DNA of 64,000 bases, taken from contig JAHCIT010000010.1 of assembly GCA_026129095.1 (NCBI GenBank), forward strand, positions 62,001 to 126,000, in the 5' to 3' direction. The translations under genes and the position numbers were made by a program. Under the pieces are notes generated by a model. It did no database searches. It was given only the letters and a program-made list of their open reading frames with translations, and had not been told where the DNA came from. Source of the DNA: Deltaproteobacteria bacterium (GTDB lineage Bacteria > JAGRBM01 > JAHCIT01). This document shows, piece by piece, positions 1 through 64,000 of the stretch. Numbering within the stretch: the stretch's first letter is position 1; every line of letters starts with the position of its first letter.

Positions 1-568
1 CCACAGTGCCGGAAAGTTCGATACGAAAGCGGCGGTGGCGATACTGGGGCCCGCAGTCGCTGGTTCCCTTGCCGGCTCGGTGGCCGCAGCCTGGCTTCCC
101 CCAGGAATCCTCAAACCCGCTCTGCTGGTTTCGATGGTGGCGATCACGGTCCTCGTTGTTGCCCGTCCCGACTGGATGACTCCGCCGGAGGATCAGCGGC
201 CCTATACCGTGGCAGAGCGGCCGTCGGCGGTCTTCTGGCTGTTTGGTGTCGGAGTTTACGGCGGCTTCGTGCAGGGTGGGGTTGGCTTCCTGTCGCTGAT
301 GCTGCTGTGCGGACTGCTTCGTTATGATCTTGTCCGTGCCCACGCGCTCAAGATTGCCATTTCTGGAGTATTCGGTGTCGTGCCACTGGCGGTGTTCCTG
401 TTCGCCGGGCAGGTCCTCTGGATACCCGGGCTCATACTCGCCGCAGCGACCGTAGTGGGCTCGCGTCTGGGTGTCCGGTTCGCCATCGGTGCCAGCCAGC
501 AGGCACTGAGATGGTTTCTGCTCGTCGCCGTCGTCGTGGCGACAGCGGCGGCGTTCATAAAAGGGTAG
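1..568 (+). CDS. Sulfite exporter TauE/SafE family membrane protein (5'-truncated by window edge)
   Basis: Frame is open to the window edge. Hydrophobic, with TauE-like motifs GVYGGFVQGGVG and GSRLGVRFA. Confidence 0.8.
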   Translation, partial: HSAGKFDTKAAVAILGPAVAGSLAGSVAAAWLPPGILKPALLVSMVAITVLVVARPDWMTPPEDQRPYTVAERPSAVFWLFGVGVYGGFVQGGVGFLSLMLLCGLLRYDLVRAHALKIAISGVFGVVPLAVFLFAGQVLWIPGLILAAATVVGSRLGVRFAIGASQQALRWFLLVAVVVATAAAFIKG

Positions 569-2755
569 TTACGCCCTTACCACTTCCACCGGTACACCGT
601 TCAGGATGGCGTTGCCGACAATCGGTTCCAGCAGCCTGTCATCGGTGAGATCGTTGCAGCTCACCCCGGCAAATTCGCTGGCGACGCCAAGTTTGACACC
701 TGGCCGTGCATGGCCCCATCCGTGGGGCAGACTCACGACTCCGGGCAGTATCTCGTCGGAAACAGCAATCTTCGTTGTGACTTCTCCCACGCGGCTTTTG
801 ATACGGACACTGTCGTGATTCCTGAAACCGAGCCTTTCGGCATCGTCCGGGTGCATGATGAGATCGCACCGGACGCCGCCTTTCACCAGCGATCTGGCGT
901 TGTGGGCCCAGGAGTTGTTAGTCCGCAGGTCACGGCGGCCAATCAGCAGCAGCTTGCCGTTGGGCTTCTGCCCGTTGGCCGCAGCGAGTTCACGCATCTG
1001 GCCTTCCAGGCGCCTGAGCTCGCCGAGCATCAGCTCGTGATCAAGGTGGATTTTCCGGTCCTTGCTCTGCAGCACCCGGTCGAGCGCGGGGCGAAGCGGC
1101 CCCAGATCTATTCCCTTGGGATTTTCCTCCAGCTTTTTCAGCGACAGGCCGCGCTTCCACGGCAGGAACTTGTCGCCATAGGGACCGGTGCGGAGCAGAA
1201 GATCCAGGATCGTTCGCGGAGTGGGCATCACCTTTGCCATCCGGGCGGCCCTTGCCGCCAGTTTTGCGGCCGGGTTTTTCGACTTTTTCTCGATGAGGCG
1301 CAGGTTTAGGTCAGTAAGGATATCCGATTCATGCATCGTGCCGGGTTCGGGCTCCAGCACCGGCGGGGAGTATTTCGTCGTATTCCGGACTGCGAACATA
1401 TGGAAAGCGAACTCGTAGTTGTCGTGCTCCAGTGACCACGTGGGCGGCAGGATAATGTGCGCGTGGCGGGTGGTTTCGTTGGTGTAGATGTCGAATGCCA
1501 CATAGAACTCAAGCTGGCTGAACGCCTTGTCGAGCTGGTTGCCATTCGGCGTGGAGAGCACCGGATTACCTGCGATCGTGACCATGCCGCGTATCTGCCC
1601 GTCACCGGGGGTGAGAATCTCCTCGGCGAGACAGGCGACCGGCAGTTCGCCGTTGAACTCCGGGACGCCACGTACCCGGCTCCGCCAGACGTCGCGGTGA
1701 CCCTGAAGCCCCAGACGCGGGGCGTTGGGGAGCAGATCCACCGCCGGATGGGTGAACATGGCACCGCCCTCGCGGTCCAGGTTACCTGTGACCAGATTGA
1801 GCGCATCCACCAGCCACGACGAAAGCGTGCCGAACTCGTGCAGACAGGTGCCGATGCGGCCGTAGCAGACGGCCGATGGCGCACCGGCGAAGTCCCGTGC
1901 GAGTTGCCGGATCTTTTCGGCGGGGAGGTCCAGCGCCGGAGCCACGGCTTCCGGCGTAAAAGGAACCGTTTTCGATCTCACGGCGTCAAGGCCGGTCGTC
2001 AGCCGCATCGCGGGGCTGTCTTTCTCCAGCTTTTCAGCGAAGATCGTGTTTAGAATTGCCGCGATCAGCAGCGCATCTGACCCTGGCCGGATGGCGATGT
2101 GGTCATTGGCGAGCCTGGCGGTTTCGGTGCGCCGCGGGTCCACGACGACGATCTTCCCGCCTCGCCGCTGGATGTCCTTGAGACGCGTACGGATATCGGG
2201 CGCAGTCATGATCGAGCCGTTGGAGGTCATGGGGTTGGCGCCAAGGACCAGCAGAAACTGGGTGCGGTCCAGGTCTGGTATGGGCATCGAAAGGATGTTG
2301 CCGAACAGGAACAGGCTGGAGGCGTGCTTGGGGTTCTGGTCCACCGAGCTTGCCGAAAACTTGTTCTTCGTGTGCAGGGTCTTGAGTAGCTGGATGCCGA
2401 ACATCGCCGTCCCGAAGTTATGGGCCGACGGATTACCCATGTAGGCGGCGACGGCGTTCTCGCCGTGCCGCTTCTGGATGCCGGCGAGCTTCTCCGCCGT
2501 CTCGGAAAGCGCCTCTTCCCACGAAATCCGCTGCCAGCCGCTCGCCGTTCGCCGCATGGGGAATTTCAGGCGGTCAGGGTCTTCCTGTATCTCCTTCAGG
2601 GCGAATGCCTTGGGACAGATATGGCCGCGGCTGAAGGGGTCGTTCTCGTCGGCACGGATCTTGACGACCCGGTTGTCCTCCACGTCAATCAGAAGGCCGC
2701 ATGTTGCCTCGCACAGGTTGCAGGTCTTGTGAACGGTTCTTGCTTCGCTCGTCAT
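569..2755 (-). CDS. Molybdopterin (bis-MGD) oxidoreductase catalytic subunit, DMSO-reductase superfamily, cytoplasmic
   Basis: N-terminal CNLCEATC...C 4Fe-4S motif, VVVDPRRTETA, C-terminal MHPDDA...LPHGWG dinucleotide-binding domain. No Tat signal. ATG at 2755. Confidence 0.9.
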   Translation of the reverse strand: MTSEARTVHKTCNLCEATCGLLIDVEDNRVVKIRADENDPFSRGHICPKAFALKEIQEDPDRLKFPMRRTASGWQRISWEEALSETAEKLAGIQKRHGENAVAAYMGNPSAHNFGTAMFGIQLLKTLHTKNKFSASSVDQNPKHASSLFLFGNILSMPIPDLDRTQFLLVLGANPMTSNGSIMTAPDIRTRLKDIQRRGGKIVVVDPRRTETARLANDHIAIRPGSDALLIAAILNTIFAEKLEKDSPAMRLTTGLDAVRSKTVPFTPEAVAPALDLPAEKIRQLARDFAGAPSAVCYGRIGTCLHEFGTLSSWLVDALNLVTGNLDREGGAMFTHPAVDLLPNAPRLGLQGHRDVWRSRVRGVPEFNGELPVACLAEEILTPGDGQIRGMVTIAGNPVLSTPNGNQLDKAFSQLEFYVAFDIYTNETTRHAHIILPPTWSLEHDNYEFAFHMFAVRNTTKYSPPVLEPEPGTMHESDILTDLNLRLIEKKSKNPAAKLAARAARMAKVMPTPRTILDLLLRTGPYGDKFLPWKRGLSLKKLEENPKGIDLGPLRPALDRVLQSKDRKIHLDHELMLGELRRLEGQMRELAAANGQKPNGKLLLIGRRDLRTNNSWAHNARSLVKGGVRCDLIMHPDDAERLGFRNHDSVRIKSRVGEVTTKIAVSDEILPGVVSLPHGWGHARPGVKLGVASEFAGVSCNDLTDDRLLEPIVGNAILNGVPVEVVRA

Positions 2756-2854
2756 GACGGTCCCCCCAAGGTTCAACAGGGAAAGCCTAGCCCGGTCCGG
2801 CGGCTAAAGGGGAGGGGGCCCGGAAAGAGCATGGGGGCAACAGGAGGGAGAGTG

Positions 2855-3127
2855 CTACACCCGGTCCATCCACACGAGTACGCCGATCACTATAAAAGCT
2901 GTCCCGGCGATTTTCTTCAGGACCGGAGCGGGGATGGCGCGAGTGAGTGCCTCGCCGAACAGGACGCCGAGGAGCGTGACGACAACGAGTGCGAGACTCG
3001 CGCCCAGAAATACGGCGACAGGCTTGTGGGTTTCAGAAACGGCGGTAATGGCGGCGAGTTGGGTCTTGTCTCCAAGCTCGGCAAGAAAGATGACGCCAAA
3101 GGTGGCGCTAAATACCTTCCAGTCCAT
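2855..3127 (-). CDS. TMEM165/GDT1 (UPF0016) family Ca/Mn transporter, single-domain form
   Basis: Signature FLAELGDKTQL, three TM segments, AAGGAG RBS upstream of ATG 3127. Confidence 0.9.
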   Translation of the reverse strand: MDWKVFSATFGVIFLAELGDKTQLAAITAVSETHKPVAVFLGASLALVVVTLLGVLFGEALTRAIPAPVLKKIAGTAFIVIGVLVWMDRV

Positions 3128-3298
3128 AAAACAGGCTCCTTCGTGGACATGCCGGGCCAAACCGCAGCAGCCAGCAACAATAGCGGGCTGAAGCTGGGAA
3201 ATCCTTAGCGATTCCACCGGGCTGTAAACTTTTAACAAATCCCTGTGAGCCGTCTCGCAGGTCATTGCTGGGCCGTGGCATACTGCCGTTAAGTATAT

Positions 3299-6200
3299 AT
3301 GGACGGGTTTTCTCGTTTGAACAGGCTCTCGCAGCAGGGCTGCGGACGTTGGCGTACGGCCCGGTGGCTGGCCGCGATGGCCTTGTTCGCGCACACGATG
3401 GCCTGTGGTGGGCGCTTGCCTGAAATACCTGTCGAGCCCGAAGCTGTCTCCGTCGGCGCCTTTCTGGTGAAGCCCTATACCGGTTCGACACCGCCAGCCT
3501 GTGACGCCTCTGCGCCGCCGGCGTTCGGTCCACTGGCGGCCGGTGATGCCTACAACGTGCTGGTGGTTGCCCTGGGAGAGGGTGGCAGCGGGTTCTCCCC
3601 GGTCTTCAATGGCCTTGTGGAGCTTTCCAGCTCAGATCCCAACGACGGAACGACTGCGCCACGTGCGGCATCTGGCGGGTGCGTCACCTTCCTGAACCAG
3701 CGGGCCGTCACGGCAGGGACCGGCCTCACCATCACCGCTGACACACCGGCGGTCCGTGGCGCACGCAGTCCCAGCGCACCGTTCGATGTGACACTGGGGC
3801 CGGCGGCCCGCCTTGCGGTCCGGGTGCTGGGCATCAGTCCCGGTGATCCGCTCAATCCGGCGCAGGTGATCCTGCCGTCGGCTACCGGCCCGCAGGTTGT
3901 GGGCAGCCCGCTGGGCTTGAGGGCCGGGGTGCCATTCGACGTCGAGGTGATCGTGACCGATGCTCTCGGCAATACGGTTGTAGATACGCCTACGGTGTCG
4001 GTCGAAGCCCCGTTCGACCCGAATGTCGCGCCTCAGTTGGGTGCTCCCGGCATCTATACCATGACGATCTACCGGGCTGCGCCTACCCAGCGGGTGAGCG
4101 TAGTTGACCAGGCACTCTTGCTTGCCCGGGGGGATACGGCATTTTTTGCTGTCGGCGCCGAGCCGGGTGGTGCGGCAGAACTGGCTGTTGCCCTGCCGGG
4201 GCAGGTGATCCAGCCGACACCGGGCGGTTTCCTTCTGACCCCGTTTGCCAACACTCTCAAGGTGGGACAGAGCTTTTCCGTCCGGGTGGCGGCGGTCGAT
4301 ATTTTTGGCAACGTGGTTTCCGCAGCTACAGATACCATCGAGCTTTTCAACACGTCGGCACCCGGCACGCAGATACCGGTCAGCCGCCTGAACCTCACTC
4401 TTGGGCAGGCATCGTTCACGGTGGCAGCGCGCTCGGCGCAGGCAGGCCAGCAGCTTGATGCCTCGGGTAACGTGCTCCCTGTTGCTTCATCTGAAATGTT
4501 TGATATCGATCCACCTGATCCGGTCCTGCTGACGCTGAACTTTACGGGTGTTACGCCGGGACAGGCATATCTGGGTGGCCCTGCCGCCTACAGGCTGGAT
4601 GCAGCCGCGCAGACACCGACCCCCACGGAAACCGGCGAGGAGTTCACCTCGGCCGACTACCGCGCCGTTAAGGTGGCGGGCGACGGCCTCGTCACGTCGT
4701 CAGGGGCACCCGACACGCCGCGCCGTCTGCTGCGCCTTGGCGGGGCTCCAACAGCCGAGTTCATGTTCCCGTCCCGGACAGGTACGTCCTGCGCGTATGA
4801 TTCGGCGCGTTCCCAGATGGTCCTGTTCGGCGGCCAGAACGGCTTCGACCTGTTCGAGGACACCTGGGAATGGGATGGCAGTGTCTTGCAGCAGGTTTCG
4901 CCGGGGAGTGCCGGGGATACGCGACCCGAAGCACGCACGGCACACGGTATGGCCTACGTACCCGGAATGGGAGTGGCGGTATTCGGCGGTCTTACGGCAC
5001 GCGAGCGGGTCAACGACCTGTGGTTTTGGGATGGCGCCACGTGGATGCAACCCGCCCAGACAGGTGCGCCGTCCCCCCGGCTGGGTGCGGCGGTTTCCTA
5101 TGACCAGAATGCGGGCGTACTTATTGTGTTCGGCGGCGAGACGGCCACGGGTGATAGTGCCGAGTTATGGGCATGGGATGGTGCGGCATGGTCGCTCCAG
5201 CCAGTGACCGGACCACCACCGGGAGCGCGTGCTGGTGCGAAGCTGGTGTATGATCCGGTCCGTGCAACACATGTGCTGGCTGGGGGGCGTTCGCCGTCCG
5301 GGCTTGCGCAGGATCATTACGAGCTTTCCTATTCCGGTGTCTGGCCTGGCGGTACCTGGATATGGGCCAGGCGCAACGGGGTTGATATCAGTACCGTCCC
5401 ACCCGGCCGGACTTCACACGTAGCCGTGTTCGATACCGGCCGGGAAGTGGTCATGGTGCAGGGCGGGATTACCGGTTCAACCAATCCGGCGGTCGCTGCA
5501 AATCTGTGGGAGTTCGACGAGAACAGCATCAATGGCCCCGAGTGGGCGACCTCGGGCGGCGCCGGTGGGCTGCCGCCGCTTTCCGGAGCAGCCGGCTGCT
5601 TTGACGAGATACGCGGCGTACTCGTGGTGGCAGGTGGCGGTATGCCTTCGGCTGCACTGAACCGCAGTATTTACCGATGGAATTCAGCCACACGGCTGGC
5701 CGTAACCGACCTTGCCCCAGGCAGTGCCGGGCCTTCTGAACGGGGTGGCGCGGCAATGGCCTACATGCCCGATGATGAAAGCGGATTTGCGATCGGCCGG
5801 ATCCTGCTGTTCGGTGGGCGTGATGGCACAAGCGGCACGCTCCGGAACGACTTGTGGATGTTCGACGGGAATCTCTGGTCGCCCGTGGCTGTGGAGAGCG
5901 ATGGAACGTCATTCCCGCCGCCCATGTCTGGCGCGAACCTGTCGTTTGACTCCGGCCGCGGACGCCTGGTGTTGTATGGCGGCACCGCTGCCCATGGCCC
6001 GGTCCGGCAGATATGGGATCTCCGGCGGGTGCCAGTGCCGCTGACGGGAATCCAGTTCCGGATGAATGCGGATGAGCTGATCGTGGAGTCCGGTGACGGC
6101 AATTTGGTGGCGGAACTTTCGCCCGGGGAATTTGTCGAGGTAGATGGAACCAGTGCCGTCGTGTCCGAAGTGGTTAACGGCAACCTGGCACGGCTTTCGA

Positions 6201-7252
6201 CTGTAGTTGCCGATACCGGATCGCAGCCATCAGCGAATCGGCTTTTGTGGCAGTTCAGCGCATGGGTAGATCCGGGTGCGGGCGGGTTCGGGCTTCCGCC
6301 GGAAAGGCATGGCGCCGCCTCGGCGTACGACGAGGTAAACGGAAGTATCGTGGTTTTTGGAGGCGCTCTTACCAGCGGACTGTCCGCCGAGACGTGGCTC
6401 TGGGACGGTTCGGCATGGTCTTTTGTTCCAGTATCGGGATTTCCCCGGCCGCGCCACCGCGAGGGAGCAGCGATGGCGTTCGATCCGGTATCGGGCGCCG
6501 TGCTTCTGTTCGGTGGACAGGGAACTTCCGGCCTGCTCAGCGACACCTGGTTGTGGGACGGCGAGTATTGGACCGTGCTGGCGACGACCGGTTCCACGCC
6601 ACCTCCCATGCGCGACGCTTCGCTTGCGCGGGCCGGCGGACTGGGGCTCATACTGGCCGGAGGAACGGATGCATCCGGGGCCTCCGTACCGGGTGAGTGG
6701 TTCTGGGATGGGATGGACTGGCATCAGCTCGGCACGTTTGATTCATCCGCTGGCCGTGGGCTCGCGGCGGTCGCCTATGATGAAATGACCGAGATGGTAG
6801 TGATCGCCGGGGGAACCGGAGGCACCGCCAGCGAGACGATCCTGTTCCCGCTGCCGCAGGCAAACCCTTGGGAAGCGGGCCGGTTTGCCGTTGAACTCTA
6901 TGAGTTTCCGGTGAACCTGCCTTCATCGACAGTCGTGACCAATGTGGCGGTCACAGTGCGGGGTGCAGGCCGCGGCAGCGGTGGAGACGGGACCGACGTC
7001 TACGTCCAGGATAGCAGCGGGGCATGGACCTACGCCGGAGGTCACAGCGAAGCGCCAAGGCTTTGTGCACACGATGCCGATCCGGGCCAGTGTGCGCTGG
7101 ATCGGACGATCACTGCGTCCCTGCCCGGATCCGGCCATATCCGGAGGGGCCGGGTTCATGTGGCCGTCTCCTCGGCGTCCAGTTCGTCAGCAATGGTTCG
7201 AGCGCTTCAGTCTACCGACTTCATCGAAGTTGTGGTCAGCTATCTTCCCTGA
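3299..7252 (+). CDS. Large exported (probable lipo-) protein with Ig-like beta-sandwich region and 12 kelch-type repeats
   Basis: 1317 aa. N-terminal signal ending TMAC. Twelve hydrophobic-GG motifs, many followed by WxWDG. Confidence 0.8.
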   Translation: MDGFSRLNRLSQQGCGRWRTARWLAAMALFAHTMACGGRLPEIPVEPEAVSVGAFLVKPYTGSTPPACDASAPPAFGPLAAGDAYNVLVVALGEGGSGFSPVFNGLVELSSSDPNDGTTAPRAASGGCVTFLNQRAVTAGTGLTITADTPAVRGARSPSAPFDVTLGPAARLAVRVLGISPGDPLNPAQVILPSATGPQVVGSPLGLRAGVPFDVEVIVTDALGNTVVDTPTVSVEAPFDPNVAPQLGAPGIYTMTIYRAAPTQRVSVVDQALLLARGDTAFFAVGAEPGGAAELAVALPGQVIQPTPGGFLLTPFANTLKVGQSFSVRVAAVDIFGNVVSAATDTIELFNTSAPGTQIPVSRLNLTLGQASFTVAARSAQAGQQLDASGNVLPVASSEMFDIDPPDPVLLTLNFTGVTPGQAYLGGPAAYRLDAAAQTPTPTETGEEFTSADYRAVKVAGDGLVTSSGAPDTPRRLLRLGGAPTAEFMFPSRTGTSCAYDSARSQMVLFGGQNGFDLFEDTWEWDGSVLQQVSPGSAGDTRPEARTAHGMAYVPGMGVAVFGGLTARERVNDLWFWDGATWMQPAQTGAPSPRLGAAVSYDQNAGVLIVFGGETATGDSAELWAWDGAAWSLQPVTGPPPGARAGAKLVYDPVRATHVLAGGRSPSGLAQDHYELSYSGVWPGGTWIWARRNGVDISTVPPGRTSHVAVFDTGREVVMVQGGITGSTNPAVAANLWEFDENSINGPEWATSGGAGGLPPLSGAAGCFDEIRGVLVVAGGGMPSAALNRSIYRWNSATRLAVTDLAPGSAGPSERGGAAMAYMPDDESGFAIGRILLFGGRDGTSGTLRNDLWMFDGNLWSPVAVESDGTSFPPPMSGANLSFDSGRGRLVLYGGTAAHGPVRQIWDLRRVPVPLTGIQFRMNADELIVESGDGNLVAELSPGEFVEVDGTSAVVSEVVNGNLARLSTVVADTGSQPSANRLLWQFSAWVDPGAGGFGLPPERHGAASAYDEVNGSIVVFGGALTSGLSAETWLWDGSAWSFVPVSGFPRPRHREGAAMAFDPVSGAVLLFGGQGTSGLLSDTWLWDGEYWTVLATTGSTPPPMRDASLARAGGLGLILAGGTDASGASVPGEWFWDGMDWHQLGTFDSSAGRGLAAVAYDEMTEMVVIAGGTGGTASETILFPLPQANPWEAGRFAVELYEFPVNLPSSTVVTNVAVTVRGAGRGSGGDGTDVYVQDSSGAWTYAGGHSEAPRLCAHDADPGQCALDRTITASLPGSGHIRRGRVHVAVSSASSSSAMVRALQSTDFIEVVVSYLP

Positions 7253-7299
7253 GATGCGGCTTCCATAAGTTGCCAGTGCCTGCCAAGGCCGAAAACCGC

Positions 7300-7327
7300 T
7301 TGAATATTCGCGGCTTCCGCGTAAGAT
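7300..7327 (+). promoter_or_regulatory. Possible sigma70-type promoter for the kinase operon
   Basis: TTGAAT-N16-TAAGAT in the intergenic gap. Confidence 0.35.
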
Positions 7328-7443
7328 ATGATCTATACTTGGAGTGTGAGGGCGCTCGTCCACGTCAGAGTTTGGCGGGACGGCATGATGCTTCCAGGCA
7401 GAGCCATGGGTCTGTCGGGAGCGGAACCGGTGCACCCTCTAAG

Positions 7444-8598
7444 ATGCCTGAAATCCCGTCCACTGCTTCCGATGGCGGCGCAACGGTACAATCGCCGCCA
7501 CAGCCGGCCGCGCAGGCGGTACCGGCAAGTGTGGAACCATCCTTCCGGATTGGCCGTTACGAGATACTTCCGCCCGAACTGGGCAAGGGCGGTATGGGCG
7601 TGGTTTACCGGGCACGGGATCCGCACATCGGTCGGCACATTGCCATCAAGACGATTCCAACGACGGTAACACCGGATCACGAGCACTTCGAGGAATTCCG
7701 CCGCCGTCTCTTCCGCGAAGCACAGGCCGCGGGAAAGCTTAACCATGCAAATATCGTCACGGTATACGATGTGGGCGAGGCCGACGGCCAGCTCTATGTC
7801 GTGATGGAACTGATTGACGGCCGTTCGCTTGACAAGGTGATCCGCGCTGGCGAGGCCCCTCCTGCGGATGAAGTGTTTCATTTCATCGGTCAGGCAGGAG
7901 CGGCGCTCGACTATGCCCATGCACAGGGGATCATTCACCGTGATATCAAGCCGGCGAACCTGCTGGTGTCAGCGGATCGCCAGCTCAAGGTGGCCGATTT
8001 CGGCATTGCCAAGCTGTCGACGAGTACCATTACCCAGGAGGGCGGCCGCCTCGGTTCTCCGTCGTACATGTCCCCCGAACAGGTGGATGGCCGCGTGATT
8101 GATGGCCGCAGTGATCTCTGGAGCCTTGGTGTGGTTCTTTATCAGCTCCTCACTGGAGAAAAGCCGTTCAAGGGATCAACGGTGGCGGCCATCACTCACC
8201 AGATTGTGAATGGAACATTTGTGCCGCCGTCGGAGCTGAACCCGCGCCTTCCGCGTCGTATTGACCGGATTGTGGAAAAGGCGCTCCAGAAGGAGCCTGA
8301 GCGGCGTTTCCAGTCCGGTGGCCAGCTGGCATCCGAACTCCGGAAGATCGATCTGGACGAACTGCGGGGGCTTAAGCTTTCCTACGCCAAAAAGGGCCGT
8401 GAGGGTTCCGAACCCCGGCGATCCAGGGATTCGACGCCTGTGCCGCTTGCACCCTCGCAGATTGAGAGTGTTTTCCAGAATCTCACCTACAGTGCCCGGA
8501 CCGTTGGTATGGTCAGGACCCGGCAGGACTGGTGGCCGTGGGCTGCACTGGCGGCCGGGACGGCTATTTTGCTGGCCGGCATCTGGCTGATGCGGTAG
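7444..8598 (+). CDS. Hanks-type Ser/Thr protein kinase (PknB-like catalytic domain) with C-terminal membrane anchor
   Basis: LGKGGMGVVY, AIK, HRDIKPAN, DFG, YMSPEQ, SDLWSLG. Hydrophobic C-terminus WWPWAALAAGTAILLAGIWLMR. Start codon approximate. Confidence 0.95.
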   Translation: MPEIPSTASDGGATVQSPPQPAAQAVPASVEPSFRIGRYEILPPELGKGGMGVVYRARDPHIGRHIAIKTIPTTVTPDHEHFEEFRRRLFREAQAAGKLNHANIVTVYDVGEADGQLYVVMELIDGRSLDKVIRAGEAPPADEVFHFIGQAGAALDYAHAQGIIHRDIKPANLLVSADRQLKVADFGIAKLSTSTITQEGGRLGSPSYMSPEQVDGRVIDGRSDLWSLGVVLYQLLTGEKPFKGSTVAAITHQIVNGTFVPPSELNPRLPRRIDRIVEKALQKEPERRFQSGGQLASELRKIDLDELRGLKLSYAKKGREGSEPRRSRDSTPVPLAPSQIESVFQNLTYSARTVGMVRTRQDWWPWAALAAGTAILLAGIWLMR

Positions 8599-8611
8599 GA
8601 GATCCGAACCC

Positions 8612-9691
8612 GTGGTTATCCTCTGCCCCTCCTGCCGCGCCAAGCAGAAGGTCGATGTGAATTCACTCGTGGATGATGGCCTTGTCCGTTGTTCCGAGTG
8701 TTTTAACGTCTTCGTTGTTTCGCTGGAAAACCTGAAGGAGTTGTGGCAGCGCAAACAGGGGCAGGCTGGCGAGGATGCCCGGCTCGCCCGGTTTGAGCGC
8801 GCTGCAGTGGGCGATTATCTGCCCCCGGCACGCCGCCGGGCTCTCAGTGAGGCCCGTTCACTCCAGGAATCTCCAGACGCAATTCTGGACCGAACGGGTT
8901 TCGATGAGAGGTCGCAGGAACCCGACATCGGTGCGGCGACGATCCTGGGGCAGATCGTGAGCGAACCTGACGCCGTGGCGGCCCGGAAAACCGGTGCAAA
9001 GTCGTGGGGAACGCTCGTTGTGATGGACAGCGGCGGAGGGCAGGGCCGTGCGGTTCAGCTCCGGGCATCACCTTTTGTGATCGGTCGTGAAGGATGTGAC
9101 CTGAACCTGCGGGACATCGAGATCAGCCGCCGTCATCTGGAACTGCTCTGGCGGGACGAGCCATTCGCACGCGACCTCGGTTCAACCAACGGTTCGTTTC
9201 TGAACGGGAAACGGATCGGCGAAGTGCAGCTCCGGCATCAGGATCAGATCGAACTGGGACGGTCCCGGATGCTTTTCCTGGCCTCGGAGCCGGTCCGGAT
9301 TGCACCCGTACCGGCTGGGGACTTGCCGGTATCGGAGCTGACGCTCTCGCTGAGCCGGCTCCGGCCAGTGAAAGCGGCCGCACAGGGGGACACCCCGGTC
9401 TGTGCCGGACTTGATGTGATTGAGGGTCCGGATACGGGACGTCACTACCGGTTTGAACAGGCGAGCCTCCTGATCGGGCGTGAAGCCCCCGACATACGGC
9501 TCTCCGACCGGCAGGTTTCCCGCAAGCACTGTCAGGTCGAGCTGCTGTCGCGGGACCAGATATTCGTCAAGGACCTCGCCTCTCGCAACGGAACGGCGGT
9601 TAACGGGGTGATGGTGAAATATGCCCGCCTCGCACCGGGCGACCGGATAACGGTGGGCGATACGACACTTGTGTTCCTGATGGAGGGATGA
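8612..9691 (+). CDS. Zinc-ribbon + double FHA domain protein
   Basis: CPSC...CSEC ribbon. Two FHA signatures: IGR..SRRH..DLGSTNG and IGR..SRKH..DLASRNG. Confidence 0.9.
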   Translation: MVILCPSCRAKQKVDVNSLVDDGLVRCSECFNVFVVSLENLKELWQRKQGQAGEDARLARFERAAVGDYLPPARRRALSEARSLQESPDAILDRTGFDERSQEPDIGAATILGQIVSEPDAVAARKTGAKSWGTLVVMDSGGGQGRAVQLRASPFVIGREGCDLNLRDIEISRRHLELLWRDEPFARDLGSTNGSFLNGKRIGEVQLRHQDQIELGRSRMLFLASEPVRIAPVPAGDLPVSELTLSLSRLRPVKAAAQGDTPVCAGLDVIEGPDTGRHYRFEQASLLIGREAPDIRLSDRQVSRKHCQVELLSRDQIFVKDLASRNGTAVNGVMVKYARLAPGDRITVGDTTLVFLMEG

Positions 9692-9694
9692 CCA

Positions 9695-10204
9695 GTGACA
9701 ACAGCAAAATCGTTCCGTATCAGGGGGCTGGACCGCCGCCGCTCGGAAATACCGGTTGCCAGCGACCGGCGTCGGGGCCCCCGCCGCTTTGAGGATGACA
9801 ATTTAGACGCGGGGGAAGTCACCCGGAAACTGTCCGGTTCGCTGGATATCCTGGTGGATGCCATTGGGGAACGTCTCGGGAAAATACAGGGCCGGATCGG
9901 CCTGGTGCCCGATCTCGATGACGGCGAAGTGACACAGATACCGACCCGTAATCCTCATCTCCGTGAGGCAATGCACACACTGGCAGGAATTGAGGCCGAA
10001 GTGGTCGAATTGGTAAGGAAACTTCGTGCACGGGGACCGGTTCCGGGAGCCGACCGCAAGCGGATTCTGGCGCTGGTTCAGTCCATCATGGGCGTGGACC
10101 GGACACTGGCTGATCTCATGGCGCGGCGGCTGGGGCAGCCGGGGGACTCGCCGGAAATACGGGGGACCAGGTTTCTGGCCCGTGTGGAAAAACTCCTGGC
10201 CTAG
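9695..10204 (+). CDS. Hypothetical helical protein with repeated DxDxGEVT motifs
   Basis: GTG start 3 nt after the FHA gene stop, GGAGGG RBS, 169 aa. Confidence 0.65.
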   Translation: MTTAKSFRIRGLDRRRSEIPVASDRRRGPRRFEDDNLDAGEVTRKLSGSLDILVDAIGERLGKIQGRIGLVPDLDDGEVTQIPTRNPHLREAMHTLAGIEAEVVELVRKLRARGPVPGADRKRILALVQSIMGVDRTLADLMARRLGQPGDSPEIRGTRFLARVEKLLA

Positions 10205-12192
10205 GAACCCAACTGCCCGATCCTTTTCAGCAGTTCGCGGGCCCATGCGGAAGACGGGTTCGTCTGCATGGCGGCCTGGATCCAGATACGTGCAGTTTCC
10301 GGTTCGCCATTATCCAGGGCAATCTCTGCACGCATGAGGTTCGCGGCCTCGCTGCCCGGCTGGTCGCGGAGCACACCATCGATCATGTCCGTCACCTGCC
10401 GGCAAAGCAGCGGCGGCCTGCTTTCGCGGTTTTCCAGATACTGTGTCCAGGCCCAGAAGGCGTAAGACTCCAGTTCACTGGTATTCAGTTCAAAGGCTTT
10501 CTGGAAAGCCTCGCCCGCAGCCATGTACCGTTTCTGTTCCAGCAGGTCACGTCCCTTGGCGAACCATCGCTCGGTTTCATTTGCATGAACAGCGGGAGGC
10601 GGGTTGGTACGTCCCTCCAGTGCATGAAGTTCGGCCAGGTACTGCTTGCAGCGCTCAGGATCGAGAAGCGTGTCCCGGGCCAGCTGCACCCGGGCGAATG
10701 CTTCTTCGGCTTCCTGCCGGGCCTCGGGCTCGATATCCCGCGGGAGGCTGAACGGCGGGTATTTGGATGCTTCGCGCTGATAGGCTGCCGATATTTCCAC
10801 TTCCCGTGAACTGGCGCTCACGCCTAGCACGTCGAAAAGGTTTTTCTTCATCACGTCCACAAAGCGGCTGTGTATGCTGGCGGCAAGCTTCGATTTGACC
10901 GGGGCTTTCGCAGACTCGGCTGGCCGCTGGTCCATCTGCTCCAGCTGGCTCTGGAAATCCTTGCGGAGTGTGGCCGTCTGGTCCCTGACCATCTGCTCAA
11001 GCCTTGCCTGCTCGGCCGCGACATGCCCTTCGGACCGGGGCGGAAGGGATGAACTGGTCTTGGCGGTGCCAGTGCGGTCGGGAATGTGGATTCTCAGGAC
11101 TCCCAGGAGGAGCAGCGCGTAAATGGACTGGAGTGCCGAGAGGAGGCGGTCCTTCCGGCGGTCCAGTATTTCGCCCAGCGTCAGTTTCCCGTCCACGGCG
11201 TCCAACGTCATTTTTTCCGCCGGCATCAGGGAGAGCCGGGAGATGACCGTATCGGATTTGTCCGCCTTCATGAGACGAAGGCTGGTCAGCCGTTTCAGTT
11301 CCGGAAGCAGGATGTCCGCCGTATAGAACCGGCGAATTCCGGTCAGCATGATATCATTGATGTCGTATTCGAATACTTCGATATTACCGAATTCGGCATC
11401 GGTCCGGCGAAGTATGTAGTGTCCCGTGTTCCAGCCAAATGCGTTCAGTATTTTTTCCCGGATATGGGAGCGGAGGGCCTCGTAAAGATCATCTGAAGTA
11501 ATAACGCCCATTTCGATCAGCACATCGCCCTGCCGCCGGGCAGTGCGTGTCATGGTCTCGATGGACCGCTCGTAATCGGCATGGCTGATGAGCCCGATGG
11601 CAACGAGGTGCCGGCCAAGCACTTCACCGGAGATATTCGACGCGGCATACACCGGAAATCCGCCCATCATGTAGATCTTCCGGTAGTAGTCACCCTGCTC
11701 AAGCTGCAGAATGCCGGTTACGCGGTTCTGATGCACATAAGTGAGAAGTTTGCTGGTCGTCGTGCCGTTGATGATCCCGGCGATTTCGCCGCTCACTGTA
11801 CCGGGTTTTTCCGTCTTTACGCCGCCGCCAATAAGGCCCGACACAGTGGAGAGCAGTTCGTCGGTTGGAAATGGCTTGGTGAGATATCCCGATATCCGGT
11901 AGCGTTCGATGGCGTGGGTCTTTTCGCCGGGAGACTTGAACAGACCCGTGGTCATCAGGACTGGAACCGTTTTTCCTTTCTCTGTCATCCGGATGAGCTG
12001 GACCAGTTCGGCACCGGTCATGACCGGCAGGATGACATCGACGATGAGAAGATCGAATTTCTCCGCCTCGAACAGGCTCTGCGCCGTGCGTCCATCGGCG
12101 GCCGTCTTGACCTCGTAGCCTACCCCGGAAAGGGCCTGGCTCACCGTCTCAACATGAGTGGAGTCGTCATCGGCGATCAGGATGCGTTTCAA
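10201..12192 (-). CDS. Response regulator with DUF4388-like, J-like and TPR domains
   Basis: REC (ILIADDD, LLIVDVILP, YLTKP), VTGILQLE..RKIYMMGGFPVYAASN, J-like NLFDVLGV..EISAAYQR, C-terminal TPR-like helices. Confidence 0.85.
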   Translation of the reverse strand: MKRILIADDDSTHVETVSQALSGVGYEVKTAADGRTAQSLFEAEKFDLLIVDVILPVMTGAELVQLIRMTEKGKTVPVLMTTGLFKSPGEKTHAIERYRISGYLTKPFPTDELLSTVSGLIGGGVKTEKPGTVSGEIAGIINGTTTSKLLTYVHQNRVTGILQLEQGDYYRKIYMMGGFPVYAASNISGEVLGRHLVAIGLISHADYERSIETMTRTARRQGDVLIEMGVITSDDLYEALRSHIREKILNAFGWNTGHYILRRTDAEFGNIEVFEYDINDIMLTGIRRFYTADILLPELKRLTSLRLMKADKSDTVISRLSLMPAEKMTLDAVDGKLTLGEILDRRKDRLLSALQSIYALLLLGVLRIHIPDRTGTAKTSSSLPPRSEGHVAAEQARLEQMVRDQTATLRKDFQSQLEQMDQRPAESAKAPVKSKLAASIHSRFVDVMKKNLFDVLGVSASSREVEISAAYQREASKYPPFSLPRDIEPEARQEAEEAFARVQLARDTLLDPERCKQYLAELHALEGRTNPPPAVHANETERWFAKGRDLLEQKRYMAAGEAFQKAFELNTSELESYAFWAWTQYLENRESRPPLLCRQVTDMIDGVLRDQPGSEAANLMRAEIALDNGEPETARIWIQAAMQTNPSSAWARELLKRIGQLGS

Positions 12193-12309
12193 GACGGATT
12201 ACCCCGGACCCTGTTTGTAGCCTATATAGAAGCAGCTTTGGAACTGAAGGGCGCCTGAAGACAGCGTATGGCCGAAATCCCCGGCTGTCCAACTTTCGGG
12301 CAATCATTC

Positions 12310-13284
12310 ATGCGGGACGTCTGGATATTCCTGGGGCTTATTCTGGTGCTGGGGGGCGTGGCAACGGCCCAGCCGGAGTGGTTTGCATCTGCCGGAAAGT
12401 GGATTCCCCTGATGCTCGGGGTAGTGATGTTCGGCATGGGTGTAACGCTGGAAACGGGGGATTTTGGCCGGGTAGTCCGGCGTCCGCTCCCGGTCCTTCT
12501 TGGCGCCTGCCTCCAGTATGGAGTGATGCCGGTAGCAGGCCTGGCAGCAGCGTGGCTGACCGGTGCGGAGCCGGTGGTACTTCTGGGGTTCGTGCTCGTG
12601 GGGGCGGCTCCTGGCGGTACTGCATCGAACGTGATCGCTTATTTCGCCCGGGCTGATGTGCCCCTGTCAGTGACGATGACTGCCATCTCCACGATGCTGG
12701 CACCGCTTTTCATGCCGTTCTGGACAAAGCTCCTTGCCGGACACGCGCTTCCGGTGGATTTTCTGGGCATGGCGAAAAGCACGTTCCAGATTGTCGTGAT
12801 ACCGGTTGTTCTGGGCATGCTTGCGGGCAGTGCGGGACCTCGACTGCGCGAACTTTCGGGTAAAGTCATGCCGCTGATTTCGGGCGCGATCGTGGCCTTC
12901 ATCATCGCCATCATTGTCGCCGGAAGCCGGGACCGGCTGCTGGCCGTACCAGTGGCAATCTTTCTGGGAGTCTTGCTTCATAATGGATTTGGTCTGTGTG
13001 TGGGGTGGCTAACCCCCCGGTTGATGGGGAGATCCCCGGCCGAGTGCCGTACGATGGCAATTGAAGTGGGAATGCAGAACTCCGGGCTTGCCGCGGCACT
13101 GGCGGCGGTCCATTTCCCGGCAGGCGCGGGGCTTCCGGCAGCGCTGTTCAGTGCCTGGCAGAACCTGTCCGGGGCAGCTTTGGCATCTATCTGGCGCAGC
13201 CGCCCCGCAGTGGGGTATGGTGAGCCCCGGCGATCTGGGCTATTCGCCAGCAAAAAGAAGACAGGGGAGAACTCCGCTCCATGA
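12310..13284 (+). CDS. Bile acid:sodium symporter (BASS/PanS-like) family transporter
   Basis: MFGMG, PGGTASNV and IEVGMQNSGLA motifs. Confidence 0.92.
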   Translation: MRDVWIFLGLILVLGGVATAQPEWFASAGKWIPLMLGVVMFGMGVTLETGDFGRVVRRPLPVLLGACLQYGVMPVAGLAAAWLTGAEPVVLLGFVLVGAAPGGTASNVIAYFARADVPLSVTMTAISTMLAPLFMPFWTKLLAGHALPVDFLGMAKSTFQIVVIPVVLGMLAGSAGPRLRELSGKVMPLISGAIVAFIIAIIVAGSRDRLLAVPVAIFLGVLLHNGFGLCVGWLTPRLMGRSPAECRTMAIEVGMQNSGLAAALAAVHFPAGAGLPAALFSAWQNLSGAALASIWRSRPAVGYGEPRRSGLFASKKKTGENSAP

Positions 13285-14000
13285 ACGTATTGCAGGCAAT
13301 CGAGGCGCGCCACAGTGTCCGGGCATTTGCGAAGCAGCCGGTTGATCCGGCACTGATCTGGAAAATCCTCGAGGCTGGCCGGAAGGCCCCGTCGTGGTCG
13401 AATTCCCAGCCCTGGGAGTTTGCCGTTATCGCCGGTGAACCGCTGAATGCACTCCGCAAGGAGATGTACGAAACCGGTCGGCGTGGGGTTCCGCGCAATC
13501 CGGATATCCCGCATCCCAAGACCTTTCCCGACCGGCACCAGAACCGCCGCCGGCTGAACGCGAAGATGCTCTTTTCGGCGCTGAATATCCCACGCGAGGA
13601 CAGTGCACAGCGCGAGGAGTTCAACCTGTCGATGCTGAGGTTCTTTGACGCGCCGGTGGGAATAATTCTCTTGATGGATTCGCAACTGGATGGAACCTGG
13701 TCGGTGCTCGACATGGGTTGCTGCCTGCAGAACATCATGCTGGCGGCGGTTGAACTGGGACTCGGCACCTGTGCCGAGGCGTCGATTACCGCCTATCCGG
13801 ATGTGGTGAGAAAGCATTTGCACATGGGCAAGGAAAAACGCGTTATGTGCGGGCTCGCGCTTGGCCACCCGGAGCGGGGGACAGTGCTGGGTGACTTCCG
13901 GAGCATCCGTGTGGCGCTCGACGAGATTTCCTACTGGATCGGAATTGATCCGCCGCTGCGCGGCGGCGAGCACGAGCCGGGTTCAGGGACGGGAATCTAG
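13281..14000 (+). CDS. Nitroreductase family flavoprotein
   Basis: RHSVRAF, APSWSNSQPW, LAAVELGLGTC. ATGA overlap with the BASS gene. Confidence 0.92.
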   Translation: MNVLQAIEARHSVRAFAKQPVDPALIWKILEAGRKAPSWSNSQPWEFAVIAGEPLNALRKEMYETGRRGVPRNPDIPHPKTFPDRHQNRRRLNAKMLFSALNIPREDSAQREEFNLSMLRFFDAPVGIILLMDSQLDGTWSVLDMGCCLQNIMLAAVELGLGTCAEASITAYPDVVRKHLHMGKEKRVMCGLALGHPERGTVLGDFRSIRVALDEISYWIGIDPPLRGGEHEPGSGTGI

Positions 14001-14072
14001 AGTCCGTTTTGTAAGCACCCTTGGTTCGGGATTGCCGGGTTAAGGAAGCCTTTGTGAACACCCCGGCCAGGC

Positions 14073-14309
14073 TTACTCCGTCGATTTGGGATGCCCGAAC
14101 GGATGGACGGCCCGGTCCAGATCTGGCGGCATTGGTTCTGGCTGAGAAAGCGGGCGGCTGAGCCGTTCTTGCCGTTCTGCTGCCGTTTCCGGCACACTAG
14201 GGTTGGAAACAAGAATCACGCCGATGGTGGCGATGGTCAGCACGGCCGCGAGGGCGAGCGTGATCCAGAGAGGCGTTCGGTTTGCCGGGGTTTCGTGCCG
14301 GTTCTTCAC
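14073..14309 (-). CDS. Possible small single-TM protein
   Basis: GTG start, TM segment LWITLALAAVLTIATIGVILV. Overlaps head-to-head with the next gene's predicted start, so uncertain. Confidence 0.35.
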   Translation of the reverse strand: MKNRHETPANRTPLWITLALAAVLTIATIGVILVSNPSVPETAAERQERLSRPLSQPEPMPPDLDRAVHPFGHPKSTE

Positions 14310-15628
14310 GGCTGCGGAGGTTAGCAGGTCTGTGTGCGGCTGTCGCTTTGACGGCAGGCCCTGGTGCAACCCATGCGAAATCCGTTCCTGACGCCATGGA
14401 AGCCGGTGAAGGGCCGGGCGATAAGGCCTACGAGCAAACACCGGAGCGCCCGGAAAGTAACGAAAAGCCGGTAGACGATTTTCTCGATTCTGAATGGTTC
14501 CCTCTCAACTGGCCCGCAATGGGTTTCGAAAGTGCTGCCCGGCCGGTTATCTGGACCGTGGAATTCATTGACCGGTACCGGATCCACCGTCGGGTTTATG
14601 ATCTTCTCACCAATGACGAACGAACGGCGGCGATTTACCCGTTCGCCAGTTTTGGTAATGAAGGGCTGAACCGGGTCGGCATCCGGGCGTTTCACCGGAA
14701 CCTTTTCAATGAACGCAAGGTGGCTCGGATTTCCATGGACTGGGACATGGACCGTTCAGTCACCCAGCGGTTTCGCTATACCGATCCCTCGGTGCTTGGA
14801 TCCAGCTTTTATGCGGGCATGGATCAGAAGTTCGGGCGTTACATGGACACCCGCTATTACGGGCTGGGCAACCAGAGCCTGAAGGCGAACCGGTATTCGT
14901 TCCGGTCGGATTACGAATCAGTGACGATTCAGTCTGGCTATGGTCAAGGACGTAACCTGGGCGTGGGTATCGCCCTGTCCGTTGACCATTCGGAGATCCG
15001 GCCATCAGTGCCCGCCACGCCAGGGACAACAGCTGGAGTGACACCGGAGCAGCTTGGGGTAATTCATGACAAGACGCTGCTGGGAGTTGCCGGTGTGGCC
15101 AGATTCGACCGGCGTCGTTGGCGGGCAGAGACACTGGAGGGGTACCGGCTGCTGGCGACGCTTGGTATGTTTGCCTCTCCGGGCGGAAACCCCAGCCGGT
15201 TTCTGAAATGGTCGGTGGATGCGGCCTGGTTCCAGCCGCTGATTCACCGGGGGCGTGTCTTGGTGCTCAGGGCATGGATTGAATCCGTACATCCTCTGAG
15301 TGGAGGCGAGGTTGGCTTGTTCGACCTGCCTGCAGCCGGTGGGGACAATTTCCTCCGGGGGTTTCCCACCGGCCGGTTCCGTGACCGGACGGCGATGGTA
15401 TTTTCGCAGGAGTACCGGTTTCCGGTCTGGCGATTTATGGATTTTACGGTGTTTGCTGATGAGGGCCGGGTCATGTCCGGCCCCGGTTCGATCTCCTTTG
15501 CAGACATGCATCTGTCGTGGGGTGCAAGCATCCGGTCCCGGCGGCGGGATCTGTTCCTCTGGCGGTTCGTTTTTGCACAGAGCAAGGAAGGGATTCGGCT
15601 GAATCTTTCCTTCAATCAGGAGTTTTAG
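14282..15628 (+). CDS. Omp85 (BamA/TamA-family) outer-membrane beta-barrel, apparently without POTRA domains
   Basis: Signal peptide ending ATHA, LRGFPTGRFRDR lid motif, C-terminal beta-signal LNLSFNQEF. Confidence 0.85.
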   Translation: MPGFRAGSSRLRRLAGLCAAVALTAGPGATHAKSVPDAMEAGEGPGDKAYEQTPERPESNEKPVDDFLDSEWFPLNWPAMGFESAARPVIWTVEFIDRYRIHRRVYDLLTNDERTAAIYPFASFGNEGLNRVGIRAFHRNLFNERKVARISMDWDMDRSVTQRFRYTDPSVLGSSFYAGMDQKFGRYMDTRYYGLGNQSLKANRYSFRSDYESVTIQSGYGQGRNLGVGIALSVDHSEIRPSVPATPGTTAGVTPEQLGVIHDKTLLGVAGVARFDRRRWRAETLEGYRLLATLGMFASPGGNPSRFLKWSVDAAWFQPLIHRGRVLVLRAWIESVHPLSGGEVGLFDLPAAGGDNFLRGFPTGRFRDRTAMVFSQEYRFPVWRFMDFTVFADEGRVMSGPGSISFADMHLSWGASIRSRRRDLFLWRFVFAQSKEGIRLNLSFNQEF

Positions 15629-17590
15629 GTGAATCGGGCGATCCAGCTAGTGACAGTTGTGACGGCGGGGCTTTTGGGCATGGCCCCGCCGGTATTTGCT
15701 GGGCATCCTGCACCGGAAATCGGCTGGGTGGCGTCAGTGCCAGGGCTGACTACTGGCGGCTGTTCCCGGCGCGAGATTGGCCGCCGCACCGACATGATCG
15801 ATCAGACGGCTATCAGGCCGGTGCGATCGTTGCTCCGGCCAGTCGAGTGGATGCGGGCGGTGGGGTACTGGACGGCACTCCTCGATGACCGGGAGGCGAG
15901 CGACCTGACGCCATACGGTGAAGTGGAAGATTCGGCTTATTTCATCAATCGCATGGGCAAGCGGCAGCTCACGGCAGACGAAATTGTTCGCGGCCCGCTC
16001 GCGGTGGCTTCCCTCAAAGGGCCGTGGACAGTGGTTCAGGTAGATGAACGCTCGGTTCCGCGCCTGACCGCGATGGATCGCAATGGCAGCCGGTGGGAAC
16101 TGCTCTTCGACTCACGCGCCTATCCCGAGATGGCTACAGGAGCCTATCTGGTCTCATCGCGCCTGCTGTGGGCAGCCGGTTATTTCGTCCGTCCATCGGC
16201 ACTGGTACGCATCCAGACATCCGAATTCAGGACAGCGAAGGAGATCGTCTGGATCGACAAGTATGGCGAGGTGCGCGATCACGGACCTCCGCTGGAGGAG
16301 GTGTTTGCCCGTCTGTCCCGCAACCCGGATGGTTCGCTCCGGGCTGTAGCCGTCTTTGTTCCACCGGGTGAAGTCTGCGGGCCGTGGCCCTTTTCGGGGC
16401 AACGGAAGGACGACCCGAACGGAATTGTGATGAACCAGCACCGCAGATCGCTCCGGGGGCTCCGGTGGTTCGCGGCATGGCTGAATATGATCGGATCCAG
16501 CCAGCATTTCACCAGTTCCCGCTGGGTCAGATCCGATGACGATGGCAATGGACTTCTGATCCATTTCCTTGAACGGCTTGAACAGTCATTGGGATCAAAC
16601 GAAAGCCGTCCCAGATCTCCACGAGATGGGCACGGATACTACTTCAATCCCTGGGCTGTACTCAGGCAGATCGGCACGCTGGGTTTTTACCAGGAGGATT
16701 TCGAGAATGACCGGGCATCCGGAGTTCGCGGGATCGGCCATTTCGAATCGCTCAGGTTCCGCCCGGAAACCTGGCGCGGGTACTTTCCCAATCCGGCATT
16801 CCAGAGCGCCACGGCACTCGACGGTTACTGGGCCGCAAAAATCCTGTCATCCTTTGGCACACGGGAAATAGAGGCGGCTGTCGAGGCTGCGGGATATACC
16901 GATCCGGCCGCCCAGCGCGATCTGGTCCGGATACTTTCCGAGCGGCGTGACAAGATCACCGCCTGGCTGTTCCGTAATTCGCTGGCCGTGGATAATTTCC
17001 GGGTTTCAAGATCACCCGAAGGAAACTGGGACTTCCTGTTTGACGACCTTGCCGTGGACCGGCGGCTGATCCGGCCGTCGGAAGCCAGTTACCGGTTCCT
17101 GCTTCGGCCGCGAGGTTTTGTCGAGGCCGATCTTGCGTCGCTGGGCGGATTGATCAACCGGTTTGCTGACAACGGGTCTTCCCGTCGTATTCTTATTGAT
17201 TTCGAACTGGCCCGTCGCATCCGGTCCTATCCGCCAATCCGGTTTTCACAGGAGCCTGTGCGATGGGAAATGATCCTGGTAGGCCGGTACGGGCGGGTGG
17301 CCCCGTTTTCGCAAGCCGGAAATGTACCGGCGCCAGACCCGGAAGGAGCAGCTGCCCGTATGGTTGAATTTGTCGAACAAATTGAAGTGCCATCACCCGA
17401 ACAGACGCTGCAAGCGATGGGCGGCCGGGTCCGGCTGAGTTACGAGCGCACGGTCAACGAAACGCTGATGCCGGGGCTTCCCCGCGAATTCACGCCGTCA
17501 CTAGCCGGGTCACGTCCGCCGCCGGTACGGATACTGCTGGCCTATGAACCAGAAACCGACCAGCTGGTTATCGAGGGATGGGAACGGTGA
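15629..17590 (+). CDS. Exported hypothetical protein, probable atypical-kinase-like fold with degenerate active site
   Basis: Starts immediately after the Omp85 stop. Signal peptide ending VFA. Blocks YPEMATGA..SRLLWAAGY and DDPN..HRRSLRGLRWFAAWLN. Confidence 0.7.
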   Translation: MNRAIQLVTVVTAGLLGMAPPVFAGHPAPEIGWVASVPGLTTGGCSRREIGRRTDMIDQTAIRPVRSLLRPVEWMRAVGYWTALLDDREASDLTPYGEVEDSAYFINRMGKRQLTADEIVRGPLAVASLKGPWTVVQVDERSVPRLTAMDRNGSRWELLFDSRAYPEMATGAYLVSSRLLWAAGYFVRPSALVRIQTSEFRTAKEIVWIDKYGEVRDHGPPLEEVFARLSRNPDGSLRAVAVFVPPGEVCGPWPFSGQRKDDPNGIVMNQHRRSLRGLRWFAAWLNMIGSSQHFTSSRWVRSDDDGNGLLIHFLERLEQSLGSNESRPRSPRDGHGYYFNPWAVLRQIGTLGFYQEDFENDRASGVRGIGHFESLRFRPETWRGYFPNPAFQSATALDGYWAAKILSSFGTREIEAAVEAAGYTDPAAQRDLVRILSERRDKITAWLFRNSLAVDNFRVSRSPEGNWDFLFDDLAVDRRLIRPSEASYRFLLRPRGFVEADLASLGGLINRFADNGSSRRILIDFELARRIRSYPPIRFSQEPVRWEMILVGRYGRVAPFSQAGNVPAPDPEGAAARMVEFVEQIEVPSPEQTLQAMGGRVRLSYERTVNETLMPGLPREFTPSLAGSRPPPVRILLAYEPETDQLVIEGWER

Positions 17591-17613
17591 AAGGTCCGGT
17601 CGTGAGCCTGTAA

Positions 17614-17811
17614 TCACTGCTCGTCGGTGCCGCCATCCGTTTCCCGGCGGCGCATGGTATACAAATAGTATCCGGAAAGGCCGAGGATGAGCCACGGCAT
17701 GGCCAGCATCATGTACAGGAAAAACTCCGCGCCGGGATTTCCCCCCTGCTGGTAACTGCAGGTGGGGCATCCAATGAGAAAATCCGCCAACGGTGGAGCA
17801 ACGCCAGTCAT
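17614..17811 (-). CDS. Small membrane protein with CPTC motif
   Basis: CPTC followed by one TM and an RRR stop-transfer. Alternative TTG start at 17859 overlaps the upstream stop. Confidence 0.5.
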   Translation of the reverse strand: MTGVAPPLADFLIGCPTCSYQQGGNPGAEFFLYMMLAMPWLILGLSGYYLYTMRRRETDGGTDEQ

Positions 17812-17855
17812 GTCAGCGCCGATGGTGCTGGATGCCGCCGGGGTTGTCAAAAGAT

Positions 17856-19490
17856 TCAATCCACTTGCTGCTGTTCCAGCATGGCCATCGCCTGTGCCAG
17901 GGATTGCTTGGCCCGGGCCTTGGAGTCCTCATAAATCTTTGACAGGTTTTCGTACTGGTTGCGGAGTTCCTCGTACTGGGCAACCAGTTCGTTGTACTGG
18001 TTCGTAACCGCCTCGGCCTGCTTGACGTATTCTTCCATGGCCTGCTGCGACTGCTGCTGGATTTCCTGGATGTACTGTTCCTGCTGCGCCTGGTAATCGG
18101 CGATCTGGGACTGCATCTGTTCTTCGTACTGTTTGGCCAGATCCTCCATCTGTTTCTGGTAGCTGGCCTCGATCTCCTGGAACTGCTGCTGGTAATGGCT
18201 GTCGGCGTTCTGTGCGGCGGCCTGAAGTTCGGCATTCTGCTGCTCCAGGGCCTGCGCGTGGGCTTCCAGTTCGGGAAGCCGCTGCTGGAACTGGACGATC
18301 TGGCTGGCTGCTTCCTCTTCCTGGGCCTGCATTTCCTCGCGAAGCTGTTCGGTTTCGTCCCGGAGCCGGCTTTCGAGTCCCTGGGCGATTTCAACCTGTT
18401 TCTGGAGTTCGGCGTTGAAACTTTCTAGCCGCTGCTCCAGTTCCGCTACCTCGGCGTTCTTGGCTTCCAGTGCCTGTGCGGCCTCTGTGTAGGCCTCTGC
18501 CTGGGCAGAGAGTTCAGCGACGTGTGCCTGCGCCTGTTCCAGTTCGGCAGCGCGGCTTTCAGCCAGCTCGTGGTATTCATTCACCTGGGCCTGAGCCTGC
18601 TCGAATGATTTTTCCCACTCTGCAAGGCTTTGCCTGAGCGTTTCGGCCTCGGCTGCCTGTGCCTGCAACTCCTCAAGTGTCTTGTCATATTCGGCGATGC
18701 GGGCTTCGGCTTCGGCGAGCTTCTGGTTGAGTTCGGCAACCTGTTGCTCAAGCAACTGGCGGTGTTCATCGGCCCCGCCGGCGGCAGCCGCCAGTTCGGC
18801 TTCGAGCTGGCTGATACGTTCCTGTGCATGGACGAGCTCGGTAGCCGTCGCCTGGCTGGCGGCATTCCCTTGGGCCGATTCCAGTTCCTGGACCTGCTTG
18901 GTGAGCTTCCGGTTGGCTTCCTCGAGCTGGAGGATTTTTGCCGATGCCTGACGGCCCGCTTCGCCGGACTGGAGCGCCTTGGCGGTTTCCTCCTTGGCGT
19001 CCTCTACTTCTTTCTTCAGCCGGTCGATTTCCTTGGCCCGTAGCTCCAGTTCCTTGTCAGTGGCGTGTTCCTCGAACATTGCGTCGATCTTCGAGGCGAC
19101 TTCATCCATGTCGATGCCGCCTTCGTCGAATCCGACAAGGTTCTCGATCGACCGGACAACATCGGCTGTATCAATCGGTTTCCGGAGGTAGTCCTGCGCG
19201 GCGACTTTCAGCTTCTTGTGACGTTCGAAATCCTTGTCGGTCGCTTCCTTCGAGACGATGATGATCGGCAGGCTGCTCTGTTCCTTGATTTTCTTGCAGA
19301 TGACGTATCCGGAGGCGTCAGGGAGTTCGAGCGAGAGCAGCAGCAGGTCCGGCATCTTCCCGGCGATACGCTCTGTCGTCTCCTTGCCGGAGGCGACGAT
19401 ATCCGCCTGCACCTTTCGTTTGGAAAGTGCGTCCCTGATAGCCTCGGCAAAAGGCTGGTCGGCATCTGCGATCAAAATAGTTCGGGGCAT
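17856..19490 (-). CDS. Pseudo-receiver + long coiled-coil protein (FrzS/AglZ-like architecture)
   Basis: REC fold with Ser at the phospho-Asp position (LLLLSLELP), then about 400 aa of E/Q/A-rich heptads. Confidence 0.8.
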   Translation of the reverse strand: MPRTILIADADQPFAEAIRDALSKRKVQADIVASGKETTERIAGKMPDLLLLSLELPDASGYVICKKIKEQSSLPIIIVSKEATDKDFERHKKLKVAAQDYLRKPIDTADVVRSIENLVGFDEGGIDMDEVASKIDAMFEEHATDKELELRAKEIDRLKKEVEDAKEETAKALQSGEAGRQASAKILQLEEANRKLTKQVQELESAQGNAASQATATELVHAQERISQLEAELAAAAGGADEHRQLLEQQVAELNQKLAEAEARIAEYDKTLEELQAQAAEAETLRQSLAEWEKSFEQAQAQVNEYHELAESRAAELEQAQAHVAELSAQAEAYTEAAQALEAKNAEVAELEQRLESFNAELQKQVEIAQGLESRLRDETEQLREEMQAQEEEAASQIVQFQQRLPELEAHAQALEQQNAELQAAAQNADSHYQQQFQEIEASYQKQMEDLAKQYEEQMQSQIADYQAQQEQYIQEIQQQSQQAMEEYVKQAEAVTNQYNELVAQYEELRNQYENLSKIYEDSKARAKQSLAQAMAMLEQQQVD

Positions 19491-19538
19491 CCGGAATTTA
19501 CCGCCACAAGACAGAAGGCCAATGAAAACCGAAAGTTA

Positions 19539-19568
19539 ACAGTAAGAAAGAGGACCAACCCCTGTCAA
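19539..19568 (-). promoter_or_regulatory. Possible sigma70 promoter
   Basis: TTGACA-N18-TACTGT on the minus strand, about 50 nt upstream of the coiled-coil gene. Confidence 0.4.
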
Positions 19569-19631
19569 TATGGAGCTGTGCATTTGTCGGCTATGGAAGT
19601 GAACCGATCAAGAAGGCACCCGGCATCATCT

Positions 19632-20414
19632 TCAGGCGGCCGGGACACGGACCTCGGAGGAGAGACCGTCGTATCCGACCAGCACATTTCCCGGCATCTT
19701 CCCCTGCAGCTCATCATGGTCAACATCATGCGTCATATGGGTAAATATGCACAGCCGGGGAGCAAGATCCTCCACCACGGCGAGCGAACTGGAAATGGAC
19801 ATGTGCGTGGGGTGCGGATCCCACCTGAGGGCGTCCAGGACCAGTACATCGAGATTCCGGAGCCGTTCGCGAGCGGCGGCAGGCACATCATTACAGTCCG
19901 TTACATATGCAAATGGGCCGATCCGGTAGGCAAAGGTCGTTCCGGCGGGTCCATGAGGCACTGGTATGGCTTCCACTTCCGGGAGGTCGAGACAATCAAA
20001 CCGGCCCGGTTCGATGGGAGTCAGCTTCAGTTTCGGGGCTCCGGGATATGACGACATGCCGAACGCGTATCCAAAGCGGCCCAGCAGCCGTTCGGCAGAT
20101 GGTGTTGGCGCCCAGCAGGGTATGGGCTGGTAACCCTGAAGGTAGTTCATCATCCGGAGGTCATCGATCCCGTGACAGTGATCGGCGTGGTCATGGGTGA
20201 ACAGCACTGCATCCACCCGTTTCAGTCCGTTGTCGAGTGCCTGCCGGCGGAAGTCAGGCGAACAGTCGATGAGAATTTTCCGAGTGCCCGTGTCCAGGTA
20301 GGCAGAAACCCGGAGTCGCCGGTTCTTGGGATTTCCGGATGTACAGACACGGCATGGACACCCGATGACGGGAACACCGGTCGAGGTTCCTGATCCCAGA
20401 ATGGTGACCTTCAT
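19632..20414 (-). CDS. MBL-fold metallo-hydrolase, PhnP-like phosphodiesterase
   Basis: LGSGTSTGVPVIGCPCRVC and THDHADH motifs. Confidence 0.9.
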   Translation of the reverse strand: MKVTILGSGTSTGVPVIGCPCRVCTSGNPKNRRLRVSAYLDTGTRKILIDCSPDFRRQALDNGLKRVDAVLFTHDHADHCHGIDDLRMMNYLQGYQPIPCWAPTPSAERLLGRFGYAFGMSSYPGAPKLKLTPIEPGRFDCLDLPEVEAIPVPHGPAGTTFAYRIGPFAYVTDCNDVPAAARERLRNLDVLVLDALRWDPHPTHMSISSSLAVVEDLAPRLCIFTHMTHDVDHDELQGKMPGNVLVGYDGLSSEVRVPAA

Positions 20415-20431
20415 GGCGGCGATCCTAGCCG

Positions 20432-20470
20432 GAAAAAGATCAGGGGGTCACCAGCCGATGACCCCCTGTA
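20432..20470 (-). terminator. Intrinsic terminator after cysK
   Basis: CAGGGGGTCA/TGACCCCCTG hairpin followed by a T-tract on the minus strand. Confidence 0.7.
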
Positions 20471-20501
20471 ATCCGCTAACGGATCGTGACGGCCCAAGCC
20501 G

Positions 20502-21434
20502 TCAGTCAAACAGGCCGGTGGACAGGTACCGCTCGCCGTAAGACGGGATGATGCAGAGGACGCGCTTCCCGGCGCCCAGTTCCTTGGCCACCTGAAGGGA
20601 GGCAGTCACGTTCGCGCCAGATGAGATTCCGCAGAGGATGCCCTCTTCCTGCGCAAGCCGCCGGGCCATGGCGAAGGCGTCTTCGTTGGAGACCTGGATG
20701 ACACGCTGGTAGATTTTCGTGTTGAGGATGCTGGGCACGAATCCCGCGCCGATGCCCTGGATCCGGTGCGGTCCTGGCTTGCCGCCAGAAAGTACGGGTG
20801 AAGCGGTGGGTTCCACGGCAACTACCTGAACGTGAGGTCCCACCTCCTGCTTCAGGACTTCACCGACGCCGGTAATGGTTCCGCCAGTCCCGACGCCCGC
20901 CACGAACGCGTCTATCTTCCCGTCCATCTGGCGGATGATCTCGCGTGCTGTCGTCTCGCGGTGAACCTTCGGGTTGTCAGGATTGTCGAACTGCTGGGGC
21001 ATGAAATAGTCGGGCCCGGTGGCGGCGATTTCCTGCGCCTTGGCAATCGCGCCGCGCATCCCTTCCGGCCCCGGCGTGAGTACCAGTTCGGCGCCGTAGG
21101 CTTTCAGCAGCTTGCGGCGCTCCAGTGACATGGTTTCCGGCATGGTGAGGATCAGCTTGTAGCCCTTTACCGCACACACGAGGGCAAGAGCGATACCGGT
21201 ATTGCCGGAAGTGGGTTCCACCACTGTCATGCCGGGTTTCAGGCGTCCAGCCTTTTCAGCGCCCATGATCATCGAAAACCCGATCCGGTCCTTTACCGAT
21301 CCGCCGGGATTTTGATACTCGAGCTTTCCGAACACTTCGGCCGAGCCCGCTTCGACGACGCGCCGCAGCCGGATGGCTGGTGTGTTGCCAATCAGTTCCA
21401 GAATGTCGTTGTACAAGCCGCTGTTCATTGCCAT
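20502..21434 (-). CDS. cysK: Cysteine synthase A
   Basis: [10 protein letters not shown] (PLP Lys), [31 protein letters not shown]. Confidence 0.97.
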
Positions 21435-21566
21435 GACGAAAATCCCTCCGGTCGAAAGTTCGCGCCCGGCGCCGGACTCCTGCAGGTGAGGTTGTCGATG
21501 GGGCGCGTAGCAGGAGCCTAACGGACTGTTCCTTCAATTTGCAACGACAAGGGAATATACAGCCGG

Positions 21567-23003
21567 ATGATGTCGGCATTTATCCCGAGCGGCCGCTCCG
21601 GCCTGCTGTTGGCGGTCTGGGGCCTTGTTTCGGCGGGTGGCTATGCGGTCGCCCGATGGGCCCACGCCTTCCCGGGCAACGACGGGTATGCGGCACTGGC
21701 CCGTGCTGATGGCGGCGCCTGGTGGCTTGGCGCGGCGAGCTATAAGCCGGTGGAACTAGTGCTCTCCTGGCTGGCCGTCCGGATAGGGCCGGACCCTGCC
21801 ATCATGTGGACCCTTTGGGGTGCGGCACATATGGGGCTGCTGGCCGTGATGGCGATACGTCTTGCGGCGGCCTGGTTCGAGGAATATCCGGCATCCGGGT
21901 GGCTGGCAGCAGTTCTCGTGGTGGTCAATCCCCATGCCTGGGAACTGTGTTTTTGCATGAACTCGGTGGCGACGCTTTCTGCCGCAGTACTGTGGTTCGG
22001 GGCGGCCGCCACGGGCGGCCGGCGCCGGGAAGTGGTGGCCGCGCTTGTGCTGATGGCACTGTCGCGGATCGACGGGCTAGCGGTGGCGCTTGCCGTGGGA
22101 CCGGCATGGGCACTGGCAGCGCCTGGGCCGGGTGAAAGCGGAGACGAGAGCGGAAAGGACCAGCGCTTCCGGATGGCCGGTTCAGCGGCCGCACTGGGGG
22201 CATCGCTCGCCATCTGGCTGCTGCTGGGCCGGATCCTGAACGGACAGTGGCTCGGACTCATCGCCAACATGGAAAGCTACTCGCGGGCTGCGAGCCCCCA
22301 CCGGTTCGGCATGGTGGAGCTTCTCGTCTGGATGCGCGGCGCAATCTACACGATGACGAGCGACGGGCTCGTTCTTCTGGCGGCGGGCGGCGCCATCGCG
22401 CTTGTTTCGACCGTCCACCGCAAGCTCCTCTGGCCGGGCCTTGCCCTGGTGGCGCATCTCGGCGTGATCTTTCTGCTGGGGATCACGGGCAGTCCGTTGT
22501 TCCACCGGTTCATGCTGCCGGAAGTCCTGCTCGCTGTGTGCCTCTCGGCCGGCGGGCTGTTCTGGATATCGGCGCGTATCCCGGCGAAGCCAGAGTGGCG
22601 GATATCCGCTTTCGTCGTTCTGTTTGCTGCCGGGGTCGGCGGCTATCTCGGTGATCTCCGGGAGCTTGTGCCGGTGCGGGAGTCGAACCGCGCCGTGCAG
22701 TCGGACAGCCGCGTCGCCGGGGACTGCCTCGAACGGGGCGTTGCGGACTACCCCGGCAGCGCTGCCGTTGTCCCTGACCGTCTCCACGGGCCGCTGCTCT
22801 GGCGATTCCGGCATGACCGGGTGAGGGGAGTCGCCTACTGGCGGGAGTTCGTTTCCCGTCAGCATGAAGACAGGCGTTCGCTGATTGTCCTCGGTTTTCG
22901 GGGCGGTCCTGACCTGCCCGGATGGCTCGGCAAGCCAGATGAAGTACGCCCATGCGGCGGAACCTTCTGGCTGAATCTGTACCTCGCTCCCGCTACTCCT
23001 TAG
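21567..23003 (+). CDS. Polytopic membrane protein, possibly GT-C (ArnT/PMT-like) glycosyltransferase
   Basis: About 11 TM segments. LSRIDG and HRFMLP resemble GT-C-type R-x-E/D-G and R-F/Y-x-x-P motifs. Soluble C-terminal tail. Confidence 0.5.
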   Translation: MMSAFIPSGRSGLLLAVWGLVSAGGYAVARWAHAFPGNDGYAALARADGGAWWLGAASYKPVELVLSWLAVRIGPDPAIMWTLWGAAHMGLLAVMAIRLAAAWFEEYPASGWLAAVLVVVNPHAWELCFCMNSVATLSAAVLWFGAAATGGRRREVVAALVLMALSRIDGLAVALAVGPAWALAAPGPGESGDESGKDQRFRMAGSAAALGASLAIWLLLGRILNGQWLGLIANMESYSRAASPHRFGMVELLVWMRGAIYTMTSDGLVLLAAGGAIALVSTVHRKLLWPGLALVAHLGVIFLLGITGSPLFHRFMLPEVLLAVCLSAGGLFWISARIPAKPEWRISAFVVLFAAGVGGYLGDLRELVPVRESNRAVQSDSRVAGDCLERGVADYPGSAAVVPDRLHGPLLWRFRHDRVRGVAYWREFVSRQHEDRRSLIVLGFRGGPDLPGWLGKPDEVRPCGGTFWLNLYLAPATP

Positions 23004-23355
23004 ACTCGCCCTTGATCTCCAGGCTCGGATCGCGGGTATCGGCGATGGGTATGTCGAGAATCTCCTGCCGTCCGTCGGCGTGCTCCAGCGTCCATCGCGT
23101 CCGGGTGTGCAGCACCTTGGCACGCAAGGCCATCCCCTCGTCGGAGATTTCGAGCGGGAGCTTGAGGTCGATCGCCCCCACCGGGCAGTGCTTCACGCAG
23201 GCGGCGCAGTCCCAGCAGTCGGGCAGCCGTTCCAGGATGGCCGCCTTGCGGTCCGGTTTCATGAACAGCAGGTCGCCGGGGCAGACCATGACGCACATGG
23301 CTTCCTCAGCCTTCCCGCAGCCATTGCAGATATCCTCGTCGATGAAGATGCTCAC
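22993..23355 (-). CDS. aprB: Adenylylsulfate reductase beta subunit (2x[4Fe-4S] ferredoxin)
   Basis: CNGC..C..VCPGDL and CWDCAACVKHCP. GTGA overlap with aprA. Confidence 0.8.
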   Translation of the reverse strand: MSIFIDEDICNGCGKAEEAMCVMVCPGDLLFMKPDRKAAILERLPDCWDCAACVKHCPVGAIDLKLPLEISDEGMALRAKVLHTRTRWTLEHADGRQEILDIPIADTRDPSLEIKGESKE

Positions 23356-25100
23356 GGCCGGCCGCTCTCCAGAGGGCGAGTCACGGCCCGGACCTCGTTA
23401 CTCTTGGTGTCATAAACCGTATTGACGAACTTCAACCAGTTCGCGTCGTCACGTTCGGGATAGTCCGTTCGCGTCTGGTAGCAGGGCCAGCGGGTTTCCT
23501 TTCGGCAGTCCAGGTGCTCGACCAGTGCACGGGCGACGAGAATCCGGTCAATCACTTCGTGGGCGAGCATGAGGTCGTGCATCTGCGGTGCCGCCATGCG
23601 ATCCACCACGCCTTCCAGCTTCCTCAGCGCATGGCGGGCGATGTCGAGCCGGTCGGCCCTGAGTTCGTATTCCTTCGAGATACCGCCCGCATATTCATCC
23701 ATCAGCTTCTGGAGGCGGAGTTCCACCTCTTCAGGGAGCACGTAGCCGCTCACCGGGCCCCGGTATTTCTCGCGCCGGACGAAGGGTTTGTAGACGCGCT
23801 CCTGTTCCCGGCGGGCGTTTTCTTCCAGTTCATCGCGGTCCGCTTTGCCGCTGTTCCCGGTGTCCGGGCGGCTCAGGATGTCATCAACGGCGATCATCGC
23901 CTCGGCCCAGCCGCCGGAGGCGTACTTCTTGGGCGCGCCGCCCGCCACGTCGCCGATAGCATGGAGGCCCGGAATGGTCGTCCGGCGGTCTGTGCCGATC
24001 CAGTAGCCCGACATTCCGTGCCCGCCCTGCACGTAGGGTTCCGACCCGCAGATGCGGACGGGGTTCAGCTTGGGGTCGATCCGCTTGTCGCCCCACATGA
24101 GCAGAATTGAAGGGGACATGTCGAGATATGAGGTCTTGATCTTCACCATGTCCGCCTCGGTGAGGTGGCTGGTGTCGAGGTAGCAGGGGCCCCGCCCGGC
24201 GCGGTCTTCCATGAGCGTCGCCAGGAGGCGGTGCGCGGTGGACATCTTCTGGCCGCCCCAGCCGGAGTAGTATTTTTCCAGGTAGTTCTCGCCAAGACGG
24301 TTCACCTGCTTGCACTTGAATCCCTGCGCCAGCACTCCTGTCGGCGACATGAAATCCCGCACCCGGAGGGCGATGAACCTCATCTCGAACGAGGTCATTT
24401 CAGCTCCGGCCCTGAGCCCCATCGCCAGTCCCGCACCCGTGTTGAAAGGCGAATACCAGACCTTGTGCCGGGCGAGGCCCGTGTTGGTCGGCAGATACAG
24501 CCCGCCGCAGCCGCCGGTGGCGATGATGGTATGGGGAGCCCGGATTCGCACGAACGCGCCCGTGCGGACATTGAAACCGAGGACGCCCGCGACACGCCCT
24601 CCGGCCATCCAGAAGTTTGTCGCCGCAACACGGTTTATTACCCGGGCGCCCGACTGGGCGACGGCGCGAGCCATGATCGGCTTGATGCGCTCGCCGCGAA
24701 TCTTGATCGAACCCCGGCCGCGGGGGGTGTAGCTGCCATCCGGTTCCTTGAGGATGGGCAGGCCCCAGCTTTCGACCTTTTTCACCGCCTCATCGAGGCG
24801 CTTTGCCAGCGAAAGCACCAGGTCCTCGCGGATTACACCAAAGTTGTCGTTGGCGACCCACCGGGTAAACGATTCAGGCGTCTCGCCCTTGTTGACATAG
24901 GCATTGATGGAACTGATTCCGGCGCACAGGCATCCGCTCCGGATGATGTTGGCCTTTTCGACGACGACGACATCGAGCGAAGGGTCAAGGCTCCGGGCAT
25001 GCGCTGCCGCGAAAGAGCCTGCCGCTCCTCCCCCGATAATAAGAAGGCCGGCCTCGATATCCTCGACCGCGGGCGTGAATGTGGAAGGGTCTGACGTCAT
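23352..25100 (-). CDS. aprA: Adenylylsulfate reductase alpha subunit (FAD)
   Basis: IIGGGAAG, EKANIIRSGCL, WYSPFNTG, EPYVQGGH, RKETRWP..RTDYPERDD..WLKFVN. Confidence 0.9.
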   Translation of the reverse strand: MTSDPSTFTPAVEDIEAGLLIIGGGAAGSFAAAHARSLDPSLDVVVVEKANIIRSGCLCAGISSINAYVNKGETPESFTRWVANDNFGVIREDLVLSLAKRLDEAVKKVESWGLPILKEPDGSYTPRGRGSIKIRGERIKPIMARAVAQSGARVINRVAATNFWMAGGRVAGVLGFNVRTGAFVRIRAPHTIIATGGCGGLYLPTNTGLARHKVWYSPFNTGAGLAMGLRAGAEMTSFEMRFIALRVRDFMSPTGVLAQGFKCKQVNRLGENYLEKYYSGWGGQKMSTAHRLLATLMEDRAGRGPCYLDTSHLTEADMVKIKTSYLDMSPSILLMWGDKRIDPKLNPVRICGSEPYVQGGHGMSGYWIGTDRRTTIPGLHAIGDVAGGAPKKYASGGWAEAMIAVDDILSRPDTGNSGKADRDELEENARREQERVYKPFVRREKYRGPVSGYVLPEEVELRLQKLMDEYAGGISKEYELRADRLDIARHALRKLEGVVDRMAAPQMHDLMLAHEVIDRILVARALVEHLDCRKETRWPCYQTRTDYPERDDANWLKFVNTVYDTKSNEVRAVTRPLESGRP

Positions 25101-25109
25101 GGGAAGGCT

Positions 25110-25652
25110 CTAGTCGAGCAGCTTCATCTCCCGCAATCGGGCGATGATCTTCGCCGTGCTCTCCTGGACCGACTCCTGGTGGGTATTGCAGACGACCTCG
25201 GGGTTTTCGGGCGGTTCGTAGGGATCGGATACGCCTGTGAACTGGGGAATCTCCCCGGCGCGGGCCTTCTTGTACAAACCCTTCACGTCGCGGGCTTCAC
25301 ACACTTCGAGCGGTGCGGCGACATATACCTCGACGAACTTTCCCGCGCCCACCATTTCGCGGACCTTGCTTCGCGTCTCCCGGTAGGGGCTAATGACGGC
25401 TGCGACAGCGATCACGTCATTGCGGGTGAGAAGCTCGCACACCCAGCCGATGCGGAGGATGTTGGTGTCCCGGTCCTCGCGGGAGAACGTCAGGCCCTTG
25501 GTTAGGTGTGTCCGCACCACGTCGCCATCGAGTACCTCCACCTTGAGATGCAGCCGGTCTTTCAGCTCTTTGACCAGTGCAGCCGTGATCGTGGACTTCC
25601 CCGCACCGGAAAGCCCCGTGAACCAGATCGTGAAACCCTTTTGTCCAGTCAT
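25110..25652 (-). CDS. cysC: Adenylylsulfate kinase
   Basis: WFTGLSGAGKST, LDGDVVR, RDVKGLY, FTGVSDPYE. Confidence 0.97.
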   Translation of the reverse strand: MTGQKGFTIWFTGLSGAGKSTITAALVKELKDRLHLKVEVLDGDVVRTHLTKGLTFSREDRDTNILRIGWVCELLTRNDVIAVAAVISPYRETRSKVREMVGAGKFVEVYVAAPLEVCEARDVKGLYKKARAGEIPQFTGVSDPYEPPENPEVVCNTHQESVQESTAKIIARLREMKLLD

Positions 25653-25680
25653 GTGCTTTTGGTATTACCGCCCGCGTTCT

Positions 25681-25705
25681 ATATATAACCTTTTTGGTGA
25701 TATAT
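25681..25705. promoter_or_regulatory. Palindromic operator candidate upstream of cysC
   Basis: ATATATAACC-TTTTT-GGTGATATAT, arms match 9/10. Confidence 0.5.
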
Positions 25706-25790
25706 CCAGAAAACTTTGAACTAATGGCTTTACTAGCTGAAATAACTGGAGATTCCAGCTGGATTCAGAACAAGGCCGGAAAACCTGCAA

Positions 25791-25830
25791 ACCGTGGCGA
25801 TGCGTGGTGAGCCGTGGTGAGCCGTGGCGG
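25791..25830. repeat. Four tandem degenerate 10-bp units (core CGTGG)
   Basis: accgtggcga tgcgtggtga gccgtggtga gccgtggcgg. Confidence 0.75.
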
Positions 25831-25839
25831 GAACCTTCT

Positions 25840-26940
25840 TCACCCCCCTTCTGGTGCTTTCGCGCCCGGCACCCTTTCGAGACGCCTCAGGATCAGTTCC
25901 GCCCGTTCGATGTATTTGCGGGCCCGTTCGTGGGTGGGGTCCACGAGGATCACGAGCCGCCATTCGCTGATGGCCTGTTCGTGGTCCTCGCGCCGGTAGT
26001 GGTCGAGTCCCCGGCGGTATATCTCCTCGAGCTGGGGAGTGAGCTTTTCCACAATCTCGTGACGGAGCCGCCCGGCCTTCACGCTGTCGGGGTCTTCGTC
26101 GAGTGCCTCGTTGAGCCGCTCCAGCGCGCACCGGAAGTCGCCGCTTTTTGTGCAGGCCTCGGCCCGGGCGACAAGGGCCTGGGTGGCTTGGGCCACCCGC
26201 TGCCGTTCGGTGCGCTCGGCCTTCTCACGGTCAGACTGTACTGGCCCGGCATCAGTGCGGCTCTGCTGGTGGTAGTTCCGCGCCAGGGTATTGCCCGGCC
26301 AACGCTGGAGGACTTTCTCAAACTCTTTCGCCGCCTCGGCGAAGTCACGCTTTGCATAAAAGTCCATGCCGCGTTCGAAGCTGGCTGCCACCTCCCGGTT
26401 CCACTGTTTTTCGGTTTCATCCAGCCGCTTTTTGGTCTGGCTGTCGAATGGGTCGAGGTAGTTGAGGCGAAGCAGGAGTTCGTGCGCGCCCTCAATATCC
26501 TTTGCCGCCAGTTTTGCCTCCGCCTGCGGGAGCAGTTCGGCGCGGCGCTTTTCCAGATCCTTCCTGAGCGAATCCATCCGGGGGACCAGCTCGGTCTTCC
26601 GGGGATCCAGCTTATAGGCCTCCGAGGTCTGCTGGAGCGCCTCCCCGATCCGTCCGCGCCGCTGGAGCGAACCAGCACGCTTGATCCGCCGGGATACCTC
26701 CTCGGCAAGGATCTTCTCGGTTTCCCGCACGCGTTCCTCGGTATCAGCCCCCGGCGGAGCGGTTTGCCAGACGCGGATCGCCTCGTAGTAGTTCCCGGCC
26801 TTGATGAGCCGTTCAGCCTTGGAAGTCACGGTTGAGGGCCGTTGCATCGGGTCGGTCTTGCCGCCACAGGCGATGAGCAGGGCGAGGGCGACGGTCGTCG
26901 CCAGCCACGGAAGGGGGGAACGGTCGGTCATTGTAAACAT
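25840..26940 (-). CDS. TPR-repeat lipoprotein
   Basis: Lipobox LIAC and several TPR-like helical repeats. Confidence 0.8.
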   Translation of the reverse strand: MFTMTDRSPLPWLATTVALALLIACGGKTDPMQRPSTVTSKAERLIKAGNYYEAIRVWQTAPPGADTEERVRETEKILAEEVSRRIKRAGSLQRRGRIGEALQQTSEAYKLDPRKTELVPRMDSLRKDLEKRRAELLPQAEAKLAAKDIEGAHELLLRLNYLDPFDSQTKKRLDETEKQWNREVAASFERGMDFYAKRDFAEAAKEFEKVLQRWPGNTLARNYHQQSRTDAGPVQSDREKAERTERQRVAQATQALVARAEACTKSGDFRCALERLNEALDEDPDSVKAGRLRHEIVEKLTPQLEEIYRRGLDHYRREDHEQAISEWRLVILVDPTHERARKYIERAELILRRLERVPGAKAPEGG

Positions 26941-26951
26941 GATAGCCGGTT

Positions 26952-27587
26952 TCAGGGGAGAGGGTGGGCCCTAATGGCCTCGATGAGCTTTCGTGCCTTC
27001 AATTCCGGATTTTTCCCGTTCAGTGCGCCGATCACGGCCGCCGCACGGGCTCCGGCGGCAAGGACGTCCGCGATGCTTGATTCACTGATTCCGCCGATGC
27101 CGATGACGGGGATGCTGACTCCCCGGACTGTCCGGGCAAGTTCGGAGAGGCTTCGCCGGGCGCGGAGGTTCCCCTTGCTCGCGGTGGGGTAGAGCGGCCC
27201 GAAGCCAACGTAGCTCGCCCCCAGCCTTTCCATGCGCCGGGCTTCGGCCGGGGTGTTGGTGGATACACCGATAATGGCGCGGGGGCCGAGGATCTGGCGG
27301 ACCGCCTCCAGTGGCAGGTCGTCGGGACCGATGTGGACCGCTGTGCCGAGAACCTTGGCCACGTCTACCCGGTCGTTCACGACAAAGAGCCCACCCTTTC
27401 GGGCGCAGAGCCCCTGAAGCGTCCGGGCGAGACCGAAGTAGTCCTTCGGTGTGGCGGCCTTCCACCGGAGCTGCACGGTGCGGATCCCGGCGGCGAGCCA
27501 GGCCCGGACGGTGCTGACCGTATCAGAACAGTGCTCCGGCCCGGTAATTCCATAAACTCCCGCCGGAATCCGTTGTGGGCGTCCCAT
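26952..27587 (-). CDS. thiE: Thiamine-phosphate synthase
   Basis: VQLRWK, VNDRVDVA, HIGPDD, GPLYPTASK, IGGI. Confidence 0.92.
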   Translation of the reverse strand: MGRPQRIPAGVYGITGPEHCSDTVSTVRAWLAAGIRTVQLRWKAATPKDYFGLARTLQGLCARKGGLFVVNDRVDVAKVLGTAVHIGPDDLPLEAVRQILGPRAIIGVSTNTPAEARRMERLGASYVGFGPLYPTASKGNLRARRSLSELARTVRGVSIPVIGIGGISESSIADVLAAGARAAAVIGALNGKNPELKARKLIEAIRAHPLP

Positions 27588-27640
27588 GAGCGCGCTTATA
27601 CTACTTCCGTCACGGCAAGTTTAATGGCGAGGTAACTTCA

Positions 27641-28687
27641 ATGGATGCGACCTGTCCCCGGTGCGGTGCGGCAGTCCCTATACCTGACGCACAGCGGAAC
27701 GCGGCGAAAATACTGCTCAAGTGCGGATCGTGCGAAAACATGTTCGTGCTGAAGAGCGAGGCTTCGCCCCCGGCCGATCCGCCCGCGGCATCTGAACCCC
27801 CTCCGCCGGTGGAGCCTGCCGCGCCCCCGGTTCTGCCTCCGTCAGCACCCCCGGCGCCTGCATCGGCCCCCGCTGCCCGGCCCGCGCCGGTATCTGCGCC
27901 AGTCCCTGCCGCCGCCTCGACCGCCCCCATGCCTGCCGAGGAACCGCTCCCGCCGGTGACGGGCGAGCGGTGGCAGCCGCCCCCTTCCAGCGACTTCGTG
28001 ATCGTCTACCGGCAGTTCGGAAGCGACCGGACCCGGCATCTGTCGGCGAAACTTCTTACCGAACGGGCCGGAACGCGCATCAGTTTCGAGCAGTACAAAA
28101 AGCAGTTCGATGCGCTCCCGAACGTCCAGAAGAAGCTCACCGCCGATCTCTACGCGGCACTGGTGAAGCTTGCCCAGGAGAGCGGGACGAAAATCGAGTC
28201 AGGCCCCACGCCAAGGATGCTCTGCCCCTATCATCCGAATGACATCCGGGCGGGGCATTGCACCGAGTGCGGGAAACCGCTCTGTGCGGTTTGCCTTAAG
28301 GAAGCTCCGAGATGCCGCGACTGCCGGGATCGGGAGGCGAACGTCCAGCGACGCACCCAGGACGAGCAGCGGGCAAAGGTGCGGCTGCTGACCAGTACGG
28401 CCCTCCTGGAAGGCGGCCGGCCATCACGGGTTCTGGGTTTCCTGTCATCCGAGGCCATGTGCGACGAGCACGGCTTCTTCGAATCGCTCACGAAAGCCCC
28501 GAAGCCCGGAATGGCAAGCGCCCTCGATCAGGCGAAGGACCAGGCCTCCTCACGCCTCCAGATCCGGGCGGCGGAGATGGGAGCGACGGCCATTGTCGAT
28601 TTTCGTTTGTCCATTTTCCACTTCCAGAGCGAGGCCTTGGGCAAGTGTTTTGCTGTTGTTCAGGCGTCAGGGACTGCTGTGGAGTAG
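27641..28687 (+). CDS. Multidomain protein: zinc ribbon, Pro/Ala linker, B-box-like zinc finger, YbjQ-like C-terminal domain
   Basis: CPRC..CGSC, CPYHP..CTECGKPLCAVC..CRDC, and a C-terminal AKDQASSRLQIRAAEMGATAIVDFR..ASGTAVE resembling YbjQ/UPF0145. Confidence 0.75.
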   Translation: MDATCPRCGAAVPIPDAQRNAAKILLKCGSCENMFVLKSEASPPADPPAASEPPPPVEPAAPPVLPPSAPPAPASAPAARPAPVSAPVPAAASTAPMPAEEPLPPVTGERWQPPPSSDFVIVYRQFGSDRTRHLSAKLLTERAGTRISFEQYKKQFDALPNVQKKLTADLYAALVKLAQESGTKIESGPTPRMLCPYHPNDIRAGHCTECGKPLCAVCLKEAPRCRDCRDREANVQRRTQDEQRAKVRLLTSTALLEGGRPSRVLGFLSSEAMCDEHGFFESLTKAPKPGMASALDQAKDQASSRLQIRAAEMGATAIVDFRLSIFHFQSEALGKCFAVVQASGTAVE

Positions 28688-28695
28688 GGCGGCGT

Positions 28696-28856
28696 TTTTC
28701 CACAGCATCGTGGGCATTGCCGGACGGGAACCCCGGCGAGGATATGAGGAAATAATTCTTTGATTACAGTTACTTATGCGACTCTCTTGGTCCCTGACGT
28801 TATCAAAATCGGAAACCTTCCGCAGCTTATCCACAGGATGTGGAAACTGGGTATAA
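28696..28856. promoter_or_regulatory. Cluster of DnaA boxes with an IHF consensus site
   Basis: TTTTCCACA 28696-28704, TTATCCACA 28827-28835, TGTGGAAAC 28839-28847, TGGGTATAA 28848-28856. AATCAAAGAATTA on the minus strand at 28753-28765. Confidence 0.55.
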
Positions 28857-29011
28857 CACTGCCGAACCCATTGAAATTCCTTGGGATTGTGATCAATCTC
28901 ACGTGTGAGCTATCCTTCTGGACCCTAGACTGGCACCGGTCTTTTGCGGTAAGCGGGGACCGTGTTTTTGGGCTTTGAAGCGGGCGGACTGCGGGTAGCG
29001 GGCACATAGCG

Positions 29012-29761
29012 TTGAGAGCGATCATTCTGGCAGCGGGACAGGGAACCCGGCTCCTTCCACACACGGAACGGACGCCCAAGTGTCTGCTCGACCTGAACGG
29101 TACTACCGTTCTGGAACACCAGATCCGTAACTGCCGGCGGGCCGGTATTTCCGACACGGTCGTCGTGACCGGTTTCCAGTGGCAGCTCGTCGAGGCATAC
29201 GTCTCCCGCTGGCGGCAGAACGGGCTGGCCCGCATGCGGATCGAAACTGCCTACAACCCGTTCTTCAGCACCACCAACAACTTGATCTCGCTCTGGTCCG
29301 CCCAGAAATACATGGACGAGGATTTTATCACCATCAATGGCGATAACGTGTTCGACTGGCGCATCCTTCAGCGGCTCAAGGAAACGAACAAATATCCTAT
29401 CCACGTCACAACCGCCCACAAGGACGCCTATGACGAGGACGACATGAAAGTCCTGCTGGACGGGGACCGGATCCAGGCGATCAACAAGGGGATTCCACTG
29501 GATCAGGCTGACGGCGAATCGATCGGGATCATGAAGTTTACCGGTGAGGGACGCGAACGGCTCAAGGCGACACTGGAGGACATGGTGCGCGGCCAGTCGG
29601 CCGCGACGGACTGGTACACCCGGGCCATCGAGTGGATCGCCCGGCGTGGGTATCCGGTGGGCATATGTCCGATCGGTGATCTCAAGTGGGCGGAGATCGA
29701 CTTCCCGCAGGACCTGGCCCGCGTCCGTGAAAACAGCTCGTTGTATCTGGGCGATTCCTGA
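29012..29761 (+). CDS. Phosphocholine-cytidylyltransferase (LicC)-like nucleotidyltransferase
   Basis: AIILAAGQGTRL..PKCLL, YNPFFSTTNNLISLW, NGD, DDMKV, GESIG, WAEIDFPQDL. Confidence 0.9.
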   Translation: MRAIILAAGQGTRLLPHTERTPKCLLDLNGTTVLEHQIRNCRRAGISDTVVVTGFQWQLVEAYVSRWRQNGLARMRIETAYNPFFSTTNNLISLWSAQKYMDEDFITINGDNVFDWRILQRLKETNKYPIHVTTAHKDAYDEDDMKVLLDGDRIQAINKGIPLDQADGESIGIMKFTGEGRERLKATLEDMVRGQSAATDWYTRAIEWIARRGYPVGICPIGDLKWAEIDFPQDLARVRENSSLYLGDS

Positions 29762-29849
29762 TTCCTCCTTGCGGCTCCTGCTCCCGTGGGATAACCACCT
29801 GCCCCGGTCCGGTTTCCCCGGCTGTACTAGAAAGGTCAAGAGAGCCCCG

Positions 29850-31037
29850 TTGGCATTCCGCCTGATCATCCGGCTTCCTGAAACAGAACCCAGCCCCGCA
29901 TTTGTTCGCGTGGGGGGAGTTCCCGTCCTGCTGCGCCTCCTGATCGGAGGATATCGCCAGGGCGCGGAGCAGATCGAGGTGACGGGGCCGGGTGTTGAGG
30001 AGGCCCGGCGTCTCTTTGCCCAGGACCGGCGGCTGGGTGGGGCGGATATCTCATGGGGCCCCGCGGCCGGGCCGCGGAAAGAACTGCCGGTCGTGGAGAC
30101 CGAAGCGAATGTCGTGGTGGGTGGCGGTGTCTGGGAGCTTCTGGACAAGGCGACTGGCCCGGCGGAGGTTCCCGGCGCGCCTCTCATGCGGCGGCTGGGG
30201 GAAGGCAAGCCGGAGCCCCTGTGGACCGGCGAACCACCGTCGAAAAACCACTTCGCCATTCCGGCAAGCGACTCCGCCGGTGCGTGGGCGGCCAAGCGGG
30301 CAATCTTCCGCAATGTGTTCAAGCCGACATCCGGGCCGGTATCCATCCATTTCAACTCGAAACTCTCGATTCCAGTGAGCTGGCTGCTCAGTGAAACCCC
30401 GGTGACGCCGAACCAGATCACGGTGTTCACGACACTCATCGGCTTTGTGAGTGCCTGGGCGTTTTCGCTGGGTACCTTTGCCGGGTTTCTCACCGGCGGC
30501 GTGCTGTTCCAGCTCTGTGCGGCGCTCGACCGGTGCGATGGCGAGATCGCCCGCAGCAAGTACATGGATTCGCCCTCGGGCGCATGGGTGGATACGGTCG
30601 GTGATAATGTGACCTACGTGGCTTATCTGACAGGCCTTACTCTCGGATATGCGCGGTTTGCGGGGGAACGTGGCAACGCATGGGCCCCGTACGTGCACGC
30701 GATGGGTTTCGGCACGCTGGGGCTGACGGTGTTTCTCCTCGGCGGGATGTATCTCTATCTCTACCGGAACAAGAAGTCGGGCACACTGGTGGCGGTCTAC
30801 AAGGATTTTGAATCGCGGGTGGACGGAAAGAAGGCGGGCTTCGTCTACCGGTTCCTGGACAGCATCAAGATACTGGGCAAACGCGATTCCTGGTCGCTCG
30901 CCATCGGTGTGGCGGCACTTCTGGGCGGGCTTTTCCAGGCGGCGTTTTTCTACCATCTCATATTTTTCGCCACGGTCGGGACCATTGTGCTGATGAACAT
31001 CTACTTCACGGTGGCCCGCCGGAACGTGTCGGGGTGA
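29850..31037 (+). CDS. CDP-alcohol phosphotransferase with degenerate NTP-transferase-like N-domain
   Basis: TPNQIT and LDRCDGEIARSKYMDSPSGAWVDTVGD (DxxDGxxAR..GxxxDxxxD). N-terminal RVGGVPVLLR. TTG start inferred. Confidence 0.9.
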   Translation: MAFRLIIRLPETEPSPAFVRVGGVPVLLRLLIGGYRQGAEQIEVTGPGVEEARRLFAQDRRLGGADISWGPAAGPRKELPVVETEANVVVGGGVWELLDKATGPAEVPGAPLMRRLGEGKPEPLWTGEPPSKNHFAIPASDSAGAWAAKRAIFRNVFKPTSGPVSIHFNSKLSIPVSWLLSETPVTPNQITVFTTLIGFVSAWAFSLGTFAGFLTGGVLFQLCAALDRCDGEIARSKYMDSPSGAWVDTVGDNVTYVAYLTGLTLGYARFAGERGNAWAPYVHAMGFGTLGLTVFLLGGMYLYLYRNKKSGTLVAVYKDFESRVDGKKAGFVYRFLDSIKILGKRDSWSLAIGVAALLGGLFQAAFFYHLIFFATVGTIVLMNIYFTVARRNVSG

Positions 31038-31043
31038 TGCGAT

Positions 31044-32069
31044 ATGGCTTTCTCCAGGGGAAAGCTGGTCCGGACGGCACTTCTGGCCGCCGGTTTCGTA
31101 TTCCTGGTAGCAGTGTTCGCCCACGAAGGCTTTGGCGAGATGTGGGCGCGCATCTCGCGGATCGGCGTGGCGGCGTTCGGCCTGATGCTGGCCCTGTCGT
31201 TCCTGTGGAATGCCTGCTCGACGCTCGGCTGGTATCTGACGTTTGACGGTTCAGGCGGCGTGGTGCGGCCGGTAAGTTACGGGCGGCTGTTTTTCGTTCG
31301 TTGGGCGGGAGAGAGCATCAATACCATTACTCCACTCATGAACCTGGGCGGCGAACCCGTGCGAATCGCGCTGATGCGCCGTCATCTGGAAACCCACCAG
31401 GCGGCGGCAACGGTCATTCTGGATAAATCGATTTTCACAATCGCCGGAATCATCCACATGGTGAGTGGCGTTGTCGTCGGCTTTTGGGTGTTTGATCTGC
31501 CCGAATCGGTCGCCTGGATCGAGGCTATCGTGGCGGGCATTTTGATGATGGCAGCAGTGATTCTGGTCACGTTGATTCGCAGGGGAAAAACGCTACTGTC
31601 GCTCGTGGGATGGCTCCGCCGCGCTGGAATCCGGTTTTCGGACGATACACTGGAAAAGGTCGAGCAGATCGACGACGAGCTCACCATCTTTTACCGGACA
31701 CACCGGGCGCGGTTCTGGACGGCGCTCACGGCACACCTCGCCGGGCGGATGAGCCGGATGCTCGATGTACTGGTGGTGGCGTGGGCATTTGGTATCGGAA
31801 TGTCGGCCTGGGAGGCCCATGCGATCGCAGCGGCGACCGTCATTATCAACGTGAGTTTTTCGTTCATTCCGCAGCAGGTTGGCGCCAACGAGGGCGGGCA
31901 TGGGCTGCTGTTCAAGGCGGTGGGTCTCGGCTGGCGCGACGGGCTCTCGACCGGGCTTGTCCGGCGGGCACGCACGCTGGTGTTCGCGCTGATGGGCTAT
32001 GTTGTGCTGGTAATCCACCAGTGGCGTTCGCCGGACGGCACCGTCATGTCCGGAAAGGCGGCCGCATGA
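31044..32069 (+). CDS. Lysylphosphatidylglycerol synthase TM / flippase-like (UPF0104, HpnL-like) membrane protein
   Basis: GESINTITP..LGGEP, ILDK, FIPQQVGANEGG, LVRRAR. Confidence 0.85.
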   Translation: MAFSRGKLVRTALLAAGFVFLVAVFAHEGFGEMWARISRIGVAAFGLMLALSFLWNACSTLGWYLTFDGSGGVVRPVSYGRLFFVRWAGESINTITPLMNLGGEPVRIALMRRHLETHQAAATVILDKSIFTIAGIIHMVSGVVVGFWVFDLPESVAWIEAIVAGILMMAAVILVTLIRRGKTLLSLVGWLRRAGIRFSDDTLEKVEQIDDELTIFYRTHRARFWTALTAHLAGRMSRMLDVLVVAWAFGIGMSAWEAHAIAAATVIINVSFSFIPQQVGANEGGHGLLFKAVGLGWRDGLSTGLVRRARTLVFALMGYVVLVIHQWRSPDGTVMSGKAAA

Positions 32070-33568
32070 GCGGTTTGCTGCGCCTCTCTTGCCTGCTGGT
32101 GCTTTTGCTGCTTGTAGCGGCACCGTTTTCTCCCCTGCTTGCCCAGGCGTCAGATCCGGATACCGGAGCAGTTCAGGCTGGTAAGCCGCGGCAGGACCGT
32201 TATCCGGGGCCACCGCTGCCGGATATCGACACCCGTATCTACAATCTGGATGCCTGCCTCCGGATTGCCGATCAGGTGTCACCGGAGGTGATGATCCAGC
32301 GGCTGAAGATCGCCGAAAGCCATGCGCTGATGGGGCAGGCACAGGCGGCGGGCATACTGCCGGAGTTCACCGGCCGGGCCCTGGTCGGGCCCGCTCCCGG
32401 TCAGGAGATCCGGCGTGTGCCGGACCTGGCGGCTGCGCCGGTCTGCCTGACCAATCCGACCGATCCTGCCTGTCCCACCATCAAGGTGGAAAAATCACGT
32501 GCGCTCGACAGGCTGGGGCCGTTCTTCCGGTTCGAGCTGAACCTGGTCCAGCCCCTTTACACCTGGGGCAAGCTGGAGTCGGCCAGAATGCTGGCACAGG
32601 CCGGAATCCGGAATTCGGAACTGGAACTGGCGCTCAAGCGGGCAGAGATCCGCAAGCGGATACGCGAGCTCTACTGGGGACTGCTTGCCGCTGGCGACGG
32701 GATCGACCTGGTCGCCGATGTCGAAAAGCAGCTCGCCAGCAACCGGGACACAATCAAGGAAAAGGTCGAGATGGACGACGGGGAGTTCACCCTGACCGAT
32801 CTCTACCGCGTGGAAATCTTCCTCGGCCAGCTCCGGATGCAGATCGAGAAGGTACGGGCCCAGCAGGAACTGGCGCGGACGACGCTGGCAGTGATGCTCG
32901 GCCTCGATCCGGAGGACGAGTTCCAGCTCGCCGAGGAGGACATCGCCCCGGTGGAGATCGATCTGGACCCGGTGACATTTTACGAGGACTCCGCATCCAT
33001 CAACCATTTCAATGCCCGCCGGGCAGGTGTGGGTGTCGAGGCCCGCCGGGCACAACTGGGAACGCTCAAGTCATGGATGAAGCCGGATGTGTTCGTCGCC
33101 GGGCAGGGGTTTGCCGCCTACGCCCCCCGGCGTGAGGTCCGTTCGATATTCGCCGGTGACTATTTCCGGTCGGTTGGTGGTGGCGTCGTGCTGGGCCTGA
33201 ATTTCGATTTCAGCGGGTGGATGCACGAGGCCAAGCGCGACGAGGCACTGGCGCAGTACGAGCAGGCGCGAATTGGCCAGGAGGCAGCCATCATGGGGCT
33301 CCGTATCCAGGCGCGGCAGGCCTACTACGAGATGCTCCGCGCGCAGCGGACTGTGGAGGCGCTGCGTGAGGCTAACCTGTCCAGCCGCCGGTGGTTCCGT
33401 TCGGCGAGCCTGAACTGGGGCGTCGGCGTCGAGACGACCGATAACCTCCTGATTGCCTACCAGAACTACCTCCAGACGCGCGGAAGTTTCCTGAGTGCCA
33501 TATTCGAGAACAACAAGGCCTGGGCCGAACTCATTGAGGCGGCCGGTTTGGAGGACACCAGTCCATGA
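32066..33568 (+). CDS. TolC-family outer-membrane channel
   Basis: Signal peptide, LVQPLYTWGK, duplicated helical repeats (ELYWGLL, QAYYEML). ATGA overlap. Confidence 0.85.
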   Translation: MSGLLRLSCLLVLLLLVAAPFSPLLAQASDPDTGAVQAGKPRQDRYPGPPLPDIDTRIYNLDACLRIADQVSPEVMIQRLKIAESHALMGQAQAAGILPEFTGRALVGPAPGQEIRRVPDLAAAPVCLTNPTDPACPTIKVEKSRALDRLGPFFRFELNLVQPLYTWGKLESARMLAQAGIRNSELELALKRAEIRKRIRELYWGLLAAGDGIDLVADVEKQLASNRDTIKEKVEMDDGEFTLTDLYRVEIFLGQLRMQIEKVRAQQELARTTLAVMLGLDPEDEFQLAEEDIAPVEIDLDPVTFYEDSASINHFNARRAGVGVEARRAQLGTLKSWMKPDVFVAGQGFAAYAPRREVRSIFAGDYFRSVGGGVVLGLNFDFSGWMHEAKRDEALAQYEQARIGQEAAIMGLRIQARQAYYEMLRAQRTVEALREANLSSRRWFRSASLNWGVGVETTDNLLIAYQNYLQTRGSFLSAIFENNKAWAELIEAAGLEDTSP

Positions 33569-34200
33569 CAATGAAACGGTTTGTGGCTCTTCTGCTGGCG
33601 GTTTGCTGTCTTGTACCCTCTCTGGTGATTGCTTCGGACGCGGGTCCGTTGCCGCTCATCCAGTCGCGGGACCAGGAGATACGGGCGTATATTGGCAAGC
33701 GGACGCTGCCGCTTTCGGCCAAGGACAAGGAGCCGCTCAAGCAGCTGCTGAATGACCTGTTCGACTACGACCGCATCGCGCTGGACGCACTGGGCGCACG
33801 TAACCAGAAGCTCGCCAGCAAGAAGGAACTGGACGAGTTTCTCTCGTTGTTCCGGCAGGTCACTGTCAACAACTCGGTTTCGGACAAGGCTCTCGAGTAC
33901 TATTCGGAAGGGCGCATCCAGTACCGCAAGCCGGAGGAGGTGGGCCGCCGCACTGTGGTAAGTGCAAAGATTACCTACAAGGGTGAGGAGATCCGGCTCG
34001 ACTACTATTTCGAGAAAAACCCCAAAGGTGAATGGCGGATCACGGACTACTCGGTCGATGATGCCTCTCTCGTCGATACCTACCGGGTGAGTTTCAGCAA
34101 GATCATCAAGGATAACGGCTTCGGCGAGCTGCTTCGCCGTCTGCGCAACCGTCTGGAAAGCCCCGACGACACCAAGCTGGGCGGCGCCACCAAGCTGTAG
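33565..34200 (+). CDS. MlaC/Ttg2D (HpnM-like) periplasmic lipid-binding protein
   Basis: LFDYDRIALDALG and WRITDYSVDDASLVDTYRVSFSKII. Signal peptide. Confidence 0.85.
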   Translation: MTMKRFVALLLAVCCLVPSLVIASDAGPLPLIQSRDQEIRAYIGKRTLPLSAKDKEPLKQLLNDLFDYDRIALDALGARNQKLASKKELDEFLSLFRQVTVNNSVSDKALEYYSEGRIQYRKPEEVGRRTVVSAKITYKGEEIRLDYYFEKNPKGEWRITDYSVDDASLVDTYRVSFSKIIKDNGFGELLRRLRNRLESPDDTKLGGATKL

Positions 34201-34302
34201 GCTGGCAGTTAACCCCTCCCCGTTGACCTCTTGCGGGCCGGACGGGTAACTGTTCCCTTCCGCTGAATGGCCATTCATTTACGGAACGGAGATAACCTGA
34301 AC

Positions 34303-35862
34303 ATGCCGACCATGCGTGAGCGGATTGCGGAACTCGACAAAAAGCGCGCCGATACCCTGCTGCTGGGCGGGGAAGACAAGATCCAGAAGCAGCACGAACG
34401 GGGCAAGCTGACCTGTCGCGAGCGCATTGACCTGCTGCTTGATCCGGGGTCGTTCATGGAGTTCGGGCGGCTGGGCTATCACCACGGTGACAGCAAGGCA
34501 CGCTCCCCGGCCGACGGCTGTGTTACCGGTTACGGAACGGTGAACGGCCGGAAGGTGGCGGTGGCCGCCTACGACTTCACGGTCTTCGGCGGTTCTATCG
34601 GAGAGGTTTCCGAGAACAAGATGGCCCGGCTGCGGGAGATGGTCCTGCGCTGGCGGATTCCGATCGTGTGGCTGATCGATTCGGCCGGCGCCCGCATCGG
34701 CGGCGGCAGCCATGACCGTGAGGCGTCGAGGTTCGCCGGCACCGGGTTCCTGTTCCAGGAACAGGCAGTGCTTTCAGGCGTCGTGCCCCAGGTGTGCGCG
34801 ATGGTGGGACCGGGAGCGGCGGGGACGGCCTACATTCCCGGCCTTGCCGACTTCGTTCCAATGGTGAAGGGCACGTCCAGCATGGCGCTTGCCGGTCCGT
34901 ATCTGGTGAAGGCGGCCGTGGGCGAGGACGTGTCGGAGCAGGATCTCGGCGGTTCGCAGATTCACACGGAAATTTCCGGCGTGGGCGATCTGGAAACCGC
35001 CAGCGATCAGGAGTGCATCGAGAAGATCAAGCAATACCTTTCCTATTTCCCGTCGAACTGCGAGGAAAAGCCCCCTGTCGTTCCATACACCGGAAAGGAC
35101 GGTCTCATTGAGGACAAGATCCTTGATGTGATTCCCGACAATCCCAAACGGGCTTATGACGTTCATAAGGTGATCGGGTTCATCGCCGATGAAGGCTCGT
35201 TCTTCGAGATGAAGCCCAAATGGGCGCGGAATATCTGTACCGGCTTCGCCCGGTTCGGGGGCCGTCCGGCGGGAATCGTCGCCTCGAACCCGATGTTCCT
35301 GGGCGGTGCGCTGGACGTGAATGCCGCGGACAAGGCCGCACGTTTTGTGTGGCTGTGTGATGCCTTCTCGATTCCGCTTGTCTTTCTGCAGGATACTCCG
35401 GGGTTTGTCGTTGGCTCGAAGGTTGAGCAGCAGGGGATCATCCGGCATGGCGCAAAAATGCTGCATGCGGTAGCGACCGCCACGGTGCCAAAGGTGACCA
35501 TACTGCTCCGCAAGTGCTACGGCGCGGGCTATTACGTGATGAATGGTGCGGCCTATGAACCGGACGCGATCCTCGCCTGGCCGCTGGCGGAGATTTCAGT
35601 CATGGGGCCGGAAGGAATGGTGGCGATCTTCGCCCGGAAGATGCTCGAAGCCATGCCGGAGGCCCAGCGGCCGGATGCCGCCAAGCAGATGGCAGACAAG
35701 ATCCGGGAAACGATAGATCCCTACGTTGCCGCCGGCTGGGCGATGGTCGATGACGTGATCGACCCCCGGGAAACCCGGCAACGGATCATCCAGGCCCTGT
35801 TCTTTTCGGAGTCCAAGCGGATGCTCCGTCCCTATCGGAAACACGGAGTTTATCCGGTTTAA
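34303..35862 (+). CDS. Acyl-CoA carboxylase carboxyltransferase (beta) subunit
   Basis: GKLTCRERI, DSAGARI, DTPGF, GIIRHGAK, IDPRETR, RKHGVYP. Confidence 0.95.
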   Translation: MPTMRERIAELDKKRADTLLLGGEDKIQKQHERGKLTCRERIDLLLDPGSFMEFGRLGYHHGDSKARSPADGCVTGYGTVNGRKVAVAAYDFTVFGGSIGEVSENKMARLREMVLRWRIPIVWLIDSAGARIGGGSHDREASRFAGTGFLFQEQAVLSGVVPQVCAMVGPGAAGTAYIPGLADFVPMVKGTSSMALAGPYLVKAAVGEDVSEQDLGGSQIHTEISGVGDLETASDQECIEKIKQYLSYFPSNCEEKPPVVPYTGKDGLIEDKILDVIPDNPKRAYDVHKVIGFIADEGSFFEMKPKWARNICTGFARFGGRPAGIVASNPMFLGGALDVNAADKAARFVWLCDAFSIPLVFLQDTPGFVVGSKVEQQGIIRHGAKMLHAVATATVPKVTILLRKCYGAGYYVMNGAAYEPDAILAWPLAEISVMGPEGMVAIFARKMLEAMPEAQRPDAAKQMADKIRETIDPYVAAGWAMVDDVIDPRETRQRIIQALFFSESKRMLRPYRKHGVYPV

Positions 35863-35984
35863 GGCAGTAACCGGGACTTTGCCGTGCCGCGCCAAGAGCG
35901 GTTTTCACAGTCTCTTGACGCGGCGGGCATATATTTGTCGTGAAATTTTGAATATAGTGAAAGGGCGCGTGGAGGGATTCTCGC

Positions 35985-36359
35985 TTGGGCAAGGGCAAGA
36001 CGATCCTCGTGGTGGATGACGATCCGGAAACCCGGACAATGCTCCGGGAGATGCTGGAACCGCAGGGATATGCGGTGGTTCTGGCAGAGGATGGCGTCGA
36101 GGCGCTCAACAAGCTGGAAAAGTCGAAGTTCGATCTTGTCCTGATGGATCTCGCCATGCCCCGCATGGATGGAATACAGGCCACTCGCGAAATCCGCCTC
36201 CGGTCCTATGGCTCGAAACTCCCTGTGGTGGCGATTTCGGCCCACACCTCCGGTACCGCCGAGGAAGAGGCGTTCGATGCCGGGATGGACGGCTATCTCA
36301 GGAAGCCCTTTACCCGCGACCTTATTCTCCTTGAAATCCGCCGCCAGTTCGGCGGATGA
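35985..36359 (+). CDS. Single-domain response regulator
   Basis: ILVVDDD, LMDLAMPRMDG, YLRKP. Confidence 0.9.
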   Translation: MGKGKTILVVDDDPETRTMLREMLEPQGYAVVLAEDGVEALNKLEKSKFDLVLMDLAMPRMDGIQATREIRLRSYGSKLPVVAISAHTSGTAEEEAFDAGMDGYLRKPFTRDLILLEIRRQFGG

Positions 36360-36479
36360 GTTTCCCTCCCAGTTGTCCCGCGCCCGGCGCGTGCTACACA
36401 CGTCCTGGGTGTGCCGCAGTTTCAGGGGCTGGGGCACCCATGAAGGGCGGCCCCATTCAGGTGGCCGGTAGATACGGTT

Positions 36480-37361
36480 ATGGACCAGTCGAACAGGCAT
36501 CGTGTGATCGAATTCGCCCGGCGGGTGCTGGGTGACGAGCGCGTGGACCTCATTCTGAATGCCCCGTTCAACGATCTGGGTTTCGGCTACGACCAGTTCG
36601 GCATGGAGCGCGAATCAATCCTGCTGGGCTACCTGCTGGCACGGCCGCTTTACCAGAGCTGGTTCCGCGCAGAAAGCACGGGACATGAAAACCTGCCAGC
36701 CAGGGGCCGGGCGATGGTCGTTCCGAACCACTCCGGCGTGCTGCCGATCGACGGCCTGCTGATTTACATTGACATCATGGAGAAGGCACCCAATCCCCGG
36801 CTGATGAGGGGGATCATCGAAAAGGTGTTTTCGGGGATACCTTCGGTCGGAACATTCATGCAGCGCTGTGGCCAGGTGACAGGCACCCGGTACAACTTCG
36901 AACAGCTTCTCGAATCGGAAGAACTGGTGACGGTTTTTCCAGAGGGGGCCAAGGGCCCCGGCAAGCCGTTCAGCGACCGGTACAAGCTGGTCAATTTCAA
37001 TGTGGGTTTCGTGGAACTGGCGATCAGGCACAAGACGCCGATTATTCCAACATCGGTGATCGGGGGCGAGGAACAGTATCCGGCGCTCGTCAATATCAAG
37101 CCGCTCGCCAAAGCCCTGGGTGTTCCGTATTTCCCCATCACGCCCCAGATGCTGCTTCTGCCCCTTCCCCTGTGGGGGCTTCCGCTTCCGACCAAATACC
37201 GGATTCGCTATGGAGCGCCAATCGAGCTTCATCGGGAATACCCGGAGCATGCGACCGAGGATCCCGAACTGATGCGCCGTATTGCACGGGAGATACAGGA
37301 CACTGTCCAGGAAATGGTCAATGAGGATCTCGCCGGGCGTGAGAGTGTCTGGTTCGGCTGA
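36480..37361 (+). CDS. PlsC-like lysophospholipid acyltransferase family protein
   Basis: NHSGVLPID (HX4-5D) and VFPEG. Confidence 0.9.
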   Translation: MDQSNRHRVIEFARRVLGDERVDLILNAPFNDLGFGYDQFGMERESILLGYLLARPLYQSWFRAESTGHENLPARGRAMVVPNHSGVLPIDGLLIYIDIMEKAPNPRLMRGIIEKVFSGIPSVGTFMQRCGQVTGTRYNFEQLLESEELVTVFPEGAKGPGKPFSDRYKLVNFNVGFVELAIRHKTPIIPTSVIGGEEQYPALVNIKPLAKALGVPYFPITPQMLLLPLPLWGLPLPTKYRIRYGAPIELHREYPEHATEDPELMRRIAREIQDTVQEMVNEDLAGRESVWFG

Positions 37362-37390
37362 CACCGGTAAATGGAAGCGGAGGTAGTCCC

Positions 37391-37957
37391 ATGATCAACC
37401 CGCTGGATCAGTTCATCGTCGGGCCAGTCACCGGAGAACTGGAACTGGAGCGGTACGTGATCGGTATCGCGTCACCGGTGGAAGACGTGTTTGAGGTAAT
37501 TGGTGGATACCGGTTCCTGCGCCAGATGCTCGGATTGCCCCAGGAGACAACCGGCAGCGGAGAAGTGTCGGCTTCGCGGATGGGCTACCGCTTCACCTTT
37601 CCGGACCGGGACAGCATGGACAAAGGGGACGCTATTTCGCTGAACCCGCTGTTCGAGAGCCTGAAGATCGGATTCGAGGTGAGCAAGGTCCAAAAAGACC
37701 ACCGCGTGCGCCTGCGCTATACGGACGGGCCGCTGGAGGGGAAGCTGACCTGGACCCTGGAGCCTGATCCCAAGGACGACAACCGGACCATTCTCGAGTT
37801 TACCGCCGACTGTTCTATCGAAGACCCATGGTTCCGTCTCGTGTGGCTGCTGTTCTTCCAGTGGGTCCACTATTTCGTGATCGGACTGATGCTGCTTGAG
37901 ATAAAGCGCGCTGCCGAGCGGCAGCGGACCGGGGAGCCTGGACTTCAGCCAGCCTGA
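37391..37957 (+). CDS. SRPBCC (START-like) family protein
   Basis: IASPVEDVF..GPLEGKLTWTLEP..TILEF followed by a C-terminal helix. GGAGG RBS. Confidence 0.6.
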   Translation: MINPLDQFIVGPVTGELELERYVIGIASPVEDVFEVIGGYRFLRQMLGLPQETTGSGEVSASRMGYRFTFPDRDSMDKGDAISLNPLFESLKIGFEVSKVQKDHRVRLRYTDGPLEGKLTWTLEPDPKDDNRTILEFTADCSIEDPWFRLVWLLFFQWVHYFVIGLMLLEIKRAAERQRTGEPGLQPA

Positions 37958-37969
37958 GAAACTGACCGG

Positions 37970-38779
37970 TTATCCCTGGACGAAGACGATCTCGCCGGAA
38001 ACGCCGTCGTAGCTCGACAGTTCCTTCGAGACCTTGAACTTGGGGACCGGGCTCTTGCGGGACCAGCCCTTCGGGTCGAACTTGCCCGCTTCAAGCACGC
38101 TCCGCACGAGCTGTCCGCGCAGGACTTTCGCGCCGTGGGTAATCGAGGTGAACCTGACCTTGGAACCCTTGCCGCTCGTCTTGCCGAACTTCACCTGAAC
38201 CCAGGCAATCGCACCTGACGGCGGGGCAATGGTCTTGGCATGTTCCTCGGGTAGAAGGTCGAGAACGCCACGGCCCTTCAGCTCACGGATCCACAGATGC
38301 GCCAGTTCGCCCTTCCAGTACCGGGTCAAAGGCCCCACGTCGGGGAGCTGGGCACCGATCTTGAGCTTGTAGTCAGGAATGAGATCGCCTGGCGTCACAA
38401 TCCCCAGCAGTCCAGAAACAATGAGGCCCGCCTTTTTAAAGAGCTGAACCGCATCGGAGGGCAGGCTGGACGGATCAATCGCCGCATACATGTCGCCCGC
38501 GTATCGTTCGAGGGCAGTCATTGTGGGCGCATTGGCCAGATCGAGATTCGTTTCAATGGCCTTTTCGAGGGCCTTGCCCTTGAGGTCGAACAGGTCAGCC
38601 AGACGAACCTTGGCGGTTATGGCCTGCTTCAAAGCAGTTGCGACGCGATCGCGTTCACCTGCCAGCTCGGCAAACCGGTTTACTTTCGGGTCCGCCTTGA
38701 CCTGGCTCCAGGGTGTAGTGCCCCCGGGAGCCTTCCGTTCGGAAGGAGCGATCAGGATTCGGAAACCGGGGTCTGCCAT
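37970..38779 (-). CDS. yaaA: YaaA (DUF328) peroxide-stress family protein
   Basis: ILIAPSERK, ALERYAGDMY, SGLLG..DLIPDYKL, AKVLRG. Confidence 0.8.
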   Translation of the reverse strand: MADPGFRILIAPSERKAPGGTTPWSQVKADPKVNRFAELAGERDRVATALKQAITAKVRLADLFDLKGKALEKAIETNLDLANAPTMTALERYAGDMYAAIDPSSLPSDAVQLFKKAGLIVSGLLGIVTPGDLIPDYKLKIGAQLPDVGPLTRYWKGELAHLWIRELKGRGVLDLLPEEHAKTIAPPSGAIAWVQVKFGKTSGKGSKVRFTSITHGAKVLRGQLVRSVLEAGKFDPKGWSRKSPVPKFKVSKELSSYDGVSGEIVFVQG

Positions 38780-38938
38780 CTGATACTGACTGCTCTCTCC
38801 CTGGCTCACCGCTGGCAAACAGGGGTCGGCATTAAGACCATGGATGGCCAGTAAAATCAATACCGCGCCGCGTTAATACTGGCTGGGCAGGGGATTCCGA
38901 GCCCCAAGCAGCGGTGGATAATGCCCTGAAGAGGACCG

Positions 38939-39259
38939 TCAGCCGCTGTTTTTGCCTACCAGCTTGAGGGGTTGCCGCGTCCGGACAGGGATTCCCCGGT
39001 CCTTGAGGGCATCCTTGAGCAGACTGCCGGCAGCAAGAATGGCCTCACGCCGGTTTTTCTGCCGGGATGCCTCGTAGGGATCCCGCCGGGGCCGGGAGAG
39101 GGTTTCCTCCTCCTGCGGCAGCGGCAGGTTCTGCCAGGCCATCGTGCTCGCAACGCCGTTGGGCGGAGCGGCCGGTTCCAGCCGGGCGCCGAGCGATGAG
39201 GCCGGTGCACGGAACGGAACATCGAGTTGGTTGGGTTTTACAGGGTGGTTGAGTTTCAT
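38939..39259 (-). CDS. Small hypothetical protein translationally coupled to the giant surface protein
   Basis: ATGA overlap, GAGAAAGGA RBS, 106 aa. Confidence 0.55.
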   Translation of the reverse strand: MKLNHPVKPNQLDVPFRAPASSLGARLEPAAPPNGVASTMAWQNLPLPQEEETLSRPRRDPYEASRQKNRREAILAAGSLLKDALKDRGIPVRTRQPLKLVGKNSG

Positions 39260-42200
39260 GGGAGGTTTCCTTTCTCCATGAATTGGCAGGTGTGGCCTTC
39301 GGCCACGGTGAAGACCTTGGGTTTGGACTCTGCCCGGGCGGAAGCTGGCCGCACGGATGAATAGAGGGAACTGAAAAGGCCCCGCATGGCGGCCTTCGCC
39401 TGACGGAGCACCCGGTTCCACAGGTTTTCCGGACCGGCATAGGCGTACGCAGTGCGGTCAGGATCGAAGCGGTCCTGTTCGATCCATGGGGCTGCCCAGG
39501 CATAGTTGACCGGGCGCGGGTAGGTGCACCCATTCCGGAAATCGATGACCGTGACGGTGTGCTCACCGGCCACGTACAGCAACTCCCCGTTGGGATCCGC
39601 CGCCACGCGCTGGAAATTCCCGTCTGGCGGCGTCACCGGGATGTTGATCTGGAAGGCCCGGTGGTTCTGCGCGGGACTGACAAGGAATACCCGGCGGCCG
39701 CCGTCCGTGACGGCGACATAGTTACCGATCACATCCAGCGACGTGATGGGAAGCAATGCAACGGGCGTGATGACTGCGGGGCTGGAGCCGCTGCCGGAAA
39801 GCTTCAGCAGGTTCATGCCGGAGGACAGGTAGAAGAAACCGCTCGCCGGGTGATAGACGAGCGACCGGCGTCCAATGCCCGCAGGGTCGGTGGGAGCCGG
39901 AATGTTCGTCACCGGGATCGCATGCTCGGCGATGGCGGCAGCACTGTCGACGTCGATGACCAGCGCCCGGCTCGTAGTCCGTTCCCTGACGATGAGGCGG
40001 CTCCCGTCCCCATTGAAGACCAGTTCAGCCGGTCCTTCTCCGGTCGGGATCAGGTATTCATCATCGTCATCGTCCAGCCTGTAGAGGCCCGCCATCCGGG
40101 CATCCGGATCAATGGCGGCGAGGGTATCGCCGCCGGGCGAGACAGCCAGCCGGACCGGGCTGATCGTGACGGCAATGACCCGGTCCAGGATGCCGGTATC
40201 GTTCAGGTAAACCTCGATCTGCTCCTGTCCGTGCCGGTATGAGTAGGTGCGCGTCCCATCGGTGACGGGCGGGGTAATATGCGTACCGGTGTAGCTGTCG
40301 GGACCAGACCAGACGGTTCCGGATCCGTCAGCCATGAGCAGCGTGTAACGCCCGCCACTACGGCCTGTATCAATCTGCCCGACGACCGGTTCTGAGCCGG
40401 CTGTGGCCAGTGCTGCCGGCAGGCCCGGCAGTTCCTGCCGTGAGACAGTAATCGTGGGACTCTGGCCCGCAACCTGCCACAGCCGCCGTGCCCGGCGGTC
40501 GGTGACCTGCAGCCGCCCGGTGTCGTCAACGGCAAGTATGCCTGCCTGTGCCGCAGGCCGGTCGATGGAGATGACGTCGCTCTCGCCGGGAACGACCCGA
40601 ACGAGGTCGCCGCCCGCCGTGAGCACATAGTAGCGGCCTCCGGCGGCACGAATGGACAGCGGCTCGTCATTGGTTAGATCAATCGTCCGGGTGTCGTACG
40701 GAGCATCGGTTCCCGTAACGATGGTCAGGCGCGAAGCGCCTGATTTCCTCGCCTCCAGGATGGCAAACTCGTCTACGCTGGCCGTGGCGATGAAATCCCC
40801 GGCGCGTGAGGGGGTTTTCGCCGGAAGGTTCAGCGCGACATCTCCCAGATCGGGCAAGTCAGTCACCGAGCCGGTGAAGAAGGCCAGCATTGACCGGTAA
40901 AGGCTGCGGCTTGTGGTGGCCTCACCGGAGCCCAGACCACGGACAGCCACCAGTTCGCCTTCAGGCGTGTATATGGCGTCGTAACGGCTGGGCGGATCGT
41001 TCCCGAGACTCCGGTGCACGATTACCGCGCCGTCATCGGAAACCTCCGTGATCCCTGCGGCATGTATGACCGCAATGACCCCGGTATCAGGGTTGGCAGT
41101 CACTCCGGTGATCTCTGTTTCCGGTGTGAAGGGAACATCGAAAAGCACTGCCGGGATGGCGGGGTTCACGAAGTCGATCCGCCGGTTGTCCCGGTCGGCG
41201 ACCACAAACCGGCCGGACCAGGGTGATGCGATGAGCGAGAGCGCGCCGGGGTTCGCACGGTCCAGATCGACCGAGCCGGTGCTGGGTCCGCCTGTGGTAT
41301 CAAAAAAGACGAGCCGGCCTCCGGTGTTGCTGGTGAGCACACCCACCCGGCCGGTGCCGGTATCAACGGCGATGTCGAGCGCTGGCGCGGGAAGCGTGGC
41401 GGCCGTCGTGACCGACAGGTCGTCCAGGTTCACCCGATCAAGAGACGCATCGCCTGCTATCCACAGAAGCCGGCGGACGGTGTCGTGCGCCATCATTTTC
41501 CCGGCGCCGCCGGGCAGGGCGAAATCGTGCCGGGTGCCTGCCGCCCAGTCCCGGTAGAACAGCGAGGCAACACCCTGCTGGAGGACGAATTGCAGTTCGC
41601 CATCAACAGCCTGGTTGAGGGCGCGGCCATACTGCCTTGAAGCGCTGGTCAGGCTGACCGGCTGCACACACAGCCGTTTCACGTTGACCGTCACCGTGTC
41701 CGTGTGCGTCTGGAACTGGTTGTCGGTTACCTGAAGCTGGAATGTGAATGCCGTGTCCGTCCCGGCATTGATCGCAGCCAGGGTAATGGTCGAGGTCGTC
41801 TTGTTCACGGCGGCCCAGCCGGGAATATGCGCGGGATTGCCGGCGGTCATGCTCCAGAGGTAGGTGAGGCCGCCGCCTTCCGGGTCGTAGGAGGCCGTGC
41901 CATCAATAAACAGGGGCGTCGTGTCGAAAACGAACTGATCGGGACCTGCATTGGCGACCGGCGGGTAGTTGGAAGTCGATATCGTGATAATGACGGTATC
42001 CGATGCGCTGGCTGTAAAGACGTCGGTCGCGGTGAGCTGGAAGATGAGCGTAATGTCGCCGCCCGATGCATCCGGCGGGTTGAACGATGGATCCGCAGTG
42101 GTCTGTCCGGTGATGCCCACGTCCGGTCCCGAAAGCTGGGTCCATAGAAGCGAGTAGGAATCCCCTTCGGGGTCCACGGCCGAACCGGAGAGCGAATAAG

Positions 42201-44790
42201 GCGCGCTATCCGGAATTGTGACGTCTGGTCCGGCACTGACGAGTGGGGGCTGATTGACATTGGTAATCGTCACAATGACTGAGTCCGACGCCGAAGCGCC
42301 TGCCGGGTCAGTCGCTGTCACCTGAAACGTGAGCAGGACAGGTGTGTTGCTCAGCAGTTCCGGCGCAAAGAAACTCACAATGGCGCCCGCCCCCTGGATG
42401 GTCACGAAGGGAGAGCCGCCGGTCTGTACCCATTCGAAGGTGACGGCACCGCCCTCGGGGTCGCTGGTACCAGAGGCGTCGAGAATCACCATCGTGAGTT
42501 CAGGAGCGGAGAAGTTCGGGCCAGCATCTACCGCCGGGGGCATGTTGGCCGTCAGGGTGACCGGTCCGGCGGCGAGGTCTGACGTATTGCTGCGCCCGTC
42601 TGCTGCCTCGACGAGGACCGTATAGGCACCCGCCTGGTCAACATCATCGAGGGTTCCGCCCCACAGACCTTCGCCAAGGGCTGCCAGCTCGAAGCTGTAG
42701 GGCCCGCCGGGGCCTGACACTGCTGCCGTTACAGCGGCGACTCCAGAAAGCGGATCGCCGGCAAGCACGGTCACCTGCAAAGAAACCGATCCGCCAGTCG
42801 AGATCACCGTCGAGGAGGCGGTGAAGTCGAGGTCCGAAAGCTCCGGACCGGTGGTGTCGATGGTAAAACCGCCGGTAACCGGGACGGGGTCAGCATTGCT
42901 GAACAGGTCAACCGCATAGACGGAAAATTCATAGTTTCCGTCATCGAGACCAGTTGCCTCGTAAGCAGCGGTGAACCCGTTTGCCGATTCGGCGCTGGCG
43001 TCAGGCTCGGTGATGCCGGTCGTGAGGTTGTGAAGCTGGATCGTGAACGAGGCGATTTTCCCCGCCGGGTCGGATCCGCCCTGGGTGTCATCGCCGTAAA
43101 GGGTCAGGCGAAGGTCGTTGCCGTTTGTTTGCGGAACTCCACCCGCCAGGATCTCGATGTCCGGGGAATAGGTTTCTGGCGCCAGCAGGTCGTTGCTGGC
43201 CCGCTCAACAGCGTCCACCTTGGCGGGTGTGTTGTCGTTCAGGGCGATGGTCACGTACCGGTAGAGCGTCCCGTCACTGCCCGCATCGAGAGCGAACCGG
43301 CCGGAGCCGATCGAACCGGAGTTGGGAGCCTGTGCAAGCGCCAGCCGTGCAAGCGTGGTAGTGGTCTGCGACAGCCATACCAGCACCGACGACCGGTAGG
43401 GGCCCGCCATATCGAGCCAGGCGTCGGCTGCCCGTGAGGGACGGGCCTGAATCCATTCGCAGGGATCGGGGCCCATGTCGAGGAGAAGATATGCTCCATT
43501 GGCAAGTTGCGAGACGAGCGAGAGATTCGCCGGAGCAAGTCCCACGACCGGAGGCTGCGAGCCGCTGAGAACCGCCGTGACGGGATCGGGCGCGCCGGTG
43601 GCGCGGTCGGCCTCCTGGGTGCCGTTCTGGGCGGCGACGGAATCGGCAAAGGCATCACAGGGAACCAGAAGTGCATCACGTCCGTCGCCCGGCGGCGGGA
43701 CGATGGTGAGCAGGAACGTGCGGCGATCCTCATTCAGATCCTGGTCGCGGACTGAGAGGTCAAATACATAAGTACCAGCAGTCGCTGGTGTGCCCGACAG
43801 GAGCCCTCCGGAGCTGATGGTCATGCCCGAGGGGAACGAACCGCTGCGGAACGCCCAGCTGACCGCGCCGGTGCCGCCGCTGGAAAGAAGCTGGAACGAG
43901 TAGGGAGTCCCCTGGTTTCCGGCGGGAAGAGTCAGCGACAGGATCGCGGGTTTTGTTATGTCAATAACGGTGATCCGGGCAAGCTGGGTCACAGGGGAAA
44001 GCCCGCCCGAACCAAGCAGCCGAAGGGTTCTGTGACCGGGCCCGGCAGTGGAAGCTGCGGTCAGGCTGATTTGCACCGTGTCGGCAGTGGCACCACTAAT
44101 GGAGTCGACGGTGAGTCCCGCCAAGCCTTCCATCACGCCGGCAGTGACCGTTTCCAGATTGTGTCCGGTGACGGTGATCTCAAGCGTGTTGCCCGGCAGC
44201 ACTGCTGCTGCCGACAGGCTCACGATCTCCGGCTGCGGCATGGAACTGTCGAGCACGTTCGTCTCGTCCCAGGGGGTGTCGGCATCGATGCCGGCTGCGA
44301 GGATTCGCCCGATAAGCCGCAGCGAAACCTGATCCGCGCCGTGCGCGGCAAGACGCTGCCGGATCGTGCCGCCTGAGGTGGCGGGGCCATCAAGCAGTGC
44401 CGCCGTGTCGAACTGGCCGGTAAAGAGATTTTCCCGCGCCGGATCCTGCAGCGTCATGGTCAGCAGATCGGTAGAGATGATCTCGCCGGTTTCATCGGGC
44501 GACAGGTAGGAGAGCCGGGCCTCGGCCTGAAACAGGATGCTCTCGGGATACAGGTCGCCGCGCAGCTTCACCTCGACTGTGATTGAGGCGGGCGGGTTGG
44601 AAGCGGGGAAGATCGACGGGGCGACAGCGATCCGTTCGGCCTGGGCGCGGAGCACCGGAGGGCCCGGCTCGACGATTGGCGGCGGGCCGCCAACCTGGCA
44701 GGCTGGTATCACGGCGGCAGCACAAAAGAGGCCCGCGAGAGCGAGTCCTCGCCCCGTGCGTGATGCGGCTCCGGTGAAAATTCTCAGCAA
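39256..44790 (-). CDS. Giant surface lipoprotein with Ig-like, putative-Ig, three PKD/REJ-type repeats and C-terminal beta-propeller region
   Basis: 1844 aa. Lipobox-like IPAC. PSGMTISSGGLLSGTP. Repeats NMPPAVDAGP / NQPPLVSAGP / NYPPVANAGP..SxDPEG..LTFQVT. YncE-like repeats (IPTGEGPAELVFNGDG). Confidence 0.85.
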   Translation of the reverse strand: MLRIFTGAASRTGRGLALAGLFCAAAVIPACQVGGPPPIVEPGPPVLRAQAERIAVAPSIFPASNPPASITVEVKLRGDLYPESILFQAEARLSYLSPDETGEIISTDLLTMTLQDPARENLFTGQFDTAALLDGPATSGGTIRQRLAAHGADQVSLRLIGRILAAGIDADTPWDETNVLDSSMPQPEIVSLSAAAVLPGNTLEITVTGHNLETVTAGVMEGLAGLTVDSISGATADTVQISLTAASTAGPGHRTLRLLGSGGLSPVTQLARITVIDITKPAILSLTLPAGNQGTPYSFQLLSSGGTGAVSWAFRSGSFPSGMTISSGGLLSGTPATAGTYVFDLSVRDQDLNEDRRTFLLTIVPPPGDGRDALLVPCDAFADSVAAQNGTQEADRATGAPDPVTAVLSGSQPPVVGLAPANLSLVSQLANGAYLLLDMGPDPCEWIQARPSRAADAWLDMAGPYRSSVLVWLSQTTTTLARLALAQAPNSGSIGSGRFALDAGSDGTLYRYVTIALNDNTPAKVDAVERASNDLLAPETYSPDIEILAGGVPQTNGNDLRLTLYGDDTQGGSDPAGKIASFTIQLHNLTTGITEPDASAESANGFTAAYEATGLDDGNYEFSVYAVDLFSNADPVPVTGGFTIDTTGPELSDLDFTASSTVISTGGSVSLQVTVLAGDPLSGVAAVTAAVSGPGGPYSFELAALGEGLWGGTLDDVDQAGAYTVLVEAADGRSNTSDLAAGPVTLTANMPPAVDAGPNFSAPELTMVILDASGTSDPEGGAVTFEWVQTGGSPFVTIQGAGAIVSFFAPELLSNTPVLLTFQVTATDPAGASASDSVIVTITNVNQPPLVSAGPDVTIPDSAPYSLSGSAVDPEGDSYSLLWTQLSGPDVGITGQTTADPSFNPPDASGGDITLIFQLTATDVFTASASDTVIITISTSNYPPVANAGPDQFVFDTTPLFIDGTASYDPEGGGLTYLWSMTAGNPAHIPGWAAVNKTTSTITLAAINAGTDTAFTFQLQVTDNQFQTHTDTVTVNVKRLCVQPVSLTSASRQYGRALNQAVDGELQFVLQQGVASLFYRDWAAGTRHDFALPGGAGKMMAHDTVRRLLWIAGDASLDRVNLDDLSVTTAATLPAPALDIAVDTGTGRVGVLTSNTGGRLVFFDTTGGPSTGSVDLDRANPGALSLIASPWSGRFVVADRDNRRIDFVNPAIPAVLFDVPFTPETEITGVTANPDTGVIAVIHAAGITEVSDDGAVIVHRSLGNDPPSRYDAIYTPEGELVAVRGLGSGEATTSRSLYRSMLAFFTGSVTDLPDLGDVALNLPAKTPSRAGDFIATASVDEFAILEARKSGASRLTIVTGTDAPYDTRTIDLTNDEPLSIRAAGGRYYVLTAGGDLVRVVPGESDVISIDRPAAQAGILAVDDTGRLQVTDRRARRLWQVAGQSPTITVSRQELPGLPAALATAGSEPVVGQIDTGRSGGRYTLLMADGSGTVWSGPDSYTGTHITPPVTDGTRTYSYRHGQEQIEVYLNDTGILDRVIAVTISPVRLAVSPGGDTLAAIDPDARMAGLYRLDDDDDEYLIPTGEGPAELVFNGDGSRLIVRERTTSRALVIDVDSAAAIAEHAIPVTNIPAPTDPAGIGRRSLVYHPASGFFYLSSGMNLLKLSGSGSSPAVITPVALLPITSLDVIGNYVAVTDGGRRVFLVSPAQNHRAFQINIPVTPPDGNFQRVAADPNGELLYVAGEHTVTVIDFRNGCTYPRPVNYAWAAPWIEQDRFDPDRTAYAYAGPENLWNRVLRQAKAAMRGLFSSLYSSVRPASARAESKPKVFTVAEGHTCQFMEKGNLP

Positions 44791-44835
44791 TTTCCGGCCT
44801 TTCCTGCTGTTTCGTGCGCTTCTGTACTAAGGATA

Positions 44836-44851
44836 CGCAAATCCCGTGCCG
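44836..44851 (-). promoter_or_regulatory. Sigma54 (-24/-12) promoter
   Basis: CGGCACGGGATTTGCG matches TGGCACG-N4-TTGC, about 45 nt upstream of the giant-protein start. Confidence 0.8.
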
Positions 44852-44888
44852 CTGGCCGAACCGCCCCAATGCCAGTATTCAGTAATTA

Positions 44889-44901
44889 TTTCAAGTAGTT
44901 A
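44889..44901 (+). promoter_or_regulatory. IHF-like site between UAS and sigma54 promoter
   Basis: TTTCAAGTAGTTA vs WATCAANNNNTTR (1 mismatch), AT-rich flank. Confidence 0.55.
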
Positions 44902-44937
44902 GCCTACACCTGTAAGGCTGTCGTCATAGCATGATCT

Positions 44938-44963
44938 GCTATGTCCGGAAAACCGGACATAGC
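44938..44963. promoter_or_regulatory. Perfect palindrome, candidate enhancer (UAS) for the adjacent activator
   Basis: GCTATGTCCGG-AAAA-CCGGACATAGC, with an extra half site CGGACAT at 44974-44980. Confidence 0.6.
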
Positions 44964-45014
44964 CCACTCCAAACGGACATTCTTGCCGCTCTGAGGTGCG
45001 GAGCCAGCGGGAGT

Positions 45015-47912
45015 CTAGTTGGCCTGACCGGCCTCGGGCTCCAGCGTTTTCAAGAGTTCATACAGCCGGGACCGGCTGATACCGAGCAGCTTGGCGGCGG
45101 CCTTGCGGTTGCCACCGGTGATGGCGAGCGCCTCCCGGACCGATTCGGCCCGGGTCTGCCCCAGCCGGTTCTGGTAGCGGGAACCGTCCATGGCACCGGG
45201 CAGGCTGCCCGGTGCGGGCGCGAAGCTCGCCAGCTCCAGGACCGGGCCGTCCTCGAGCAGCAGGGCACGGTGGATGACGTTCTTCAGTTCGCGCACGTTC
45301 CCGGGCCAGGGGTAGTCGAGCAGCGCGGCGCGGGCATGCTCGGAGAACCCGGTTACGTCCCGCCCCAAAGAACGGGCAAGCTGTTCCAGGAATCCACTCG
45401 CGAGCGGCAGGATGTCATCCCGCCGCTCGCGGAGCGGCGGGATATCGATAGAGAAAACATTCAGGCGGTAAAAAAGATCCTCGCGGAACTCGCCCCGCGC
45501 CATCATGGTCTCCAGATCCCGGTTGGTGGCAGCGACGACCCGGATATCGACTGGCGTTTCCCGCGTGGAGCCAAGGCGCGTGATGACCTTTTCCTCCAGG
45601 ACACGGAGGAGCTTCACCTGCCCGGCGAGCGGCAGGTCGCCTATTTCGTCCAGCAGAACCGTTCCACCGGATGCGATTTCGAGCAGGCCGGTCTTGCGGC
45701 GCGTGGCGCCGGTGAAGGCGCCAGCCTCGTGTCCGAACAGTTCGGACTCCAGCAGACTCGCCGGGATGGCCGGCAGATTGATCCGGACGAACGGACCGCC
45801 GGAACGGTCTGACAGGCGGTGGATTTCGCGGGCAAGCACTTCCTTGCCGCTGCCGGTTTCGCCGCGAAGAAGCACGGAGCCAGTGCCGTGCGCGGCGGCG
45901 CGGACCAGACGCAGGGTTTCGCGGAAACGGGCAGACTGGGGGCTTACGACTGCGTACTCCGCGTCCATCTGGTTCTTGAGGTAGCTCAGTTCCGTGGAGA
46001 GTTGTGCCTCATGCTCACGTACGCGCCGGATGCGGTCGGAGTTCGACAGGGCGAGTCCGGCCTGATCGCAGAACGCCTCGATGAGGAACAGGTTTTCAGT
46101 GCTGAAGGCACCCGGCGAATGGCGCTTGTGCAGGTATACAAGCCCCAGCACCCGTCCCAGGGCACGAATCGGCACCACCATGACCGAGAGGACTTCGAGG
46201 TCGCGCATCGTCTGGTCGAGATCGGCCGGTAGCGCGCTCTCGATGCTGAGGGCCGATTCGCCGGTGACGCGGACCTTCTCCGCCAGCGGCTGCACGATAT
46301 CCCAGTAGGCGACCTTCACCTGATGGGGGTTCATGCGGCCCGTTTCGGCCGACATGGCGGCACGCACCTCGTCACCAATAAAGAGGTACCCCTCATCGGG
46401 CTGGGACAGGTTCATCGCTTCTTCCAGTATGGAGAAAAGGAACCCCTCGGCGTCTGTATCGTCCAGTCCAGCGTTCAGCCGCTTGTTGAAAGCGAGGATC
46501 TTGAGCAGCACGAAGCTCGACTTGTCGAGGGCCAGTTGCCGGCAATCGCGCTCGAAGGCGGCAAATTCAGGGCGCTGGTCGAAGCCCTCGCGGGCCGCCG
46601 CCGGCACGTTGCCCCGGATTTCCTCGTGAATGTCGTAGGCACGCATGAACTTCTCGCGGGCAAGGGCTGCCTCCCCGCGGGCCAGCGCCATCCGTCCAGA
46701 CAGGACTTCCGCTTCCCAGAGCTGGGCGAGGTAACCGGCCTTCCGGTAAAAGGTGGATGCCTGGGCGAGCAGTTTCTGCAGCCGTTTGGAAGATTTCGGG
46801 CCGCCGGGGGCAATCGCCACTTTTGCTTCCAGCATGGCCATCTGATGCTGGGCTGACGGGGTGTTGAGTCCCTCGGCCATCGAGCGGAACTGGCCAAGCC
46901 AGTCACTGGCAGCAGCCGTGTCGCCGCTCCGGAGCGCCAGTTCGGTCCGGGCGCCGAGGAGCAGGAGGAAGTCGTTGGAGTTCTTGAAGCCCTGAAAAAT
47001 CTCTCCCGCACGGTCCAGCTCGGCGGCAGCAGCCTCCAGCTCGCCGGTTTCCCGCAGCATTTCCGCCTTGTACACAGCGAGATGGGCCTGGTAGAGACTG
47101 AGTTCCGGTACGCGGGTGATCTCGCCGGCCCGGTTGAAGCAGTCGCGGGCACGGTCGAACTGGCGGATGATCGAGTAGAGATTTCCGAGGTTGCTGAGGA
47201 GCGCCGCCTGGTAGTTGGCCCGCCCCAGCCGGGTCATCAGGGCGAGTGCCTGCTCGTAGTAGGACAGGGCATTCTGGTAGTGGGCTCGGTCCTGGTAGAG
47301 CGACCCGAGGTTCAGGTAAATGAGGCCAAGCGAGAGCGGATCGTCCAGTTCCTCGGCGAGGCGGTAGGCTTTCAGGTACTGCTCGATGGCTGCCTGGGGC
47401 TCGTGCATGAGCTGGCAGGAAGCGGCAATCGATTGCCGGGTGCTGATGATGCCGCGCCGGTTGCCGAGCTTCTCGTAGGTGTCGAGCGCCCGGTTGAAGG
47501 CGGGAAGCGCCTGCGAAAAGTTGCCAAGATAGAAATAGGCCTGTCCCAGCGAATAGTTCAGGACGACACTGTCGGTGTCCTCATGTCCGCCGGAACCCAG
47601 CAGCTCTTCCAGCAGCACGGCGGCATCACGGTACTTGCCCGTGCGGAGCATCAGGTTGGCGAGCGCAATCGTGATCCGGAACCGGTTGGCGTTGTCTGTG
47701 TCCGCCCGGCGTGCGCTGGTCAGCGATTCCCGCGCCAGATCGTACCGGCTGAGATGCAGCTGGCAATAGCCGGTCCAGTAAAGGAACTCCGGCGTACTGC
47801 CGTAACCGGTGCGCAACCCATCCAGAAGCCCCAAGGCTTCCTCGTAGGCGCCCCGGTCGACAGCCTCCTCGACGGGCGTGGTCCACATGTCGCTCACGGG
47901 ACCAGTGTACAC
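45015..47912 (-). CDS. Sigma54-dependent enhancer-binding protein with TPR array, GAF, AAA+ and Fis-type HTH
   Basis: [50 protein letters not shown]. About 450 aa of TPR at the N-terminus. Confidence 0.93.
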
Positions 47913-47929
47913 CGTTTGCAGGCCGCCCG

Positions 47930-47972
47930 AAAATGAAGCCGCCCGGCCCCTTTCCGGGCGCCGGGCGTCTTC
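47930..47972 (-). terminator. Probable intrinsic terminator after tpx
   Basis: GCCCGGC..GCCGGGC hairpin followed by CATTTT on the minus strand. Confidence 0.5.
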
Positions 47973-48002
47973 CTTGGGACCTTATGGCAGGAAAATCGGG
48001 GG

Positions 48003-48521
<519 letters not shown>

Positions 48522-48702
48522 GGGTGACTCCTTGGCGGTGGCGGGCTTTGGGGATCGTGATGCCGTCAGCGCGGCGGGGTCGTTAGCATGCGCCGGACGG
48601 GAAACGGAAACGGCTGCCCCGGCAAACGCCAGGACAGCCGTTCCGAAAGCCGCTGGAATCCGGTTCATTGCTGGCCGGTGCCCAGGGGCCGCGCCGTGCG
48701 AC

Positions 48703-49023
48703 CTAGATCTTGCCCTGCAGCAGGAACGCGATCACGAAGGCGAACAGCACGAGTGACTCGATCAGCGCGAGGCCGAGAATCATCGAGCCGCGGATGTCGC
48801 CGGAGGCCGACGGGTTGCGGGCCATGCCTTCCAGCGCGGCGGTGGCCGCACGGGACTGGCTGTAGGTGCCCGCCGCGGCGGCGATGCCCATGGTGAGGGC
48901 GGCGGCAATGGCGATCCAGCCCTGGCTGGATGCCCCGCCGTCGTGCTCGGCGGCCATCGCGATGGCGGGGGCCAGGACGATGGCGGCGACGATGAATGCG
49001 GAAATACGGTTTAGCTTGGACAT
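48703..49023 (-). CDS. atpE: ATP synthase F0 subunit c with N-terminal leader
   Basis: ARNP loop, LALIESL with the ion-binding Glu. GGGAGG RBS. Confidence 0.95.
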
Positions 49024-49150
49024 TTCAGTGAACCTCCCTGGTTCGTTTGCTTGGTTTATCGGACTGTCTTGGCCGCCGGAGCGTTCGGGGGTCTCATTCT
49101 GGATGGAGCCTCCCGTGCCGCGCCGGAGATAGACGCTTTTGCCTTTCCTC

Positions 49151-49948
49151 TTAGTGGGCGTGTGCGTGCGCGCCCTCGTGGGTCTCCCCGTGGCCATGCT
49201 CGTCGTGGCCGTGCTCATGCTCGGTCGCCAGTGCGACATAGATGAGGGACAGGAACATGAAGACGTAGGCCTGCAGAAGCGAGACGAACAGGCCGAACGC
49301 CATCAGCGGTATCGGAAGCACATAGGCGAAGATGTCCTGGAACGCGCCGAGCACCTTGTGATCGCCGAAGATATTGGCGTAAAGACGCAGCGACAGCGAT
49401 ACCGGCCGTACCGAGTGGGACACGATCTCGATCACGAACAGGAGCGGTCCCAGCCACCACAGCGGTCCCCAGAAGTGGGCCAGATAGTTCTTGACGCCGT
49501 GTGATTTGATACCCTGGTAGTTGTAGTAGATGAACACCGACAGGGCGACAGGAAAGTTCGTGAACAGGTTGTCGGTCGAGGGCAGGAAGCCGGGGATGAG
49601 GCCCAGTGCGTTCGAGAAGAACAGGTAGACGAAGATCGAGCCGAAGAACCAGAACTGGCGGCGGGCTTCTTTCTCGCCGAGCACTGACACGACGATGTTG
49701 TAGAGCCCCTCGACGAACATTTCCCAGAAGTTGAGGAACGTGGTGCGGCCTTCGGGGACCAGTTCTTTCGACCGGGCTACCGAAGCGCCGCGAACGATCA
49801 GCCCGCAGAGGATGATGAGGGTAAGGGCGGTCGCGCCCATCAGGACGTTCGTGTAGTTGTGGGTGATGTGCTCGTCGAGAAACAGGTTGAACCAGGTGGC
49901 ATGGCCGCCGGCCTGGGTCACGATCTGGTGCATCGGAATCAGGTTCAC
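49151..49948 (-). CDS. atpB: ATP synthase F0 subunit a
   Basis: [27 protein letters not shown]. Confidence 0.95.
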
Positions 49949-49949
49949 T

Positions 49950-50342
49950 CTAGTTCACCTCCGGCTTCGCCGCGCCCTGCGGCGCCTGCGCCAGCCCTTC
50001 CCACAGGGAAGCGGCAACGAGGGCCGCGAACCCGCCCATGAAGGCGAGCAGGTGGACCGGCACATAGTGGACGATGAGGTAGAGAATCAACACCATCGCC
50101 AGCAATTTGCCAGCCAGCACCATTCCCCCGCCTGACCGTTTTGTTCCCGACCGGAAGTAGCGGCGGACGATCTGCTCGATAACCCACAGGTTTCCGGCCG
50201 CAAGGGCCGTCCCGGCAGCAATGCTCCCTGCCAGCCGGAATCCGCCTCCGGCAACGATGCTGATCGCCGTGGCGGCGAGCCCGATGAACAGCGTCCGGTG
50301 CCGGATGCGCCGGGCCGCCAGAAGCGGATCATTCGGCGCCAT
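49950..50342 (-). CDS. atpI: ATP synthase subunit I
   Basis: Four TM segments, positioned before atpB. Start uncertain. Confidence 0.7.
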   Translation of the reverse strand: MAPNDPLLAARRIRHRTLFIGLAATAISIVAGGGFRLAGSIAAGTALAAGNLWVIEQIVRRYFRSGTKRSGGGMVLAGKLLAMVLILYLIVHYVPVHLLAFMGGFAALVAASLWEGLAQAPQGAAKPEVN

Positions 50343-50583
50343 CTGGCCGTTTCCCGGGCTGTCTGCTGAAGTATTGGTAGACCCGGACAAGATTCACCAT
50401 TCCCGCCGCGAACCCGGCAAATGCCCCGGCGACAGTGAGCCAGGGACCGGTTCCCCATTTCCCATCGGCCCACTGGCCGCCGAAAACCCCGGCGGCAGTG
50501 GCTATGCCGATCGTCATCCCGACACCTGACAGTGCTCCCAGTTCGGAGGCCCAGTGCGGCGGCGGTTTCGGATTTTCGGGCAT
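50329..50583 (-). CDS. atpZ: AtpZ/AtpI-family small membrane protein
   Basis: GQWADGKWGTGPW..GFAAG matches the G..LD...T.PW family pattern. Confidence 0.8.
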   Translation of the reverse strand: MPENPKPPPHWASELGALSGVGMTIGIATAAGVFGGQWADGKWGTGPWLTVAGAFAGFAAGMVNLVRVYQYFSRQPGKRPDGAE

Positions 50584-50677
50584 CAGGGATGGCCTTCGGG
50601 CCCTTCGCTGGCCGGGCGGATGTTAGCGGAGCAATGATTAAATGCAACCGGCATAAAACATGTTAAATATCAACTAG

Positions 50678-51997
50678 TTAAGCCCCATTTAGCAGGCCGA
50701 GTGCGTCATCCGCGGCACGAATCGTCCGCTGGTATTCGCGGCTGCCGTGGGCGGCCGACACGAAGGCCGCCTCGAAGGGGCTCGGCGGCAGGTAGATGCC
50801 CAGTTCCAGCATCCGGTGGAAATAGCGGCGGAACTGGTCACGGTCGTTCCGGGCGGCTGTCTCGAAGCTATTTACCTTTCCGACGCCGAGGAACAGCGTG
50901 AACATCGAACCCACGCGGTTAAACGCCGCCGTGAGACGGTGCCTGGCCAGCAGTTCACGGTAGCCGTGTTCCAGCCGCTCCCCGTAGTTGTCGATCCGCT
51001 TGTAAAGGCTGGGCCGGAGCTGTTTCAGCGTGGCGATACCGGCGGCGACGGCCATCGGATTCCCCGACAGGGTGCCGGCCTGGTAGACCGGACCCAGTGG
51101 AGCGATCTTTTCCATGATCTCCCGGCGTCCGCCGTAAACTCCGAGCGGCATTCCGCCTCCCACGATCTTGCCAAGGCAGGTGAGGTCCGGCCGGATGCCG
51201 TAGAGTTCCTGTGCTCCCCCGGCCGAAACCCGGAAGCCGGTCATCACTTCGTCGAAGACGAGCAGCGCGCCGTGCTTTCTGGAGAGCGTCCGCAGCGATT
51301 CGAGGAATCCCGGCACGGGGGGGACACACCCCATGTTCCCGGCGACCGGTTCCACAATCACAGCTGCCACCTCGCCGGCATTGGCCTTGAGGAGTCCCTC
51401 GACGTGGGCGGCATCATTGTAGCGGGCCGTCAGGGTCAGCCCGGCCATCGCGGCGGGAATGCCAGCCGAATCAGGCACGCCGAACGTGAGGGCGCCGCTC
51501 CCGGCCTTGACGAGCAGGTAGTCGGCATGGCCGTGGTAGCATCCTTCGAACTTGATGATCTTGTCGCGGCCGGTGAAGCCGCGGGCGGCCCGGAGCGCCC
51601 CCATTGCAGCCTCTGTTCCCGACGAAGTGAATCTCATCATCTCCAGTGACGGGAAAAACGACTGGATGATGCGGGCAAGTTCGCTTTCCGCTTCCGTCGG
51701 GGCGCCATAGCTGGTGCCTCGTCCGGCGGCCTCGCGGAGCGCTTTCACGACTCGCGGATCGGCGTGTCCCAGGATCATCGGCCCCCAGGAGCCCACGTAG
51801 TCCACCAGCATGTTGTGATCGATGTCAGTGAGGTAGGCCCCGCGTGCCCGGGCGATGAACCGGGGAGTGCCGCCCACGTTTCCGAATGCTCGGACGGGAG
51901 AGTTAACCCCGCCCGGGAACTGGTTCTGGGCGCGGCGCAGCGCCTTGGCCGACCGTTTTGTGGAGACTGCAGCAGGTTTACGCGTTCTGGATGCCAT
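50678..51997 (-). CDS. hemL: Glutamate-1-semialdehyde 2,1-aminomutase
   Basis: PGGVNSPVRAF, SWGP, FEGCYHGHAD, FDEVMTGFR, GKIVGGG, YQAGTLSGNP. Confidence 0.97.
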   Translation of the reverse strand: MASRTRKPAAVSTKRSAKALRRAQNQFPGGVNSPVRAFGNVGGTPRFIARARGAYLTDIDHNMLVDYVGSWGPMILGHADPRVVKALREAAGRGTSYGAPTEAESELARIIQSFFPSLEMMRFTSSGTEAAMGALRAARGFTGRDKIIKFEGCYHGHADYLLVKAGSGALTFGVPDSAGIPAAMAGLTLTARYNDAAHVEGLLKANAGEVAAVIVEPVAGNMGCVPPVPGFLESLRTLSRKHGALLVFDEVMTGFRVSAGGAQELYGIRPDLTCLGKIVGGGMPLGVYGGRREIMEKIAPLGPVYQAGTLSGNPMAVAAGIATLKQLRPSLYKRIDNYGERLEHGYRELLARHRLTAAFNRVGSMFTLFLGVGKVNSFETAARNDRDQFRRYFHRMLELGIYLPPSPFEAAFVSAAHGSREYQRTIRAADDALGLLNGA

Positions 51998-52146
51998 GAC
52001 GGAAGGCAAGGTGAATGACCGGCTGCCGGTTCGTCAATGTGCTGAAGCGAGGGAAGGGGGTTCGCCAGACGGCTCTCAACCGGCTAGTATCGAAACCATG
52101 CAGGCATGGCGTTAGTGGCCATCCAGTTACGGGGCGTTGGAAGAAG

Positions 52147-52695
52147 ATGATGACGCAGAAATATCCAATGGGCATGACCAGTGCGGCCATTCTGGCCGCC
52201 ATGTGTTTGCTGCTTGCTGCCGGGTCAGCCGGCGCGAAAATGTACAAATATACTGATGATGACGGGCAAGTACATGTCGTCGATTCCATGAACAAGGTGC
52301 CACCGAAATACCGGCAGCAGATGGAACTCCGCCGTCCGGCTGGAGTGCCGTCTGCTCCACCCGCCGAGGAGGCAAAGACGGAGGGCGGAGAGGAGGGCGC
52401 CGCCAAACCGGCCGAGGGGGAAGCTGCCAAGGAAGGCGAGAAGAAGCCGGATGGTCCGGTCAAAGATGAAAAATACTGGCGGGGGCGGATCGAGAAGTGC
52501 GAGCGCGACCTCCGTACGGTCGAGCACCGCGAGGGTCTGCTCAGTGAGGAACTCACGGGTGCCGAGGCCGGTGCCGAGGAGCGTTTCAAGGAACTCGAAA
52601 AGACCCGGGCGCAGCTCCAGGATTTCAGGCGGCAGTGCGCCGCCATCCGTGAGGAAGGGCGCAAGGCCGGAGCACCTGCGGGCTGGCTCCGCTGA
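52147..52695 (+). CDS. DUF4124-domain exported protein
   Basis: Signal peptide then MYKYTDDDGQVHVVD. C-terminal coiled coil ending PAGWLR. Confidence 0.8.
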   Translation: MMTQKYPMGMTSAAILAAMCLLLAAGSAGAKMYKYTDDDGQVHVVDSMNKVPPKYRQQMELRRPAGVPSAPPAEEAKTEGGEEGAAKPAEGEAAKEGEKKPDGPVKDEKYWRGRIEKCERDLRTVEHREGLLSEELTGAEAGAEERFKELEKTRAQLQDFRRQCAAIREEGRKAGAPAGWLR

Positions 52696-52787
52696 CAATG
52701 GAAGAAGGGCAGGGCCGCCCTTCATTGAGTTTGATTCAGGCGCCGCCGGAATATCCGGCGGCGCTGTCATTTGAGGCAGGTATCGGG

Positions 52788-54530
52788 ATGGAAGCCGTAC
52801 GTTTCTGGTGCAGGGAGCCGCTCCGCATGCTGGCACTGGTTGTGGCCCTGTCAATGGTGCCGGTGCTGGAGGCCCGTGCCAGCCAGATAGGCATCGGCGG
52901 TTATGAAGCCTCCGGAGTGGGTGATGCCGGAACCATTGCGAAGTTCCAGTCGGAGTTCGAGAAGGCGCTCCGGGAGGCGGGGATTGCGCCGGTTTCACTC
53001 GCCATGCAGCGGCCGTGCCCGGATATCGGGTGCTGGGCCGCCCGCGCCCGTGCGCAGGGCGTCCAGCAGTTCATCCTGGTGGACATTGAGGGTTTCCGTT
53101 CGTCGGGATTCGTGGTGACCGCCAAGGTATACGAGGTCCGGCGCGGCTCGCAACTGTTCCGGGAAAAGACGGAAATCCCCGACACCGTGCAGTCTGAGCT
53201 GCTTCTGACGCGGATGGTCGCGGCCATTGTCCGGCAGATCGGTGGCGGCTCCGCCGGTTCTGATCCGTCGGCAGCCAAGCGCAAGTCTCAGGTCCGTGTG
53301 CTGGGAATCCCGCCGGGGCGGGGCGTGTTGCTGAACAACATTCCGCTCTCGGAGCCGGACCGGCCGCTCACCGTGGAACCCGGCCGCCAGCGGCTCGTCA
53401 TCAGCGCCGGTGACGGGGCTAAGTCCCGCGAGTTCGATGTCCTTCCGGGCGAGATGTATACGCTGGAGTTCACGTCGCTGGATGACATGCAGGCGGTTGA
53501 CCCGGCCTCGCTGGCTGCCGTTCTGGAACTCCGGAGCCTTCCGACGGACGCACGGGTCCGGCTGGATGGAACCGACCTTCCCAACCAGGCCACCCATGAA
53601 ATCATGGCAGGAGCACACACACTCGTCATCGAGCGGCTTGGATACGAGAAGATGGAACTCCCTTTCCGTGCGAATCCCGGCCAGCAGGTGCTGGTACCGG
53701 TGGCTCTGGTCCCGCTGGGCGGTCCGGTTCCGGCGCAGCAGGCGGCGCAGGATCCCGGCCTCCGGCAGCGGGTCGGCCTGCTACCGGTGACGGGCAGCCT
53801 CGACGGGATTCTGCAGGAACGGGTCATGGACGCCGCCCGGTATGCCGGTGAACTCGCTGCCAAGGTCCAGTACGTGAGCCCCGAACAGGTAGCCGCCGCC
53901 CTCGGCATGGAACCGGTGCGACTCGCATCCGAAAACCAGAAATGCGTGACCGGACTGTGCACGTCGAAGCTCCTGAAACCGGCGGCACTTGCCCGCTATG
54001 TGGATATCCGGGTGCGCCAGTCCGGTCCGGACTGGGTGGTGCGGGCCGTGCTGTATTCCACGGTGCAGGGCGAACGGGTTGATGGCATTGAAATCCCCTA
54101 CGGCGGATCGAGTGCGGATCTGCCGTGGATCGTGTTCGATGCCGTGCGGCACCTGCTCGGTGATGCCGACATGGCTGGAATGACACGGATCGAAATCCCG
54201 GCGGCAGCAGAAGACCTCGCCGAGGATTTTTCGGTCGTCCTGAACGGGGCTCCGCTCACGTTCAGTCCGGATGAAAGCGGCCGCCAGGTCAGCCGCGAGG
54301 TGACGTCCGGCCAGGGCCGGCTTGCCGTGACTGCCGGCGGCGAAACCGCCGAAAGGCGGATCTGGCTGCGGACCGGTGTGCCGTTTGTGCTGGAACTGGC
54401 AGCTTCTCGAACCGATGGAGGCGAGCCGGAGCCGGCTATTGTCCGCCCACCGCCCCCTTCTCCCGCCAGCGCCAAGGCTGTTGATGGCAAGGGCAAGGGA
54501 AAAAACGGGAAAACACAGAAGACAAACTGA
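52788..54530 (+). CDS. Exported PEGA-domain protein
   Basis: Signal peptide, SLPTDARVRLDG..GAHTLVIERLGY, two CxxxxC alpha/beta modules. Confidence 0.75.
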   Translation: MEAVRFWCREPLRMLALVVALSMVPVLEARASQIGIGGYEASGVGDAGTIAKFQSEFEKALREAGIAPVSLAMQRPCPDIGCWAARARAQGVQQFILVDIEGFRSSGFVVTAKVYEVRRGSQLFREKTEIPDTVQSELLLTRMVAAIVRQIGGGSAGSDPSAAKRKSQVRVLGIPPGRGVLLNNIPLSEPDRPLTVEPGRQRLVISAGDGAKSREFDVLPGEMYTLEFTSLDDMQAVDPASLAAVLELRSLPTDARVRLDGTDLPNQATHEIMAGAHTLVIERLGYEKMELPFRANPGQQVLVPVALVPLGGPVPAQQAAQDPGLRQRVGLLPVTGSLDGILQERVMDAARYAGELAAKVQYVSPEQVAAALGMEPVRLASENQKCVTGLCTSKLLKPAALARYVDIRVRQSGPDWVVRAVLYSTVQGERVDGIEIPYGGSSADLPWIVFDAVRHLLGDADMAGMTRIEIPAAAEDLAEDFSVVLNGAPLTFSPDESGRQVSREVTSGQGRLAVTAGGETAERRIWLRTGVPFVLELAASRTDGGEPEPAIVRPPPPSPASAKAVDGKGKGKNGKTQKTN

Positions 54531-54533
54531 CCG

Positions 54534-54938
54534 CTACTCTTCGCTCTCCAGGTGTTCGATCAGTTCCCGGTATTCCTCGGCAGTCTTGAGATCCTTGATC
54601 TCGGAAGCGTCGTCAGGCGTCAGGGTGAACAGCCATCCGTCTTCCCACGGATCATCCACCAGCAGCGAGGGGTTTTCTATCAGGTCGGAGTTGACCGCCT
54701 GGACCTCCCCGGTGAGAGGGGCGATCAGCTCGGTTGAGCCTTTCTCTTCGCTTTCCAGTTCGCCGCAGTCGCCGCTGGCCTCCACGGCATCGCCCTCGGC
54801 CGGCAATGTTATGGAGAGGATCTCCCCCAGCCGCTCGGCAGCGAAAGCAGTAATACCGATGCGCACGGTCGAGTCATCCTCGATATCGCACCAGAAATGA
54901 TCCTCGGTATATTTGAGATGCTTGGGAACCTTTGCCAT
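54534..54938 (-). CDS. gcvH: Glycine cleavage H-like lipoyl-carrier protein
   Basis: LKYTEDHFW, IGITAFA..LG, APLTGEVQAVN, DPWEDGWL. Confidence 0.85.
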   Translation of the reverse strand: MAKVPKHLKYTEDHFWCDIEDDSTVRIGITAFAAERLGEILSITLPAEGDAVEASGDCGELESEEKGSTELIAPLTGEVQAVNSDLIENPSLLVDDPWEDGWLFTLTPDDASEIKDLKTAEEYRELIEHLESEE

Positions 54939-54989
54939 GACGGGGCGACGGATAATTGCGCTCTGCGCCGGGGTCAAGAAGGGCTGGCG

Positions 54990-55030
54990 AAAAGCAGGAA
55001 CGGCGGTCCACTTGGGGGCCGCCGTTCCTG
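54990..55030 (-). terminator. Intrinsic terminator after dnaK
   Basis: CAGGAACGGCGG/CCGCCGTTCCTG hairpin followed by CTTTT on the minus strand. Confidence 0.8.
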
Positions 55031-55047
55031 AAGCCTGATAGTAGGGC

Positions 55048-56961
55048 TTAGTTCACGTCGCGGAAGTCGGCATCGACGACCTTGCCGTCCTTGCCGGTCT
55101 TCTCCTCTGCTGCGGGCTCGCCGTTGCCGCCGCCGGGAGGCGGCGTACCTGCGGCCTGGGCGTTCTTGTACATCAGCTCGGCAGCTTTGTGGGAAACCCG
55201 GGTCAGTTCCTCGTTGGCCGCACGGATCTTGTCCGCGTCGCGTGAGTCGAGCGCCACCTTGGCATCGGCGACGGCCTTTTCGATCTCGACCACTTCCGTA
55301 GCCGGCAGCTTTTCCTTGTTATCGGCCAGCAGCTTTTCCAGCTGCGCGACCGAGCCGTCGAGCCGGTTGCGCTCATCGATCTCCTCGCGCCGTTTCTTGT
55401 CCTCGGCCGCATTTGCTTCGGCATCCTTGACCATCTTGTCGATCTCGTCCTTCGACAGGCCGCTCGACGCGGTGATCTTGATCTGCTGTTCCTTGCCCGT
55501 GGCACGGTCCTTGGCTGAAACCGACAGGATGCCGTTGGCATCGAGGTCGAAGGTGACCTCGATCTGTGGCACCCCGCGAGGGGCTTGTGGCAGTCCGGTC
55601 AGATGGAACCGGCCCAGGGTCTTGTTGTGCTCGGCCAGTTCGCGCTCGCCCTGGAGGACGTGGATCTCCACCGATGTCTGGCTGTCTGAAGCGGTGGAGA
55701 ACACCTCGGTCTTGCGGGTCGGGATGGTCGTATTCCGCTCGATCAGCTTGGTGCTGACGCCGCCCAGCGTTTCGATGCCGAGCGACAGTGGCGTCACGTC
55801 GAGGAGGAGCACGTCCTTCACCGACTTGTCGCCCTGTAGCACGCCGCCCTGGATCGCCGCACCCACAGCGACCACCTCATCGGGGTTCACCGAACGGTTG
55901 GGCTCCTTGCCGAAGAACTTCTTGACCGCTTCGATCACCATCGGTGTGCGGGTGGATCCGCCCACCATTACCACCTCGTCGATCTGGCTGGTGGAAAGCC
56001 CTGCGTCGGCCAGAGCCTTGCGGCAGGGTTCCAACGTGCGCTCGACGAGGGGGCGGACCATTTCCTCGAACCGGGCGCGGGTCAGTGTCACGTTGAGATG
56101 CTTGGGGCCAGTGTTGTCGGCGGTTAGAAACGGCAGGCTGACCTCCGTCTCCTTGGTGGAGGACAGTTCGATCTTGGCCTTTTCAGCCGCTTCCTTGAGC
56201 CGCTGCATGACCATCGGATCGTTCGAGACGTCCATGCCGTTGCTCTTCTTGAACTCGTCCACAAGCCACTGCATGACCACATGGTCGAAATCGTCGCCGC
56301 CGAGCAGCGTGTCGCCGTTGGTGGCCTTCACCTCGACAACGCCGTCACCCACTTCGAGCACGGAGATATCGAAAGTGCCGCCGCCAAGGTCATAGACAGC
56401 GATCTTTTCTTCTTTCTTCTTGTCGATTCCGTAGGCGAGGGCTGCTGCCGTCGGCTCGTTGATGATCCGCTTGACGTCGAGGCCAGCGATGCGCCCGGCA
56501 TCCTTGGTTGCCTGGCGCTGCGAATCGTTGAAGTAGGCCGGAACGGTGATAACGGCTTCGGTCACGGGCTCGCCAAGATAGGCCTCGGCAGCCGCCTTGA
56601 GTTTGCCGAGCACCTGCGCACTCACTTCCGGCGGCGCCAGCTTGCGGTCATGGACCTTGAACCACACGTCGCCATTGTCGGCGCCGATGAGCTGGTAGGG
56701 AACCTTCTTTTCCCGCTCGGGGATTTCCTTCATCTTGCGGCCGATGAACCGCTTGGACGAATAGATCGTGTTCTGCGGGTTCATGATCGCCTGACGGCGG
56801 GCAGCCTGCCCCGCGATGATCTCGCCATCCTTTGTGTAGGCAACCACGGACGGGGTTGTCCGCGAGCCCTCCTGGTTGGCGATCACCTTCGCCTCGCCGC
56901 CTTCCATCACGGCGACGCACGAATTGGTCGTGCCGAGGTCGATACCGATCATCTTGCCCAT
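55048..56961 (-). CDS. dnaK: Chaperone DnaK (Hsp70)
   Basis: [42 protein letters not shown]. Confidence 0.98.
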
Positions 56962-57234
56962 TGCCTTTATGCCTGCCTCTCTGTGAAATCTTGGGCGGAA
57001 CTGCGGCCGTCCCGTCCGCCGTAAACTAAGCACCTGACCGGTGGCGTCAAGGGAAACGGGGCGTATTATTTCGGGAAGCGCCGCCTGTTTTTTCTTAACT
57101 ATTTCAACAGGTTAGGGAGCCCCTTTAGGCCCCTTCCCCGGTCCGGGCCTTTGCGCGTTGCGCTAAACCCGTATAAAAGTGGTTTCCCGCCCGGAACAGG
57201 CGGAAAACCCAAACCGCACGGAACCCTCACGACT

Positions 57235-58152
57235 ATGGTGGACAAGCTCAAGAAAATCTGGATGAACGGCAAGCTGGTGGACTGGGACAATGCCCAGGTC
57301 CATGTGCTGTCCCATGCCCTGCACTACGGAACGAGCGTATTCGAGGGCGTCCGGTCGTACGAGCTGGCTGATGGGGGACGGGGCGTGTTCCGGCTCAAGG
57401 AACACACCAAACGCCTGTTCGAGTCGGCCCGGATCCTCCTGATGACGATCCCGTATACCGAGGACCAGATCAATGATGCGATTCTGGAAACCCTGAAGGC
57501 GAACGACGTGAAGGGTGCCTATATCCGCCCGATCGCGTTTATCGGCGAGGGGGCCATGGGCCTGTATGCCGTAAACAATCCGGTCACCGTGTCGATTTCC
57601 TGCTGGGTGTGGGGTGCCTACCTGGGGGAGGAGGGCGTCCGTAACGGTATTCGCGGCAAGGTGTCCTCCTATGCGCGGATGCACGTCAACACGCATATGA
57701 CCAAATCCAAGGCCGGCGGGAACTACATCAACTCGATCCTCGCCAAGCGCGAGGTGTCGCTTGCCGGTTACGAGGAAGCGATCATGCTTGACACGGACGG
57801 CTACGTGTCTGAGTGCTCTGGTGAGAACATCTATGTCGTCAAGGACGGCGTGATCAAAACCCCGCCCCTTACCGCCGTGCTGAACGGCATCACGCGTAAT
57901 TCGGTCATCCGAATCGCCAGGGACGAGGGACTCACGCTCGTGGAGGGCCGGTTCACCCGGGACGAGATGTACGTGGCCGACGAGGTGTTCATGAGCGGCA
58001 CGGCGGCGGAACTGACGCCGATCCGCGAGATTGACGACCGTCCGGTCGGAACGGGCAAACCGGGACCGGTGACGAAGCTGCTCCAGGAACGTTACCGGCA
58101 GGCAGTCACGGGTGCGCTCCCCAAGTATGCCGACTGGGTGACCCGTTTCTAG
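57235..58152 (+). CDS. ilvE: Branched-chain amino acid aminotransferase
   Basis: HALHYGTSVFEG, KAGGNYINS, ECSGEN, LNGITR, GTAAE. Confidence 0.95.
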   Translation: MVDKLKKIWMNGKLVDWDNAQVHVLSHALHYGTSVFEGVRSYELADGGRGVFRLKEHTKRLFESARILLMTIPYTEDQINDAILETLKANDVKGAYIRPIAFIGEGAMGLYAVNNPVTVSISCWVWGAYLGEEGVRNGIRGKVSSYARMHVNTHMTKSKAGGNYINSILAKREVSLAGYEEAIMLDTDGYVSECSGENIYVVKDGVIKTPPLTAVLNGITRNSVIRIARDEGLTLVEGRFTRDEMYVADEVFMSGTAAELTPIREIDDRPVGTGKPGPVTKLLQERYRQAVTGALPKYADWVTRF

Positions 58153-58268
58153 GCGGCAGGTTCCCGGGCGGATAGCGGAAAACCCTGCGTCTTTCAGGTT
58201 CCATCCGGAACCGGGATAATCAGATCTGTGCCGGACTGTTCGTCTGCCGGCGTTAAGGAGAAACGGCT

Positions 58269-59090
58269 GTGAAGAATCTCAGGGGCAAACTTGCGGTTGT
58301 GACCGGCGCATCGAGCGGCATCGGCCGGGCGACGGCATTGGCGCTGGCGGACAGGGGTTGCGATCTGGCGCTGGCGGACGTGAACGAGGCTGGCCTCGCC
58401 GAGACGGCGAAACTCGTTGCCTCCAGCGGGAGCAAGGTGAGCCGGCATCTGGTGGATGTGGCCCGGAAGGACCTGATGGAACTGTTCGCCGCCGAGGTTG
58501 CCAGGACCCACGGCCGGGTGAATATCGTCATCAACAATGCCGGTGTATCGGTCACAGCACCGTTCGAAAAACACACGCTCGAGGATTTCGAATGGATCGT
58601 CGGGATCAACTTCTGGGGCGTCGTTTACGGCTGCAAGTTCTTCCTTCCGCACCTGAAAGCGGCGGGTGAGGGCCATATCGTCAATATTTCCAGCGTGTTT
58701 GGCCTGATCGGGCTGCCATCGCAGTCATCCTATGCCGCGACCAAGTTCGCCGTCCGGGGATTCAGTGAATCGCTCCGGGCCGAACTCACGGGCCAGAATA
58801 TCGGCGTTACCTGCGTTCACCCCGGCGGAATCAATACCAACATCGTCAAGAGCGCCCGGTTCTCCGAGGAGATGGCCCAGCAGATGCGCGTCAAGGCCGT
58901 GAAGTTCTTCGAGACGAAAGCCCTGCCGCCCTCGTCTGTGGCGAACGCGATCGTCCGGGGCATCCGGAACAATGAGGCACGGGTGCTGGTGGCCCGCGAG
59001 ACGTTCGCCATTGATCTGGTGAAACGGGTATTCCCGGTCTGGGCGAGCGAACTGGTCGGCCGGAACCGGGACCGTTTCATGGGCAAGTAG
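58269..59090 (+). CDS. SDR family oxidoreductase
   Basis: TGASSGIG, NNAG, YAATK. Confidence 0.92.
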   Translation: MKNLRGKLAVVTGASSGIGRATALALADRGCDLALADVNEAGLAETAKLVASSGSKVSRHLVDVARKDLMELFAAEVARTHGRVNIVINNAGVSVTAPFEKHTLEDFEWIVGINFWGVVYGCKFFLPHLKAAGEGHIVNISSVFGLIGLPSQSSYAATKFAVRGFSESLRAELTGQNIGVTCVHPGGINTNIVKSARFSEEMAQQMRVKAVKFFETKALPPSSVANAIVRGIRNNEARVLVARETFAIDLVKRVFPVWASELVGRNRDRFMGK

Positions 59091-59242
59091 CCTGCATAAA
59101 AGCCTATAAGCACCCGCCCGCCGGGCATCACCCTTGCCAGGACGGCCTGGAAGGACGAGTTTAATCCTTGTGGAGATGATACCGGTGCTGTGACGGGAAT
59201 CATCTTCGGGAAACGTACCGGAAAGTAGTCTGTCAGCTGACC

Positions 59243-60457
59243 ATGCCGCTGTTTGATTTCAAATCGGTCGATTCGCGCGGGCATCCCTATGAGGGGCGAA
59301 TGGCTGCCGCGTCCGCATCGGAAGTGCGGGAGACTCTTGAAGGACGGGGTTTTGTCCGGATTTCGGTCCAGGAATACACGCAGGACGACAGGATCCCGCC
59401 TGCTGCCGCCCCCGTCCGCCAGATGGGCCGCCTCAGCCGGGGCGAAGTGGACCGGATGGAGGGGCCCGACAACCCGGCCCCCGGTATTGACCTTGAGACG
59501 ATCGGCACAAGCGATGCCGAAAACGCCGAAATACGCACCGTCATGCAGGGGTTACGCCGGAGCGCACTCTGGTTCCTGGCGCTCCGCATGGCGATTTTCG
59601 GGCTTGTCGCGCTGCTGCTGGCTGCGGGCATGGGGGTGGTGGATATCTCAGTGCCTGACCAGACGGTTCTCTTTGTAATCGCGCTGGTCCTGTTGGTGGT
59701 TCAGTTCGCGCTGGTCCGGTCGGCCCGGCGGGGTCCGCTTGCGCCGCTCGCCGAGTGGCAGCGTTTGAGGCAGAAGGCCCAGTACCGGAAAGCCGCCATG
59801 CTCCTGGAGCGGGTGCATTCACAGTCGGTATTCATCCGCCGTGTGCTGCCCGAGGGGTATTACCACGGCGAACTGGCGATCCTGTATGCGATGGATGGCG
59901 ACCGCTCCCGCGCATTCGAGGAACTCGCCCGCGCCGAGGCGGCCCGGCTGAGGGAACCGTTCCTTTCCTACCGAAAGGCGACCGTTTACCGGGCATTGAA
60001 GGAGTTTGCTGAAGCCGAGCAGCATTACCGGCGGGCACTGGAGATCGATCCCGGCTCGTCGATGCTCCGGGCCGAACTGGCCCTGCTCTATCTGGAGGCC
60101 GGACGGGATTTCGACCAGGCCGAAAACCTGCTCAAGGAGGCGCTCACGCAGGGGGGCTCTCCGCGCAGCATTGGCCTCCTGACCGGGTATCTCGGAGCGG
60201 TGTCATTCCGCCGAGGTCGGATTGACGAGGCGGACCGGAACATTGAGGAGGGGCTGAGGAACCTGATGCCGATACGGGGCCTGTCACCGCTCTCTGGTGT
60301 CGCTGCCGAGCTTTTCTACTACCGGGCGCTCGTCCAGAAGGCCCTTGGACACCGGCGGCGTGCGCTTCGGGCGCTCCGCCAGGCACGGAAGAATACCCAC
60401 GATCCACAGCTCCTGAGCCGCATTTCCAGTGCTGAAAAGGAGATACGGGGCACCTGA
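59243..60457 (+). CDS. Membrane TPR protein with PilC/GspF-like N-terminal motif
   Basis: N-terminus MPLFDFKSVDSRG..EGRMAAAS..EV..L..RG, then two TMs and TPR repeats. Confidence 0.7.
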   Translation: MPLFDFKSVDSRGHPYEGRMAAASASEVRETLEGRGFVRISVQEYTQDDRIPPAAAPVRQMGRLSRGEVDRMEGPDNPAPGIDLETIGTSDAENAEIRTVMQGLRRSALWFLALRMAIFGLVALLLAAGMGVVDISVPDQTVLFVIALVLLVVQFALVRSARRGPLAPLAEWQRLRQKAQYRKAAMLLERVHSQSVFIRRVLPEGYYHGELAILYAMDGDRSRAFEELARAEAARLREPFLSYRKATVYRALKEFAEAEQHYRRALEIDPGSSMLRAELALLYLEAGRDFDQAENLLKEALTQGGSPRSIGLLTGYLGAVSFRRGRIDEADRNIEEGLRNLMPIRGLSPLSGVAAELFYYRALVQKALGHRRRALRALRQARKNTHDPQLLSRISSAEKEIRGT

Positions 60458-60493
60458 ATTCCCTTGGTGCCTGCCAGTTGTTACTACTACGCA

Positions 60494-60814
60494 ATGACCG
60501 AATCCGAATATCTGATAGCCGTTGATGATTTCCTGCGACGCATCGAGGATGCCGTCGATGCGCTGGGCCGCGAGGATATCGAACTGTCGCCCGGCGACGG
60601 CAAGCTCTCCATTGATTTCGAGGACGGCAGCAAGCTGATCCTGAGCCGCCAGCGGGCCGTGCAGCAGATCTGGCTCGCCGAGCCCAGGGGCGGCTGGCAC
60701 TATTCGGCCGGAAGCGGAGGCCGCTGGCTGTGTGACAAGCGGGGGACGGATCTCGTGCGAGATCTGGAAACGCTTGTCGGTGCCAGGCTGGGTAAGCCGG
60801 TAAAGCTCGAATAG
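60494..60814 (+). CDS. cyaY: Frataxin-family iron donor CyaY
   Basis: KLSIDFEDGSKLILSRQRAVQQIWLA..GGWHY. Confidence 0.85.
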   Translation: MTESEYLIAVDDFLRRIEDAVDALGREDIELSPGDGKLSIDFEDGSKLILSRQRAVQQIWLAEPRGGWHYSAGSGGRWLCDKRGTDLVRDLETLVGARLGKPVKLE

Positions 60815-61035
60815 GCCCGATTGTCCCCGCAGGGCAATCCCGCCTACACTTCCTCCATGTTTCCCGTCGAGGAAAAAGTCCGCCAGCAGAAGCTCAAATG
60901 GGCGCGGCTTGCCGCAGACCGGCTGGCCTGCGAATCGGTCTGCCGGTTCCTGCTGAACCTGAACCGCGGCGAAGCGTGCGAACGTGCCCGCTACCTGCAC
61001 GCCATCCCTGGCGGCAGGTAGTTCTTTCCGTATCC

Positions 61036-61767
61036 CTACTTCAGGTTCGCAAATGGCCCGGTGGAGAGGAAACCGGAGACTTCCTCGGCGGCCCGGGCGT
61101 TGGCGATGTCTACCGGCGGTTTTCGAAGCCTGAGCTTGGTGGCGATGTAGGCGGCGGGGATCAGCTTCGACAGTTCTTTGGCCTTTTCCATCGCCTTCGG
61201 CATGAGGTCATCCGCCGAGGCCACGAGTTCCTGCGTCACTTCCCGGCGGTGGGTTTCCTTCGGGGGCATCACGCGGGCGTGCACCATCATGTCCATGTGG
61301 TAGCGGTGGGGGATCGTCTGTGCACAGGTGGCGACAACCCATGAAGGCAGCGGCAGGCCGATGGCCGTCTCGTTCAGGCCGTATTTATGCGCGTCGTTGT
61401 CCACGGCGATGCGGACATCGCCCATGAGATAGAGCACCATGCCGCCCGCGAGTGCGTGCCCGTTCGAGGCGCAGATCACCGGCGCCGGGAATAGAAATAC
61501 CCGCTGCATCAGCACGGGGAAGGCAGCAAGGGTTTTTGTCAGCTCATCCTTTTTCAGCATCGGCAGGGCCTTGAGGTCCAGCCCGCCGGAGAAGAATTTT
61601 TCCCGGCCGGTGATGATGAGGGCGGAGACCTTGTCGGCTTCGGCGCGATCCAGCGCCTTGCCGAGCTGGTCAAACAGCTCGCCCTGCATGGCATTGGCCT
61701 TGCCGTCATCGAGGCGGATGATGCCGATACGGCCGTCGAGGGAGTAGTGGACACGGTCAGTCGTCAT
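61036..61767 (-). CDS. Crotonase / enoyl-CoA hydratase-isomerase family protein
   Basis: LDDGKANA, FSGGLDL, NGHALAGG, GLNETAIG. Confidence 0.9.
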   Translation of the reverse strand: MTTDRVHYSLDGRIGIIRLDDGKANAMQGELFDQLGKALDRAEADKVSALIITGREKFFSGGLDLKALPMLKKDELTKTLAAFPVLMQRVFLFPAPVICASNGHALAGGMVLYLMGDVRIAVDNDAHKYGLNETAIGLPLPSWVVATCAQTIPHRYHMDMMVHARVMPPKETHRREVTQELVASADDLMPKAMEKAKELSKLIPAAYIATKLRLRKPPVDIANARAAEEVSGFLSTGPFANLK

Positions 61768-61803
61768 GATTCGGGCCTCCGGTGGAGCTGGTGGCAGTGA
61801 CCT

Positions 61804-61843
61804 AAAACGGAACCCCGGTGCTCGATGCCGAGAACCGGGGTTC
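61804..61843 (-). terminator. Intrinsic terminator after the SDR gene
   Basis: GGAACCCCGGT/ACCGGGGTTCC hairpin followed by GTTTT on the minus strand. Confidence 0.75.
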
Positions 61844-61870
61844 CAGTCAGGACCATCCCAGAAGCAGGGT

Positions 61871-62779
61871 CTACTTCTTGGACAGGTTGGCCATGACGGC
61901 CATGGTCGATTCCTGGATCGTCCGGCACATCTTGGCGTTGGTGAAGTCGGTGATCTTGGAGAAGTTCTCCTTGATCGCATCGTAGGTGATCGGCTCGGTG
62001 ATCTTCAGTCCCAGGCCGGGGCTGCGGTACCAGGCGATCTTCGTGAAGAAGCCGCCACCGACCTCGAAGATGCCGCCGGTTTCCTTGCACTCTTCCGAGC
62101 ACAGGTAGGCCACCAGCGGGGAGACGAACTCCGGCTTGAGGTTCTCCAGCATGGGAGGAGGCATGACGGTTTCGGTCAGGCGCGAGCGGGCGATCGGGGC
62201 GATCACATTCACGTTGATGTTGTTCTTCTTGCCTTCGTGGGCGAGCGTCTGCCCCAGACCCAACAGGCCCATCTTGGCTGCCGAGTAGTTGGCTTGGCCG
62301 AAGTTGCCGTAAATACCGGCGGCCGAGGCGGTCATGATGATACGGCCGTAGTTCTGGTCCTTCAGGCGGGGCCAGGCGGCCTTGGTGACGTAGTACGCGC
62401 CCGTCAGGTGCACGCCGATGATGGCCAGCCAGTCGTCGTCGGTCATCTTGCCGAACGAGACGTCGCGCAGGAAGCCTGCGTTGTTGATGACGATATCGAC
62501 CTTGCCGAAGGCATCGACGGCGCTTTTCACGACCGCTTCGCCGCCCTCATGGGTGGAGATGGTGTCGTAGTTCGCAACGGCCTCGCCGCCCTTGGCCTTG
62601 ATCTCGTCGACAACCTTCTGGGCCGAGGTCTTGTCGGCACCTTCGCCCTTCAGCGAGCCGCCGAGGTCATTCACGACGACCTTGGCGCCCAGCGACGAGA
62701 GCGTGAGCGAGTGGGAGCGGCCCAGCGCACCGCCGCCTCCGGTGACAATGGCTACCCTGCCTTCAAGTGGCTTACCCAT
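61871..62779 (-). CDS. SDR, (3R)-hydroxyacyl-CoA dehydrogenase-like (MFE-2/HSD17B4 N-domain type)
   Basis: GAKVVVNDLGG, NNAGFLRD, GIYGNFGQANYSAAK, SRLTET. Confidence 0.9.
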   Translation of the reverse strand: MGKPLEGRVAIVTGGGGALGRSHSLTLSSLGAKVVVNDLGGSLKGEGADKTSAQKVVDEIKAKGGEAVANYDTISTHEGGEAVVKSAVDAFGKVDIVINNAGFLRDVSFGKMTDDDWLAIIGVHLTGAYYVTKAAWPRLKDQNYGRIIMTASAAGIYGNFGQANYSAAKMGLLGLGQTLAHEGKKNNINVNVIAPIARSRLTETVMPPPMLENLKPEFVSPLVAYLCSEECKETGGIFEVGGGFFTKIAWYRSPGLGLKITEPITYDAIKENFSKITDFTNAKMCRTIQESTMAVMANLSKK

Positions 62780-62914
62780 GAGCGAGATTCTCCTTGGCTT
62801 TCCGTGGGATATGGACCCTGCCTGGCCTCCGGCCCCTGCCGGTTGACTGGCGAGTCAAACTAGCGCCCGTTTCTAATGAAGGGGGCGGGGCATGTCAACC
62901 GGATTTTTTGAGGC

Positions 62915-63550
62915 CTAGAACTCCCATCCCGCACCCCGGTGGCGGCCGACGGTCTTTCCCGTTTCGTCCACCAGGTCCACATGGAGGAGCCCCTTCTGCC
63001 CCTTGAGGCGGGGGTAGGCTTTCTCCAGTTCGGCCCGGAGTTCATCCACCACGGGGGTGAAGGGGACCGACTGGGTGCTGGTACCCCGGACCGGCTGTAT
63101 CCGGGCAGCAAAGCCGCCGCCCGTGGTCTCCTCCAGCGAGACGAGCACCCAGGGTTTGCCTTCGATAGCCGCCCGGCGGAGGATATGAAGCTGGGTGTTC
63201 AGGAGCAGTGAACTGCCGGTCGCGGCTGCCGTGGGCGAAAGGGCACCGGGTGCCGGTGCCACGGCCGGTTCGGTGGAGAGGGACGCGCCTTCGGGCAACG
63301 GCTCCGTGACGGGTTCGGCGGACTCGGCTACTTCGCTGCCGGCCGTACCGTCCGTGGCTGCATCGGCTGGTGCATCCTTTTTATTGCCGGTGACGACATT
63401 CTTGGCCTTCTCCACCAGCTTTTCGGTATCAACCCGCCCGGCAATGGGCTCCTTGGACCCTCCCGGTTTCCCCTGCCATGAAGTCTGGCTGCCGCAGGCG
63501 GCGAGCATCAGGAGCATTAGTGGCAGGGCCATATGCTTAAACCGGTTCAT
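62915..63550 (-). CDS. Hypothetical lipoprotein
   Basis: Lipobox LAAC, low-complexity A/E/P linker, small C-terminal domain. GGAGG RBS. Confidence 0.75.
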   Translation of the reverse strand: MNRFKHMALPLMLLMLAACGSQTSWQGKPGGSKEPIAGRVDTEKLVEKAKNVVTGNKKDAPADAATDGTAGSEVAESAEPVTEPLPEGASLSTEPAVAPAPGALSPTAAATGSSLLLNTQLHILRRAAIEGKPWVLVSLEETTGGGFAARIQPVRGTSTQSVPFTPVVDELRAELEKAYPRLKGQKGLLHVDLVDETGKTVGRHRGAGWEF

Positions 63551-64000
63551 GGGGACAACCTCCAGTTCGTGCCGTACAGAAAGCCGCTTACCTCGGGCTT
63601 GATGGCGGGCCAGTTATTCGCTTCGAGATAGCCTTCCGTGAACCGGGAGCCGAAGCCAAAAGCCATGAAAACGTCCCGGCGTTCACCTGAAACCGGATAA
63701 CTGACCCGGAGCAGTCCGTCGAGTGCCAGTTCATGGTGTGGCAGCAGCGTATAGGTTTTGGGGACAAGAAACCGTTTCGAGGCGAAACCGGCTCCCAGCT
63801 TTTCCAGGGACTTGCGGACGGGGCGGACGTGGTTTTCCGGGCCGATCCAGGACCGGGTTCTGACGCTGAACTCGTACCAGTCGGTGCGGAATAGTGGGGA
63901 GGTCTGGTAATCGATCTGCCGCCAGCCTTCCGGTATCCGGTCACCGTCGAAAGCCACCGTTTCCTTCCGGCCGAAGGCCGTGCTCAGGCAATCCAGTTCG
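63547..64000 (-). CDS. Hypothetical protein (5' part outside window)
   Basis: Frame open to the window edge. Stop overlaps the next start (ATGA). Confidence 0.55.
   Translation of the reverse strand, partial: ELDCLSTAFGRKETVAFDGDRIPEGWRQIDYQTSPLFRTDWYEFSVRTRSWIGPENHVRPVRKSLEKLGAGFASKRFLVPKTYTLLPHHELALDGLLRVSYPVSGERRDVFMAFGFGSRFTEGYLEANNWPAIKPEVSGFLYGTNWRLSP

What the first reader, a model, noticed from the sequence alone, without database searches (positions are those of the whole stretch)
14282..17590. POTRA-less Omp85 barrel coupled to an exported, apparently catalytically dead kinase-fold protein
Seen: two abutting genes (0-nt gap), both with signal peptides. The first has the Omp85 lid motif and beta-signal but is too short for POTRA arms. 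The second has blocks that I recall, unverified, from an uncharacterised family with an atypical HipA/PI4K-like layout: LKFD..PE.ATGAE, WLNHxDxxxxN, YLIDFG. In this copy every catalytic position is substituted: ELLFD (16097), ATGAY, WLNMIGSSQHF (16478), FLERLEQSLGS (16565). The structural blocks remain and the ORF is intact. Inference: a barrel + periplasmic/surface pseudokinase module acting as scaffold or lipid/ligand binder, possibly a two-partner export or lipid-insertion device.
Basis: partly seen in the sequence, partly recalled or inferred. Interest (0 to 1): 0.78.

Follow-up and report, generated by a model that had tools for sequence, protein, structure and literature searches.

The report
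Outer-membrane barrel with dead kinase partner
Two abutting genes encode a short outer-membrane barrel and an exported kinase-shaped protein that has lost its catalytic residues, a rare offshoot of a widespread, undescribed gene pair whose intact relatives often sit beside a nucleotide transporter.

Summary
Gene 1 (14282-15628) is a POTRA-less, 16-strand Omp85 barrel. Its closest solved structures are TamA and BamA. Gene 2 (15629-17590) follows with a 0-nt gap, and its ribosome-binding site lies in the last codons of gene 1.

Gene 2 has no Pfam or NCBIfam match, but its model resembles the atypical kinases Fam20, CtkA and HipT. It belongs to a large uncharacterised family (1844 representatives). 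Most members keep kinase-type motifs. The window protein and its three known close relatives have replaced them. The window protein has lost 8 of 8 core residues, yet keeps 33 of 41 highly conserved positions.

The barrel-partner pairing is conserved: 70 of 80 related loci from more than ten phyla carry a short Omp85 gene directly upstream. In 28 of 80 loci a TLC-type nucleotide (NTP/NDP) transporter homologue lies nearby. This suggests that intact members use nucleotide in the periplasm. The window has no such transporter gene.

Best reading: a barrel-docked pseudokinase kept for a non-catalytic role. The function is inferred, not shown. Adjacency in the closest relatives could not be checked.

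The parts
14282..15628 (+). Gene 1: POTRA-less (noNterm-type) Omp85-family outer-membrane barrel, 448 aa
   Evidence: ORF. Pfam PF01103 E 1.7e-11. AF2 model pLDDT 81.8. Foldseek TamA 4c00 E 1.3e-12 and BamA barrels.
14282..14377 (+). Putative Sec signal peptide of the barrel (residues 1-32, ...GATHA|KS)
   Evidence: Read by eye from the translation. Modelled as helix 9-24. A stored gene call starts 22 residues later (P0267, 426 aa) and would lack the signal peptide.
14510..14608 (+). Two N-terminal helices (residues 77-98 and 101-109) in place of POTRA domains; preceded by the invariant P74
   Evidence: AF2 secondary structure. P74 is invariant in alignment A2. No POTRA Pfam hit at E<=1.
14627..15613 (+). 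16-strand beta-barrel (residues 116-444)
   Evidence: AF2 strand list. Foldseek matches to TamA and BamA barrels.
15353..15364 (+). Lid-loop (L6) motif LRGF, residues 358-361
   Evidence: R359 invariant and G360 nearly invariant in 34 aligned barrels.
15618..15622 (+). Shine-Dalgarno-like AGGAG, 6 nt before the GTG of gene 2 and inside the last codons of gene 1 (translational coupling)
   Evidence: Sequence read directly.
15629..17590 (+). Gene 2: exported kinase-fold protein without catalytic residues (pseudokinase), 653 aa
   Evidence: ORF. No Pfam or NCBIfam hit. AF2 model pLDDT 79.9, pTM 0.81. Foldseek Fam20, CtkA and HipT.
15629..15700 (+). Putative Sec signal peptide (residues 1-24, ...PPVFA|GH); no lipobox
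   Evidence: Read by eye. Helix 2-15 in the model.
15890..16978 (+). Kinase-like core (about residues 88-450), the part shared with the whole family
   Evidence: Best stretches of the family matches cover about 88-496. pLDDT is mostly >85 here.
16043..16066 (+). Degenerate Gly-rich-loop-like element: family KxxG(V/I)(T/S)PGF, here DERSVPR-L
   Evidence: K139 225/262, G142 239/262 and the second G 226/262 in other members; replaced or deleted here.
16097..16111 (+). ELLFD: position of the family's conserved Lys (KFD) is Leu159
   Evidence: K in 235 of 262 other members; L/I/I in the three full-length subclade members.
16409..16435 (+). DDPNGIVMN: family DDPNDxxxH with D265 (260/262) and H269 (262/262) replaced by G and N
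   Evidence: Column counts.
16478..16510 (+). WLNMIGSSQHF: former catalytic loop (family WLNHxDxKxxN): H287M, D289G, N294F; then D297S
   Evidence: H 184/262, D 242/262, N 237/262, D297 244/262 in other members.
16565..16597 (+). FLERLEQSLGS: former DFG block (family YLIDFGSTLGS): D316R, F317L, G318E
   Evidence: D 254/262, F 233/262, G 191/262 in other members.
16988..17587 (+). C-terminal beta-sandwich (Ig/FN3-like) domain with a subclade-specific, poorly modelled insert (about residues 555-630)
   Evidence: Strands 454-554 and 633-652, pLDDT <50 at 558-598 and 604-625. Foldseek partial matches to cytokine-receptor and monobody FN3 domains. The insert is seen only in P0001-P0003.

Best explanation
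This is a two-gene envelope module. Gene 1 makes a 16-strand Omp85 barrel that has two short helices instead of POTRA domains. Gene 2, translationally coupled to it, makes a Sec-exported protein with an atypical kinase fold (Fam20/HipA-like) and a C-terminal Ig-like domain. I infer that this protein docks on the barrel at the periplasmic side and supplies the periplasmic module that the barrel lacks. In most lineages the partner keeps kinase-type motifs and is probably a nucleotide-dependent phosphotransferase. In about a third of related loci a TLC-type NTP/NDP exchanger gene is linked, and I infer that it supplies nucleotide to the periplasm. The window's copy belongs to a rare, long-branched subclade that has lost the Gly-rich loop, the Lys, the Glu, the DDPND-H block, the catalytic loop and the DFG Asp, but keeps the structural residues. 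It is therefore a pseudokinase retained under selection for the non-catalytic part of the job: binding the barrel and/or a ligand, as a scaffold or regulator. Shown: the two folds, the loss of motifs, the conservation of the pairing and the transporter linkage in relatives. Inferred: physical docking, periplasmic location and the non-catalytic role.
For: Barrel: Pfam Omp85; the AF2 model shows no POTRA and 16 strands; Foldseek gives TamA and BamA at E 1e-12. Partner fold: Foldseek gives Fam20, Fam20C and Fam20A (a pseudokinase), CtkA, HipT and SidJ, best E 1.5e-4. The nearest named ESM-Atlas clusters are Fam20C, CotH, HipA_2 and PI3_PI4 at 0.79-0.81, which are leads only. The only Pfam family that recurs below threshold is HipA_2, in 4 of 34 members, best E 0.054. 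Family size: 1844 representatives at E<=1e-3. Motif loss: 8 of 8 core residues are replaced here, whereas 170 of 262 other members keep all 8 and none loses more than 5. The window protein keeps 33 of 41 positions that are >=90% conserved. The gene is not decaying: the ORF is intact, there are relatives at 56-63% identity (P0002, P0003, and the fragment P0121), and the subclade is monophyletic (SH-aLRT 100) with a stem of 1.03 and tips of 0.3 against a family median of 0.6. Pairing: 70 of 80 related loci have a same-strand Omp85 homologue ending within 600 nt of the partner's start. The upstream barrels are mostly about 390-515 aa, which is POTRA-less size. The four loci with >=2 core residues lost still have the barrel. 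Coupling: AGGAG lies 6 nt before the GTG, inside gene 1. Nucleotide link: 28 of 80 loci hold a TLC-like gene within +-7 kb, and 19 of 20 tested neighbour ORFs pass Pfam TLC PF03219. Docking: complex prediction gave 'weak support'. The median score was 0.60 (0.63, 0.58, 0.60) and the best of 3 controls was 0.00. The mark was reached by 116 of 157 solved complexes and 2 of 215 mismatched pairs. A score of 0.60 or under was seen in only 18 of those 157 solved complexes and in both mismatches that passed. The runs agree in >=94% of contacts and the partner's pLDDT is >=72. My own alignments were used, so these counts hold only roughly.
Against: No experiment or contact map supports docking. The complex score is in the band the tool itself calls more often wrong than right unless the guess was likely beforehand, and it returned no interface. 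The kinase-fold assignment rests on moderate Foldseek scores (TM 0.25 by query, 0.41 by target, rmsd 10 A) and on motif logic; the PDB sequence profile search found nothing. Adjacency of barrel and partner in the subclade's other members (P0002, P0003, P0121 and the barrel orthologues P0268-P0270) could not be checked, because the locus scan's pattern matched only intact-motif relatives. Their stored contig lengths do not coincide. Three residues newly fixed in the subclade (N269, L317, E318) and the conserved E315 lie in the old site, so a changed chemistry is not excluded. The link between the transporter and catalytic integrity is only a trend: TLC-linked loci split 19 intact, 6 one loss, 0 with >=2 losses; unlinked loci split 37, 7 and 4. 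Related loci share ancestry. The TLC homologues are distant from characterised exchangers (43-83 bits against a cut-off of 387 for TIGR00769). Neither their substrate nor their transport direction is known.
Confidence: 0.6

Rival explanations
1. Two-partner-type export. The barrel is a dedicated translocator that moves the kinase-fold protein (or its lipoprotein versions) to the cell surface or the medium, where it acts on external targets. The window's dead copy would then be a surface-exposed binding protein.
For: There is strict gene adjacency, with the barrel gene first. The partner has a signal peptide and a C-terminal Ig-like domain. A crude pattern count finds lipobox-like N-termini in 59 of 225 full-length members, including false positives such as the window protein itself. 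The barrel's N-terminal helices could act as a plug like helix H1 of FhaC; that comparison is recalled, not tested.
Against: Known TpsB translocators use two POTRA domains to recognise a TPS domain. The barrel has none and the partner has no TPS-like beta-helix. Linkage to an inner-membrane TLC-type nucleotide exchanger in 28 of 80 loci fits activity in the periplasm better than outside the cell. A folded 60-kDa kinase domain is a poor substrate for a 16-strand barrel; that is inference.
Confidence: 0.2
2. Fam20A-like regulator. The dead copy's role is to bind and activate, or localise, an intact paralogue encoded elsewhere in the same genome. The barrel serves only as an anchor.
For: Fam20A, a pseudokinase, is among the structural matches. 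Its activation of Fam20C is described in the abstract of PMC4421857 as shown in the search listing. Partial loss of motifs recurs in the family: 30 of 262 members lack 2-5 core residues.
Against: No intact paralogue lies in the 64-kb window (tblastn with P0004 and P0032 found only gene 2 itself). The rest of the genome is unavailable. The dead copy has its own co-diverged barrel (60-67% identity to its orthologues, 17-26% to the other aligned barrels). That points to a self-contained module.
Confidence: 0.1
3. Not dead but repurposed. The old active site has been rebuilt for other chemistry or for tight ligand binding (for example a hydrolase, a phospho-ligand receptor or a metal site), using residues conserved in the subclade.
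For: Within the subclade N269, L317 and E318 are identical in all three full-length members and E315 replaces a hydrophobic residue. D261, D262, R272, R273, R276 and H312 of the family are kept.
Against: Only 3 of 11 former motif positions are identical among the three subclade members, against 45% three-way identity overall (283 of 624). The positions vary freely (D289 is G/E/E, N294 is F/Q/N, D316 is R/G/G), as expected for relaxed constraint. The Gly-rich-loop element is deleted or replaced.
Confidence: 0.08
4. A decaying relic or a chance neighbour: gene 2 is a non-functional remnant, and its place beside the barrel has no meaning.
For: All catalytic motifs are lost. No family annotation exists.
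Against: The 653-codon ORF is intact, with GC3 of 0.66 like its neighbours, and it is translationally coupled. 33 of 41 highly conserved positions are kept. There are full-length relatives at 56-57% identity and the subclade's tip branches are short. The pairing recurs in 70 of 80 loci across more than ten phyla.
Confidence: 0.02

Closest known systems
noNterm Omp85 proteins (Heinz & Lithgow 2014, PMC4104836; Leptospira LIC12252/12254/12258, PMC11358297)
   Same: An Omp85 barrel with no POTRA or other N-terminal domain, of unknown function, found in diverse environmental bacteria. I read one passage of PMC4104836 and the abstract and sections 8 and 11 of PMC11358297.
   Different: Those papers report varying neighbourhoods, and a DUF1566 lipoprotein neighbour in Leptospira. 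They report no kinase-fold partner. The window barrel matched no Pfam family other than PF01103 at E<=1, so the DUF5982 marker of the leptospiral subset was not seen. It scores 45 bits against a cut-off of 200 for NCBIfam NF047779.
Fam20 secretory-pathway kinases and the pseudokinase Fam20A
   Same: They are the best structural matches. They are an atypical kinase fold working outside the cytosol, with a naturally inactive family member. They depend on nucleotide brought into a non-cytosolic compartment; that last point is from my own knowledge.
   Different: There is no detectable sequence similarity: no Pfam Fam20C hit. They are eukaryotic Golgi proteins with no barrel partner. Fam20A still binds ATP (recalled), whereas here the whole nucleotide-binding set is gone.
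HipA-like kinases, including the secreted Helicobacter CtkA and HipT
   Same: They are structural matches (3akk E 5e-3, 7ab4 E 2e-2). There are weak HipA_2 and HipA_C Pfam hits in 5 of 34 family members.
   Different: All sequence hits are below threshold. HipA proteins are cytoplasmic toxins with antitoxin partners. No such partner is present here, and the protein is exported.
Two-partner secretion (TpsB/TpsA, e.g. FhaC/FHA) and Omp85 fusions such as PlpD (patatin-Omp85)
   Same: An Omp85-superfamily barrel is genetically tied to one specific passenger or enzyme module.
   Different: TpsB has two POTRA domains and TpsA has a TPS domain. Neither is present. In PlpD the enzyme is fused to the barrel, whereas here it is a separate gene. 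These system descriptions are recalled, not tested.
TLC/AAA NTP/NDP exchangers (Pfam PF03219, TIGR00769)
   Same: Neighbour genes in 28 of 80 related loci belong to this family by the Pfam cut-off.
   Different: They are far below the TIGR00769 cut-off. Several are fused to HEAT repeats. They occur in free-living lineages rather than in the intracellular parasites and plastids where the family is characterised (recalled). No homologue was found in the window itself.

Membership tests
Omp85 superfamily (PF01103) | BamA/TamA-type 16-strand beta-barrel | tested here: met
   Pfam E 1.7e-11, 44.6 bits against a cut-off of 24. The AF2 model has 16 strands at residues 116-444. Foldseek gives TamA 4c00 at E 1.3e-12, and 124 PDB matches at E<=1e-3.
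Omp85 superfamily (PF01103) | Lid-loop (L6) (V/I/L)RG(Y/F) motif and a C-terminal beta-signal ending in an aromatic residue | tested here: met
   LRGF at residues 358-361, with R359 invariant in 34 barrels; the C-terminus is ...LSFNQEF. The wording of the motif definition is recalled.
noNterm subclass of Omp85 | No POTRA or other folded N-terminal domain | tested here: met
   There is no POTRA Pfam hit at E<=1. The model shows a disordered stretch at residues 26-74, helices at 77-98 and 101-109, and then the barrel.
NCBIfam NF047779 'Omp85 family outer membrane protein' | Score at or above the curated cut-off (200 bits) | tested here: not met
   45 bits, partial match over residues 292-448.
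Protein kinase-like (PKL) fold superfamily | Bilobal kinase-like fold | tested here: met
   The top 11 listed Foldseek PDB rows are all Fam20-family kinases, followed by CtkA, SidJ and HipT. Best E 1.5e-4, probability 1.00, TM 0.41 by target. The strength is moderate. The PDB sequence profile search found no hit.
Active PKL kinases | Nucleotide-binding Gly-rich loop, beta3 Lys and alphaC Glu | tested here: not met
   The window has DERSVPR-L, L159 and Y173. The family has KxxGxxPGF (K 225, G 239 and G 226 of 262), K159 (235/262) and E/D173 (217/262).
Active PKL kinases | Catalytic loop HxDxxxxN and metal-binding DFG Asp | tested here: not met
   M287, G289, F294 and R316 in the window. The family has H 184, D 242, N 237 and D 254 of 262.
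Pfam kinase families Fam20C, HipA_C/HipA_2, PI3_PI4_kinase, CotH | Sequence match above the gathering score | tested here: not met
   No Pfam hit for the window protein at E<=10. HipA_2 matched 4 of 34 relatives, best E 0.054.
Two-partner secretion (TpsB/TpsA) | Two POTRA domains in the barrel protein and an N-terminal TPS domain in the passenger | tested here: not met
   No POTRA. The partner has a kinase-like fold plus an Ig-like domain.
Fam20A-type pseudokinase that regulates an active paralogue | An active paralogue in the same genome | not testable with these tools
   None in the 64-kb window. The rest of the genome is not available.
The uncharacterised exported kinase-fold family itself (no database name) | Full-length homology, an N-terminal signal peptide and a short Omp85 gene directly upstream | tested here: met
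   Relatives at 30-37% identity over about residues 88-496, at E down to 1e-73. The window protein keeps 33 of 41 conserved positions. The barrel is upstream with a 0-nt gap. 70 of 80 loci show the same arrangement.

The most novel reading that the evidence does not exclude
The wider family is a previously unrecognised periplasmic phosphorylation system of diderm bacteria. It would consist of a POTRA-less Omp85 barrel, an exported Fam20/HipA-like kinase docked to it, and in many lineages a TLC-type NTP/NDP exchanger that runs 'in reverse' to deliver ATP to the periplasm. That would be a bacterial counterpart of the eukaryotic secretory-pathway kinases with their lumenal ATP supply. The window's copy would be its Fam20A-like pseudokinase offshoot, showing that the barrel-bound, non-catalytic function can stand alone.
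Probability: 0.25. Interest if true: 0.9.

Novelty: new variant of a known kind. Interest (0 to 1): 0.72.

Why it matters
POTRA-less Omp85 barrels are widespread and have no assigned function. Here one large group of them gains a fixed genetic partner, an exported kinase-fold protein, which gives a concrete handle for experiments.

The periplasm is generally held to lack ATP (textbook knowledge, not tested here). A kinase-type enzyme with a signal peptide, repeatedly linked to a nucleotide-exchanger homologue across more than ten phyla, makes that question directly testable.

The window's copy is a natural separation-of-function allele: every kinase-type residue is gone, while the fold, the barrel partner and the translational coupling are kept. 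It can show what the module does without catalysis.

Tried and rejected
- **Family libraries:** Pfam and NCBIfam scans of gene 2 found no family. A profile search of alignment A1 against PDB sequences found 0 hits at E<=10.
- **Cluster members:** Source names and accessions of the closest relatives stay unknown.
- **Locus scan:** None of the 80 loci belongs to the subclade, so adjacency there is unchecked.
- **Contig-length matching:** The values were 36103 and 6391 against 170729, 17900 and 126048, which is uninformative.
- **Promoter and terminator scan of 13900-17950:** counts were at or below shuffled expectation, and nothing usable was found.
- **Link to TolC (31610-33568) and MlaC (33565-34200):** rejected. 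They are about 14 kb away, separated by unrelated genes on both strands.
- **Lipoprotein status of the window protein:** rejected. The only Cys matched by my crude pattern (C45) lies well after the signal peptide's hydrophobic core.
- **Histidine-kinase (16 loci) and TPR (11 loci) neighbour clusters:** set aside as generic families joined by single linkage, on mixed sides and strands.
- **Literature searches:** searches found no paper on an Omp85 plus kinase-like gene pair. One search was badly specified (min_terms 1) and gave nothing useful. One search failed on syntax and was resent. A 2026 bioRxiv preprint on new kinase-like families (10.64898/2026.09.18.752743, passages read) describes other families. 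Its supplements are closed and might list this one.

Full report
**Observation.**
- The TAG stop of gene 1 (15626-15628) abuts the GTG start of gene 2.
- A Shine-Dalgarno-like AGGAG (15618-15622) lies 6 nt upstream of that GTG, inside the last codons of gene 1. The genes therefore look translationally coupled.
- Both proteins begin with what I read as Sec signal peptides. No predictor was run.

**The barrel.**
- Gene 1 matches Pfam Omp85 (E 1.7e-11).
- An AlphaFold2 model built on 34 aligned homologues has pLDDT 81.8. It shows a signal helix, a disordered linker, two helices (77-98, 101-109) and then 16 strands (116-444). There is no beta-alpha-alpha-beta-beta POTRA unit.
- Foldseek places it with the TamA and BamA barrels (E 1.3e-12).
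- The lid-loop LRGF motif (R359 invariant) and the terminal ...NQEF are present.
- It therefore belongs to the 'noNterm' class of Omp85 proteins. That class is recognised in the literature but has no known function (PMC4104836, passage; PMC11358297, abstract and sections 8 and 11).
- It falls short of NCBIfam NF047779, with 45 bits against a cut-off of 200.

**The partner.**
- Gene 2 has no Pfam or NCBIfam match.
- It does have many relatives. There were 181 hits in the word-indexed search, all unnamed or 'hypothetical'. The exhaustive search found 1844 50%-identity cluster representatives at E<=1e-3, of which 406 were at E<=1e-30.
- Typical members are 520-590 aa and share residues about 88-496 with the window protein at 30-37% identity.
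- The AlphaFold2 model (pLDDT 79.9, pTM 0.81) matches the Fam20 kinases best (5xom E 1.5e-4; Fam20C 4kqa; the pseudokinase Fam20A 5wrr). Next come H. pylori CtkA, HipT and SidJ. The C-terminal domain matches FN3-type beta-sandwiches.
- These scores are moderate: TM is 0.41 by target and 0.25 by query.
- Two independent but weak leads agree. The nearest named ESM-Atlas clusters are Fam20C, CotH, HipA_2 and PI3_PI4 (0.79-0.81). HipA_2 is the only Pfam family that recurs below threshold (4 of 34 members).
- A profile search against PDB sequences found nothing.

**The dead site.** I aligned all 266 family proteins fetched and counted residues at each motif position in the 262 outside the subclade.

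| Position | Count of 262 others |
|---|---|
| K159 | 235 |
| E/D173 | 217 |
| D265 | 260 |
| H269 | 262 |
| H287 | 184 |
| D289 | 242 |
| N294 | 237 |
| D297 | 244 |
| D316 | 254 |
| F317 | 233 |
| G318 | 191 |

- A Gly-rich-loop-like KxxG(V/I)(T/S)PGF element is also conserved in the others: K 225, G 239, G 226.
- The window protein has L, Y, G, N, M, G, F, S, R, L and E at the eleven positions in the table, and DERSVPR-L in place of the loop.
- For eight core residues, 170 of the 262 keep all, 62 lack one, 16 lack two, 14 lack three to five, and none lacks more.
- The window protein lacks all eight. P0002 also has none of the eight, though it carries a conservative E at 289. P0003 lacks seven and keeps N294.
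- Of 41 positions that are >=90% conserved in the others, the window protein keeps 33. The eight it lost are W104, G142 and six motif residues.
- This is the signature of a pseudoenzyme: the scaffold is kept and the chemistry is removed.
- Within the subclade only 3 of 11 former motif positions are identical in all three full-length members, against 45% three-way identity overall (283 of 624). The old site therefore looks relaxed rather than rebuilt. The conserved N269, E315 and E318 keep a repurposing scenario alive.

**Evolution.**
- I built a quick maximum-likelihood tree of 59 sequences: the three subclade members plus 56 drawn at random from the members of 500-620 aa.
- The subclade is monophyletic (SH-aLRT 100). 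Its stem of 1.03 changes per site is the longest inner branch. Its tips are 0.3, against a family median of 0.6.
- The root is at the midpoint only, and the deep branches are poorly supported.
- The barrel has co-diverged. It is 60-67% identical to three orthologues (P0268-P0270) and 17-26% identical to the other barrels in the alignment.
- Known subclade members are few: P0002, P0003 and the 302-aa fragment P0121.

**Is the pairing conserved?**
- By record title these come from Acidobacteriota, Latescibacterota, Zixiibacteriota, Krumholzibacteriota, Gemmatimonadota, KSB1, Calditrichaceae, Marinimicrobia, Eisenbacteria, Thermodesulfovibrionia, Cytophagia and others.
- In 70 of the 80 loci a same-strand homologue of the window barrel ends within 600 nt of the partner's estimated start.
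- The ten misses break down as follows:
  - two have no upstream DNA (L049, L064);
  - two are tandem duplications of the partner, with the barrel before the first copy (L036, L038);
  - two have the barrel 1.1-1.4 kb away (L033, L040);
  - four have none (L031, L035, L042, L072).
- The upstream barrels are mostly about 390-515 aa. My ORF starts there are the earliest possible ones, so they may be too long.
- The scan's search pattern contains residues that the dead subclade has lost. All 80 loci are therefore intact-type relatives, and pairing within the subclade rests on the window alone.

**An unexpected third gene.**
- I clustered the neighbour ORFs of the 74 paired loci. The largest cluster covers 19 loci, mostly directly downstream on the same strand.
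- 19 of 20 tested members pass Pfam's cut-off for the TLC ATP/ADP transporter family. Several are fused to HEAT repeats.
- A tblastn over the full +-7 kb flanks finds such a gene in 28 of 80 loci. It often abuts the partner gene (for example L006, L021, L034, L061, L068, L076, L079) or sits just before the barrel gene (L011, L078).
- By NCBIfam these are distant relatives of NTP/NDP exchangers: 43-83 bits against a cut-off of 387.
- PAP2 phosphatases (4 loci) and calcineurin-like phosphoesterases (3 loci) also recur.
- The window has no TLC homologue.
- Among 73 loci, the TLC-linked partners split 19 intact, 6 with one core loss and 0 with two or more. The unlinked partners split 37, 7 and 4. 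This is a trend in the expected direction, on numbers too small and too related to weigh.
- The four degenerate loci still have the barrel.

**Docking.**
- Complex prediction (barrel residues 71-448, partner residues 32-653, my own alignments) returned 'weak support'. The scores were 0.63, 0.58 and 0.60, and the best of three controls was 0.00.
- The mark was reached by 116 of 157 solved complexes and by 2 of 215 mismatched pairs. A score of 0.60 or below was seen in only 18 of those 157 solved complexes and in both of the mismatches that passed.
- The runs agree in >=94% of contacts, and the partner's pLDDT is >=72.
- No interface was given.
- With the strong synteny as a prior, I count this as mild support.

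**Window context.**
- The flanking genes are unrelated: an SBF symporter and a nitroreductase upstream on the same strand, and a response regulator with a long coiled coil downstream on the other strand.

**Mechanism.**
- I commit to a barrel-docked periplasmic partner. In most lineages it would be an active, nucleotide-using phosphotransferase. Here it would be a pseudokinase kept for binding or scaffolding (confidence 0.6).
- The rivals are export of the partner through or by the barrel (0.2), a Fam20A-like regulator of an unseen paralogue (0.1), a repurposed site (0.08) and a relic (0.02).

**Novelty and limits.**
- Seven literature searches found no description of this pair. The library lacks most subscription journals, and the supplements of preprints are closed.
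- Unchecked: the genomes of the subclade's other members, the model coordinates, and any experimental localisation or activity.

Noticed in passing
Related loci, e.g. L021:8666-10003, L068:8647-9981, L034:7073-8929, L079:8616-10070, L006:4744-7500 (HEAT fusion), L061:3623-6796 (HEAT + cNMP-binding fusion): TLC-type NTP/NDP transporter homologues lie beside the Omp85 + kinase-like pair in 28 of 80 loci across many phyla, often abutting it. This suggests a nucleotide supply for an exported enzyme.
   Followed up: partly
Family proteins P0150, P0175, P0185, P0231, P0233, P0234, P0235, P0265 and loci L012, L027, L069, L080: Other members have independently lost 2-5 of the 8 core residues (usually K159, E173, D289, N294), but all those listed keep D265 and H269. 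Partial pseudokinase states recur in the family, and the DDPND...H block may mark a second functional site.
   Followed up: partly
L009:4401-5345 (PAP2), L010:4087-5325 (calcineurin-like phosphoesterase): Phosphatase or phosphoesterase genes recur next to the module (4 and 3 loci). This hints at a phospho-lipid or phospho-sugar substrate.
   Followed up: no
Family N-termini (alignment A1, columns 88-95): Many intact members carry a conserved F-x-P-D-D-P motif right after the signal peptide (exact PDDP in 46 of 225 full-length members). About a quarter have lipobox-like N-termini by a crude pattern. The dead subclade lacks the motif and instead has a conserved Cys near residue 45.
   Followed up: no
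window 31610-33568 and 33565-34200 (+): A 652-aa TolC-like outer-membrane efflux protein gene overlaps by 4 nt with a MlaC-family lipid-binding protein gene. This is an unusual coupling, and it is not linked to the finding.
   Followed up: no
window 10201-12192 (-) and 17856-19490 (-): Two atypical response regulators flank the region: one is receiver + DUF4388 + DnaJ domain (663 aa), the other is a receiver followed by about 400 aa of Q/E/A-rich coiled coil (544 aa).
   Followed up: no
window 8612-9691 (+): A protein with two FHA domains after an N-terminal Cys-rich (zinc-ribbon-like) segment. FHA domains bind phosphothreonine, so cytoplasmic Ser/Thr phospho-signalling is present nearby, but it is separated from the module by four genes.
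   Followed up: no
window 22993-25652 (-): Sulfur-metabolism genes in a row: a 4Fe-4S ferredoxin-like protein, an FAD flavoprotein of the fumarate-reductase/AprA type, and APS kinase. There is also a TauE sulfite exporter fragment at 35-568.
   Followed up: no
window 3299-7252 (+) and 39256-44790 (-): Two giant probable surface proteins: a 1317-aa Kelch-repeat protein and an 1844-aa PKD/He_PIG Ig-repeat protein.
   Followed up: no
window 14282 vs 14348: The stored gene call for the barrel (P0267, 426 aa) starts 22 codons later than the TTG at 14282 and would remove the signal peptide. The longer ORF is the more plausible gene.
   Followed up: partly
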